This document shows, in pieces, positions 1-64,000 of a stretch of 64,000 nucleotides of DNA. Source of the DNA: Macrostomum lignano (lineage: Eukaryota). The stretch spans positions 54,943 to 118,942 of the forward strand of contig NIVC01003109.1 in the NCBI GenBank assembly GCA_002269645.1, written 5' to 3'. Every line of letters begins with the position of its first letter. Positions within the stretch are counted from its first letter, which is position 1. The notes beneath the pieces were generated by a model, which was not told the DNA's origin, did not search any database, and saw only the letters and a list, made by a program, of their open reading frames with translations. The translations under genes were made by a program, and so were the position numbers.

Positions 1-466
1 GAACGCGTTGTTGTTGGTTTACATTGCTGAGCCCAGAAATTAGCGCCATTTGGAGCAATTCCTCGAGAGGACTGGTGGATGTCTTCAAATCATCAAACTT
101 ACAGTCCTTAGCGGCACGACGAAGTCGGCTAACGAAGTCAGAAATTGATTCATTTGGTGCTTGTCGCATGGCGAAGAAACGAACGCGTTCAGCGATGACC
201 AGCTTTTCCTTTGGCTTTAGGTACGCCTGCACGGCAGTGTTGATTTCATCAAAAGTCAGGTCGGTCACGGATTTGGGGGCGATTATGCTTTGTATCTTCT
301 CCGAGGCTGTGAGCCCGCAGTGCGCCAAAAAGTTGTCTGCGATGGTCTTCTTTCCATCACTATCAGTCCAGTCCTTTGCTCGGGCCAGCGCTTGGAAGGC
401 AGTCATCCAGGTTTGAGCTCGATCGGGCTTCTCCAGCGGCAGTTCGCCAAGTGACTGCGACGCCAT
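1..466 (-). CDS. gag: N-terminal part of Gag-Pol of a third unit (partial)
   Basis: Matches 4202-4667; ATG at 466. Confidence 0.9.
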   Translation of the reverse strand, partial: MASQSLGELPLEKPDRAQTWMTAFQALARAKDWTDSDGKKTIADNFLAHCGLTASEKIQSIIAPKSVTDLTFDEINTAVQAYLKPKEKLVIAERVRFFAMRQAPNESISDFVSRLRRAAKDCKFDDLKTSTSPLEELLQMALISGLSNVNQQQRV

Positions 467-682
467 TGTTGTGTTTTGTGCTTTGATTCTGTGCTGAGCC
501 GAAAGCTGTTATAACGAGAGCGTAGCTTAAGTTGAATGTATATTTTATTTAACGATATAAGTAACGGCAAGCCTTTATAGAGTCAGAGTCAGTCGGTAGC
601 TGTTTGGGACACAGACAAATAAATTAACGCTGGGGCAACGACTGAAAATAAAAGTACATTGGATTCGGATCGGTATACAACA
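467..682 (-). repeat. LTR (shared between units)
   Basis: On the minus strand it begins TGTTGTATA right after the PPT GAAGGGGGACA (683-693). TATAAA lies at about 573-578 and AATAAA at about 545-550. The 3' end is either ...ACACAACA (467, next to the putative PBS TGGCGTCGCAG) or ...TTATAACA (507). Confidence 0.8.
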
Positions 683-846
683 TGTCCCCCTTCGAGGGAA
701 TGAGAACTGCAACGGAAAAGCGTTGGTGGTTATTGATTAGTGGGTTTGAGTATGAACGGGTGAGCTTAGGGAGCTTGGTGCTTAACAAAGTAACGGCGAA
801 TTCGTTGAAAGTTTGGAATTTAATCAGCGTCTATACTGTTCAGCAA

Positions 847-2202
847 TTACGGCACGAATCGATCAGGGGCCCGACGATTTCGCGAGCTTCGGCGCATCGG
901 GTTGTCATTCGGTTGCTCTGGGGCATCCTGCTCATGGGTCGTTGGTGCCTGCTCTTCTCCGGCCGCCATTTGCATCGGGGGCTGTTGCACAGGCAGATTG
1001 TCATTCGCTTCCTCTTCGTCCGCTGTAAGGGCGTCCTGCTGTGGCATTGATGGGGCCAACTGATTGGTGCTGGCCAGCTTCAGGCTCTCATCTTCTAAAA
1101 TCCATGCCGTATTGTGTCCAGCAGTCATTAGAAATGTAGCCTGGCTTCCCTGAGTTGATTTCTGCGGCTGGTAGATGACGTTGTCTCCTTGCTCGAACTG
1201 TGAGACGACCGGTACACGAAGGCGTCTACCAAGCACCAACTCGGCTGGGCACTGGCCGCGGCTTCTTGAGGAGTTGCGATGGTGCATGATCACTTTTTGC
1301 AGGTAGAATAGGAAATCCATGTGAGTTATTCTCTCCGACCATGCACGCAGCGCTGATTTAACGGTCTGCACTGCCCTTTCTGCGAGGCCGTTTGCCTGAG
1401 CATAGTAGGCGGGTGACTCCATTTTCTTCACTCCATGTGCGCGCAGCCATGCGTTGAGGCTATCGGCCACAAATTCGGGTGGATTGTCTGACACAACCAG
1501 TTCCGGCATACCAAAGCGTGCAAAGACGGCGCAGAGGCACCGCTGGACAGTGCTGGCCACTCTGTTTTGGCAGGGAAACGCTTCTATCCAGCCAGAATGA
1601 GCGTCAACGATAATCAGTATGTCGCCAGCTCCTCTTACATGCGCCCAGTCCATGTGAATGCGTTGGAATGGATAGTCCGGGGCGGGCCATCGATCCCTGT
1701 CGTGGCCGACACGCGGTCGTAGGCGGCTGCAGACCGGGCAGCGTTGGACAAATCGTGACACATCCTGTTGCATCCCAGGCCACCAGCAAGACGCTGAAAG
1801 CAGGTTGTATGAGGCCTGAATTCCAGAGTGGGTGTCATGGATCGCGTCAAAGGCAGCCCGGCGCAACCGTGGGGGGATGTAAACCCTCCTCTGCATGTAA
1901 AGAAGTCCGTTTTCCAGCGTTAGCTTTTCGGAAACGGCTTTGAAGCTTGACTCTGCCTGCGAGCAACCTTGCCAATTTCCATTGCGTACTCTTATTAAAA
2001 TCTTCTGGGTGAACGGGTCTGCGTCCATTTCTGCCAAAATTCTTCCGGCCTCGATCACCGGCGATTCAAATACCACGACGTTGATAGCATCAAACGTTTC
2101 CTTGTCGTCTGCTGAAGGGTGATCAAAGCGGAGCCGAGATAAAGCGTCAGCGTGTGGGATGTCGCGGCCTCGCACGTACTCGATGTTGAAGTCAAATTGC
2201 AT
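847..2202 (-). CDS. pol: End of RNase H plus integrase (451 aa), separated from upstream pol by lesions
   Basis: HHCC zinc finger (HDTHSG...CPVC) and DDE triad (IHMDWA, VSDNPPEF, NGLAERAVQTVK). The start FDFNIEYVRGRDIPHADALSR is the typical RH C-terminal motif. Confidence 0.92.
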   Translation of the reverse strand: MQFDFNIEYVRGRDIPHADALSRLRFDHPSADDKETFDAINVVVFESPVIEAGRILAEMDADPFTQKILIRVRNGNWQGCSQAESSFKAVSEKLTLENGLLYMQRRVYIPPRLRRAAFDAIHDTHSGIQASYNLLSASCWWPGMQQDVSRFVQRCPVCSRLRPRVGHDRDRWPAPDYPFQRIHMDWAHVRGAGDILIIVDAHSGWIEAFPCQNRVASTVQRCLCAVFARFGMPELVVSDNPPEFVADSLNAWLRAHGVKKMESPAYYAQANGLAERAVQTVKSALRAWSERITHMDFLFYLQKVIMHHRNSSRSRGQCPAELVLGRRLRVPVVSQFEQGDNVIYQPQKSTQGSQATFLMTAGHNTAWILEDESLKLASTNQLAPSMPQQDALTADEEEANDNLPVQQPPMQMAAGEEQAPTTHEQDAPEQPNDNPMRRSSRNRRAPDRFVP

Positions 2203-2381
2203 GAGATGCGTAGCTTAGCGCCCGATTCTCGCCGATGTGTTCAGAGGGATGCACCGCGGAAAAGGCGAGTCAGTGGCTGATGATCTGTCTTGATTGTGAA
2301 GTGACGGCCATGAAGGAAGTGCTTCAGTCGAGCGACGGCCCAGAAGATGGCGAGGGCCTCGCGCTCAATATTTGAATAATT
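2203..2381 (-). pseudogene. Disrupted RNase H core
   Basis: Manual translation gives SAE*NYSNIEREALAIFWAVARLKHFLHGRHFTIKTDHQPLTRLF, then a frameshift near 2250, then IPLNTSARIGR*ATHLMQFD (TAA at 2217-2215 where Trp is expected). Confidence 0.9.
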
Positions 2382-4667
2382 TTATTCGGCGGATGACAGC
2401 GTCCTTGATACAAATATTACGGGATGCCCTTCCTGAGTCACTACAGCAGCTATTGAGCTCTTTGAGGCATCCGTTGTTAGAGTCAGCTCCTTTGATAGGC
2501 TATAGGGCTGCACTATTGGCGCAGAGGCGATTTCGGCTTTGAGGTTATTAAAAGCTCGAGAGCACTCGTCGGTCCAGTCAAAGTTGACGTTGGATTTTCG
2601 CAGATGGTTAAGAGGAGCGGTCTTTCGAGCGAAGTTCGGAATCAGTCTCCCAAAGAAGTTGACTAGTCCCAGAAAGCTCGCGAGCTCAGATTTGTTAGTC
2701 GGTGCAGAAACTTGTCTGACTTTTTCAACAAGCCGATCGTCTGGCTGGATTCCGGCGGCAGAGATCTTGAATCCAAGAAAAGAGATGGAATCGGTGTAGT
2801 TGATGCACTTGGACTCGTTGATGGTGACGCGCTTTTCTTGTAGTCGGGTGCGCACCGCGGCAAGGCGCTTTTCTAGAGTAGCCGCATCTGGTGCGTGCAC
2901 CAGGATGTCGTCTTGATAAATCAGCAGTCCTTTGATGTCTGACAAAATCGATTCCATAGTTCTCTGGAAGATGAACGAGGCGTTTTTCATCCCCATTTGC
3001 AGTCTGTTTACTCGGTACAGTCCACGCGACGTGTTGATGATAGAGATATCTCTGGCCGCTTCATCCAGTTCAATTTGCCAGTAGGCCGAGCGGAGGTCGA
3101 CGGTGGCGAAGACTTTTGCGTTTTTCAAGCGTGAGAAAAGGATTTCTACATTGGGGATCGGATGCGAGTCGGACTTGATTTTCTCATTCACGTGCAGTGC
3201 GCTGTAATCGGCACACGTGCGCAAGGTGCCATCTTTCTTTTTCACCCACACCACGGGCGACGCCTTGCTCACGGGTCCCTCGATGGGTTCAATTATTCCT
3301 AGCTGTTGCAAGCGGTCGAGTTCGGCGTTAATCTGCCCCTCAATTGCAATAGGCACGGATCGAGCACGGCAGAATCTGGGTCTGGCACCGTCAACAACCT
3401 CCATGCGAGCTTTCACGCCTTTTATGGTAGGCAGTGGCTCAACTACGCGGGTGTTGTTCTGGGGCACACTTGTGGTGTTAAAGAGGTCCTCCGCGTCCAA
3501 CAGATCGCGACCAAGTAAGCCATATGGTTTGCTCGAGTTGACCACAATGAGCTCTGCAGGGTGCAGATGACCTCGTAGTTCAACCGTGGTTGCCAGCTTT
3601 CCGAGTGATTTCATCACGTGACCATCAAAGGCTTCTAGCCGCCGAAAACACTTCTGCAGCGAGGGTCGACCCAGTCGTTCCCATTGCGAACTGGAGAGCA
3701 CGGAGACGGAGGCGCCTGTATCGATCTGCATGTCGACGGTCTTGCCATCGATAATAAGTGGCTCGGTGGCCACGTTGACAGCGTGGACGGTGCCCACGTC
3801 GCTGAGATGCATCAGAGAAGTCTTTTTATGTGGCTCATTGTCTATTTCATGAGCTGATGGGTCAGTGACTTGGTGCACAGGCCGTGCAGATGATGAGCGA
3901 CATACACTGGCGAAGTGATTTTTCTTACCACATTTTGAACAGAGCTTGCCAAAAGCCGGGCATTTTCCTTCCGAATGTGCTTTGCCGCAGTAACGACAGT
4001 CCTTGACACTCCGATGTCCATTTTGTCGCTGCGAGTAATGCACAGAGGCTTCGTGTGTTTGGATTGAAGGAGCTGGCTGAGTCAAATTCGCTTGAAAGTC
4101 GCTTGATTTTATGGACACAAAAGCTGTCACCTGCTCTAGGTCGCGAATAAAGTCGACAATTTCGAGAACCGACTTGAATGATTTGATTTGAGTGGCTTCC
4201 AGAACGCGTTGTTGTTGGTTTACATTGCTGAGCCCAGAAATTAGCGCCATTTGGAGCAATTCCTCGAGAGGACTGGTGGATGTCTTCAAATCATCAAACT
4301 TACAGTCCTTAGCGGCACGACGAAGTCGGCTAACGAAGTCAGAAATTGATTCATTTGGTGCTTGTCGCATGGCGAAGAAACGAACGCGTTCAGCGATGAC
4401 CAGCTTTTCCTTTGGCTTTAGGTACGCCTGCACGGCAGTGTTGATTTCATCAAAAGTCAGGTCGGTCACGGATTTGGGGGCGATTATGCTTTGTATCTTC
4501 TCCGAGGCTGTGAGCCCGCAGTGCGCCAAAAAGTTGTCTGCGATGGTCTTCTTTCCATCACTATCAGTCCAGTCCTTTGCTCGGGCCAGCGCTTGGAAGG
4601 CAGTCATCCAGGTTTGAGCTCGATCGGGCTTCTCCAGCGGCAGTTCGCCAAGTGACTGCGACGCCAT
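2382..4667 (-). CDS. gag-pol: Gag-protease-reverse transcriptase polyprotein (761 aa), ending early in RNase H
   Basis: Double Cys/His knuckle CRYCGKAH...CSKCGKKNHFASVC, protease IDTGAS, RT motifs VDLRSAYWQ and YQDD, RH start LTTDAS. Confidence 0.95.
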   Translation of the reverse strand: MASQSLGELPLEKPDRAQTWMTAFQALARAKDWTDSDGKKTIADNFLAHCGLTASEKIQSIIAPKSVTDLTFDEINTAVQAYLKPKEKLVIAERVRFFAMRQAPNESISDFVSRLRRAAKDCKFDDLKTSTSPLEELLQMALISGLSNVNQQQRVLEATQIKSFKSVLEIVDFIRDLEQVTAFVSIKSSDFQANLTQPAPSIQTHEASVHYSQRQNGHRSVKDCRYCGKAHSEGKCPAFGKLCSKCGKKNHFASVCRSSSARPVHQVTDPSAHEIDNEPHKKTSLMHLSDVGTVHAVNVATEPLIIDGKTVDMQIDTGASVSVLSSSQWERLGRPSLQKCFRRLEAFDGHVMKSLGKLATTVELRGHLHPAELIVVNSSKPYGLLGRDLLDAEDLFNTTSVPQNNTRVVEPLPTIKGVKARMEVVDGARPRFCRARSVPIAIEGQINAELDRLQQLGIIEPIEGPVSKASPVVWVKKKDGTLRTCADYSALHVNEKIKSDSHPIPNVEILFSRLKNAKVFATVDLRSAYWQIELDEAARDISIINTSRGLYRVNRLQMGMKNASFIFQRTMESILSDIKGLLIYQDDILVHAPDAATLEKRLAAVRTRLQEKRVTINESKCINYTDSISFLGFKISAAGIQPDDRLVEKVRQVSAPTNKSELASFLGLVNFFGRLIPNFARKTAPLNHLRKSNVNFDWTDECSRAFNNLKAEIASAPIVQPYSLSKELTLTTDASKSSIAAVVTQEGHPVIFVSRTLSSAE

Positions 4668-4883
4668 TGTTGTGTTTTGTGCTTTGATTCTGTGCTGAGC
4701 CGAAAGCTGTTATAACGAGAGCGTAGCTTAAGTTGAATGTATATTTTATTTAACGATATAAGTAACGGCAAGCCTTTATAGAGTCAGAGTCAGTCGGTAG
4801 CTGTTTGGGACACAGACAAATAAATTAACGCTGGGGCAACGACTGAAAATAAAAGTACATTGGATTCGGATCGGTATACAACA
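4668..4883 (-). repeat. LTR (shared between units)
   Basis: Same sequence as 467-682 at +4201, with a PPT on one side and the PBS/gag start on the other. Confidence 0.8.
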
Positions 4884-5047
4884 TGTCCCCCTTCGAGGGA
4901 ATGAGAACTGCAACGGAAAAGCGTTGGTGGTTATTGATTAGTGGGTTTGAGTATGAACGGGTGAGCTTAGGGAGCTTGGTGCTTAACAAAGTAACGGCGA
5001 ATTCGTTGAAAGTTTGGAATTTAATCAGCGTCTATACTGTTCAGCAA

Positions 5048-6403
5048 TTACGGCACGAATCGATCAGGGGCCCGACGATTTCGCGAGCTTCGGCGCATCG
5101 GGTTGTCATTCGGTTGCTCTGGGGCATCCTGCTCATGGGTCGTTGGTGCCTGCTCTTCTCCGGCCGCCATTTGCATCGGGGGCTGTTGCACAGGCAGATT
5201 GTCATTCGCTTCCTCTTCGTCCGCTGTAAGGGCGTCCTGCTGTGGCATTGATGGGGCCAACTGATTGGTGCTGGCCAGCTTCAGGCTCTCATCTTCTAAA
5301 ATCCATGCCGTATTGTGTCCAGCAGTCATTAGAAATGTAGCCTGGCTTCCCTGAGTTGATTTCTGCGGCTGGTAGATGACGTTGTCTCCTTGCTCGAACT
5401 GTGAGACGACCGGTACACGAAGGCGTCTACCAAGCACCAACTCGGCTGGGCACTGGCCGCGGCTTCTTGAGGAGTTGCGATGGTGCATGATCACTTTTTG
5501 CAGGTAGAATAGGAAATCCATGTGAGTTATTCTCTCCGACCATGCACGCAGCGCTGATTTAACGGTCTGCACTGCCCTTTCTGCGAGGCCGTTTGCCTGA
5601 GCATAGTAGGCGGGTGACTCCATTTTCTTCACTCCATGTGCGCGCAGCCATGCGTTGAGGCTATCGGCCACAAATTCGGGTGGATTGTCTGACACAACCA
5701 GTTCCGGCATACCAAAGCGTGCAAAGACGGCGCAGAGGCACCGCTGGACAGTGCTGGCCACTCTGTTTTGGCAGGGAAACGCTTCTATCCAGCCAGAATG
5801 AGCGTCAACGATAATCAGTATGTCGCCAGCTCCTCTTACATGCGCCCAGTCCATGTGAATGCGTTGGAATGGATAGTCCGGGGCGGGCCATCGATCCCTG
5901 TCGTGGCCGACACGCGGTCGTAGGCGGCTGCAGACCGGGCAGCGTTGGACAAATCGTGACACATCCTGTTGCATCCCAGGCCACCAGCAAGACGCTGAAA
6001 GCAGGTTGTATGAGGCCTGAATTCCAGAGTGGGTGTCATGGATCGCGTCAAAGGCAGCCCGGCGCAACCGTGGGGGGATGTAAACCCTCCTCTGCATGTA
6101 AAGAAGTCCGTTTTCCAGCGTTAGCTTTTCGGAAACGGCTTTGAAGCTTGACTCTGCCTGCGAGCAACCTTGCCAATTTCCATTGCGTACTCTTATTAAA
6201 ATCTTCTGGGTGAACGGGTCTGCGTCCATTTCTGCCAAAATTCTTCCGGCCTCGATCACCGGCGATTCAAATACCACGACGTTGATAGCATCAAACGTTT
6301 CCTTGTCGTCTGCTGAAGGGTGATCAAAGCGGAGCCGAGATAAAGCGTCAGCGTGTGGGATGTCGCGGCCTCGCACGTACTCGATGTTGAAGTCAAATTG
6401 CAT
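5048..6403 (-). CDS. pol: Integrase ORF, second unit
   Basis: Translation identical to 847-2202. Confidence 0.92.
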   Translation of the reverse strand: MQFDFNIEYVRGRDIPHADALSRLRFDHPSADDKETFDAINVVVFESPVIEAGRILAEMDADPFTQKILIRVRNGNWQGCSQAESSFKAVSEKLTLENGLLYMQRRVYIPPRLRRAAFDAIHDTHSGIQASYNLLSASCWWPGMQQDVSRFVQRCPVCSRLRPRVGHDRDRWPAPDYPFQRIHMDWAHVRGAGDILIIVDAHSGWIEAFPCQNRVASTVQRCLCAVFARFGMPELVVSDNPPEFVADSLNAWLRAHGVKKMESPAYYAQANGLAERAVQTVKSALRAWSERITHMDFLFYLQKVIMHHRNSSRSRGQCPAELVLGRRLRVPVVSQFEQGDNVIYQPQKSTQGSQATFLMTAGHNTAWILEDESLKLASTNQLAPSMPQQDALTADEEEANDNLPVQQPPMQMAAGEEQAPTTHEQDAPEQPNDNPMRRSSRNRRAPDRFVP

Positions 6404-6582
6404 GAGATGCGTAGCTTAGCGCCCGATTCTCGCCGATGTGTTCAGAGGGATGCACCGCGGAAAAGGCGAGTCAGTGGCTGATGATCTGTCTTGATTGTGA
6501 AGTGACGGCCATGAAGGAAGTGCTTCAGTCGAGCGACGGCCCAGAAGATGGCGAGGGCCTCGCGCTCAATATTTGAATAATT
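6404..6582 (-). pseudogene. Disrupted RNase H core, second unit
   Basis: Same three lesions as 2203-2381. Confidence 0.9.
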
Positions 6583-8868
6583 TTATTCGGCGGATGACAG
6601 CGTCCTTGATACAAATATTACGGGATGCCCTTCCTGAGTCACTACAGCAGCTATTGAGCTCTTTGAGGCATCCGTTGTTAGAGTCAGCTCCTTTGATAGG
6701 CTATAGGGCTGCACTATTGGCGCAGAGGCGATTTCGGCTTTGAGGTTATTAAAAGCTCGAGAGCACTCGTCGGTCCAGTCAAAGTTGACGTTGGATTTTC
6801 GCAGATGGTTAAGAGGAGCGGTCTTTCGAGCGAAGTTCGGAATCAGTCTCCCAAAGAAGTTGACTAGTCCCAGAAAGCTCGCGAGCTCAGATTTGTTAGT
6901 CGGTGCAGAAACTTGTCTGACTTTTTCAACAAGCCGATCGTCTGGCTGGATTCCGGCGGCAGAGATCTTGAATCCAAGAAAAGAGATGGAATCGGTGTAG
7001 TTGATGCACTTGGACTCGTTGATGGTGACGCGCTTTTCTTGTAGTCGGGTGCGCACCGCGGCAAGGCGCTTTTCTAGAGTAGCCGCATCTGGTGCGTGCA
7101 CCAGGATGTCGTCTTGATAAATCAGCAGTCCTTTGATGTCTGACAAAATCGATTCCATAGTTCTCTGGAAGATGAACGAGGCGTTTTTCATCCCCATTTG
7201 CAGTCTGTTTACTCGGTACAGTCCACGCGACGTGTTGATGATAGAGATATCTCTGGCCGCTTCATCCAGTTCAATTTGCCAGTAGGCCGAGCGGAGGTCG
7301 ACGGTGGCGAAGACTTTTGCGTTTTTCAAGCGTGAGAAAAGGATTTCTACATTGGGGATCGGATGCGAGTCGGACTTGATTTTCTCATTCACGTGCAGTG
7401 CGCTGTAATCGGCACACGTGCGCAAGGTGCCATCTTTCTTTTTCACCCACACCACGGGCGACGCCTTGCTCACGGGTCCCTCGATGGGTTCAATTATTCC
7501 TAGCTGTTGCAAGCGGTCGAGTTCGGCGTTAATCTGCCCCTCAATTGCAATAGGCACGGATCGAGCACGGCAGAATCTGGGTCTGGCACCGTCAACAACC
7601 TCCATGCGAGCTTTCACGCCTTTTATGGTAGGCAGTGGCTCAACTACGCGGGTGTTGTTCTGGGGCACACTTGTGGTGTTAAAGAGGTCCTCCGCGTCCA
7701 ACAGATCGCGACCAAGTAAGCCATATGGTTTGCTCGAGTTGACCACAATGAGCTCTGCAGGGTGCAGATGACCTCGTAGTTCAACCGTGGTTGCCAGCTT
7801 TCCGAGTGATTTCATCACGTGACCATCAAAGGCTTCTAGCCGCCGAAAACACTTCTGCAGCGAGGGTCGACCCAGTCGTTCCCATTGCGAACTGGAGAGC
7901 ACGGAGACGGAGGCGCCTGTATCGATCTGCATGTCGACGGTCTTGCCATCGATAATAAGTGGCTCGGTGGCCACGTTGACAGCGTGGACGGTGCCCACGT
8001 CGCTGAGATGCATCAGAGAAGTCTTTTTATGTGGCTCATTGTCTATTTCATGAGCTGATGGGTCAGTGACTTGGTGCACAGGCCGTGCAGATGATGAGCG
8101 ACATACACTGGCGAAGTGATTTTTCTTACCACATTTTGAACAGAGCTTGCCAAAAGCCGGGCATTTTCCTTCCGAATGTGCTTTGCCGCAGTAACGACAG
8201 TCCTTGACACTCCGATGTCCATTTTGTCGCTGCGAGTAATGCACAGAGGCTTCGTGTGTTTGGATTGAAGGAGCTGGCTGAGTCAAATTCGCTTGAAAGT
8301 CGCTTGATTTTATGGACACAAAAGCTGTCACCTGCTCTAGGTCGCGAATAAAGTCGACAATTTCGAGAACCGACTTGAATGATTTGATTTGAGTGGCTTC
8401 CAGAACGCGTTGTTGTTGGTTTACATTGCTGAGCCCAGAAATTAGCGCCATTTGGAGCAATTCCTCGAGAGGACTGGTGGATGTCTTCAAATCATCAAAC
8501 TTACAGTCCTTAGCGGCACGACGAAGTCGGCTAACGAAGTCAGAAATTGATTCATTTGGTGCTTGTCGCATGGCGAAGAAACGAACGCGTTCAGCGATGA
8601 CCAGCTTTTCCTTTGGCTTTAGGTACGCCTGCACGGCAGTGTTGATTTCATCAAAAGTCAGGTCGGTCACGGATTTGGGGGCGATTATGCTTTGTATCTT
8701 CTCCGAGGCTGTGAGCCCGCAGTGCGCCAAAAAGTTGTCTGCGATGGTCTTCTTTCCATCACTATCAGTCCAGTCCTTTGCTCGGGCCAGCGCTTGGAAG
8801 GCAGTCATCCAGGTTTGAGCTCGATCGGGCTTCTCCAGCGGCAGTTCGCCAAGTGACTGCGACGCCAT
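6583..8868 (-). CDS. gag-pol: Gag-PR-RT polyprotein, second unit
   Basis: Translation identical to 2382-4667. Confidence 0.95.
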   Translation of the reverse strand: MASQSLGELPLEKPDRAQTWMTAFQALARAKDWTDSDGKKTIADNFLAHCGLTASEKIQSIIAPKSVTDLTFDEINTAVQAYLKPKEKLVIAERVRFFAMRQAPNESISDFVSRLRRAAKDCKFDDLKTSTSPLEELLQMALISGLSNVNQQQRVLEATQIKSFKSVLEIVDFIRDLEQVTAFVSIKSSDFQANLTQPAPSIQTHEASVHYSQRQNGHRSVKDCRYCGKAHSEGKCPAFGKLCSKCGKKNHFASVCRSSSARPVHQVTDPSAHEIDNEPHKKTSLMHLSDVGTVHAVNVATEPLIIDGKTVDMQIDTGASVSVLSSSQWERLGRPSLQKCFRRLEAFDGHVMKSLGKLATTVELRGHLHPAELIVVNSSKPYGLLGRDLLDAEDLFNTTSVPQNNTRVVEPLPTIKGVKARMEVVDGARPRFCRARSVPIAIEGQINAELDRLQQLGIIEPIEGPVSKASPVVWVKKKDGTLRTCADYSALHVNEKIKSDSHPIPNVEILFSRLKNAKVFATVDLRSAYWQIELDEAARDISIINTSRGLYRVNRLQMGMKNASFIFQRTMESILSDIKGLLIYQDDILVHAPDAATLEKRLAAVRTRLQEKRVTINESKCINYTDSISFLGFKISAAGIQPDDRLVEKVRQVSAPTNKSELASFLGLVNFFGRLIPNFARKTAPLNHLRKSNVNFDWTDECSRAFNNLKAEIASAPIVQPYSLSKELTLTTDASKSSIAAVVTQEGHPVIFVSRTLSSAE

Positions 8869-9084
8869 TGTTGTGTTTTGTGCTTTGATTCTGTGCTGAG
8901 CCGAAAGCTGTTATAACGAGAGCGTAGCTTAAGTTGAATGTATATTTTATTTAACGATATAAGTAACGGCAAGCCTTTATAGAGTCAGAGTCAGTCGGTA
9001 GCTGTTTGGGACACAGACAAATAAATTAACGCTGGGGCAACGACTGAAAATAAAAGTACATTGGATTCGGATCGGTATACAACA
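8869..9084 (-). repeat. Outermost 5' LTR of the array
   Basis: Same sequence as the other two LTRs. Identity stops exactly at 9084 (plus strand ...tatacaaca then aaaatattgt). Confidence 0.85.
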
Positions 9085-9364
9085 AAAATATTGTAAAAAA
9101 AGTTTACAAATGACTTAAAATCAGAATGAGTTCCCTATCAGGAACTCGTGCTGCATATCAGCTTCAGAGATGCAGTTGTAAAAGTCTATTGGATCGAAGC
9201 AGCTGGTCTTAAAGTTGCAAAAATATGGAAATAAGACAATTCGACATTTGGATGAGTATATTTTACAAACTAAAATATTTTTATTCAACAGCAAGCAGTT
9301 CTGAGCACAAATCGAATCCAAAATTCGTTGTTTCTGCGGAAACAAGTTATGTTTATCAAGCCGA

Positions 9365-13034
<3,670 letters not shown>

Positions 13035-13373
13035 TTGTTGCGGTTTTGAAGTTGGTTGCTCTTTGAACTTTTGGTTAGCAGCTATATCTATAAAGCTATG
13101 GCGCAGCACGTCCAAAATATTTTAAACCACGTTAAATTTAATTTGCCGGGCGTTCTTGCCATGGATATTTATTTTGCGAGATTTATGAGAACAAATATTC
13201 CGATATTTTAGGGGATTGCTGCAGTTTAAACAAGTTAAACGAACAACTTTAGCCATAGAAAACAAGCAAACAAGTAGATATAGAAAATCTCTAAATTAGT
13301 TCTGTACATTATAGCGTGCACATCAGTTATATAGATTTCGTTCCTAGAGAAATCGTTATCATTCATACCCAAA

Positions 13374-13760
13374 TTAATTGTTGACGGCTACAGTGCAGTC
13401 CTTGAAAGTGAAATTTATCGACTGGGCTGGGTCCATATTATGAATGACATTCTCCAAACGCTTTCCATCCAAAATTGCACTCCATGTTTCGATTTGGACA
13501 TCCGAAGTTTTTTTATAGGATCGCGTGCGCAGATAAAATTCGATGTCCTGTTCTCTCCATGATGAGTTTTTCATCCACGTCTCAGCAGCTCCGCAGCTCT
13601 CACTTTTTTTGGACAGAGTACGGATCATGTAAAACTAGACCGTCACTTAGAATATCTTCCAAGTCCTGGTCGGTGATCCGATTTGAAAATCTTCCGCAAA
13701 AGTTCACTAATGGATTTATTAACACTCGGTCTTCCATGTTTTCCTAATTCTTAATGGAAA
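13374..13760 (-). pseudogene. Degenerate Crypton-type tyrosine recombinase (DUF3504-like) C-terminal fragment
   Basis: Across frameshifts the minus strand reads DVDEKLIMERTGHR and RSYKKTSDVQIETWSAILD, ending ...FTFKDCTVAVNN. This matches the Crypton/ZMYM-type box II (TGH...Y). Confidence 0.6.
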
Positions 13761-14280
13761 CTCAATCCTTTCTTTCTTTCTTTGCGCACGTTTTCTCATT
13801 TATATTACACCCTACACTTACCTCTACCATAGACATACGAGCGTATCTAGATACGAGTATATACATCCCGCGAAATTTAAGTAGTTTAAATACGTTACAG
13901 TCTATGGCTTTTTCAGTCAGTAGAATAAATTTGCTGCATGGTTGTACGAGCGTATTTTTATCATCACAACGCAAAAAAATTATGAGAGATATAGCTTAAG
14001 AGAGTTAAGGGGTGTATTTTTCTTAAACCCTTCGGGCCTCATGATATAAAACACCCTGCAACTCTATTCTATCTTCTACAGGATTCGGGATAATTATAAT
14101 GTTATATCCGGGAATGCGGTTTATTAAATCCCACAAATTAAAAATCTGTGGCAATAACCTTCTGAAAAGTGACTTTATAGTGGTTTAAGAACATATATTA
14201 AAGCATCTATGAAGGAAGCTCACACGGCACAAATCCATACAAGCCTCATCCACTCTTCCTCAATTCCTCGTGGAGTTTTT

Positions 14281-14410
14281 GGAGTTGTAGTTCAGTGGTT
14301 AGAGCGTCGAACTCACGACTGAAAAGCCAGGGGTTCGGTTCTCAAACCACTCGAAACAATTTGTGTCCTTGAGCAAGACACTCAACTCTGCATTGCTTCA
14401 ACCAATCCAA
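14281..14410 (+). mobile_element. tRNA-derived SINE with a CORE/Meta-like central domain
   Basis: A-box TAGTTCAGTGG and B-box-like GGTTCGGTTCT, followed by GTGTCCTTGAGCAAGACACT, which is shared with 21988 onward and 34375-34592. Confidence 0.75.
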
Positions 14411-15074
14411 TGCATTTAAATGCAGTTTTAATGCATTATAATATTTTTCACCCAGCCGTAAACTAGTTGACATAATTAGTAATTGACTTGTCTTCTTACT
14501 TTAACTGCGCCTTTTGTTAAAACGCAGAATTGTAGATTTGTCTGTCTGTGGGTGCGCTCGTAAATTTGAGTAAAAATTTTAGAAATTGCCAACTTTGCTG
14601 CTATACAAAAGCACATATCATGCAAAAGTGCAGTGGTTTCAATAATAAAAAATTGAAAAAAATTAACAATTCTGTTTTTCTCTAGCATTAATTGCTCGCG
14701 AATGTGATTAGTCCTGCCTAGCGTTCCACCGCTAGCTGTCGAAAATCTCGTAGTTTCCAAGTTTCCAACGACTGTGGTTATATGATCGATTATTTTGCAT
14801 CGCAATCAAGTTTCGTTATTAAATCACACAACTAATGTACAAACGTCACTTAAAAGCATATTTTAAGGTTAAGCTTAAAATACAATATTGTAAGAAAGTT
14901 CACGGATGACTTAAAATCAGACTGAGTTCGGCCCATCGGGAACTCGTGCTGCATATCAGCTTCAAGGCAGCAGTTGAAAATATGGAAATAAGTCAAATTG
15001 AAATTTCGACGAGTATATTTGTTTTTTTAAGCTAAATAATTTTTTATGCAGAAAAAAGTCATTTATCAAGCCGA

Positions 15075-20697
<5,623 letters not shown>

Positions 20698-21349
20698 TAC
20701 TGCGATTTTGAAGTTACTCTTTAAACCTTGGTTGAGCAACTATATATCTGTAAAGCTATGGCGCAGCACGTCTCAAATATTTGAACTACTTTAATCTTGC
20801 GGAATGACGGCAGATATGCAGTTGTCTATGTTAGAAATATATGCATCTTAGATGCACGAGTCTGGCACAAGCGCGCATTCAAGACGCATCAATCTGAATG
20901 CTGCAGCTTGAAGTTAGAATAATAAGACACAGGCGTACCCTGGTATTTAGCTCTCCCATCAGCTGCAGCCAGCGACAGACCATCAAAAGCGGCCTCAAAA
21001 CTTCCATAACATGTGGTTCTATTCTAAGCTACTGAACATTTTACCATTTTAAATCGAAATATTGAATCATTTTTAATCGCAACATTTTAACATTTTGAGT
21101 CTGAAAATTTTAACTGTAAAAAATAAATATTAGAGAAAATAAAGCTTCCTGACTTTGTGCCAGATGGTCGTAAAAACTGCCTGCGCGGTAAAGTCACTGT
21201 GGTTTTGTGCCCTTAGTGCCTGTGCGCGCTTATTTCCACACTTACCAAAAAATACACACTTATGTCACGCGCGATTATTTAGCCCACCCCTTAATCACTC
21301 AGGACTCAGTCTCGCAATTCATGGGTGAAAAAGTATGAGGCTCGTTCGA

Positions 21350-21795
21350 AAGCATTGTACATACACATTAGGTACTTCCAGCACCTAAAAATCATAAAAA
21401 ATGCGTTGCACAGCTCTAATCTTTGGTTTTATGTATCTATTTTATCATTTATGCTACGCATATTTGTTACAATTAAGTCAGCTAAGAATGATATAATAGA
21501 CTCATAAAACCAAAAAGCCGAGCTGTGCCATTTTACTGGATTTTAGGCACAAGAAACGTGCGAATGTATGTAGAATAAAAAATTAGCATAGAATTCTAAT
21601 TTTCTGGAGGAAAAGCTGTATGAATATCGATAAAGCAATAAGAAAGGCACAACATATCAAAAGGTGAACACTGGATCTGCCTCTTGTCAAAAGCCATAGC
21701 AACTTTTGTGCTGAAAAAATGAAATCTTTCTGTCTCCGTAGTGTATTTTTTCGGAAAAACCTGCCTTCAAAAAATTTTCTAAGAAACGAGGTTTC
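21350..21795 (+). mobile_element. Partial, diverged copy of the long-TIR element at 33154-34213
   Basis: Colinear similarity to 33380-33554 plus 33963-34205 (gcacctaaaaatcataaaaa ... ttttaggcaca ... ccttcaaaa), without the LINE insertion. Confidence 0.7.
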
Positions 21796-21984
21796 CCATC
21801 CTTCTACTTGAGTTGTTCTTGATATACCTACACTCAAACACAATTGAAATTATTTTGATTATTGTAATTATACTTATAACCGGACGCAATAACAAAATAT
21901 TTTGGCTAATATTCCACAGTTTCAATATTGTTAATTTTAATTTTAATGTTAGTTTCAATTTGTCATCCAAAGTAAAACATACAG

Positions 21985-22150
21985 TTCGTGTCCTTGAGCA
22001 AGACACTTAACTCTGCATTGCTTCAGTTCACCCAGGTGTAAAATGGATGCCAGCATTAGCTGGGCAATTGAGAGTGTGGCGACCCCCCCCCCTTCCAATC
22101 CTCGGACTGAACAGCCGTACGCAGCTTCAGCTGTGCACAGAAATTGACTA
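21985..22150 (+). mobile_element. 5'-truncated copy of the tRNA-derived SINE
   Basis: GTGTCCTTGAGCAAGACACTTAACTCTGCATTGCTTCAGTTCACCCAGGTGTAAAATGG, followed by a 3' region shared with 34375-34480. Confidence 0.75.
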
Positions 22151-22837
22151 TTTATACTCTTCAAATTGTCTGCTTTCTTCAATTGTGCCTTTTTTAGAAT
22201 GCAGCATTGTACTTTTGTCTCTGTTGAGTAAATATGAGTACAATTTTTACAAATTTTTTCACTAAGCACTACCTCCTGTCATTTTGACTTGCTACGGTAC
22301 TGCCCAGTGGCATAAGTACAAATTGTATACATGTAAATGCATCTATGATTTTTTGTCTTGACATAAAAATATTTATCAGAAAATGATGGCTATAGCTACT
22401 AGTGTCATACGTGCGCAAATTTGACGCAATTTCAATTATTTCATTGATGGCTGAGCTAAGTGAAGCAAAACAACACTAGTGAACTTAATTGCAAAAAAAT
22501 CGCTTTTTACCATCGTACTACTCAACGGATAGTAGTTTTGCTGAATATAGTTGAGCGAACTATATAGTGCATTACCAGCCCTGTCTGTCCGCCTAATCAG
22601 CCTCCCTCCCTAGTCCTGCTTAGAGCTGTACTTTTTTCGTTTAAGTTTTGATCAAGCAACCCCAAGTAACCAATCAGGCAACAAAACATTTATATCCTTG
22701 AAGTGTTGTATGATTGTATTTTTTTAAACAAAAGGAGCATTATCCCGGTTAAAAACTGTTTGCAAAATCAGATGAAATAGCCACTATTTCGAAAAAAATA
22801 GTTTTTTTCAAGATCGACGCCTTCGTGATGCCAGAAT

Positions 22838-25800
22838 TCAGAGTCGGAATGCTCCTGGGAAGAGCGATAGGGCCATCAAGCCAGCGTGAAGCAGCAAACC
22901 AATCCAAGTCAAGCTGGTTGGCAAGATTAAACCGGCGCCTTTTTTCGGCAGGCAGTTGACAGAACCGTCTGGAAAACTGGTCTCTGCAGGTCGAGGGGCC
23001 AATCGGTAGGGATGCATTGTCAGTGCTTTCGATGTCAGTGCTTTTTCAATTGGTTCCAATGGTTCAATTGGTTCCATGGTTCAATTGGTTCCATGGTTCA
23101 ATTGGTTCCACGGTTCAATTGGTTCCATGGTTCAATTGGTTCCACGGTTCAATTGGTTCCATGGTTCAATTGGTTCCACGGTTCAATTGGTTCCATGGTT
23201 CAATTGGTTCCATGGTTCAATTGGTTCCACGGTTCAATTGGTTCCACAGTTCAATTGGTTCCATGATTCAATTGGTTCCATGGTTCAATTGGTTCCATGG
23301 TTCAATTGGTTCCATGGTTCAATTGGTTCCATGGTTCAATTGGTTCAATGGTTCAATTGGTTCCATGGTTCAATTGGTTCCATGGTTCAATTGGTTCCAT
23401 GGTTCAATTGTTTCCATGGTTCAATTGGTTCCATGGTTCAATTGGTTCCATGGTTCAATTAGTTCCACGGTTCAATTGGTTCCACAGTTCAATTGGTTCC
23501 ATGATTCAATTGGTTCCATGGTTCAATTGGTTCCATGGTTCAATTGGTTCCATGGTTCAATTGGTTCAATGGTTCAATTGGTTCCATGGTTCAATTGGTT
23601 CAATGGTTCAATTGGTTCCATGGTTCAATTGGTTCCATGGTTCAATTGGTTCCATGGTTCAATTGGTTCAATGGTTCAATTGGTTCCATGGTTCAATTGG
23701 TTCCATGGTTCAATTGGTTCAATTGTTCAATTGCTTCAATTGTTCAATTGGTTCCATGGTTCAATTGGTTCCATGGTTCAATTGGTTCAATGGTTCAATT
23801 GGTTCCATGGTTCAATTGGTTCCATGGTTCAATTGGTTCCATGGTTCAATTGGTTCCATGGTTCAGTTGGTTCCATGGTTCAATTGGTTCAATGGTTCAA
23901 TTGGTTCCATGGTTCAATTGGTTCCATGGTTCAATTGGTTCCATGGTTCAATTGGTTCCATGGTTCAATTGGTTCCATGGTTCAATTGGTTCAATGGTTC
24001 AATTGGTTCCATGGTTCAATTGGTTCCATGGTTCAATTGGTTCAATGGTTCAATTGGTTCCATGGTTCAATTGGTTCCATGGTTCAATTGGTTCCATGGT
24101 TCAATTGGTTCCATGGTTCAATTGGTTCCATGGTTCAATTGGTTCAATGGTTCAATTGGTTCCATGGTTCAGTTGGTTCCATGGTTCAATTGGTTCCATA
24201 TTTTAATTGGTTCCATCCCATGGTTCAATTGGTTCCATATTTTAATTGGTTCCATCCCATGGTTCAATTGGTTCCATATTTTAATTGGTTCCATCCCATG
24301 GTTCAATTTGTTCCATATTTTAATTGGTTCCATCCCATGGTTCAATTGGTTCCATATTTTAATTGGTTCCATCCCATGGTTCAATTGGTTCCATATTTTA
24401 ATTGGTTCCATCCCATGGTTCAATTAGTTCCATATTTTAATTGGTTCCATCCCATGGTTCAATTGGTTCCATCCCATGGTTCAATTGGTTCCATATTTTA
24501 ATTGGTTCCATCCCATGGTTCAATTGGTTCCATGTTTTAATTGGTTCCATCCCATGGTTCAATTGGTTCCATGTTTTAATTGGTTCCATCCCATGGTTCA
24601 ATTGGTTCCATGTTTTAATTGGTTCCATCCCATGGTTCAATTGGTTCCATATTTTAATTGGTTCCATCCCATGGTTCAATTGGTTCCATCTCATGGTTCA
24701 ATTGGTTCCATATTTTAATTGGTTCCATCCCATGGTTCAATTAGTTCCATGTTTTAATTGGTTCCATCCCATGGTTCAATTGGTTCCATGTTTTAATTGG
24801 TTCCATCCCATGGTTCAATTGGTTCCATGGTTCAATTGGTTCCATATTTTAATTGGTTCCATCCCATGGTTCAATTAGTTCCATGGTTCAATTGGTTCCA
24901 TCCCATGGTTCAATTGGTTCCATGTTTTAATTGGTTCCATCCCATGGTTCAATTGGTTCCATGTTTTAATTGGTTCCATCCCATGGTTCAATTAGTTCCA
25001 TGTTTTAATTGGTTCCATCCCATGGTTCAATTGGTTCCATGTTTTAATTGGTTCCATCCCATGGTTCAATTGGTTCCATATTTTAATTGGTTCCATGGTT
25101 CAATTGGTTCCATGGTTCAATTGGTTCCATGGTTCAATTGGTTCCATGGTTCAATTGGTTCCATATTTTAATTGGTTCCATCCCATGGTTCAATTGGTTC
25201 CATATTTTAATTGGTTCCATCCCATGGTTCAATTAGTTCCATGTTTTAATTGGTTCCATCCCATGGTTCAATTGGTTCCATGTTTTAATTGGTTCCATCC
25301 CATGGTTCAATTGGTTCCATATTTTAATTGGTTCCATGGTTCAATTGGTTCCATGGTTCAATTGGTTCCATGGTTCAATTGGTTCCATATTTTAATTGGT
25401 TCCATGGTTCAATTGGTTCCATGGTTCAATTGGTTCCATGGTTCAATTGGTTCCATGGTTCAATTGGTTCCATGGTTCAATTGGTTCCACGGTTCAATTG
25501 GTTCCATGGTTCAATTGGTTCCATGGTTCAATTGGTTCCACGGTTCAATTGGTTCCATGGTTCAATTGGTTCCATGGTTCAATTGGTTCCACGGTTCAAT
25601 TGGTTCCATGGTTCAATTGGTTCAATGGTTCAATTGGTTCCATGGTTCAATTGGTTCCATGGTTCAATTGCTTCAATTGTTCAATTGGTTCCATGGTTCA
25701 ATTGGTTCCATGGTTCAATTGGTTCAATGGTTCAATTGGTTCCATGGTTCAATTGGTTCCATGGTTCAATTGGTTCCACGGTTCAATTGGTTCAATGGTT

Positions 25801-28800
25801 CAATTGGTTCCATGGTTCAATTGGTTCAATGGTTCAATTGGTTCCATGGTTCAATTGTTTCCATGGTTCAATTGGTTCAATGGTTCAATTGGTTCCATGG
25901 TTCAATTGGTTCCACGGTTCAATTGGTTCCACAGTTCAATTGGTTCCATGATTCAATTGGTTCCATGGTTCAATTGGTCCATGGTTCAATTGGTTCCATG
26001 GTTCAATTGGTTCAATGGTTCAATTGGTTCCATGGTTCAATTGGTTCAATGGTTCAATTGGTTCCATGGTTCAATTGGTTCCATGGTTCAATTGGTTCCA
26101 TGGTTCAATTGGTTCAATGGTTCAATTGGTTCCATGGTTCAATTGGTTCAATGGTTCAATTGGTTCAATTGTTCAATTGCTTCAATTGTTCAATTGGTTC
26201 CATGGTTCAATTGGTTCCATGGTTCAATTGGTTCAATGGTTCAATTGGTTCCATGTTTTAATTGGTTCCATCCCATGGTTCAATTGGTTCCATATTTTAA
26301 TTGGTTCCATGGTTCAATTGGTTCCATGGTTCAATTGGTTCAATGGTTCAATTGGTTCCATGGTTCAGTTGGTTCCATGGTTCAATTGGTTCCATATTTT
26401 AATTGGTTCCATCCCATGGTTCAATTGGTTCCATATTTTAATTGGTTCCATCCCATGGTTCAATTGGTTCCATGGTTCAATTGGTTCCATGGTTCAATTG
26501 GTTCAATTGTTCAATTGCTTCAATTGTTCAATTGGTTCCATGGTTCAATTGGTTCCATGGTTCAATTGGTTCAATGGTTCAATTGGTTCCATGGTTCAAT
26601 TGGTTCCATGGTTCAATTGGTTCCATGGTTCAATTGGTTCCATGGTTCAATTGGTTCCATCGTTCAATTGGTTCAATGGTTCAATTGGTTCCATGGTTCA
26701 GTTGGTTCCATGGTTCAATTGGTTCCATATTTTAATTGGTTCCATCCCATGGTTCAATTGGTTCCATATTTTAATTGGTTCCATCCCATGGTTCAATTGG
26801 TTCCATATTTTAATTGGTTCCATCCCATGGTTCAATTTGTTCCATATTTTAATTGGTTCCATCCCATGGTTCAATTGGTTCCATATTTTAATTGGTTCCA
26901 TCCCATGGTTCAATTGGTTCCATATTTTAATTGGTTCCATCCCATGGTTCAATTGGTTCAATTTTGTTTCAAGGTTGCATGGTTTCGAAGCAAAAATTTA
27001 ACAAAATTACGAGTAACCACAACTATTGCAATAGAATCGCCTCCCACCCCCCAAATCTGCTAATTTTTGTACGAAAAACCTGGATGACAGTACAGCAATA
27101 AAAGCACATGCCACACCCCGTTAAATGACTCACGGGCCTTCCCGGTGCAAAGTCCTGTTTTTGTGTCGCAGGGCCGTTCGGCAGGACACTTGGAGCATTT
27201 CGGGCCCTGTTTGTATATTCCGTTTCTGTGGATGAGCAATATTAGTGACATAGAACTACACGTTATTACCTGATGTAGGCCCATTTGAATAGTTTATTAT
27301 GTCAGATTGCAGATTTAGCTAATTGCTAAAGTTTAGTCTGGAAACCATGCACGAGGCCTCGTGTGAAATTCCCGAGCGAGTAGCGTTTCAATCCCCATTA
27401 GAGAGATAGGGAAGCGACAAAAATGTTGTTTTTTTATCAAAATGCAAACCAACAATTGACAAGCACTCCGATCCTTATTCTTTATCCACATCATAACACT
27501 ATCACTTCACGTTGCAAATAAAAAACCGAAGGTAAAGGGTTTTAGTGATCGATTTCACAGTTTTCAAAAATCCAAAAAGCAAATCCATGAAGACGATCCG
27601 ATATCCAATTCGGTTTACAAAGCGAAGCGAAGCTATCGCGTTTGTAACGGTGTTTTGGTGTTCTACAAGCATTACCTGAAATCGATCATTATCTCGATAC
27701 ATGCTAGCTTCGGTTCACGATCCTTTACATATATTGCTTGCATTTAAATGATCGTAAACCAAAGTGGATATATAGGACACGAGACACTAGGTTTTCCATA
27801 TCGTTCAGTTTCTCTAGTGAACCAAATCTGCCCGGTTTTTCAATTTTCGATCGGGCCATTATCGCTGAAATGGAAATTTACGTGATCGTAAACCGAAGGA
27901 ATGCTAAGCTACACAAAAAAACAAAAATAAAGCAACAAGCTTTTAACAGCATTGACAATAAGCTGTAGAACCTCACAGACAACTGACAACTGAAGTGCTT
28001 ATGGTTGTCTCGGGGTGGCCTGGTAGGTCTTTGAATCCCACCGCTGCCACCAGTGAAGTACAAGCTATTTGCTTCCCGGATTAGGCCCTTGCGGATTACC
28101 TTAAACCTCGGCCTCTTCTTCTTGGGAAGTTCTCTCAACTCTCAGTAGCGTAGGTAGTGCTGTCACCAGTTCCTTCAGGTCTCGGCCCTCGATGAGGTGA
28201 GCTTCCCGTCGGAACGAAATAAACAAGTCAACGAACTCAGCACAGCGTGCAGATTTGCAGATTAATGAACAAGGCGTCCTGATCAGCAGATCCCCGCCGG
28301 GCTCAGGGGTGGCTGGGAAGGCAGTGTTAGCCTCCCTTAGGCTTGGGCTTTAGTGGGGTCTCAGTCAGACCAGTACAAACGGATTCAGTACGCAAAGGGC
28401 ACTTAGTTAGACACTGACGCACACGGGATCTTAGTGAATTCTCCGCAGATAAGAAGCCTCCTTGACGGAAACAAGGGGAGAGGGGTCCTATTTATAACCG
28501 GGAAACACCCACGCACAAGACCTCGTGACTTGTTCTATTTTTAGAACTGACGTCACTTGAGATCTCGAGGCAGGGTCTCAGTGCGCGCAAGACCTCGTGA
28601 CTCGTTCTATTTTTAGAACTGACGTCACTTGAGGTCTCCGGCCAGAGTACACGCGGCTGTGACTCAGTTGCTATTTTTAGCAACATGAGTCACTCCTCTC
28701 CTTAGAGAAGGGAGGGGTCCGAAAGCACGTGATTCTCCCGGTAAATAGGGCCAACGAGTGCAGCAAACATGTTTACTGCACTTTAGGACTCGAAGAACGC

Positions 28801-31800
28801 AGAGGAAAACGGGACGGGAACGAAACAGAGACAGCCCACAGCAGAGAAGCTGAGGGCTGAGAACAGAGACGCAGAAGGGCAGAACAGGCCAAGGGCAGCA
28901 ACAGACGGGCCAAGGGGGGCGGGAAGCTGACCAGCGGCAGACAGCAACCCAGGGCGAGGGCGAGGGCAAGGGCGACTGCTGACAAAGTGCGACGCCTAAC
29001 ACCAACTAGCGGATCACTACACAACTAATCGAACCAACACAGTTAAAGATATCAATTAGAAAATCGAGCCAAACAGAAGAAAGATGCATTTAAGAGGCCG
29101 TCTTACCCGTGACTGTATACGCAGAACACCAAGTCGCTACCGCCACAGCCGCGTTTAATACCGCATCCAATTTCCAGCACGGCGGCAGTCATCACTTGAG
29201 TATAGTGGCCGCATCCCTTACCAGGTTTGCATTTTCCCGTGTTGTGGTCATAGTGATGCGTCTCATTGTGCCACTTTGTCACTACGTATTTTGGAGAACT
29301 GTTAGATCCTTCATAGATATTTTCTCCTTTGTTTTGGTACTCGCTGCCAGCGCTGTGCTCAAAGACACATGTGTAAGCAGCCTTGATTGCCAGGCACTCC
29401 AACTCGGCGCTCCACTTCTGCAGGAAAAATTATGAAAATTATCGAAGTGGTCTAGTCTCGACCCTCGAGTTTTTATCTAGTTCTGAATGTACTGTAGAGA
29501 TCCCCAAACTTAGCCAGACTACTAAAAGTAGTCATTAAGATAAAAATATATGAAAGCAAAAATAAAAATAGTATGCGTCATATTCTATCTATTCTTTATA
29601 AATACTATTATTGAATAATATCACGAAAACAGCGAGTGCTCATTCAAATGCGTCCCAAGTCTCACCCTTTTCTATTAGGAAACCACACCGGTCAAAGGAC
29701 AAAATTCATTTCTTGACCTCATCAATAAAACCGTTTTGGGGCTCGAGGTCGACTTGAATTGTGTATAAATACAAGCGAAAAATCCGAGCTGAAACCTCAG
29801 ACTCGGAGCAGCTTCAAGAGATCTTGAGCTTTGCTAGAGTAGCCAAACGAGGCTATGTCTCTGAGGTAGACAAAAACCAATTAGTAATCCTTTTGTCAGA
29901 GTCTTCATTTGATTATTGAAAGCTGTGTTATTGCCGGCCGTTACTGATCAAATGTTTTTTATTGTGTTTTTTATTTTAGGCCTCCCTATTCCTAAGAGAT
30001 TGGATAGGATCTACGGGCCGATTCTGATACTCTTTGACGATTATTGATTGATTGATTTTGGTACCCTAGAGGAACAGATAAGGACACACGATTCTGATTC
30101 TGTTATTTATAGAAGAAGACGCCCTTCTTCCTGGAGGACCTCGCCATTGTTTATAGTGTTGACTTTGCTATTAGGACGCATCTTTGATTTTGAATTCGAG
30201 AAATAAATTGCACTACTGAACTCGAGGAATACATTGGATTACTGAATTCGAGGAATAAATTGCATTACTGAACTCGAGGAATACATTGGATTACTGAATT
30301 CGAGGAATACATTGGATTACTGAACTCGAGGAATACATTGGATTACTGAACTCGAGGAATACATTGGATTACTGAACTCGAGGAATACATTGGATTACTG
30401 AACTCGAGGAATATATTGGATTACTAAACTCGAGGAATACATTGGATTACTGAACTCGAGGAATACATTGGATTACTGAACTCGAGGAATATATTGGATT
30501 ACTAAACTCGAGGAATACATTGGATTACTGAACTCGAGGAATATATTGGATTACTAAACTCGAGGAATACATTGGATTACTGAACTCGAGGAATACATTG
30601 GATTACTGAATTCGAGGAATACATTGGATTACTGAACTCGAGGAATACACTGACGTCGACGAAATAAATTTTTACGCTCTTATATTCGGCCGACTTTAGA
30701 ATTCAAGAAGACTACTCCGGAGGAAGAATGAATTGAGGAGACGAGCTCTATGGACCTGCTCGACAAAGAAGAGGAGCCCATACCAGTAAGTGATCACTTA
30801 ATTCTGTTCCCAGGCTTGAGGTCGGGGAAGTGGGAGTTTGTGCGTGTAGACACTAGACACTTTAGCCACTTTTGAGAGTGCAGGTAAAGTCTCTCAATAT
30901 TTGCGATTGACGCAACTTAGCTACGCAGTGCGGCAGACTTGAGTTGAGGAATGAAGTGGGGGAGCGGAGTGCGAGGATTGGACGGATTAAAGCTACCCCG
31001 ATCAGTTTTCTCGTATCTTTTATTTTTCAGAAATACTCGTAGTCCAAGAGAAATTTCTCACTGGCGCATAGAGTGGCGACTTTTCAACGTTGCTGAATAT
31101 ATTTTATCAAGATGAAGAAGTCATTCCTAAGTTTAAAGAAGTCCCTAACTAATCCTAACAAAGGACGACCCTCCTCCTCTAGATACCAGATTCGCCCAAA
31201 CAACAGAACCTTATCGTTGCGTAACTAAAATTAATTGGAATTTATTTCTTTGTTGCCTCCCCCAACAAAGTGCGTGGTTACATGCTAGCGGCCCAGGCTC
31301 GATTCCATTCACATTAATCATGTCAAACAAAACGTCCTGTAAAACATAAACGAAACATCATACAACCAAAACAAAAAAGAATTTTCATGTCAAACATAAG
31401 CGAGACACCATCTAATTTAAAAGATGCACAATGAAAAACACAAACATTTAAAACAAAAATGCATATCATATAAAACATTTTGGGCCCAATTTGGAACTCA
31501 GCTTGGCTCTGCTCGTGCAATTAACGCCCTTGCCTTTGAGTGCCAACCCCCAGGGCACAGTTATGCCTAACTGATAAATAAAGCTACGAATAGGGCCGCT
31601 GTACACTCCTGTGTGAGCGTGTGTCTGTGCGTATGACTGCGTACGTATCCGCGCGCTTGTGTGCCTGCTGTGCCTCCCTCGAGGTGAATCCGCGGAATCG
31701 GCATTAATGCCTCTCGCCGGTTGTGTCGTAATCTTTATTGCTATTAACTGCATGCTGCTTGAATTCACATTCACATTCATATTCACATTCACATTCATAT

Positions 31801-32855
31801 TCACATTCACATTCACATTCACATTCATATTCACATTTACATTCACATTCATATTCAAATTCATATTCAAATTCATATTCACATTCACATTCACATTTAT
31901 ATTCATATTCATATTCGCACACATTCACATTCACATTCACATTTACATTCACATTCACATTCACATTCACATTCACATTCACATTCACATTCAAATTCAC
32001 ATTCACATTCACATTCAAATTCATATTCATATACGCATTCACATTCACATGCACATGCACATGCACATGCACATGCACATTCACATTCACATTCACATTC
32101 AAATTTACAATCACATTCGTATTCGTATTCGTATTCGTATTCGTGTTCGTTTTCATATTCATATTCATATTCATATTCATATTCATATTCATATTCATAT
32201 TCATGTTCACATTCACATTCACATTCGTATTCGTATTCGTATTCATATTCATATTCATATTCACATTCTCATTCACATTCTCATAACCGATGATTCCAAA
32301 TCAACAGGTTCAATGTTCAAATCGTATATCCATGAAGTAAAGATTCTGCCCACCCTCGAACTCTTAAATTAGAACCATCAAAACACGGCCTTCATAGATT
32401 GAAATTATGATCCTATTAAAACTGAAACTACTTTAAACAACTAACCCTAAACTTAAAGAACTCTAAGTAGTCCAGAGTCAATCAAACAAATTCTATTAAT
32501 CCTTATGAACGGATTTAATAGCTATTGATTGTGATTTGAAACACAATTACTTTAAAGTAATCATATTTAAACCTATTTAAACATATATAAACATATTCAA
32601 ACCTATGTAAATCTATGTAAATCTATTTAGACTTACCACAGCGTTCATGGCTTCAGCTTCGGGTTTGGCATTTCCCCGAAGTTTGTTGTGAACGTCAACG
32701 AAAGCTTTTTTGTCAGCCTCACTGTAAGAGATGTCTGACTTGGCTGGAGCCAGTAGTGCCATCAGCAATAGGCAGACCAGAAATGCAGAAAAACATTTTA
32801 GCGGCTGTAGAATCTTACAGGCAGACAGCATCGAAACTTGTTTCATGTTTAACAT
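22838..32855 (-). CDS. CAP gene C (about 255 aa): signal peptide, CAP, Cys-rich hinge, hydrophobic tail (GLIPR1/PI16-like layout). Exons 32855-32637, 29417-29107, 27225-27134, 22983-22838
   Basis: GT-AG introns with phases 0,2,1 as in genes A and B. Motifs VHNKLR, FEH, GENIY, WHNE, CGHYTQV, GCG, VFCVY. C-terminal LTWIGLLLHAGLMALSLF. Confidence 0.88.
23046..26962. repeat. 3.9-kb satellite filling intron 3 of CAP gene C: 17-bp unit TGGTTCAATTGGTTCCA plus a 39-bp derivative
   Basis: Direct inspection. The 39-bp unit appears as the 13-aa repeat MVQLVPYFNWFHP in the ORF track. Confidence 0.99.
27964..29021 (-). mobile_element. Truncated LTR retrotransposon: one 968-bp LTR (29021-28054), a tRNA-Leu PBS and a short internal stub, in intron 2 of CAP gene C
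   Basis: The minus strand reads TGTAGT...ACTTCA, then c, then TGGTGGCAGCGGTGGGATTC (28052-28033), complementary to the 3' end of tRNA-Leu(AAG/TAG). TATAAATA at about 28490-28497; enhancer-like repeats at 28517-28693. Confidence 0.75.
30190..30650. repeat. 26-bp minisatellite ACTGAACTCGAGGAATACATTGGATT, about 17 copies
   Basis: Direct inspection. Confidence 0.97.
31764..32285. repeat. Compound hexamer microsatellite (TTCACA/TTCATA/TGCACA/TTCGTA)n
   Basis: Direct inspection. Confidence 0.98.
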
Positions 32856-33153
32856 ATGAGTCTGTCTGTTGTCTTAAAAAAGTATAATATATTTATCGTT
32901 GATTTTTTTCTTCAAAAATACGTCTAGCAATGCAAATTGATCTATAAGAATACACGTACCTGCATAACAGTTGATGTCTTTAACTTTGCTGATTGCCATA
33001 GACAAACTTATTACTCGGGCTGCAGATACTAATGCGTTTTGAGCAAATTTTTAGCGAAAGACGCAAATAATAGTACTCACAAATCAGTAGCTATAGCTAT
33101 GATAGGGATGAAGGTACGTAGTGATGTAGTAGGCAAAGTAGAAGGAAGCAATT

Positions 33154-34213
33154 CACTCGAAATCCATGGTAAATGTTTTGAAAGCCACTTTTCGCCGAAA
33201 AATACACTACAGAGATAGGAATTTTCATTTTATCAGCACTAAAATTGTTATTGCTTTCGATAGGAGGCAGATCCAATGTTCATCTTTTGATATGCTGTGC
33301 CTTTCTTATAGCTCTAAAGATATTTATAAAGCTTTTTGCTCAGAAACTTAAGATTCTATGTAAATTTTTCTTCTACGTACATTTCGATCCTGCACCTAAA
33401 AATCATAAAAATGCATGACGCAACACGAATCTTTGGTTTATGAATCTATTTTATCATCTCTGTTACACGTATTGTTATACAGTCAGCTAAGAATGAAAAA
33501 TTAGATTCATAAGAACAAATAAGCTGAGCCGTGCCATTTAATGTTTTTAGGCACACGCTGAGTCAAGTCGTGAGCCACGTCAAGTCGACGCGGCACACGC
33601 TGGCCTGCTGCGCGCCGCCTTCAAGATCGGCAACGAGCGAGTCACCAACACGGCGCTCTATCATCGCGCCGGCCTGGCCCGTCCTAGCGATCTGCTGCGC
33701 CGTCGGCGACTCCAGCTGGCAGGCCACGTCATCCGCGCCGAGGCCTACTGTCCGGAGCCGGTGCAGGAGGTGCTGCTACTTACGTTGCAGGCACCCTACC
33801 GGCGGGGACAGGCGAGGACTCGGCGCTACGTCGACTGTCTGCTGGCTGACGCCGGCGCCCCGGACTCTGCCGGCGGTGCGGCCTTTGTTCGCGCCCAAGC
33901 TTCGAAGCGCGCCATCTGACGCTGCTTTTGCGAACTGGCAGCGTACTCTGTTGTTGTTGTTGTTTTAGGCACAGGACATATGCAATTGTACGTAGAATGA
34001 AAATTAACTTAGAACCCTAATTTCGGATCGAAAATCTTTATGAATATCAGTAGAGCTATAAGATTAAAGGCAGAACATATCACAATATGAGCATTTGGTC
34101 TGCCTCCTATCGAAAGCAATAACAATTTTTGTGACAAAAATAACCTTCCTATCTTCGTAGTATACTTTTCGGCGAAAAGTGGCCTTCAAAACTTTTACCA
34201 TGAAACGCGAGTG
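33154..34213. mobile_element. Non-autonomous DNA transposon with diverged TIRs of about 220 bp, upstream of CAP gene C
   Basis: 33154-33380 is an inverted copy of about 33985-34213; termini CACTCG...CGAGTG; TSD not resolved. Confidence 0.75.
33555..33962 (+). mobile_element. 5'-truncated RTE-clade LINE with a (TTG)n tail
   Basis: An ATG-less frame reads ...RPSDLLRRRRLQLAGHVIRAE...YRRGQARTRRYVDC...KRAI*, an RTE-type ORF2 C-terminus. (TTG)4 tail; TSD TTTTAGGCAC(A) on both sides. Confidence 0.85.
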
Positions 34214-34374
34214 TCACGTTCTGTATATACATGTACGTTGCTTTAGTTGTCCTTGATCGGAAGTACGTATGTTAGGTATATTGGAAGCTAGGTATCCAAC
34301 TTATAGTATACTACTGATGTTTGTGAATAGTAAAATTTGCGTTCTTTGCTACTTAACTTCCAAAAATTGTTTAA

Positions 34375-34592
34375 TCGGCTGTAAACGGCTGTTTAGTCCA
34401 AAGACTGGGGGGGGGAGTCGCCACACACACCCTCAATTACCCCAGCTAATGCTGGCGGCACCCATTTTGCAGTTTGGAAAACAGAAAAATGCAGAGGTAA
34501 GTGTTTTGCTCAAGGAGACAAATTGTGTCTTGTGCCGAATCCCCGACCTTTCAGTCGTTGCGTCCGACGCTCTAACCACTTGGCAATAACTG
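34375..34592 (-). mobile_element. Near full-length copy of the tRNA-derived SINE
   Basis: The reverse complement has a tRNA-like head (CCAAGTGGTTAGAGCGTCGGAC...GACTGAAAGGTC), a CTCCTTGAGCAAAACACTT core and a 3' part matching 22050-22120. Confidence 0.75.
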
Positions 34593-34851
34593 TTGAACAT
34601 ACGATGACATGTGTACATTAAACCAGTTAAATCTCTTAAACCCGATTGGACGAAGCAAACTTACCTTTTCAAATAATTGGCTCAACGCTATTGGCCTGAA
34701 ACAAGCAGGTTTGAGACTACAAAACTAAGAGCATTACCTGTCACTAGCGTTTGATACTCCAGTCTTCAATTAGCAAGCAGTTTTAACAAATGATTCGCCC
34801 AATACGACTGTCCGTTTTGTTTTTCTCTCTTCTCTCCTGCGTTTCTTGCAG

Positions 34852-35035
34852 ATTCGTCCAAGGTACCTGGGCTGTTTCGTACACCGGCAGAGCTAAGCTT
34901 CTCACGAGTTCTGCAGCTTTCGGGCTCTATACGGAAACGCCAACGAGAGCGACTGCGACCATCACTGCTCGGGAAATCAGCTGCAGAAATGCGGAGGGAC
35001 ATTGCGCAATTCGGTGTTCGCTCTGAGTTACCCTG
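34852..35035 (+). pseudogene. Broken WSC-domain exon
   Basis: A strong acceptor (polypyrimidine tract + TTGCAG) and donor (G/GTGAGT) flank IRPRYLGCFVHRQS*ASHEFCSFRALYGNANESDCDHHCSGNQLQKCGGTLRNSVF. Both WSC ends are present, the middle is missing, and there is an in-frame TAA at 34894. Confidence 0.7.
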
Positions 35036-35612
35036 GTGAGTTGTAAAACACGCAAACATGCTCAACAATAGCAACCCCCCAACGATCAATCGATCCCTAG
35101 CGTAGAAGTTAATCCTATGTCTTTAGTGATTTAGTAATGCAATTAAGGAACCCTAACTAGGAGCCCGCAAAAATTCCGTCTCACACTGTTATGATTTTGA
35201 AAGGGCTTCTGCCAATGAGAGTTGAACACGATAAACATCTGTGCTACATACTGTAGCATCCTGACCATCAACCGATTGATGAACTATTGGGACAGCTGAA
35301 CATTCACCAATGATAATGCTTAACTTCTGTGCCCTTTCACAGTGCCGGACAGAAACACCTACACGATGGTACGTCTGAGAAGCCTTCAATCTGGCAGGTC
35401 GCTGCCAAGGACTACTTAACAATACTCTCGTATGATATACGTTCGTACTGAAGAAATTTTGACCAGGCATAAGATTGTTGCAGCGACAAATCTTTATCTG
35501 AGTCTCATTTATCTTACTGAAACGCGTTGGTAAAATAGTACAGTATGTTTATAGCTCACCTTAGTTAAGCCATCCTGAAGTTTGAGCCACTACACTACAA
35601 GTTTTGGAAAGA

Positions 35613-35785
35613 CATTGAGTAGGTTAAGCCATTGAGTAGGTTAAGCCATTGAGTAGGTTAAGCCATTGAGTAGGTTAAGCCATTGAGTAGGTTAAGCCAT
35701 TGAGTAGGCTAATGTATTGAGTAGGTTAAGCCATTGGGTAGGTAGGTTAAGCCATTGGGTAGGTAGGTTAAGCCATTGAGTAGGG
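35613..35785. repeat. 17-bp minisatellite CATTGAGTAGGTTAAGC
   Basis: About 9 copies with variants. Confidence 0.95.
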
Positions 35786-37156
35786 TAATTAGTCATCCAG
35801 TGGGCTAAGCCCATCCCATCCACGAGGTAGTTGGCCAATTAGTCGCTTTTGTGGGAAGCGATGGAACTTTGCGTTTTTTTAGTTATCAGAAAAGCCCTTC
35901 TGCTCGAAAAACTCCTAATAGCGCTAGCCTTTATATTTGCAAAGTTAAAAGCTAGCTCGTACCATAAAGATGTGCTATATGTCTGCTTTGGATAAAAAGC
36001 AGTTTCAAGTCTATTTATTTCTCGTTTTCAGGCGTGCATATCTAGTACCAGGTATAGCTACAGCTGCGGTAGACCAATTTTAAAAGTGCAAACGTCTTGA
36101 ATGGTGGCGGCGAGTTCACTCAACACAGCACGTCTGGGACCAATTAAAACTAAAAGGACGGCGCAGTCTAAAGTATGCATCCATGTACAACATATGCATG
36201 TCAGTTTCGATAACTAGCTCGTACTACTCAAAAGAAAATGACGGCTTGTAAGGTGCTTTGAATTTTCAATGCATGCATGCATGCTTCAACTCATTTTAAG
36301 GTCGTTTTTGACATCCAAGCTTCGATAGAATGTTCGATAGAAGGTACTAAGCTAGACGGAAATTATGTATTGATAAAAAATGGGACAAAAACAAAAAACA
36401 CTATAAAAACTAAAAAGATCTGCATTCTATGATAAAAACATTTCAATGCCCTGCTAAATCTATAGTATACGCTAAGGGAAATTCAGCCTCCAAAAAAAAT
36501 TACACGAATCGTGCGTGTTGCGTCCTATATAAACGACAATTAAGTAGTCCGTGTTTCAAGCATGATATGATTATACATAAATTTTTGTTTAATATAATGT
36601 AAAAGTAAGCAAATGTAAAGCAATTAAAATACTAAAGCCGAGATCGAGAAGATAGCTTTCCTGACGATCTTTGCAGGCGTCAAGTGGCAGCTAGGTTAAA
36701 GTGGGTTGACATCAAGATCTATAAACAACTCGGCAAAATGGCTAGATCTAGCTTTACAAAGAAGTACATGTACAGCATGTTCGATAAAAATGACATGCGT
36801 AAGGTACATGCATGTACAGCTAGAGCCTTTCAGAGGAAGGATCTAATTATTAACAAAAGATTTTCGTCATCACTGTGTGTCATGTGAAAATACTTTTATA
36901 TTATAAGCTATATAAGTGTTTGAAAAAACATAAAAGTTAATTAATTTACTACTCTACATGCAGGTCAGGTATGTTCATTGCGCCTTTACATATTTTTTTA
37001 GATTTGGCTCGAAAGCTGTTGAATCTACATGTAGTTTAGATCAGTAAAAATGTCGTGATATACCTCATTTTCTTATCTAGTGTTCCTAAAAGATGATACT
37101 ATTTTTAATAGGTTAAATCAGCGAACAAAAGTATTGTTGCGAAAGAATATGAAAGG

Positions 37157-37340
37157 GGGCATGTCGTGGTCTAACGCGCTCTTTTTAATTGGTGCCAGTG
37201 GGCTCTCCGGTCGATCCCTTACAGCTTTTATATTCAGACATTCAAGTGCATTTACATGGGGCCAAATTGGAATCTCGGCTTGGGTCTGCTTGTGAAATTA
37301 ATGCCCTTGAAGGCCAACCCCAAGGCACAGTTAAGTGTAC
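37157..37340 (+). mobile_element. Possible second SINE-like repeat
   Basis: A-box-like TGGTCTAACGCG and B-box-like GGTCGATCCC. 37262-37333 is similar to 31488-31563. Confidence 0.4.
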
Positions 37341-38665
37341 ATGCCTATAAGTGTACATGTACATGTACAAAAAGTACAAGTAAATAAAGATATGTAAGTC
37401 ATAATGTTCAAGCAAGCAGTCGCCGTTGACAACCCAAAATATCACAAACCTGAAAAATCACAAACCCCCTAACTCCTAAAGCTCTAGCAACGCCCAGCAG
37501 TTTTGGTTTTCGGGATTATTTGGACGTTGCAAGAAGTTTTGGAGTTATGATATTTCTATTTCCTGTTTGGGATATTTCGGGCTTGCAGTGACGCATCTCC
37601 CCAGCGAGTGGTAAAATTAGTTAACGCAATGCTTTTTTTGACAGCTGTGATCGAACGTGATAATTTCCTGATGAATTAACAATATTTATAACTCTCAAGT
37701 TATACAGTTATAAGAAGATAAATTTCATTGTTCGTATAAAACGCACAAGCGGGCGATAATTGTAAAAATAGCGGCAGACGAACTTTATTTTTCGTTTATT
37801 TTTCATTGGGATTTTTTAACCCTGGAAAGTTCCGCTTTCAACACTTTAGTGAAGAAGGCGGCAAGTAACTGTCAAAATCATTAACAATCAATTCCACAGG
37901 CTTAAATGACTTTTAAAACGGTTTACTGTTTTATTCTTCATTTTTTCGACGTTTGGTTTGCTATGCTTGCCTGTAGCTGTACTGTATAGATTATAGCAAA
38001 AAGCAATACAATACACAAAAGTAAGGCCTACCCTAGGCTAGGCCCCCTATAGTGTAATTATTTGTAAAATTGATTTATATAAAATAATTTTGTTTTTGAT
38101 AAATTATTTTGCAAAGGAGAAACAGACCCAGCTAACAACAGCTATTTGAATTGAGCTTAATAGACCTAAATTCCTATTAAAACTATGTACTAGGGCCTCG
38201 CAGCCTACTACTACTAGCCTACTAGGTAGCATAGGCCTACTAGACCCTACTAAATTTACAAGTTTTTTTCAATAATTTATATCTTAAGAGGGTTATTGTT
38301 AAATTTAAGCCTTTTTCCTTATCCTATTTCTCATTTTATCATTTTGTCAATTTTTTATTATTTTTCATGCTTGCAAAAATTGTTTTGTTTGGATGAAAAA
38401 AGAGGGCTAGAAGAAAGGCAAAGAAAATAATAAAAAAATTTTGGCTTTGCATTAAAAGCCTTATAACCTATTCATGACTTAAGTTAAGTCATGAATAATA
38501 TAATTTTGTAAGGTTTCATGTTTCTAGATAGTCAATAAAAATTATAAATTAAATGTCAAGTGACATTTTAAAAGTTTAGAAAATACAAACAAGCAAGATT
38601 TTCATTTTTAGTATATTGGTGACATCTCTTAGAAAATATGATAGAGCTTGATAGTATAGGCCTAG

Positions 38666-39314
38666 TAGTGTTCCACCATACCATAGCCATAGCTATGGCT
38701 ATGGGATCCTATGTCAAATACAGTAAAATAGGTGCCTATGGCAGCTATGGATATACCTATAATAGCTAGCTGCTCTTACAGCTACAACTACGGAAATATG
38801 GTAGTTGCTGTCCCATTCGGTAGATTCCTATAGCTATAGTTATTAATGTTAAAAATTGAAAAAAAATATTAGAAACAGTAGATTAAAACAAAGATACTTT
38901 TAGTAAACTATATTATCAACCTAGAAACTTATAAAATATACCTAAAAAAGTATAATAAAACACTAGCAAACACTAATTTTTATTAATGTGAAAAAGTTTA
39001 GTGTTAGTACTTTCAGTAACAATTAAGTATTGTTGCTTTGAAAAAAGACAAAATATAATCTTACAAAGGCAATTTAGTGTTTCTTTTATTTTCTAACTTA
39101 ATTTATAGTTGTTTAAGCATTAGGTTATCGTCTTGATTCAAAATATTTTATTTTTTAGACTTTTTGTTAAAACTACGGCTATAGCTACGGGAACTATGGG
39201 AATATAGTAATTTCAGGGTTTCTACGGCTACAGAATACAGAGAATTGGAATAAGCCATAGTTTTTCTTATGGCTATGGCTACGGTACATGGACCCTCCTT
39301 ATGGTGGAACACTA
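38666..39314. mobile_element. MITE with 15-bp TIRs and CTATGG/CTACGG subterminal motifs
   Basis: TAGTGTTCCACCATA ... TATGGTGGAACACTA; TSD ambiguous (TAG or TA). Confidence 0.75.
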
Positions 39315-40364
39315 TAGTATAAATAAAATATTTTAATTAATATACATTATTAAAAAAGAATTTAACAAAACAAAGTTGCTTATGATTTGAAAAAAAACAT
39401 TTCTTTTTTTAAGAATTATATATATAGCAATGTAGTTTATTAAACTTGGGTTTTTCTTTCTTATAACTTTTTTATAATGCAATTGTAATATTTGAATAAT
39501 TTTTATAATAGTTATATTCCTTTTATACATTGCAAAACATAAAGTATAATATTTTTTTTCAAGTATAATAGTATGGTTCTTTATTTATATAGACATTTTA
39601 ACTGCTTAATAAATACAAGGGTTGTTTAGAAAGTCCACAATCAAATATGCAATCTTTTTTAAGTCACTAGGCCTATTTTGTCTTGGTATTTTATACCATA
39701 GACAAAAATCATACCTTGAATGTTTTAAAGTAAGAATGGTCTTGTTTGAACCAAGCATTTCCTTTGTGTAGTTTTTTAGATATACACAAATTTTTCTACT
39801 ATGCTTAATAATGAAGAAGAAAAGCAAAGCATTATTTGGATTTGTAGAGGCAAGGAAAGCAATAAGCAAAAATTCTTTGTGAGATGCAAGCAACATTTGG
39901 TGAATATATAGCCTAACATCAAAAAACATGGTCAACAAGTGGGTGCAGCACTTTGAAGATAGCTAAGAGATAGTCAATGACTTTCTATGGCATACATGTG
40001 CAACAGTTAGCTGAGCTAGCTGATCCGGCCAACCAATTTTTTAGCCAACCAAGGTAAGTCACAAAAATGCCCACTTGAATAAAACCCAAGTAGTACTAAG
40101 TACTAAGTAGATAATGAGGCATTTTGCCTTAGTAAGACAGTTATAGTTACATACATGCGCAACTGCTGGCCGACCTGGCCGATCCGGCCACCGTAAATTG
40201 TGGCTGACCAGGGGTAAGTCGCAAAATTGAGTCAACCAAAAACAGAAAAACACAAGAACCAAGAAAGGCAAGAGGAAAGCGAAAGAAAGAGCAGTTCAGG
40301 GAAAATGGTGAAGCAAAAGAAAAACAATTCGCAAAAGAAGCAAACTAAGTTGTAAAAATAATCA

Positions 40365-41095
40365 GATAAGTCGCAAAAAGGATCAGGTAAGTCGCAACAG
40401 GAATCAGGTAAGTCGCAAAAGGGTTAGGTAAGTCGCAAAAAGGATTAGGTAAGTCCCAAAAAGGATTAGGTAAGTCGCAAAAGGATCAGCTAAGTCGCAA
40501 AAGGGTTAGGTAAGTCGCAAAAGGGTTAGATAAGTCGCAAAAGGGTTAGGTAAGTCGCAAAAGGATCAGCTAAGTCGCAAAAGGATTAGGTAAGTCGCAA
40601 AAAGGATTAGGTAAGTCGCAAAAAGGATTAAGTAAGTCGCAAAAAGGATTAGGTAAGTCACAAAGGGTTAGGTAAGTCGCAAAAGGATTAAGTAAGTCGC
40701 AAAAAGGATTAGGTAAGTCACAAAGGGTTAGGTAAGTCGCAAAAGGATTAGGTAAGTCGCAAAAAGGATTAAGTAAGTCGCAAAAAGGATTAGGTAAGTC
40801 GCAAAAGGGTTAGGTAAGTCGCAAAAGGATCAGGTAAGTCGCAAAAAGGATTAAGTAAGTCGCAAAAAGGATTAGGTAAGTCGCAAAAAGGATTAGGTAA
40901 GTCACAAAGGGTTAGGTAAGTCGCAAAAGGATTAGGTAAGTCGCATAAGGATTAGGTAAGTCGCAAAAAGGATTAGGTAAGTCGCAAAAGGAATAGGTAA
41001 GTCGCAAAAAGGATTAAGTAAGTCGCAAAAAGGATTAAGTAAGTCGCAAAAAGGATTAGGTAAGTCGCAAAAAGAAGCAACTAAGTCGCAATAAG
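40365..41095. repeat. 20-22-bp subterminal array (TAGGTAAGTCGCAAAAAGGAT)n of the middle-tier element
   Basis: Direct inspection. Confidence 0.95.
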
Positions 41096-42095
41096 AGGGA
41101 AGTAAGTCACAATCAGAGGCAATCAGGGGGTAGTAGGTGCAAGTGTGGCAGGAGAGCAAAAACAGAATAGAAGCCTTCAACCACAGACAAGATCTTTGAA
41201 ATCAGAAGCCCGCGTCATTTCTTAAACTCTGGAGCAGGGGTTGGCAAACTCCGGCTCGCGAAGCCCCTCTATCTGGCCCTCGCCCCTCGGGTTCTTTGAA
41301 ACTTCCTAACTACGAGTAGCAAGGTTGGTGTCTCTTCAACTCTCATCTCTCTCTTCTTCTCTACCTTGCCTCCCCTCTTCTCTCTCTCCCCCTTTTCCCT
41401 CTTCTCTCTCCTCTCATTTTTACTCTCCTCTCTTCTCCCCCTTTCTCTCTACCCTTTCTCCTCAATGCCCTCTTCTCTCCTCTTATCTTCAGCAAAAATA
41501 TGTGCATATTTTCTTACTTCAAAGTAGAGGGAATAGAAGATTAGAGATAAGCAAACAGAGGAGAGGCGAGCGATGCGATGGGAGAAAAGATAGAAGAGGA
41601 GAGAAAAGCTGAGGGAGGAAAAAGAGATGAGAGAGAAGAGGAGATGAGAGAAAAGAGGAAAGAAAAGATGATGGATGAGATCAGAAGAGAGGAAAGAGGA
41701 AAGAGGAGAGAGTAGATGAGAGACGAGAGGATAAAGAGGAGATGAGAGGAGAGTGAAGAGAGGAGAGACGAGAGAGTAGAAAAGAGAGGAGAGATAATGA
41801 GAGAGTAGAGTGGAGAGAGACGAGAGGGAAGATAAGATGAGAGAGTAGAGTGGAATGGAGAGAGACGAGAGGAGAGATAAGAATGTAGAGAGGAGACAGA
41901 AGAGATAGGAGAGGAGAGGAAAGAGAGGAGAGAGGAGAGGAAAGAGAGAAGGGATAAGGGATGAGAGAGAAAAGAAAAAGAGGATGAGAAGATTGAGGAA
42001 TGGAGAGAATTTGCAAAGGCCTCAAATCTTAGTTCAACATGCATTACTCCCATCTTTGCCTTTTTCCTAACTGTTAACAAGTTTTTGTTTGAGCA

Positions 42096-45016
42096 CATAC
42101 ATGCGCAACTTCTGAAATTACGCTGGCCGTGCGACTTAGTTTTCGATAAAAAATGCGACTTACCTATGAAAGAGCCAAGCAAAAACTTTAGGTAAACGGC
42201 AGGAGTAACTATGACCATATTTTTAAAGCTAAATGCCTCGCCAGCTAATTAGTGCTGCGTGCAGATTCCGCGTTTTTATAACAGCTAATCAGTATGTCGT
42301 CTAGTGGCGGCATGAAGCAATTAGTAAATTGTCAGTACAGTGTAGTGAGCATACTACAAAAGTCATGATTCATGAATGTCCAGAAGTAAGTGAAGTGAAT
42401 ACAGTGTGACCTATAGCTCAAGAACGATTTGCTAGACGATTTGGCATGGAAGATGAGAGCCCTGATTCAGATGGCTCATCAGATGCAGAATACGAATCCA
42501 GTAGAGATACAAGCTGTGAAAACCCACAGATTTTTAAACCACTGAATTCTAATTCCCGGAACTATTTTTGCATAGATTCTAAATTTGAAGTCATGCTCAA
42601 ACAAAAACTTGTTAACAGTTAGGAAAAAGGCAAAGATGGGAGTAATGCATGTTAAACTAAGATTTGAGGCCTTTGCAAATTCTCTCCATTCCTCAATCTT
42701 CTCATCCTCTTTTTCTTTTCTCTCTCATCCCTTATCCCTTCTCTCTTTCCTCTCCTCTCTCCTCTCTTTCCTCTCCTCTCCTATCTCTTCTGTCTCCTCT
42801 CTACATTCTTATCTCTCCTCTTGTCTCTCTCCATTCCACTCTACTCTCTCATCTTATCTTCCCTCTCGTCTCTCTCCACTCTACTCTCTCATCTTATCTC
42901 TCCTCTCTTTTCTACTCTCTCATCTCTCCTCTCTTCACTCTCCTCTCATCTCCTCTTTATCCTCTCTTCTCTCATCTACTCTCTCCTCTTTCCTCTTTCC
43001 TCTCTTCTGATCTTATCCATCATCTTTTCTTTCCTCTTTTCTCTCATCTCCTCTTCTCTCTCATCTCTTTTTCCTCCCTCAGCTTTTCTCTCCTCTTCTA
43101 TCTTTTCTCCCATCGCATCGCTCGCCTCTCCTCTGTTTGCTTATCTCTAATCTTCTATTCCCTCTACTTTGAAGTAAGAAAATATGCACATATTTTTGCT
43201 GAAGATAAGAGGAGAGAAGAGGGCATTGAGGAGAAAGGGTAGAGAGAAAGGGGGAGAAGAGAGGAGAGTAAAAATGAGAGGAGAGAGAAGAGGGAAAAGG
43301 GGGAGAGAGAGAAGAGGGGAGGCAAGGTAGAGAAGAAGAGAGAGATGAGAGTTGAAGAGACACCAACCTTGCTACTCGTAGTTAGGAAGTTTCAAAGAAC
43401 CCGAGGGGCGAGGGCCAGATAGAGGGGCTTCGCGAGCCGGAGTTTGCCAACCCCTGCTCCAGAGTTTAAGAAATGACGCGGGCTTCTGATTTCAAAGATC
43501 TTGTCTGTGGTTGAAGGCTTCTATTCTGTTTTTGCTCTCCTGCCACACTTGCACCTACTACCCCCTGATTGCCTCTGATTGTGACTTACTTCCCTCTTAT
43601 TGCGACTTAGTTGCTTCTTTTTGCGACTTACCTAATCCTTTTTGCGACTTACTTAATCCTTTTTGCGACTTACCTAATCCTTTTGCGACTTACCTAACCC
43701 TTTTGCGACTTACCTAATCCTTTTTGCGACTTACTTAATCCTTTTTGCGACTTACTTAATCCTTTTGCGACTTACCTAACCCTTTGCGACTTACCTAACC
43801 CTTTGTGACTTACCTAATCCTTTTTGCGACTTACCTAATCCTTTTTGCGACTTACTTAATCCTTTTTGCGACTTACCTAATCCTTTTGCGACTTACCTAA
43901 CCCTTTTGCGACTTACCTAACCCTTTGCGACTTACCTAACCCTTTGTGACTTACCTAATCCTTTTTGCGACTTACCTAATCCTTTTTGCGACTTACTTAA
44001 TCCTTTTTGCGACTTACCTAATCCTTTTGCGACTTACCTAACCCTTTTGCGACTTACCTAATTCTTTTTGCGACTTACTTAATCCTTTTTGCGACTTACC
44101 TAATCCTTTTTGCGACTTACCTAATCCTTTTTGCGACTTACCTAATCCTTTTTGCGACTTACCTAATCCTTTTTGCGACTTACCTAACCCTTTGTGACTT
44201 AGCTAATCCTTTTTGCGACTTACCTAACCCTTTGTGACTTACCTAATCCTTTTTGCGACTTACCTAATCCTTTTTGCGACTTACTTAATCCTTTTGCGAC
44301 TTACCTAACCCTTTGTGACTTACCTAATCCTTTTTGCGACTTACCTAATCCTTTTTGCGACTTACCTAATCCTTTTTGCGACTTACTTAATCCTTTTGCG
44401 ACTTACCTAACCCTTTGTGACTTACCTAATCCTTTTTGCGACTTACCTAATCCTTTTTGCGACTTACCTAATCCTTTTGCGACTTAGCTGATCCTTTTTG
44501 TGACTTACCTAATCCTTTTTGCGACTTACCTAATCCTTTTTGGGACTTACCTAATCCTTTTTGCGACTTACCTAACCCTTTTGCGACTTACCTGATTCCT
44601 GTTGCGACTTACCTAATCCTTTTTGCGACTTACTTAATCCTTTTTGCGACTTACCTAATCCTTTTTGCGACTTACCTAATCCTTTTTGCGACTTACCTAA
44701 TCCTTTTTGGGACTTACCTAATCCTTTTTGCGACTTACCTAACCCTTTTGCGACTTACCTGATTCCTGTTGCGACTTACCTGATCCTTTTTGCGACTTAC
44801 CTGAATATTTTTATAACTTAGTTTGCTTCTTTTGCGAATTGTTTTTCTTTTGCTTCATTATTTTCCCTGAACTGCTCTTTCTTTCGCTTTCCTCTTGCCT
44901 TTCTTGGTTCTTGTGTTTTTCTGTTTTTGGTTGACTCAATTTTGCGACTTACCCCTGGTCAGCCACGATTTACGGTGGCCGGATCGGCCAGGTCGGCCAG
45001 CAGTTGCGCATGTATG
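42096..45016. mobile_element. Inner tier of the same family, in inverted orientation (2921 bp)
   Basis: TIRs at both ends; 8-bp TSD TTTGAGCA at 42088-42095 and 45017-45024. The same site occurs once, unduplicated, inside this copy (TGCTCAAA, about 42593-42600). Confidence 0.93.
43612..44812. repeat. Inverted, expanded version of the same array in the inner element
   Basis: (GCGACTTACCTAATCCTTTTT)n, about 480 bp longer than in the middle tier. Confidence 0.95.
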
Positions 45017-47604
45017 TTTGAGCATGACTTCAAATTTAGAATCTACGCAAAAATAGTTCCGGGAATTAGAATTCAGTGGTTTAAAAATCTGTGGGTTTTC
45101 ACAGCTTGTATCTCTACTGGATTCGTATTCTGCATCTGATGAGCCATCTGAATCAGGGCTCTCATCTTCCATGCCAAATCGTCTAGCAAATCGTTCTTGA
45201 GCTATAGGTCACACTGTATTCACTTCACTTACTTCTGGACATTCATGAATCATGACTTTTGTAGTATGCTCACTACACTGTACTGACAATTTACTAATTG
45301 CTTCATGCCGCCACTAGATGACACTGATTAGCTGTTATAAAAACGCGGAATCTGCACGCAGGACTAATTAGCTGGCGAGGCATTTAGCTTTAAAAAATAT
45401 GGTCATAGTTACTCCTGCCGTTTATCTAAAGTTTTTGCTTGGCTCTTTCATAGGTAAGTCGCATTTTTTATCGAAAACTAAGTCGCACGGCCAGCGTAAT
45501 TTCAGAAGTTGCGCATGTATGTATAGTTACCTCTTACCATTTACCCAGACTTGCATTAATTTTGCCTTAGGGTTTCTTTTATATGTAAATCACACTTTTG
45601 GCCAAAAACTGTTGCATTTTTTTGTTAAAACTAAGTCACATGGCCAACTGAATTCTGGAGGTTGCGCATGCATGTTCTATGGAGTGACTAGCTTGCCACC
45701 ATTGTCAATAGGTCAAACATTGAGCTTGTGTGTCATGCTCTAGATATTGATTGCCAAGCTACAATGCAAGAGCTATCAACCATTATTGGCATCTCATCAA
45801 TGATCATTCACTCAATCCTGATGTAGGGTTTAGAGGGCATTATTATATAAAACATAAAGTTCTTCAATACACTCAAACTTGTCCTCTTCCAAAGAATAGA
45901 AAATCAATCATTGTGATGTTTATGACCTCAGAACTATTTTTGGCCGCACTCTGCAAACCACCAGACTAGTTGAAACCATGATCCATTGAAGGTATTTTTA
46001 CTTTGTTAGATGAACCTATAGAGAAAAGAGGAAATTAAAAATAGACTTGCAGTTTTATTAGCTTTGTTATCTAGATATTGATAAATATCTGATAAATATT
46101 GATAAATAATTAAAAAGTTAAACAAATTGTGAAACTTACCTGTTGGGCTTTCTTTGAGTTTGCAGTTGACCATAGCACAGATAAGACTTGTAGTCTGGAA
46201 TAAAATTAGGCAAAAATGTTAAATAAGATATGATTTATTTATTAATTATAAACATTATTTCAAACCTCTTCTAAGTCAAATAATAGCGAAATATTAATTT
46301 AAAGCAATATGAAATGCTTATTTCAATATTTTAAAGAGTCACTAAGAGTCCTTGTGGTTTTCAGGTCTTTATAGTTGAAAGCCTTCATGCATTTTAAAAA
46401 GAATAGATCTTTATAAGCTAAAATTCTTTAAAATACATTTTAAATTGTTGGAGTACCTTATAAGTCAGTTTATTCACTTGCAAAAACTAATTAATTCACT
46501 CACTGATGTTCTTTGTCCACTTACTGACGTCACTTGTCCACTGATCGATGCCATCAGTAAGTGGACATTTTGTGCTATTTTAATAATATGGCACCTCTTA
46601 CAAACACTATTTCAATCAATTTCCTACAGTAAAACATGGTAAAACACACTCAATTTAGATAGGAATAGTGGGAAGAAACATAAAATACTAGCAGAACTGC
46701 TACACAATAATAAATAGCCATTGGTAAGTGGAAACCTTGTGCTATTAGAGTATTGCTCAAAAAATGTTTTGCAATGTTCAGAAACAAATATCTTCATTAG
46801 TGTCTAAGAAATTGCAGGACAATATGAATGCACAAGAAATTTTAAAATATAATAATACAGATACAGCCGACTTACCAAAATTAAATTCTAGGCATCGATC
46901 AGTAGACACAATAGGTGTTGATAAGTGGAAATCAAAAATGGAAGGCATACTTTGCTTTAAAAAATCAAAATGGCTAGCACTTTTTAAATAATATTAAGTA
47001 GTAAAACAAAACAACTATATGATAAAAAGAAAAAATGACACCAAAATAGAGTGTCCCTATTTACTACAAATAAAATTATTGTTATTTAATAGGAAGATGC
47101 TTCAAAAATGACATTCATTTTGTTGAATTTTCCGAACTTTTACACAATAAAAACTTTGCATTTCAACTTACCAATCTTTTAAATTATGTTTTAAATAGAA
47201 ATTAGTTGTCTAATCTATTTTTTATTGTTATGGTGCTGCAAAAATTCTCTGTTTGGTAAAAATTTTAGAAAGACACGAAAAAAATTTTCTATATTCATTT
47301 TTGGATTCACCTATAGGTGATTTTGATTTTTAGGATTTTATGATTATATAAGAGTGGGATTGAAATTTTTATATAATATATTGCCATATATAGAGGTTGG
47401 ATATAATCAAAATTTTAGGGATTGGGTAGGTGGGATTAGGATCCCAATTTTTGCTTAGAAACTAGGAGTTCAGGATTAAAATTAGAAACCCATATTTTTC
47501 CTTTATTTGCTAAGAAAACTCAAATTAAATGACAGTTAAAAGATGCTATCAGAGAGTTGTTATACTATGTCCTGCAGAAAGTTGGTTGAAGATGCAGTGG
47601 CTTA

Positions 47605-47930
47605 TTAAGAGTTGCTGAAATGCCATGGCTCATTGTAGGAATTGCTGAGATGCCATGGCTCATTGTAGGAATTGCTGAGATGCCATGGCTCATTAAGAGT
47701 TGCTGAGATGCCATGGCTCATTGTAGGAATTGCTGAGATGCCATGGCTCATTGTAGGAATTGCTGAGATGCCATGGCTCATTGTAGGAATTGCTGAGATG
47801 CCATGGCTCATTAAGAGTTGCTGAGATGCCATGGCTCATTGTAGGAATTGCTGAGATGCCATGGCTCAATGTAGGAATTGCTGAGATGCCATGGCTCATT
47901 GTAGGAATTGCTGAGATGCCATGGCTCATG
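47605..47930. repeat. 27/30-bp minisatellite GCTGAGATGCCATGGCTCATTGTAGGAATT
   Basis: About 11 copies just upstream of the acceptor at 48019. Confidence 0.95.
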
Positions 47931-48038
47931 TCTGTCTACTAAGGGACATTTAAAAATAATATTTAGTCTTTAAACAAGTTTTAATGGACTCCAATTCATT
48001 TTTACAACTTCCATTGCAGTTGAGCTATAATCTTACAA

Positions 48039-51000
48039 ATGATTATTCAGTGGTCTCCTAATCTTGCAACATGGGTTAGAACAAGAATCAAGACCTGTCT
48101 ATTTGTTGTCAACTCACTACTGCTAGTAGGTGGAGCTCTGTTGCTGGGTGTTTGCTGGCGCGTGTTCACCCAGTTTGATGCAATGCGGTACTCATCCCTG
48201 GGTCTAGTGAATATCAACTCTATTGTGCTCATCCGAGTTGGTTTTGTCTTCTGTGCATTTCTGGCTATTTTTATAGCTGCACTCGGATGCGTTGTAGCTT
48301 GTAAAGAAAGTTGTGGATTTGTTCAGCTGGTAAGAATTTGTTTTACTTCTCAATTGTCACTTTATTGCTCTGAAAATTGTCACTTAAGTGTCGTGAGAAT
48401 TGCTATTTAATTGCCATAAGAATCGTCACTTTATCGCTCTGAGAATCGTCATTTTATCGCTCTGAGAATCGTCACTTTATCGCTCTGAGAATCGTCACTT
48501 TACCGCTCTGAGAATCGTCATTTTATTGCCCTCTGAGAATCGTCACTTTATCGCTCTGAGAATTGTCACTTAATCGCCCTGAGAATCGTCACTTTACCGC
48601 TCTGAGAATCGTCATTTTATTGCCCTCTGAGAATCGTCACTTTATCGCTCTGAGAATTGTCACTTAATCGCCCTGAGAATCGTCACTTTACCGCTCTGAG
48701 AATCGTCATTTTATTGCCCTCTGAGAATCGTCACTTTATCGCTCTGAGAATCGTCACTTTATCGCCCTGAGAATCGTCACTTTATCGCTCTGAGAAGAAT
48801 CGTCACTTTATCGCCGTGAGAATCGTCACTTTATCGCCCTGAGAAGAATCGTCACTTTATCGCCCTGAGAATCGTCACTTTATTGCCCTGAGAATCGTCA
48901 CTTTATCGCTCTGAGAATCGTCACTTTATCGCTCTGAGAAGAATCGTCACTTTATCGCTCTGAGAATCGTCACTTTATCGCTCTGAGAAGAATCGTCACT
49001 TTATCGCCCTGAGAATCGTCACTTTATTGCCCTGAGAAGAATCGTCACTTTATCGCTCTGAGAATCGTCACTTTATCGCTCTGAGAAGAATCGTCACTTT
49101 ATCGCCCTGAGAATCGTCACTTTATTGCCCTGAGAATCGTCACTTTATCGCCCTAAGAATCATCACTTTATCGCTCTGAGAAGAATCGTCACTTTATCGC
49201 CCTAAGAATCATCACTTTATCGCTCTGAGAAGAATCGTCACTTTATCGCCCTAAGAATCGTCACTTTATCGCTCTGAGAATCGTCACTTTATCGCCCTGA
49301 GAATCGTCACTTTATCGCTCTGAGAATCGTCACTTTATCGCTTTGAGAATCGTCACTTTATCGCTTTGAGAATCGTCACTTTATCGCCCTAAGAATCGTC
49401 ACTTTATTTCTCTGAGAATCGTCACTTTATCTCTCTGAGAATCGTCACTTTCTCTCTGAGAATCGTCACTTTATTGCTCTGGTAATCGTCATTCAATACC
49501 TAAATGTAATGGCCTTTAAACTGGTCCATAAATGTTCACCTGATTCACCTTAGTAGTATTTCCTTAGTTAGGTACCCCAGCTTACATGACGATCGCAATT
49601 ATAAAACAAGGCGTATTTATTGTGCCTAACTGCTAATTTTAGTTAAGCATACGCCATAAAGTGTTTAAGTGGTTTATTAGTTTGAAATCTATCGCAACTA
49701 ATTTTGTTTACACTCGACTTAATTTAATTTTTATTTATAACTAACACTGCCTGACAGCACCTGGCTCTGCTGGCTCTGCTATTGATGGCTCACCTGTCGG
49801 CTGTGTCATTAGCGGCAGCCAGTGCCAGTCGGTATCGAACCATTGACGACTCTAAACTGTCTCTCAAAAGCATCAGAGATCAGTATGGATTGTTTAGTAG
49901 AAATTCTACTGCGGATGGTGACGTCACTGCGGCTGTTGATACTTTTCAAGCTGAGGTAAGCTGTTTTTATCAACGTTGCTGTCACGTTTTTTGCAGCGCA
50001 CTTTTAAGTTTGTTGCGTGAACTTGAATTTGATGAATTTTGATGAATTGTGACGTAAATTCATTAAGTTGTACCGGTTGCGTACATGCATGCACTGGAAT
50101 GTAAATTGCCTTTTGTTCTAAATGATACAGATTTAAATCAGAAGATAGTAGACAGTGCAGTTCTCACCGAACTTCGCTCCCCTCCCATCTTCTCCCTCTC
50201 CTCTCTTTCCCTGTGACCTTTCCTTCCTATCATCGTCTCCCCCTCATCTCTTATCTCCCTCTCCCCATCTCCCTCTCCCCATCTCCCTCTCCCCATCTCC
50301 CTCTCCCCATCTCCCTCTCCCCATCTCCCTCTCCCCATCTCCCTCTCCCCATCTCCCTCTCCCCATCTCCCTCTCCCCATCTCCCTCTCCCCATCTCCCT
50401 CTCCCCCATTTTCTCCCATCTCCCTCTCTCCCATTTTCTCCCATCTCCCTCTCCCCCATTTTCTCCCATCTCCCTCTCCCCATCTCCCCATTTCTCTCCC
50501 CCCATCTCCCTCTCACCACTTGTCTCCCTCTCCCCCATCTCCCTCTCCCTATCTCCCTCTCTCCTATATCCATCTAACCTCTTGTGTCCCTCTTCCCTTT
50601 CTCCCTCTCACCTCTTCTCTTCCATCTCCCTCATCTCTTCTCTCCCATCTCCCTCATCTCTTTTCTCCCTTCTCCCTCATCTCTTCTCTCCCATCTCCCT
50701 CATCTCTTCTCTCCCATCTCCCTCATCTCTTCTCTCCCATCTCCCTCATCTCTTCTCTCCCATCTCCCTCATCTCTTCTCTCTCATCTCCCTCATCTCTT
50801 CTCTCCCTTCTCCCTCATCTCTTCTCTCCCATCTCCCTCATCTCTTCTCTCCCATCTCCCTCATCTCTTCTCTCCCATCTCCCTCATCTCTTCTCTCCCA
50901 TCTCCCTCATCTCTTCTCTCCCATCTCCCTCATCTCTTCTCTCCCATCTCCCTCATCTCTTCTCTCCCATCTCCCTCATCTCTTCTCTCCCATCTCCCTC

Positions 51001-52148
51001 ATCTCTTCTCTCCCATCTCCCTCATCTTGTCTCTCCCATCTCCTTCATCTCTTCTCTCCCATCTCCCTCATCTTTTCTCTCCCATCTCCCTTCCTCATCT
51101 CCCTCATCTCTTGTCTTCCTCTCACCTCTTCTCTCCATCTCCCCCTTTTTCTATCCTTCTTCTTCCTTCCTATTTGCATGAGCTCCTCTCTATTCCCATA
51201 ATTGTTCTTCACGAAACGCGGCTTTTTAAACTTCTTCAAGGCACGCAAAGCAACTAAGGCAAACGAATCAGTAGTCACCATAACTAAATAGAATTATTCT
51301 TTCAAATTTCAGTTCACATGCTGCGGCTGGTCGGGCCGGGTCGGATCGCGCAACATTTTCCTAGAAACTCCCTGGTTCCGACGCCAGGGCTCGGGGAACT
51401 CCGCTACTCATAAACTGTTTTATTATCCAGAGTCCTGCTGCAACCCTGCCGTTGACAGGGAAAAACTTTCGAAATGCACCTTGGCTGAGAATGAGCTGCT
51501 AGCCAGGCGAATTGGCTATATGCACCCAGCTGTGAGTCCACTGCTTTTGGGGCCTTGTCTCTGAGCACAGTCAGCCATCTTGCCCTCCCTATCCTAGCCT
51601 CCCCCTTTTCAATACCCTTTCCCTTCATCTCCCACCGTCCCTCTCCATCTCCCACCGTCCCTCTCCATCTCCCAGCATCCCTCTCCATCTCCCAGCATCC
51701 CTCTCCATCTCCCGACCTCTTTCCATCTCCCAGTCTACCTCTCTATCTCCCAGCTTCCCTTTCCATCTCTCACCCACTCCATCTTCCAGCCTACATCTCT
51801 ATCTCCCACCCTAAGCCACTCTGTCCGCCTCTATGTAAATAATCTAAATAACTTTTAAAAAGATTTCCTATCCCAATTTCCCATTCCAAGGACTGCATCG
51901 ATCTGTTCATTGAAGCTTGTCATACGGGATTTCGAACGGCAACAGGCGTATCTGTGATGCTAATGACTTTTCAGGTAAGAATTTTGATGAGATTCCTTAT
52001 TCATATATCAATGTTTACACTGCCACATCTCTAAATCCGTAAATCATGTATATATTTTCAGTTAATCTGCCTAGTTTTTGACTCCATCGCTATCAACGCG
52101 TTCTATTCATTGGATAATCGAGTCTATGATAAAGGTCAATTCGTTTGA
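48039..52148 (+). CDS. Tetraspanin (about 292 aa). Exons 48039-48329, 49758-49955, 51313-51531, 51891-51974, 52062-52148
   Basis: All introns are GT-AG and phase 0, and the frame is open to TGA. Four hydrophobic segments and LGCVVACKES after TM2. The large loop has CCG, PESCC and two further Cys (6-Cys type). Confidence 0.92.
48410..49495. repeat. 23/26-bp minisatellite GAGAATCGTCACTTTATCGCTCT in tetraspanin intron 1
   Basis: About 45 copies. Confidence 0.97.
50240..51120. repeat. Polypyrimidine minisatellites (14-bp CTCCCCATCTCCCT and a 22-bp derivative) in tetraspanin intron 2
   Basis: Direct inspection. Confidence 0.95.
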
Positions 52149-52269
52149 CCTGCATCTTGTTCTAAAAATATTTAATTCTTTTAGCTTTTTTGTGATAATT
52201 TACTTATCAGTAGTGTGTTTATTGTTTTTTTTTTAGTCGAATTTTTCATACTTTTTTACATGAATTTGG

Positions 52270-54469
52270 TGTAACCGCCCTTGTCGCCTGTCCGCTCCGT
52301 AGAGAGACGAACGCATGGCTAGAGGGGGCAATGACCGTAGGCTGCCTAGGACCGGGCAATGACCTGACGGACCTCCAGCACCAGACTGTCCCGCCCACAT
52401 GATTAGTAGCTTTGGTAGCGCTTCGTGACCAGAGGGCCAAGGACCCACATGGACCCCACCTGTAGCCAAGGTGCAATAGTTGGTCACTCGGTCATGGTAT
52501 GACCGAGTGGCTGCCACCACTCTATGTGACCTGGCGCACCTGGATCTTTCTACCAGACCTCTCGAGGCTAGAGCCCCGCCTGGATTGGTTACCAGGGGAT
52601 TTAGGCTAACAGGGGAGACGCATGCAGCCGAGTACAGGGACTCTGCTTGGGGCATGATCGGGAACTCTGGGCTCAATCCTGGAGGATTTCTCAGCAGGGG
52701 ATCCTTTGTGGCTGTGAGCGAGGCTGACTTGCGACTTTGATTACTAAGAGTAGTATGAGGCGAACATGTACTATCTACAGTTTAGATTGCTCAGGGCGAA
52801 GGGACGCGTCAGCATGGGGTTGCAACCTTCCTACTGCCATTCTGTGCCAAGACTCGCTAATCCCTCTACTGCACGCACACGCGGCCCCGCAGCACGCACT
52901 CACAGGCGGGCTGTGCACGGGGAGAGGCCATTAGCTTACCCAAACTTCCTTATGCTTTGCCACCCCGGGGAAAGGCTTAGCAAGCCATGAGTGAAATGAT
53001 GGTGAAAGATTGAATAATGATGAAGTTAGTTAATAGTTAATAATTAGGCCCTTAGGCAAATAAGCAGGCAATTAGGCGGCTTCACTATTGAGTAAGATAC
53101 AGCAAAAGATACGGTATCACAATTGGCTCAGCTCTCTAATCAGACAATGGAAAATAGGCAAACCCCGGATAAGCAAAGGCAATTAGAGCACAAATTAGTA
53201 GCAGGAACTTACCGGCAGCTGCACAGAGAGAGAGAGAGGCGGAGTGACCGAGGGCGGCTGTAGGCTGCAGTCAGGCAGACGGTGAAGCGGCGATGCGCTG
53301 GAGCGACGAGGCGCTGATGTAGATCAGGCGATGCTGATGATGCTGGGCGGTATCAGACCGCTGGCCGATAGGCGAGCTCACTTGGGGAGCTAAGGATAAC
53401 TTGGCGGTAACAGACCGCGGACCGGCAGGGATTCGTCTTATAGACGAATGGGTCAGAACTCAATCTGACAGCAAGTCCAAAGAAGGACGAGGAGAGGAAC
53501 AGAGATAAACTCAGTTGAGTATTCTCATGCCGAAATCGCTTCCTTTTATAGACCTCACAGCCGCCTCCTCAAGGTCGTTACCATGGCTCCCTCTCTCTGA
53601 TTGGCTGCCGGCAGAATGACGTCAGAATGAGTCATGATGAGAAGCATGAGACCGGCATAGCAACATGAGAAATCGGGAAATTGCGCAATCCGGAGGTGGG
53701 GTGGGGGGATAATTGGCGCAGCGGGTGGTCGCGAAAGTGTTGCGCAAGCAAACATTGAGAACAATAGGGCTGGGGTCGAGAACAAAGGAATTGGAAATCG
53801 GGGATAATTGGGGAAAACTGAGAACAATGGAAAAGTAAACATTGGAGAAAAGGTGATAATTAGGTGCGAAAACGAGAACAAAAGAAAGAGAAAATCGGAG
53901 AAAATGTGATAATTGGTGGGGGTCGAGAGAACAAAAGAAGCAAAACCGAGAACAATAGAAGCGGAGGTGGGGTGGGTGTCACATGAGAAATTTGGGAAGG
54001 AGAACAATAGCGTGAGAAAAGGTTGCGCAAGAGAGGGGGATGAGTCATCGAGGGGGAGAAGGGGTCACACGACTTGCGTCACCGTTTGGGAGTTTGAGAG
54101 GGGATGGGGAGACGGTGAGCACACAAAGTACTGTAAGTAGACACAGGGAAAGAGGGGACAGCGCAGGAAAAGAGTGCAGAGGGAGACAAAAAAAGGGAGG
54201 AGGTAGAGAAAGTACAGGAAGAATAGGGCGGGAACAGAAGAGATAGGGTAGAGGGGGAGGTACAGAAAGGGGTAGGGGCTCCGGAAAGGCAGGTGTGGCG
54301 GCAGGAGAGACGGGACCAAGGCAGCAGGAGGGGTGCAGCAGAGCGGGAGTCTCCAGGCCCGGTCGGAGACCTGGCCGAGTCTCGACAGCTCTGTGCAGAG
54401 GGTGCACGGGATAGGAGGCACTTTCGAAAAAGTTCCCATGCCCTATCCCGCGACCAGAGCGTGGTTACA
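52270..54469 (-). repeat. 3' LTR, 2200 bp
   Basis: Termini TGTAACC...GGTTACA. On the minus strand, CCAAT at about 53598-53602 and TATAAAA at about 53544-53550. Confidence 0.92.
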
Positions 54470-55076
54470 TCACACCCCCACTGCCTTTTGTGACGGAACT
54501 GGTTCCGTCATCATCACTGCCCAACATGGAACCACACAGACGGGAGCGGGATCTCAACCGAACGTGAAATCACAGAATTAACAAACCGCGAGCGGGAATG
54601 GAAAAAGGCGATAAAATAGAGGGGATAGCAATAAATTCACAAAACGAGATACATAGGTTGGAGTGCAATACAGAATTTCAAAAATTTCAACTGTTGCTGT
54701 GGCTAAAGTGGGAGGGGGGAAACACAGACAGCGCAATAGTAGGGAGAAAAATAGCGAATTGTCAACAATAAATTATCATAATTGGATAGAAGCGCAGCTG
54801 GGAAAGAGAGGAAACGGGGAGGGTGAGGGAAGTGGGGAAAAAGAAGGGGGGAAGGGTTGCTAGCACACAGCCAAGGGCAGAGCCTCGGGGAGAATGACAA
54901 TTACACAGGGGAAAAATACTAATGCAGCGCAGTAAATTAATAAGCTAATTTCGCCGGGAGTTCAACCGCACGGAGGCCTAGCGTCCTTGAAGGCTCGGAC
55001 CCCGCTTCAGCCAGTCAGAGGGCTTCGGGGCGATCGGTTGTAGGCTGGGAGGCGCCGCGCCGTGCGCTGGCCACTG

Positions 55077-55190
55077 TATAAAAGGCGCCACTGATAACGG
55101 GAGCCGGCTGCCTGCAACCTACACGGAGTCGCAGTTTCCAACCAAGGCACTCAGCGCGATTTTCCAAACTATACAACTACTCGGTAAGTC
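55077..55190 (+). promoter_or_regulatory. Candidate antisense promoter and short first exon inside the LTR element
   Basis: TATAAAA at 55077-55083 after a GC-rich stretch; donor CG/GTAAGT at 55184. Confidence 0.45.
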
Positions 55191-55531
55191 CCATCACCAA
55201 CCTGATTTCCTTTCGCCTATACGTTAAACGAAATCTACCCACTCGCCATGCCTTTCGTTTTAAACTGAGCCAATTGCAGTAATAATATATGGCCTTTCTT
55301 ACGGTAAAAGTAGTGAGCAGCCAACACAGAGCCATTTTTAGGAATTTTTAGGATAATGACACAACAATGACTCGTATATTGGTTATTAAAGTTTAAAAAT
55401 GAATATTATGGAAGAACCGAATATTAATAGGATAATTTCACACACACACACACGACAAACACACAACGCAAGGGGGCGGAAAGGCGGGTCGGACCGGCCG
55501 GCGGACGTCGCTCAGCAGGCAGTCGGCATCC

Positions 55532-56881
55532 TTACTCGAAATGGGCCTCTTGATTTAGCTGGTACGGGCCATATGCCGCCACCTGAGCCATGGCACTTGC
55601 CCATGCTTCCACATAACGTTGGGCTGCCGCGGCCGTGAGCACCACTCGGTGCCATCGGCTAGGCAAGATGTCGTTGCGCAGCACGCCCCTCAACTGCGGC
55701 AGAGTCGGGATGCCCAGGGCTTGGCATTGGACGACGAAGGCCGCATTCCGTACTTGTTGCAGCCGTGTCAGAGTTGGTGCAGACAGGGGCGGCTGCGCGA
55801 TTGCAAAATGCTGCAAAGTGCCACGGGGCACCTCGGCCAGGCCCGCGTAGCCGGGCTCAACGTCGCCCAGGGCCGCCAACACCCACCCACAGCGGCGATT
55901 GAACCGTTGCGAGAGAGTGGCGGCCCAGGCCACTGTGGCAAACGGCGCATAGAGGAGGGGCGCAGAGGCCGGCGCGGAGGCCGCAAGAATGCCGTCGTGG
56001 ATGACGAGAGCCTCTTCCCATTCGGCGCCCTCGCTCAGGAAGCCCCAGAGCAGCCCTGGCAGGTCCGCAGGAAGCATGCCCCAGCGGCTGGCCAAGCTGG
56101 CCAGGCCAATCAATAGCCGGGCTCTCTGGGTTGGTGTCAGTTGTCTAGTCATCTGAGAGGAGGCTGCGCAGCTGATGATCACCTTCTTGTAGACCGGCCG
56201 ATCGCAGGTGCTGAAGATTGCTGTGATGGGGGCACAGGACGGCGGCCGGGCTGTCAGGTGCGATGGTTCCTCATCCACAACCTTGCGGAGGAACTTGGCG
56301 GCCTGCCGGACTAGGTCGCCGAGGGCGTATTTGTAGGCGCTCTGGGCCGCTGCCTCGATGTACATTAACAGCGTATTGTCAACCAATCCCAGCAGGGCCG
56401 CTTTTGACAGGATGAGCAGACAGGGCCGGTCCAGGTTGTCGCGAAGTTGGCGCTCTAGAGTCGCATGCCTGTCCTCGGCCTGGAGTGGGCCATGATAGGA
56501 CTCAAGCCCGACCCAGTGCACCAGATCCCTAGCTGTCGCCGAAGGTTCGCCAGCCACCTGACCCCAATCGACTTCTTCTCTTTGCAGGGCGATGTCCACA
56601 CTTCGGCGGCTGTTGGGCAGAACATCACGCAGGCGGCGGGCCGCCTCGCCGAATTCGGCCGCCATGTCCGAAATGTCCGCGGTGTCGCCCCCAGCATTGG
56701 CCGGGTCGATTGTCTCGTCACCTTCTTCGACCCTGGCGGAGGCCGCCGCTGGCGGCTCGGGGCCGTCCTCCGCCTCTTGGATGGCGTCACGGGGCCGCTT
56801 TCGGCTAACTGGGCTGGCAGGACGCTCAGACGGTAAGCTGGAGCATAGCTGAATTCGATTGATGGTAGGCTTCGTGTCCAT
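55532..56881 (-). CDS. 449-aa orphan protein carried by the LTR element
   Basis: Long uninterrupted GC-rich ORF; N-terminal RKRPR (NLS-like) and acidic disordered region; no signal peptide or clear TM; no family recognised. Confidence 0.8.
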   Translation of the reverse strand: MDTKPTINRIQLCSSLPSERPASPVSRKRPRDAIQEAEDGPEPPAAASARVEEGDETIDPANAGGDTADISDMAAEFGEAARRLRDVLPNSRRSVDIALQREEVDWGQVAGEPSATARDLVHWVGLESYHGPLQAEDRHATLERQLRDNLDRPCLLILSKAALLGLVDNTLLMYIEAAAQSAYKYALGDLVRQAAKFLRKVVDEEPSHLTARPPSCAPITAIFSTCDRPVYKKVIISCAASSQMTRQLTPTQRARLLIGLASLASRWGMLPADLPGLLWGFLSEGAEWEEALVIHDGILAASAPASAPLLYAPFATVAWAATLSQRFNRRCGWVLAALGDVEPGYAGLAEVPRGTLQHFAIAQPPLSAPTLTRLQQVRNAAFVVQCQALGIPTLPQLRGVLRNDILPSRWHRVVLTAAAAQRYVEAWASAMAQVAAYGPYQLNQEAHFE

Positions 56882-56969
56882 GTCAAGCTGGATAGTTCAT
56901 AGAATGCTTCAGCGATTGAAGGACAGAATGATTTCTCTGATTGATGATTTCCAGCTCTGGCAGGCGTGG

Positions 56970-57095
56970 GTCTTCTTATAGTGCCGGGGCTGGCTTCCCA
57001 TTGGTTGAGCACATTGGGAGGCACACCTGCTGCGGCCGGGGTCGCCGTTGGCTTGGGACCGCTCGCTCTAGTCTCCGTGCGCTCTGATTGGCTGG
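56970..57095 (-). promoter_or_regulatory. Candidate internal promoter for the 449-aa ORF
   Basis: On the minus strand, AGCCAATCAG (about 57084-57093), AACCAATGG (about 56999-57007) and CTATAAGAA (about 56973-56981), roughly 95 bp upstream of the ATG. Confidence 0.55.
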
Positions 57096-57811
57096 TTCCG
57101 CCGCTTCCTGTTTCCTCACCTGTGAGCAGGGGGCAGACCCGAGACCACCTCCGGTCGCGCCCGCGGCAGATCCGTACTCCAGCCGACAGAGATCGCACTC
57201 CCACCTCACATGCACACATTCAGATCAGGCACACAAATTAATTTGGTTAATATGAATAGAAGAGGGATTTGGGAGATTAGACTCCGGAGGATAAATGATG
57301 ATGCGGCCCAACTCCCTTCGATTTCTTCCTTCAACGCCACGCGCACGCAGTTCTCATCCATGCCTCCGAGACCCTCATAAACTTAACAGCCGAAAGAATT
57401 CGAAAGAGGAATTAATCATTAATTTGACTGCCACCAGTTTGATGTACTATTATAAAAGAGAAAGGGGAACCTACCACCATCTTGGCGCATTACCAAAGAA
57501 AAGAAAAGGAGGATCAGCCACCATTTTGAGAGAGGTTGCTAGGGAAAACTGCCACCAATTGCCCTTCTACCAGAGGGGAGGAAGACGAAAAACTGCCATC
57601 CCTTAGAGGTGTATCATTAAAAGAAGGCGGGGAAGAAGGCTACCACTACTTGATCACCTAGAGCTCAAGGGAAGGAGAGGGAATGAAGAAAGGAAGAAAC
57701 CCCCAGGAAGGCCACTACCACACGCCATAAAGTTAAAATCCCCATCTATCTACATCCTAATACCCGGCTAGTTCCCTACTTCTATTTCATCCCTTAAATC
57801 CTCATTTTCAG

Positions 57812-58218
57812 GATTCCGGCCGCTAGTAGCCGAGCCCATCCTTGAAGAGGAGTCCGACTACGAAGCGCCCGAAGACAGCCATTCAGAGCCGGACGCCCCC
57901 TCTGATTCTGGGCCGGCTGCGCCATCTGGTGACATAGGCGCCGCGGCTCCCGGGCCATGCGACCGCCGGGCCGCCAGCGAACCAGCGTCCGGGGCCGGTT
58001 GGCATCCGGTACCACCGCCGTTGTCAGCCCGAGCGCACGCTCCGCCGCCGGTCGCCGCGGTGACGCCCGTGGCTGCCGCTCCACAGCCCTTGCCAACCCC
58101 TGTGGTGGAGACCGACGGCTCCTGGCATTTGGTCGTGCTGTCGACGGCCCTAATAGCCGGTCTCACAATGCACTGGCTACTGCTCTTGGAGCTATTTCTG
58201 CGGCTTCCCAACTGCTGA
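57812..58218 (+). CDS. Candidate antisense exon encoding an acidic/Pro-rich peptide with a C-terminal hydrophobic segment (134 codons, no in-frame ATG upstream)
   Basis: Acceptor CTCATTTTCAG at 57811; open frame FRPLVAEPILEEESDYEAPEDSHSEPD...WHLVVLSTALIAGLTMHWLLLLELFLRLPNC*. Confidence 0.45.
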
Positions 58219-58807
58219 TGCTGGTGGTTCTTAATGCTTACTTACTAATTCTGAACTATCTGTCCCCATAACTTGACTTTAATTACTTACCTGACTTTAC
58301 ATTGACTAAACCACTGGCCTACTCTAAACTAATTGCTGCCCCATTTGCCTGATAAACTTAATTACATTGAATGCCCCCCCCCCTATTGCCTCATCGAAAC
58401 CAATTAAAAGTTTCCCAAAATCGGACTTTCACAAAGTGTGAACAAACACACGAAATCAGACCTAAAGGTGCTAATTTCCTACGGTCCCAGACTTCCATTG
58501 TTCCCAGAAAATCTTGAACAGCGGGGCAGGACCTCCTGTGGAGCAGACCCATAGAAATTTTACTAGTTTCCAAGTTAATATTTACTGATAGGGAATTAAC
58601 GCATACTGTACGGGCCTAATTTTCGAGCTAAAATCTTAGATATTTAAACAACACCAACGAGCACGAGGTCACAACATAAATTCGAGTAATAGAGGGCATA
58701 CGTAAATACGCGAAAAGCGGTCTCCAACGGGGCAACACGAGCAAAATTTCGACACGCGAATCGGGGGGGGGGATTAAGCAATCACTGGCTAGCTACCGAT
58801 CTGTTAC

Positions 58808-59332
58808 TCAGCGGGGGTCGAATGGGAGACTCACACCTAGCAAGTAAACCTTTTCTGTTCGATAGTCTATGATAGCATGCGTACTGGCTAGAAAAGCACT
58901 ACCCAGGAGGGAAACTGCTGCTGAATTGCCAACGACCAGAAAGAGGATTCTCACCTCTTCTAGCCCAATAACTGCTGTGAGGGTGGCCTGGCCTAGCATC
59001 TCTAATTCATTGCCCGTGTAGGACACGGCCTTCACACATGGGGGCTCCAGGGCCTCCACACTCTGTCCGGTAATTTTAGTAAAGTCTTTGACTGTTAGCA
59101 AAGACAGCGCACTGCCCCCATCTACCAGGAGGCGGGTGGGAACATTCTCAATTGGCAACTCTACAACAATATCTCTCCCGCGTTGTCCTCCAGCTGGTCT
59201 TGGCTGATAGAAATCGGGTACCTTCTCAAATCTAAACTTCTTGCTGGGCGGACGTGGCAGGTTAAGCTGGGCCCTAGAGAGGGAACGGGGCTGAGTTCGG
59301 GCCGGGCCATTCAGCCCTCCCACGGGTTTCCC
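58808..59332 (-). CDS. Retropepsin-type aspartic protease in the -1 frame, ending in TGA
   Basis: RLLVDGGSALSLL active-site motif (DGG variant) and SLLGSAFL. It overlaps the gag end at a slippery heptamer. Confidence 0.85.
   Translation of the reverse strand, partial: GKPVGGLNGPARTQPRSLSRAQLNLPRPPSKKFRFEKVPDFYQPRPAGGQRGRDIVVELPIENVPTRLLVDGGSALSLLTVKDFTKITGQSVEALEPPCVKAVSYTGNELEMLGQATLTAVIGLEEVRILFLVVGNSAAVSLLGSAFLASTHAIIDYRTEKVYLLGVSLPFDPR
59270..59332 (-). promoter_or_regulatory. -1 programmed ribosomal frameshift signal
   Basis: In-phase G GGA AAC (59332-59326), followed after a short spacer by the stem GGGCTGA/TCAGCCC with possible loop-to-downstream pairing. Confidence 0.8.
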
Positions 59333-60756
59333 GAACCCGGGGGCTCTTCAGGCGTGGAAGGAGGAGGCATCAGAGCTTGCGCGCGCAGCTGGGCGAGCCT
59401 CTCCTGCCTCTCCCTGGTAGCCTCGTCTAACATATCTCTGCCCCACTCCTCTAAATCTTGCCTATGGCGATCAGGTGGCGCACGAAGCTGCAATTGCTGC
59501 TGCTGCACACCCGGCGCCGGCGGCGTGGGCGCCTCCTGAATTGCAAGCGGCGGGGGCTGGGGTTGGCGCCAGTTCCTACTGCTATTAGAGCCGCCCTGCC
59601 CCTGCCTCCAGTTCCTGTTGGGAGTGGCGGGGCGAGGGGGCCTCATCTGCTGGGGCAGCTGGGCAACAGACTCTGCTGTCGCCTTCATAGTTTCATTGAG
59701 CTGCACCAGCTGGTTGCGCAGATCCTTTTGCGTTTGCTCTAGCGCGCCCAACCTCTCTTGCATCTCTGATAGGCCGTCACCGTCCTCCTCCGTCTCGTCA
59801 GCTTCCTGGTTCACCATCCTGACCCACTTGCGAGGGGGCCTGGGTGGCTGCTGAGGTTGCAGACGGACTTCGGTGCGGGACTCAGACCTGGGCGGGCCAC
59901 TACTGTCCCATTTCCCGGCTAAGTCTGCGGCTTCTAACAGGGCTTGCTGCTGTTCTAACACCTGCTCAATTGTCTGCCAGCGACGGCTCAACAGATCTTG
60001 TCTGACCTGGCGGGGGAGCTTAGCGTGTTCCAAGTAGGTGTACACGATTTCTTGTTCTCTCTGCTCACCCTGAATCTGAGGAAACATGGCCGTTATCTGA
60101 GATCTTATCATAGCAGCAAAAGCACTATGTGATTGGCCGGGTTTCTGGCTCAGATTCTTCAGCTTATTTCTCTTAGCCAGATCAGTGTTGGCCTCGCCCA
60201 ACTGCTCTCCTAATCTAGATACGAACTGCTCAAAGGGCAATTGCCCGTCCAATCCTAAGGCTAAGTTCTGAAATTCACCTGGGAGGTGCGAGATGAGCAC
60301 CTGCTTCCTAGCCTGATCTCCTACAGTTCTCTCCGCGTCCAGCTTGTAGATCATTCTCTCTACCCATTGCACAAAACAGTGTTCGCCGGGAGAGAACTTT
60401 TCTACGTAGATTTTCGGCCTCTGGGCGTCTTGGCCCATGTTTAGCTGGTTAAACGCATTGGCTATAGCGGCAACTAAGTCTCCTAGCTGCGGGACTGCCT
60501 GAGGAGGATTCTGGGCTGCGTCCGGGGGAGCAGCGGCGGCTGCTGCGCCACCCTGATTGGGAGCGGGAGCTGCTACTCCTTCATCTGGTTCCTCAACTAC
60601 TACTGCTTCTGGAGGCTGAGGGACCTGGTTACCAGCGGCTGCGGCCATTGCGGCTGCGGGGGCGGCAACTGCTGGGGTGTCAGCGGCCGAGGGTGGTTGA
60701 CCAGGGGCGTCTGCGCACACAGCTTCTACGACCCTATCTCCACGCGCCCGTGACAT
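59311..60756 (-). CDS. gag: Gag-like capsid protein (about 481 aa from the likely ATG at 60756), without a CCHC knuckle
   Basis: Ala/Pro-rich N-terminus; retrotransposon-gag helical region (KFSPGEHCFVQWVERM ... LSQKPGQSHSAFAAMI); coiled coil; Arg/Gln-rich tail. Confidence 0.85.
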   Translation of the reverse strand: MSRARGDRVVEAVCADAPGQPPSAADTPAVAAPAAAMAAAAGNQVPQPPEAVVVEEPDEGVAAPAPNQGGAAAAAAPPDAAQNPPQAVPQLGDLVAAIANAFNQLNMGQDAQRPKIYVEKFSPGEHCFVQWVERMIYKLDAERTVGDQARKQVLISHLPGEFQNLALGLDGQLPFEQFVSRLGEQLGEANTDLAKRNKLKNLSQKPGQSHSAFAAMIRSQITAMFPQIQGEQREQEIVYTYLEHAKLPRQVRQDLLSRRWQTIEQVLEQQQALLEAADLAGKWDSSGPPRSESRTEVRLQPQQPPRPPRKWVRMVNQEADETEEDGDGLSEMQERLGALEQTQKDLRNQLVQLNETMKATAESVAQLPQQMRPPRPATPNRNWRQGQGGSNSSRNWRQPQPPPLAIQEAPTPPAPGVQQQQLQLRAPPDRHRQDLEEWGRDMLDEATRERQERLAQLRAQALMPPPSTPEEPPGSGNPWEG

Positions 60757-63103
60757 GTGAATGCCGGATAGCTGGGGGAGTACCCACCACCGGGAAGGAA
60801 AAGAAAAGAAAACCGGGGCAACTACAGGTAAAGACCGAAAAGTTGATCCGAAACACACAAACACACTCACACACACACAAACACAGACAAAACCCACACT
60901 TGCGGCGTCGAAGAAAACAAATTGAAAAACGGGTGGCTCCACATAATTCCATTTAGGCAGTCCTAACGGCTTCACTCGGCAAAGCACACTGACTCAAACT
61001 GCGGCTACCACTACCAGTTGTCTATGGCACATCCTGACAGGGAAAAATTGGCTATTCAGAGAGACTTGACCTTCATTTTGCGGCCATGCTAGGGAACCCA
61101 AATGCCGACCGTAAACGGACTTACGGCACCTGTACAAATTCTCCCCTAGGGTTGCGCGCCGGACCCCATTTCCTTAAGAAAGCTACTACGAAGAAGCGTT
61201 GGCGCCTGGACCCAAAAACCCAAGTGGCGGGAGCAATCCCCATGGAGGTCCTCCCACTTTACTGCCCTTGCACAGCCGGAAAACCGTCGGAGTCCAGTGG
61301 GGCTTCCACCTCAGGACTACCAATCTTGTACACGCAGCTTCACAAAAGGCGGGAATCCAGCTCCCCTACGTCTAGCAGAATCCACAAAAACCAAGACCTC
61401 CCCCTTCTGTTCAGAGCGAAGGCGCGCAGCGGGAGTCCAGACTAAACTGTCCCCGAAGTTTTCAGGTTAGGCGGATTACAAGCCTGAAACTCTCGCCCGC
61501 TTTCCTAGGATAAACAGACCTAAGTGAGTATCTTCCTGAAATGCTTGCCCCTCCGATACTCCACCTTTGCTGCAGCTCGAAATAGCATACTTGGGACCTT
61601 TATCTGATGGCGGAGAAAGTCCTACAGTTGTCAGCCTCTCCACTTTACTGTACTTGAACGCCCGGTTCTACCAGGAGACAGCGGTACCTCCATCTAGGTT
61701 ATTCCAAGTTGCCAGAGACGTCAACCCGTCTTATTGACCTTGCGGGGCACTGGGGTGGCACTCTATGTACCGGGGCTTTACATTAGGGGACTGCATGCAA
61801 CCCTGCGTCTAAGCGCTTAGTGGGCTGCAGTGGCCAGAGGGGAAAAGAGTTGCGCAATAGCGCCTTCCTGGGCCAGGCTGACAAGTCGGGCAGGAGCGCC
61901 GTTCTACCGGGTCGGGCTGATTGGCACACCCACCTCCCCTATCAGACTGACAGCAGGGGGAGGAATTACTAAAGGAGGAGAATGCAGCAGGAAACATTAC
62001 GAGATCACTGGGGCCACCAGACTTCCAGTACACCATTCCAATACTCACTGAACTCCACTATCAATAGGATACTATGGGATCTACTATTTCCAGCCACTGC
62101 ACCAGCCCAAATGCAACCAAAGCAGTTACTACCGGGTCTGCAATACAGTGGGGAGAGTCAGCAGACACGTTGGGATCGAATCCCAGCCATGAAGGCACCA
62201 GGGGTTACCGCAGAATTCAGGTCCGGGCTGATCGCAGGTATTCCATAGGAGGTGACACTTTTTTTAGCCCGAGATTTTTGAGTCACACTGATACCCTACA
62301 GAGATACAATCACACCGCTATTCCCATTCCTGCGAGACTTTGGTATCCCCCAATGTTTCCAAGGCCATGACTACTGCTTCCCTTACTATGCATATATAGC
62401 GAGTTCCCCATAGCCCTTGATAGCTGTTCATTCTAATGGACAAACAAAACACGCTCCGGTCTCTACGCATTTCTAGGATTAACTGAGCGATCAGGGAGAG
62501 CGACTGTTACACTCCCCCGAGTAAAAGAAAGAGGTAGGACAAAGGAAAGAAATGCTTCGCTTCCAGCTTCCCTGTGCTTGCGTGATGAGGCTTCCGTACC
62601 TGGCTGGCTGTCCACCTCAACACTCACACAGTTCTGCTGTAGGCTAGGCGAGAGAAAGAAAGGGAGGGGAAATAAAGCATATTACCATGAAATAGAAAGT
62701 GAGTCCGGAAAATTCACTTTCGCAGTTCTTCACACACTCCGTTACCAGGTAGCTATTCTGATTGTAATCAAATCCGCTCGTCTACCACTTCACACTTTCT
62801 AGCGCTGAAACTGATCGGCTAAATTAATTTTAAATTGAATCAGGGGCTTTTGGCGAATGAATGAATTTGGAAATTTCGAATGAATTGAACGAATTCGCAG
62901 CCCGAAAAATTTGAAAAGTTACATTAATATTTTTGGATTTTGTTGCCTCACGCCATGGGAGAAGAGAATGACGATTGGCGATTTTTACGATTGGTAGATT
63001 TAGACATGGCACTCTTTGCGCTTCGGCCACCATTCTGAGGGATGCCACAGGTGCGCTTGTCACATCTAAACCACCAGTCCGAAACTCAGCGCTTTTGCAC
63101 CAG

Positions 63104-63121
63104 ATCCCACCGCTGCCACCA
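63104..63121 (-). promoter_or_regulatory. Primer-binding site for tRNA-Leu
   Basis: TGGTGGCAGCGGTGGGAT, 6 nt from the LTR end GGTTACA. Confidence 0.9.
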
Positions 63122-63127
63122 TTTTGA

Positions 63128-64000
63128 TGTAACCGCCCTTGTCGCCTGTCCGCTCCGTAGAGAGACGAACGCATGGCTAGAGGGGCAATGACCGTAGGCT
63201 GCCTATGACCGGGCAATGACCTGACGGACCTCCAGCACCAGACTGTCCCGCCCACATGATTAGTAGCTTTGGTAGCGCTTCGTGACCAGAGGGCCAAGGA
63301 CCCACATGGACCCCACCTGTAGCCAAGGTGCAATAGTTGGTCACTCGGTCATGTATGACCGAGTGGCTGCCACCACTCTATGTGACCTGGCGCACCTGGA
63401 TCTTTCTACCAGACCTCTCGAGGCTAGAGCCCCGCCTGGATTGGTTACCAGGGGATTTAGGCTAACAGGGGAGACGCATGCAGCCGAGTACAGGGACTCT
63501 GCTTGGGGCATGATCGGGAACTCTGGGCTCAATCCTGGAGGATTTCTCAGCAGGGGATCCTTTGTGGCTGTGAGCGAGGCTGACTTGCGACTTTGATTAC
63601 TAAGAGTAGTATGAGGCGAACATGTACTTCTACAGTTTAGATTGCTCAGGGCGAAGGGACGCGTTAGCATGGGGTTGCAACCTTCCTACTGCCATTCTGT
63701 GCCAAGACTCGCTAATCCCTCTACTGCACGCACACGCGGCCCCGCAGCACGCACTCACAGGCGGGCTTTGCACGGGGAGAGGCCATTAGCTTACCCAAAC
63801 TTCCTTATGCTTTGCCACCCCGGGGGAAAGGCTTAGCAAGCCATGAGTGAAATGATGGTGAAAGATTGAATAATGATGAAGTTAGTTAATAGTTAATAAT
63901 TAGGCCCTTAGGCAAATAAGCAGGCAATTAGGCGGCTTCACTATTGAGTAAAATACAGCAAAAGATACGGTATCACAATTGGCTCAGCTCTCTAATCAGA
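63128..64000 (-). repeat. 5' LTR (partial, cut by the window end)
   Basis: Matches 52270-53140 with about 8-9 differences. Confidence 0.95.

What the first reader, a model, noticed from the sequence alone, without database searches (positions are those of the whole stretch)
52270..64000. Large RT-less LTR element: capsid plus frameshifted protease, with pol replaced by independently promoted cargo genes
Seen: 2.2-kb LTRs about 99% identical, an intact PBS and PPT, a 2.4-kb leader, open gag, and an open protease with a canonical -1 signal and a clean stop. I find no RT, RH or IN remnants in the 4.3 kb before the 3' LTR. That space holds AT-rich spacers, a 449-aa ORF and a candidate antisense ORF. 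Known: Gag-only non-autonomous elements (plant TR-GAG) and LARDs exist, but I do not recognise this Gag+PR+orphan cargo layout in animals. Inference: a recently mobile satellite-like retroelement that makes and matures its own capsid, borrows RT/IN from a helper and delivers accessory genes. Loss of pol from a family that already carried the extra ORFs is the alternative.
Basis: partly seen in the sequence, partly recalled or inferred. Interest (0 to 1): 0.86.

Follow-up and report, generated by a model that had tools for sequence, protein, structure and literature searches.

The report
Pol-less flatworm LTR retrotransposon with orphan gene
This is a young, about 13-kb LTR retrotransposon, probably in a flatworm genome, that keeps a gag-like gene and a frameshifted protease but has no reverse transcriptase or integrase; in their place sits one conserved gene of unknown function, so it is a helper-dependent element of a broadly known kind, not a new class.

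Summary
The element lies on the minus strand. Its parts are a 2,206-nt 3' LTR (52267-54472), a 5' LTR cut by the window end (878 nt visible, 98.98% identical), an 18-nt tRNA-Leu-type PBS, a PPT, a 2.3-kb leader and a 482-aa gag-like ORF. A canonical G_GGA_AAC -1 slippery site leads into a complete retropepsin domain, which ends in a clean stop. Six-frame Pfam scans and tblastn with more than 100 Ty3/gypsy polyproteins find no RT, RNase H or integrase. A control pol scrambled at 40% of sites was still detected.

- Only one cargo gene holds up, ORF449. It belongs to an orphan family with 34%-identical relatives in three public sequencing runs.
- ORF449 relatives show third-position-biased substitutions and share a CCAAT x3 plus TATA-like upstream layout.
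- The antisense ORF is unsupported.
- The protease has DGG instead of D[T/S]G, so self-maturation is doubtful.
- Gag is called by position only.
- Copy number, target-site duplication and the helper could not be tested.

Gag+protease-only LTR subfamilies, LARDs and accessory-ORF elements are already known. I rate this a new variant of a known kind, of moderate interest.

The parts
63125..64000 (-). 5' LTR, its U5-side 876 nt only; the rest lies beyond the window end (predicted outer end near 65330)
   Evidence: 98.98% identical to 52265-53144. The inner terminus GGTTACATCA is at 63134-63125.
63104..63121 (-). Primer binding site TGGTGGCAGCGGTGGGAT, 3 nt (AAA) after the LTR end; complementary to the 3' end of a tRNA-Leu(AAG)-type tRNA
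   Evidence: Sequence. An exact 18-mer recurs next to another LTR at 28052-28035, against 0.01 expected by chance. The tRNA-Leu assignment comes from my own knowledge of the tRNA 3' end; no tRNA gene is present in the window.
60760..63103 (-). Leader of 2,344 nt with no credible ORF
   Evidence: No Pfam hit in the three minus-strand frames or in two plus-strand ORFs.
59311..60759 (-). gag-like ORF, 482 aa from the first ATG (the ORF is open from 60987); Ala/Pro/Gln-rich, with no CCHC knuckle
   Evidence: (GC1/2/3 .67/.47/.58). No homolog or domain was found, so the assignment rests on position between the leader and the frameshifted protease.
59326..59332 (-). -1 slippery heptamer G_GGA_AAC, in the gag zero frame, 13 nt before the gag stop
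   Evidence: Read directly. The downstream hairpin GGGCTGA...TCAGCCC is possible but not better than shuffles.
58808..59325 (-). Protease ORF in the -1 frame; the retropepsin domain is encoded at 59152-58823, the active-site triplet D-G-G at 59122-59114, and the TGA stop at 58810-58808
   Evidence: Pfam gag-asp_proteas E 0.019. hhalign to a Ty3/gypsy profile gives 83% probability, E 8.9e-6. BLASTP to the gypsy-type polyproteins P0053 and P0081 gives 29% identity, E 6e-10 and 7e-10, with LLVDGGSA aligned to MLLDTGSA.
57221..58807 (-). Non-coding spacer: an AT-rich stretch, a 400-nt block of 75% GC (58230-57830), and a degenerate ~42-nt tandem carrying five PBS-like (A)TGG(T)GGCAG motifs (57600-57430)
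   Evidence: No Pfam hit in any frame.
56882..57095 (-). Promoter-like region of ORF449: CCAAT at 57091, 57017 and 57004; TATAAGA at 56980-56974; ATG in a good Kozak context 99 nt further on
   Evidence: At least 3 CCAAT within 250 nt upstream was reached by 16 of 5000 local shuffles. The same layout occurs in homolog contig L002, reached by 29 of 5000 shuffles. These are motif matches only; no transcription data exist.
55532..56881 (-). ORF449, an orphan accessory gene: a disordered N-terminus with an RKRPRD motif and a conserved C-terminal 340 aa
   Evidence: Homologs P0106, P0103 and P0105 come from Logan assemblies; the match is 34% over 341 aa, E 3e-43. No Pfam or PDB match.
54490..55531 (-). 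3' untranslated or spacer region, alternating AT-rich, GC-rich and pyrimidine-rich blocks
54475..54489 (-). Polypurine tract AAAAGGCAGTGGGGG, followed by TG and the LTR start
52267..54472 (-). 3' LTR, 2,206 nt: TGATGTAACC...GGTTACACCA, with six CCAAT boxes (53916-53604) followed by TATAAAA at 53550
   Evidence: Its ORFs have no Pfam hit.

Best explanation
This is a non-autonomous LTR retrotransposon, helper-dependent because it lacks pol. The host is probably a macrostomid flatworm, and the element integrated recently.

Proposed mechanism:
- Its RNA would start in the 2.2-kb LTR at a CCAAT x6/TATA promoter.
- The RNA carries an 18-nt PBS for a tRNA-Leu and a PPT.
- It encodes a gag-like protein. 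Through a -1 shift at G_GGA_AAC it also encodes a Gag-protease fusion.
- Reverse transcription and integration must be done by RT/RNase H/IN from a related autonomous element. That helper would have to recognise the same PBS, PPT and LTR ends (TGATGTAACC...GGTTACATCA).
- The place of pol is taken by 4.3 kb of unrelated sequence. Its one real gene, ORF449, belongs to an orphan protein family kept under purifying selection in related samples.
- ORF449 is probably transcribed from its own CCAAT/TATA promoter inside the element and ends in the 3' LTR.

What is shown: the anatomy, the absence of pol, the protease homology, and the conservation of ORF449.

What is inferred: trans-mobilisation, the capsid role of the gag ORF, internal-promoter use, and any function of ORF449. 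My guess is a nuclear regulatory or host-interaction factor, because of its basic RKRPRD motif and acidic disordered N-terminus.
For: - LTR pair, terminal inverted repeat, PBS and PPT are present.
- The slippery site is in the correct frame and the -1 ORF is open.
- The protease domain is homologous to Ty3/gypsy proteases.
- No RT, RH or IN appears in six-frame Pfam scans or tblastn, with a positive control.
- LTR divergence is only 0.6%. Pol therefore cannot have eroded in place, and the 4.3 kb of non-pol DNA is best explained as part of the transposed RNA.
- The D-G-G active site needs two substitutions from ACN. At 0.6% divergence it was almost surely already present when the element moved. 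This fits protease activity not being needed in cis.
- ORF449 has a coding-type GC pattern and full-length homologs at 34% identity, E 3e-43.
- Eight of 11 substitutions between two 98%-identical homolog copies are at third codon positions (binomial P about 0.009, my own arithmetic).
- The CCAAT x3 plus TATA-like layout occurs upstream of ORF449 in both the window and L002.
- The same sequencing run that holds an ORF449 relative (SRR31628394) also holds the closest Logan relative of the window's neighbouring gypsy element. The best named relative of that gypsy element is from Macrostomum lignano, at 68% identity.
Against: - Only one copy is visible. No other copy or fragment lies in the remaining 52 kb.
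- The host genome could not be searched, so propagation as a family is unproven.
- The target-site duplication cannot be checked because the right end is outside the window.
- The gag ORF has no detectable capsid homology and no zinc knuckle.
- The protease motif is non-canonical.
- No helper was found. The neighbouring gypsy element has different LTR ends and no TGG PBS.
- The promoter call rests on motifs only.
- The genomic context of the ORF449 homologs is unknown, because the contigs are only 1-1.9 kb long.
Confidence: 0.6

Rival explanations
1. A one-off defective provirus. A single aberrant recombinant RNA, produced by template switching during reverse transcription and replacing pol with a co-packaged RNA, was integrated once and has never propagated. 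The anatomy is the same, but there is no 'satellite' lineage.
For: - Only one copy is visible.
- The breakpoint sits 4 codons after the end of the protease domain, as expected for a deletion or recombination in the PR-RT linker.
- ORF449 (GC 0.635, GC3 0.71) differs in composition from gag (0.573; 0.58) and the protease (0.533; 0.52), which suggests a mosaic origin.
- The protease has a D-G-G motif.
Against: - ORF449 comes with a promoter-like region, which a captured mRNA would lack.
- The ORF449 family is multi-copy and partly degenerate in related samples, as a transposon gene would be.
- All cis signals and all three ORFs are intact.
Confidence: 0.22
2. Transduction of a cellular gene, as in maize Bs1 or acute transforming retroviruses. 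On this view ORF449 is a host gene, captured with its promoter by read-through or recombination, and the element is a helper-dependent transducing derivative.
For: - ORF449 has its own CCAAT/TATA-like region and a good Kozak context.
- Its composition is distinct from gag and the protease.
- Purifying selection in homologs would also fit a cellular gene.
Against: - No homolog exists among 1.84 billion representative proteins, apart from three short contigs from one sequencing project.
- No Pfam or PDB relative exists.
- One homolog (L003) is truncated and carries stops. Another (L002) is a frameshifted 98% copy of L001. That is a pattern of repeats, not of a single-copy gene.
- ORF449 has no introns.
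Confidence: 0.1
3. Post-integration rearrangement. A normal pol-containing element integrated, then lost pol and gained foreign DNA through a nested insertion plus a deletion.
For: The block structure of AT-rich and GC-rich segments could reflect several insertions.
Against: - LTR divergence of 0.6% leaves little time for two or more large events.
- The 4.3 kb has no terminal inverted or direct repeats, target-site duplications or poly(A) tails that would mark a nested element.
- No pol remnant is left on either side.
Confidence: 0.05
4. An assembly or window artefact. The two repeats would belong to different insertions, or a collapsed assembly would have joined unrelated pieces.
For: - The region is repeat-rich, with minisatellites and a 100% identical tandem gypsy array at 1-9084.
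- The right LTR is incomplete in the window.
Against: The PBS lies exactly inside the right repeat and the PPT exactly inside the left repeat. The order and strand of gag, frameshift and protease between them are as expected for one element.
Confidence: 0.03

Closest known systems
Wheat Fatima (RLC_famc1) subfamilies 1.4 and 1.5: LTR retrotransposons with only gag and protease ORFs (PMC6097303)
   Same: They have an LTR pair and intact gag and protease ORFs but no RT or integrase. They amplified recently, and RT/IN are proposed to come from a sister subfamily.
   Different: They are Ty1/copia elements of plants. No accessory ORF or internal promoter is described. Here the helper and the subfamily structure are unknown.
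TR-GAG elements of plants (Chaparro et al. 2015; my own knowledge)
   Same: They are non-autonomous LTR elements that keep a gag ORF, a PBS and a PPT and lack pol.
   Different: TR-GAG elements are small (under about 4 kb), have no protease and carry no extra gene. This element is about 13 kb, with a 2.2-kb LTR, a protease and ORF449.
[quoted passage not shown] 2004, as summarised in PMC6431247)
   Same: Several kb of non-pol DNA lie between long LTRs, and the element is moved in trans.
   Different: LARDs have no open reading frames. Here three ORFs are intact.
Maize Bs1 and acute transforming retroviruses (my own knowledge)
   Same: Gag, and in some cases part of the protease, is retained; pol is replaced by acquired sequence; the element depends on a helper.
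   Different: Their cargo is recognisably cellular and is expressed from the LTR, often as a fusion. ORF449 has no known cellular homolog and has its own promoter-like region.
Accessory-ORF LTR elements: Ogre in plants, Burro in planarians, and the foamy-virus internal promoter (PMC6431247; the foamy-virus point is my own knowledge)
   Same: They have long LTRs, extra ORFs of unknown function, and in foamy viruses an internal promoter driving 3' accessory genes. Burro shows that flatworm LTR elements accumulate accessory genes.
   Different: All of these keep RT, RH and IN and are autonomous.
ta-TRIM of Echinococcus (PMC4558846)
   Same: It is a non-autonomous LTR retrotransposon in a flatworm.
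   Different: It is a miniature element with no coding capacity.

Membership tests
LTR retrotransposon (general) | Two direct long terminal repeats in the same orientation | tested here: met
   The repeats are 98.98% identical over the 878 nt visible. The outer 1.3 kb of the 5' LTR lies outside the window.
LTR retrotransposon (general) | TG...CA termini with short inverted repeats | tested here: met
   TGATGTAACC...GGTTACATCA, matching 10 of 10 positions.
LTR retrotransposon (general) | tRNA primer binding site next to the 5' LTR and a polypurine tract next to the 3' LTR | tested here: met
   PBS at 63121-63104 and PPT at 54489-54475.
LTR retrotransposon (general) | Target-site duplication of 4-6 bp flanking the element | not testable with these tools
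   The left flank reads AATTC in minus orientation, just outside 52267. The right flank is beyond the window.
Ty3/gypsy (Metaviridae) | RT phylogeny and the domain order PR-RT-RH-IN | tested here: not met
   No RT, RH or IN is present. Only the protease resembles Ty3/gypsy proteases. The superfamily can therefore only be suggested, not assigned.
Non-autonomous LTR retrotransposon with partial coding capacity (Fatima 1.4/1.5 type) | Intact gag and protease with no RT or IN | tested here: met
   The gag identity is positional only.
Non-autonomous LTR retrotransposon with partial coding capacity (Fatima 1.4/1.5 type) | Multiple copies at different loci and a related autonomous partner | not testable with these tools
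   The host genome is not in any searchable collection. There is no second copy in the window.
TR-GAG | Gag is the only ORF and the element is small | tested here: not met
   A protease and ORF449 are also present, and the element is about 13 kb.
LARD | The internal region has no coding capacity | tested here: not met
   Three ORFs are open, and two of them have homologs.
Transducing retroelement (Bs1 or oncogene-capture type) | The cargo is demonstrably derived from a cellular gene | tested here: inconclusive
   ORF449 has only three relatives, all on short contigs of unknown context, and some are degenerate.
Retropepsin (A2 aspartic protease) | The D-T/S-G-A catalytic motif and the later I/L-L-G-x-D-F/L motif | tested here: not met
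   The fold-level alignment is good, but the motifs read VDGGSA and LLGSAFL. The catalytic Asp is kept and the Thr/Ser is replaced by Gly.
Retroelement Gag (capsid) | Homology to a capsid domain (Retrotrans_gag, Ty3 capsid or retroviral CA) and/or CCHC knuckles | tested here: not met
   There is no Pfam hit. hhalign against gypsy gag gives 1.4% probability. There is no PDB hit and no CCHC motif.

The most novel reading that the evidence does not exclude
The element may represent an old lineage of pol-less 'satellite' retroelements in macrostomid flatworms. Such a lineage would persist by parasitising an autonomous partner. It would keep its own Gag, a protease that may be inactive, and a conserved accessory protein (the ORF449 family). 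That protein would be expressed from an internal promoter and would either help the element compete for the helper's RT and IN or blunt host silencing. In that case the 34%-identical ORF449 relatives in other samples would also sit inside pol-less LTR elements.
Probability: 0.15. Interest if true: 0.7.

Novelty: new variant of a known kind. Interest (0 to 1): 0.35.

Why it matters
If the layout recurs at many loci, it would be a clear animal example of an LTR element that has given up replication enzymes but keeps structural genes and a selected accessory gene. That would be useful for studying how helper-dependent retroelements compete with their helpers. It would also give the orphan ORF449 protein family a first biological context. 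As a single copy, it is an ordinary defective element with an unusual passenger.

Tried and rejected
- **Hidden or degenerate pol:** rejected. Six-frame Pfam scans of 54400-58899 and scans of the minus-strand leader frames and the LTR and leader ORFs found nothing. tblastn with 112 proteins found only the protease, with a scrambled-pol positive control.
- **Homologs of gag:** none found. I tried the word-indexed search of 5.8 billion proteins, PDB, a profile comparison with gypsy gag and a metagenome scan. The single full-HMMER job went to ORF449, so distant gag relatives may still exist.
- **ORF449 function:**
  - There is no Pfam, PDB or pol/gag similarity.
  - AlphaFold models with one and with four sequences had pLDDT 37.8 and 36.3. 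That is too poor for a fold search, so none was run.
  - The hit P0104 (E 2.7e-15) is a repeat protein matching only residues 74-119 seven times over. I treat it as spurious.
- **Other copies and the source contig:** exact-product look-ups for ORF449, gag and the neighbouring gypsy element's 761-aa polyprotein ORF (gag-PR-RT-RH) found nothing. A metagenome scan with the ORF449 alignment also found nothing.
- **Nested transposon inside the 4.3 kb:** no terminal repeats were found.
- **Neighbouring gypsy element as helper:** rejected, because its LTR ends differ and it has no TGG PBS.
- **Frameshift-stimulating structure:** it folds no better than shuffles.
- **Known RNA families in the element:** none.
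- **Identity of SRR316283xx:** not found in the paper library.
- **Nucleotide conservation of the ORF449 upstream region between the window and L002:** none. Only the motif layout is shared.


Full report
**What is there**

The finding lies on the minus strand. A direct repeat pairs 52265-53144 with 63123-64000. It is 98.98% identical over 881 columns, with 5 mismatches and 4 gaps, and it runs off the window end. Only 878 nt of the right copy can be seen.

The left copy is bounded on its inner side by a purine tract, AAAAGGCAGTGGGGG (54489-54475), followed by TG and TGATGTAACC. The exact inverse, GGTTACATCA, ends the right copy at 63125. GGTTACACCA ends the left copy at 52267. That gives a 2,206-nt LTR and a predicted element of about 13.06 kb.

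Three nucleotides inside the right LTR lies TGGTGGCAGCGGTGGGAT (63121-63104). From my own knowledge of tRNA sequences, this is the complement of the 3' end of a tRNA-Leu(AAG)-type tRNA. The same 18-mer recurs once more in the window. That copy directly follows an unrelated LTR-like block near 28 kb, against 0.01 matches expected by chance. This supports it being a primer binding site in use in this genome.

**Coding parts**

After a 2,344-nt leader without credible ORFs comes an ORF that is open from 60987. Its first ATG is at 60759, giving 482 aa and a stop at 59311.

Thirteen nucleotides before that stop, the zero-frame codons TCG GGA AAC contain the canonical X_XXY_YYZ heptamer G_GGA_AAC (59332-59326). 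The -1 frame is open from there to a TGA at 58810-58808. It encodes a complete retropepsin domain:
- Pfam gag-asp_proteas, E 0.019.
- hhalign against a 25-sequence Ty3/gypsy polyprotein profile, 83% probability, E 8.9e-6.
- BLASTP at 29% identity, E 6e-10 to P0053 and 7e-10 to P0081, two gypsy-type polyproteins. LLVDGGSALSLL aligns to MLLDTGSAVTIL, and LLGSAFLASTHAIIDY aligns to ILGADFLVAHGCVLDY.

The ORF stops four codons after the end of that alignment.

Two cautions apply:
- The active-site triplet reads D-G-G rather than D-T/S-G. The Thr/Ser of that motif builds the dimer 'fireman's grip' in retropepsins (established knowledge), so activity is doubtful.
- The 'gag' ORF has no detectable relative or capsid domain and no CCHC knuckle. 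It has a coding-type GC pattern and the right position, but its capsid nature is inferred.

The hairpin after the slippery site is no more stable than shuffled sequence, z = -0.3.

**No pol**

Between the protease stop and the PPT lie 4.3 kb.
- All six frames of 54400-58899, the three minus-strand frames of the leader, and the LTR and leader ORFs give no Pfam family, even at E<=10.
Nothing else apart from ORF449's own relatives scores below E 0.01.
- The same search recognises the neighbouring gypsy element's pol after 40% random substitution plus frameshifts, at E 5e-30.

The LTRs differ by only 0.6%. In-place erosion of 3 kb of pol is impossible at that divergence, and a plain deletion would not add 4.3 kb of foreign sequence. 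The simplest reading is that the RNA that was reverse-transcribed already lacked pol. RT, RNase H and integrase would then have come from another element (inference).

The same logic applies to D-G-G. It needs two substitutions, so it was almost certainly present at transposition.

**The passenger**

The 4.3 kb alternates AT-rich (32-45% GC) and GC-rich (60-75%) blocks. Only one ORF in it looks coding.

ORF449 (56881-55532, same strand as gag) has GC1/2/3 of .69/.51/.71. The other ORFs, including the plus-strand 57772-58215 candidate, have no usable start or have non-coding GC patterns.

The word-indexed protein search found no ORF449 relative. A full HMMER pass over 1.84 billion representatives found three hits. 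One, P0104, is a repeat protein that matches a 46-residue stretch seven times, and I discount it.

The other two, P0103 and P0105, plus the cluster mate P0106 (437 aa), are real relatives. ORF449 and P0106 share 34% identity over 341 residues, E 3e-43, with conserved HDG, YAPxAxxAWA and GW motifs.

They come from 1-1.9 kb Logan contigs of three runs of one project: SRR31628392, SRR31628394 and SRR31628403. One of these runs also holds the closest Logan relative of the window's neighbouring gypsy element. The best named relative of that gypsy element is from the flatworm Macrostomum lignano, at 68% identity. The host is therefore probably a macrostomid or a near relative.

The homolog contigs behave like repeats:
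- L002 is a 98.3% copy of L001 with a frameshift.
- L003 is truncated and carries stops.

Between L001 and L002, 8 of 11 substitutions inside the ORF fall on third codon positions (binomial P about 0.009, my own arithmetic). The family has therefore been under purifying selection.

No Pfam, PDB, gag or pol similarity exists. Two AlphaFold runs gave unusable models with pLDDT 36-38. The function is unknown. The N-terminus is disordered and acidic, with an RKRPRD motif, which hints at a nuclear protein (speculation).

**Own promoter?**

Upstream of the ORF449 ATG lie CCAAT boxes at 57091, 57017 and 57004 and a TATAAGA at 56980-56974. The ATG follows 99 nt later in a good Kozak context.

The homolog contig L002 has three CCAAT boxes and CATAAGTA 86 nt before its ATG. 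There is no nucleotide-level conservation between the two upstream regions.

Three or more CCAAT in the 250 nt upstream was reached by 16 of 5000 local-composition shuffles for the window and by 29 of 5000 for L002. The LTR itself has six CCAAT boxes before a TATAAAA at 53550.

A spliced or trans-spliced LTR transcript remains possible.

**Comparison with what is known**

- Gag+protease-only LTR subfamilies that rely on an RT/IN-bearing sister subfamily are described for the wheat Fatima family (PMC6097303).
- LARDs, and the capture of extra ORFs by LTR elements, are reviewed concepts. Flatworm LTR elements such as Burro are known to carry accessory genes (PMC6431247).
- Non-autonomous LTR elements exist in flatworms, for example ta-TRIM (PMC4558846).
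- TR-GAG, Bs1 and the foamy-virus internal promoter are further parallels (my own knowledge).

The element fails the definitions of TR-GAG, because it has a protease and an extra gene and is large. It fails the definition of LARD, because it has ORFs. It cannot be placed in Ty3/gypsy for lack of RT.

It works like a helper-dependent LTR element with partial coding capacity. What is particular is the combination, in an animal, of pol loss with a conserved orphan gene that appears to have its own promoter. I rate it a new variant of a known kind.

**What remains open**

I could not test copy number, the target-site duplication, the helper, the context of the ORF449 relatives, expression, or the gag fold. 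Rivals that stay alive are a one-off recombinant provirus (about 0.22), transduction of a cellular gene (about 0.10), post-integration rearrangement (about 0.05) and an assembly artefact (about 0.03).

Noticed in passing
window 1-9084: A Ty3/gypsy element sits in a head-to-tail tandem with a period of 4,201 nt, and the copies are 100% identical. Each unit has a 761-aa gag-PR-RT-RH ORF and a 451-aa integrase ORF, separated by one short LTR that starts TGTTGTATACC. Best database hit: Macrostomum lignano, 68% identity.
   Followed up: partly
window 28035-29000, minus strand: A second exact tRNA-Leu PBS (20 nt) directly follows an unpaired LTR-like block of about 0.95 kb. That block has a TATA box and two 72-nt repeats carrying TGACGTCA. 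No partner LTR is in the window. It lies in an intron of a CAP/SCP-domain host gene whose exon is at 29420-29105.
   Followed up: partly
window 57430-57600, minus strand (inside the element): A degenerate ~42-nt tandem repeat carries five (A)TGG(T)GGCAG motifs that mimic the first 9 nt of the element's own PBS. Its meaning is unknown.
   Followed up: no
window 40346-45522: A large inverted repeat pairs 40346-42095 with 44343-42594 at 95% identity. It is built largely of 21-nt tandem units and flanks a ~500-nt core. Its architecture resembles a foldback element.
   Followed up: no
window 9526-12341 and 15209-18484: Direct repeats of 81-98% identity lie about 5.6-6.4 kb apart, and both include TATC microsatellites. 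They could be a segmental duplication or another LTR pair.
   Followed up: no
window 23045-26940: A 3.9-kb minisatellite of a 17-nt unit (TTCAATTGGTTCCATGG, about 219 copies) produces long spurious ORFs.
   Followed up: no
window 48039-48410, plus strand: An ORF resembles the N-terminal exon of a tetraspanin, with two hydrophobic segments and a 'GCVVACKES' motif (recognised by eye only). The element is inserted about 4 kb downstream of it, after CT-rich minisatellites.
   Followed up: no
L001, L002, L003 (Logan contigs from SRR31628403, SRR31628392 and SRR31628394): The ORF449 family exists as several GC-rich (61-66%) copies in one sequencing project of unknown organism. One copy is intact, one is frameshifted and one is truncated.
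   Followed up: partly

Follow-up and report, generated by a model that had tools for sequence, protein, structure and literature searches.

Segmented genomes are common among RNA viruses. For reverse-transcribing elements, segmentation has to our knowledge merely been hinted at, in plant cases. One subfamily of wheat Fatima carries reverse transcriptase (RT) and integrase, others carry gag and protease, and the accessible part of the report suggests a division of labour (10.1101/363192). Whereas Fatima involves plant subfamilies and one suggestion, the element described here belongs to an animal lineage in which the split occurs in two families; unlike in the Fatima account, as far as it goes, the capsid domain is retained fused to Pol, and accessory genes lie on the Gag-protease (Gag-PR) half. 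Semi-autonomous relatives include Sabrina_SA/WHAM with Wilma (PMC9744471), Quinta with Cereba (PMC11302176) and gag-protease-only ATHILA (10.64898/2026.03.20.713144). As here, these are Gag(-protease)-only and have cis motifs in common with a partner that bears RT; they show long co-evolution and in some cases carry extra ORFs. Their partners are described, in the accessible portions of those papers, as autonomous; in contrast, the partner here is without protease, so that dependence would run both ways. The grass pararetroviruses ePVCVL and ePVCVL2 likewise form two complementary defective genomes with recombination-homogenized non-coding regions but, in the part of the account available, they differ in being circular Caulimoviridae that both keep protease and have no LTRs or integrase (PMC5491270). 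Our literature coverage, which was incomplete, turned up no account of the present element or of an animal case.

The OSK domain of Oskar binds RNA. As is predicted for the accessory protein considered below, it presents an SGNH fold after a disordered region (structure row 5a4a), and it is described in an excerpt of PMC3905857 as non-catalytic. SGNH proteins encoded outside gag-pol and without a transmembrane (TM) anchor, as predicted here, include the GDSL/SGNH ORF3 of bdelloid Vesta LTR elements, dead GDSL derivatives in Athena-L (PMC5408684) and the ORF1 esterase of ZfL2-1 (PMC3905857), each as given in partial accounts. The rotifer LTR ORF3s keep S-G-N-H (PMC5408684), whereas the protein here is without the serine; unlike those ORF3s, as reported there, it has a helical domain, a disordered N-terminus and its own promoter motifs, and the two have no detectable sequence similarity. 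CERV of C. elegans Cer1, a nuclear accessory protein of a Ty3/gypsy element, offers a model for an RNA-handling role; CERV, in the portion of the report available, is made from a spliced sense mRNA, unlike the protein here (PMC10309623).

We consider it an even call that the 449-aa ORF in the window (the whole 64,000-nucleotide stretch that was analyzed) is a selected accessory gene of the Gag-PR half of a two-component Ty3/gypsy element, encoding a predicted dead SGNH protein that would likely serve the two halves in trans as a scaffold binding RNA or RNP. As summarized in Table 1, the window element displays the Ty3/gypsy LTR traits of TG...CA LTR ends, a primer-binding site (PBS) and a polypurine tract (PPT), and 56 copies of this component 1 have the order LTR-PBS-gag-protease-accessory genes-PPT-LTR. 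The frameshift-site hairpin was calculated at -21.6 kcal/mol, a single value without shuffle control. No RT, RNase H or integrase was found after the protease. The position had been likened to that of env; while the ORF is indeed a downstream accessory ORF, the window element is without pol, so the ORF follows gag-protease instead. Since the LTR pairs of complete component 1 copies are 99.4-99.7% identical, the element is young. Two copies of it contain nested elements of ~2-6 kb (L044/L045 in C1570; L047 in C616), and remnants of the protease region (window 58436-59242 vs L069), ~80% identical and with internal deletions, occur in dozens of places within another, separate repeat family.

Table 1. 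Coordinates of the window element, its predicted products and DnaJ-bearing third ORFs at other gypsy loci
Feature	Position	Strand	Remarks
3' LTR	52270..54469	minus	2.2 kb, TGTAAC...GTTACA; CRE-CCAAT-TATA motifs near 53550-53625
Polypurine tract	54470..54489	minus	From sequence
Antisense TATA and non-coding exon 1	55077..55183	plus	TATA 55077, donor 55184; common to Pol component
Accessory ORF	56881-55532	minus	449 aa, ATG start; follows gag-protease
Accessory protein layout	1-85; ~150-288; ~289-440		Residues: disordered acidic N-terminus with RKRPR; helical domain; predicted SGNH-fold domain
Antisense exon 2	56588..56832	plus	ATG 56592, 80 codons + 1 nt
Internal promoter motifs	56975..57091	minus	CCAAT 57087-57091, CCAAT 57000-57004, TATAAG 56975-56980
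Antisense exon 3	57812..58218	plus	Stop 58218; acidic, Pro/Ala-rich, C-terminal hydrophobic helix (KD19 2.0)
Aspartic protease frame	58808..59347	minus	LVDGGS; -1 to gag, ends in stop
Slippery heptamer and downstream hairpin	59266..59332	minus	G GGA AAC 59332-59326; predicted -1 frameshift
gag	59311..60756	minus	481 aa; first ~70 codons common to Pol component
Primer-binding site (putative)	63106..63121	minus	Presumably matches tRNA-Leu; surrounding 31 nt 93.5% identical in family B
5' LTR	63128..64000	minus	Cut by contig end; 99.0% identical to 3' LTR over 881 nt
DnaJ third ORFs	L130:7594-8559, L132:7224-8099, L134:1903-2901, L135:1709-2704, L138:2346-3326		Pfam

The preliminary description had reported an intact 449-aa ORF with an N-terminal RKRPR and an acidic tract, and the sequence confirmed all three: RKRPR occupies residues 27-31, and residues 1-85 are acidic (pI 4.55, 17 D/E). 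Its remark that signal peptide, furin site and TM anchor are missing was borne out by hydropathy and motif scans only. The top 19-residue hydropathy was 1.71, inside a stretch containing K, D and N, and simple scans detected no RX[KR]R furin site, N-glycosylation sequon or TM-like stretch. An env (fusion glycoprotein) identity was rejected on the same hydropathy and motif scans, there being no signal peptide, TM anchor, furin site or glycosylation. Searches of Pfam, PDB sequences, 5.8 billion proteins and Atlas returned nothing usable, and the first three yielded no match to env, pol or a host gene, any of which had been named beforehand as a refutation. Within the same genome, 79 of 87 candidates matched the accessory ORF, which was full-length and intact at 99-100% identity in 15 copies (window copy included) and intact at 77% in one other, C100; many further copies were fragmented. 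Purifying selection, named beforehand as a test, proved strong. The dN/dS (Nei-Gojobori, pairwise) against C100 was 0.107 over the whole ORF, 0.071 within residues 86-449 and 0.375 within residues 1-85, with a dS of 1.3; it was 0.105 and 0.091 against two open pieces of C201. The 449-aa ORF is a real, selected, non-env accessory gene.

We found a sister family, B, whose gag core and protease are 44-46% and 39-41% identical, respectively, to those of the window element. At the same place it carries ORF-B (385-391 aa), 23-24% identical over the C-terminal ~260 residues, and family-B ORF copies compared among themselves gave dN/dS values of 0.11, 0.13 and 0.23. A profile from both ORFs retrieved 2 proteins among 1.84 billion (E 1e-17 and 1e-5); P0007 (437 aa, Logan assembly), a cluster mate, is 34% identical over 341 residues and has the same layout. 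Judged by sequence similarity, the ORF is not strictly the orphan it was taken for, with homologs at 23-34% identity. Between its protease and ORF-B, family B also carries an antisense frame of 203 aa containing RG repeats (L147:5277-5885), which occurs as two variants (98% and ~60% identity) in 5 of 10 loci tested. The last ~40 ORF-B codons are retained in the shared 3' region of its Pol component (L090:9417-9602, L092:7922-8107).

We likewise confirmed the CCAAT-CCAAT-TATA arrangement described upstream of the ORF. Relative to the accessory ATG, CCAAT lies at -210, -136 and -123, and TATAAG at -99; the CCAAT at -136 (57013-57017) is not conserved in C100 and C201, while the other three motifs keep the same offsets (±1) in both, though their ORF-region DNA is only 73-78% identical to the window. 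Dinucleotide shuffling of the 250 nt upstream produced two CCAAT followed by TATA in 4 of 5000 trials. Upstream of ORF-B, no sense CCAAT was found, and 1 of 3 copies scanned had TATA at -110. The accessory protein is very likely made from its own internal promoter. Since C100 is 95-98% identical to the window element in LTR, gag and protease but only 75-78% in the accessory ORF, the accessory cassette is exchanged among copies. Of 18 Gag-PR loci that the accessory-ORF search had not picked up, 15 have lost the ORF together with its promoter and antisense exon 2, through at least 4 junctions. Because it has been deleted in many young copies, the ORF likely acts in trans: it is dispensable in cis and plausibly trans-acting.

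Of the long helical region described previously, the helical domain stands; the C-terminal domain, in contrast, is predicted to be alpha/beta, so the protein is not all-helical. A low-confidence model indicates that its C-terminal ~150 residues probably adopt an SGNH/GDSL esterase fold; no profile similarity to Pfam GDSL families was found. An active SGNH/GDSL enzyme was rejected since the catalytic Ser of block I (GDS) is missing: that position reads HDG, NDG or HHG, and none of the 10 rows has a Ser within 3 residues (register set by eye and VIA range starts), whereas a host GDSL protein has GDS, GAND and DGLH. With blocks aligned by eye, the block III-like G is kept and N replaced in 7 of 7 rows, and block V reads D-V-F-H in family B and only H-R in family A. 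Given the modelled fold, esterase activity is almost certainly lacking. Retroelements have captured this fold repeatedly, and the protein would add to those cases an SGNH family that is new and apparently non-catalytic. ZfL2-1 esterase mutated at its active site, in the part of the report available, still binds anionic phospholipids and liposomes (PMC3905857), and rotifer LTR elements are described, again in part, as having GDSL ORF3s in this position (PMC5408684). One might thus suppose that binding of anionic lipids by the dead SGNH domain directs particle assembly to membranes as a matrix/env-like stand-in, perhaps with the antisense product, which has a terminal hydrophobic helix; the lack of the basic motif in family B would fit. 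We regard this as somewhat unlikely, since the SGNH domain is predicted to be near neutral in charge, the basic N-terminal motif is kept by family A and P0007, and the family B antisense frame is without a hydrophobic tail.

Ten copies of a second component share window 52265-55306 at ~98%, and 9 of these also share window 60547 onwards at ~98%, the tenth being cut by a contig end. Between the shared ends, a single frame of component 2 encodes a capsid-like domain, RT, RNase H and integrase; by Pfam, the Ty3/gypsy pol order RT-RNase H-integrase is present in component 2 only and absent from the window element. Family B has an equivalent Pol component (2 copies). A protease profile built from four ordinary gypsy proteases of the same genome gave 37-151 bits at each of 10 other gypsy loci, and Gag-PR elements scored 22-30 bits; in none of the 12 Pol copies of the two families did any of the six frames reach 0 bits. 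All 12 are also without the Gag C-terminus, and the capsid-to-RT distance is 564-566 nt in all 11 having both matches. Matches to the shared gag start were all classified (65/65) as Gag-PR (56) or Pol (9) type, and no complete version with gag, protease, RT, RNase H and integrase occurred among these 65 in one assembly.

By RT, Pol A and Pol B are mutually closest (74%; next relative 50%). In trees, the four capsids formed one clade (100/100; row C27 fell below the score cut), Pol A and Pol B were sisters (98/97; RT 100/100), and the two proteases grouped at 89/85 on a long branch; these groupings place the split before the parting of families A and B. LTR identity of ~98% (LTR and leader for the window element) pairs each family's Pol component with its own Gag-PR element. 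When 9 Pol copies were compared with 20 Gag-PR copies, LTR U3 was free of fixed differences, and in the 3' region the two share polymorphisms up to the breakpoint. Complementary gene sets, shared cis ends, lack of a complete form and co-divergence, as expected of an obligate bipartite element, were thus all present in one assembly. Since one half has capsid and protease and the other the copying enzymes without protease, each likely needs the other. Somewhat short of an even call, in our judgment, is the fullest version: an ancient, stably segmented animal LTR retrotransposon of Gag-protease and protease-less capsid-Pol segments that arose from a single ancestor, each useless alone, and that LTR recombination has kept together through at least one family split, with the new dead SGNH family and an overlapping spliced antisense membrane protein organizing assembly of a two-part particle.

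In the mode of action that we think probable, both component RNAs would be transcribed from the same promoter; component 1 would provide Gag and, via -1 frameshift, Gag-protease; the component 2 polyprotein would use the capsid domain that it carries to enter the particle, and component 1 protease would cut it; and co-packaging and template switching would keep the LTRs alike. The Gag:Pol ratio would follow from Gag-PR copies outnumbering Pol copies. The partnership might instead not be obligate, with Pol cut by another family's protease or working uncut, and Gag-PR no more than a semi-autonomous passenger of the sort known from wheat Sabrina_SA and the ATHILA gag-protease derivatives. Such passengers are common according to the portions available (PMC9744471, 10.64898/2026.03.20.713144), and the genome holds many protease-bearing gypsy families. 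We consider this rather unlikely, because those passengers have a complete partner whereas every partner copy here is without protease and Gag C-terminus, and because the pairing recurs in two families this divergent. A young, transcribed two-component animal LTR element opens genome segmentation to direct tests. The same holds for the balance of Gag and Pol where no gag-pol frameshift sets it, and for cheating by copies that have no accessory gene. Annotation that relies on RT or on intactness would overlook or misclassify both halves.

On the opposite strand, exon 2 of a spliced antisense gene covers codons ~17-97 of the accessory ORF, basic motif included. Exon 3 gave a dN/dS of 0.20 in the splice-set frame, compared to 1.1 and 2.0 in the other frames. 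Assembled contigs, from runs whose type was guessed and with joint sides of 28 nt, contained both GT-AG joints in run X2, the second also in X1 and, in X6, an end left loose at the first donor; the joints were absent from contigs of five other runs. C100 retains the second donor, the acceptor, the ATG and the phase; C201 retains this donor, while the search pattern did not catch its acceptor. An RKRPR-type motif is retained in all 3 diverged family-A copies, while family B has neither motif nor acidic tract. Since the motif codons are also read on the antisense strand, the motif itself may account for only part of its conservation, and the NLS argument is weakened accordingly. Tentatively, and as the least sure part of our reading of the sequence, the accessory protein may enter the nucleus by this motif, bind element RNA and help its export or particle assembly, a public good used by ORF-less copies.

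The preliminary description had favored a nuclear accessory factor, for example one that counters silencing or trans-activates; such a factor would act on host chromatin or on small-RNA pathways. Its accessory-factor reading was right in that the ORF is selected, non-env and preceded by conserved promoter motifs; it missed the predicted SGNH-fold domain, the gene on the antisense strand and the element's division into two components. Anti-silencing would draw on the basic motif and acidic tract of family A, the ORF's own promoter motifs, the trans action implied by ORF-less copies, the double-stranded RNA that sense and antisense transcription would yield, and the acidic, disordered third ORFs of other gypsy families in the genome. 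It is nonetheless improbable: the tract and motif are missing in family B and faster-evolving (dN/dS 0.38), no DNA-binding domain was found in the accessory protein, and the motif codons overlap the antisense exon. That the ORF is a by-product, either an antisense shadow of the plus-strand gene, on which strand alone splice joints were seen, or neutral captured DNA lost in many copies, is refuted for practical purposes by a dN/dS of 0.07 over 364 codons mostly outside the overlap, by frame-keeping homologs as low as 23% identity and by the conserved promoter motifs. We retain the RNA/RNP-binding scaffold.

Third ORFs of other kinds were observed at further gypsy loci. Five start with a DnaJ domain after pol (Pfam E 1e-12 to 6e-18; Table 1), that of L134 also having a chromodomain (E 1.5e-12); an additional 331-aa frame lies upstream of gag in this C330 locus (L134:8664-9656). 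The third ORF at L100:2344-3834 (and L102/L103) weakly matches TatD DNase (E 4e-5, below cut-off). Those at L104:2410-3423, L107:6415-7338, L136:1704-2624 and L137:8026-9048 combine an acidic disordered N-terminus with a short C-terminal domain ending G-W-P; they had no Pfam match and are not homologous to the 449-aa ORF. Elsewhere in the window we noted a tetraspanin-like host exon (48039-48410; Pfam E 6e-4, below cut-off), which points to an animal host, a long tandem array of 17-nt period (22900-27000) and large nested, foldback-like inverted repeats (40149-45522) with arms of up to 814 nt that are 98% complementary.
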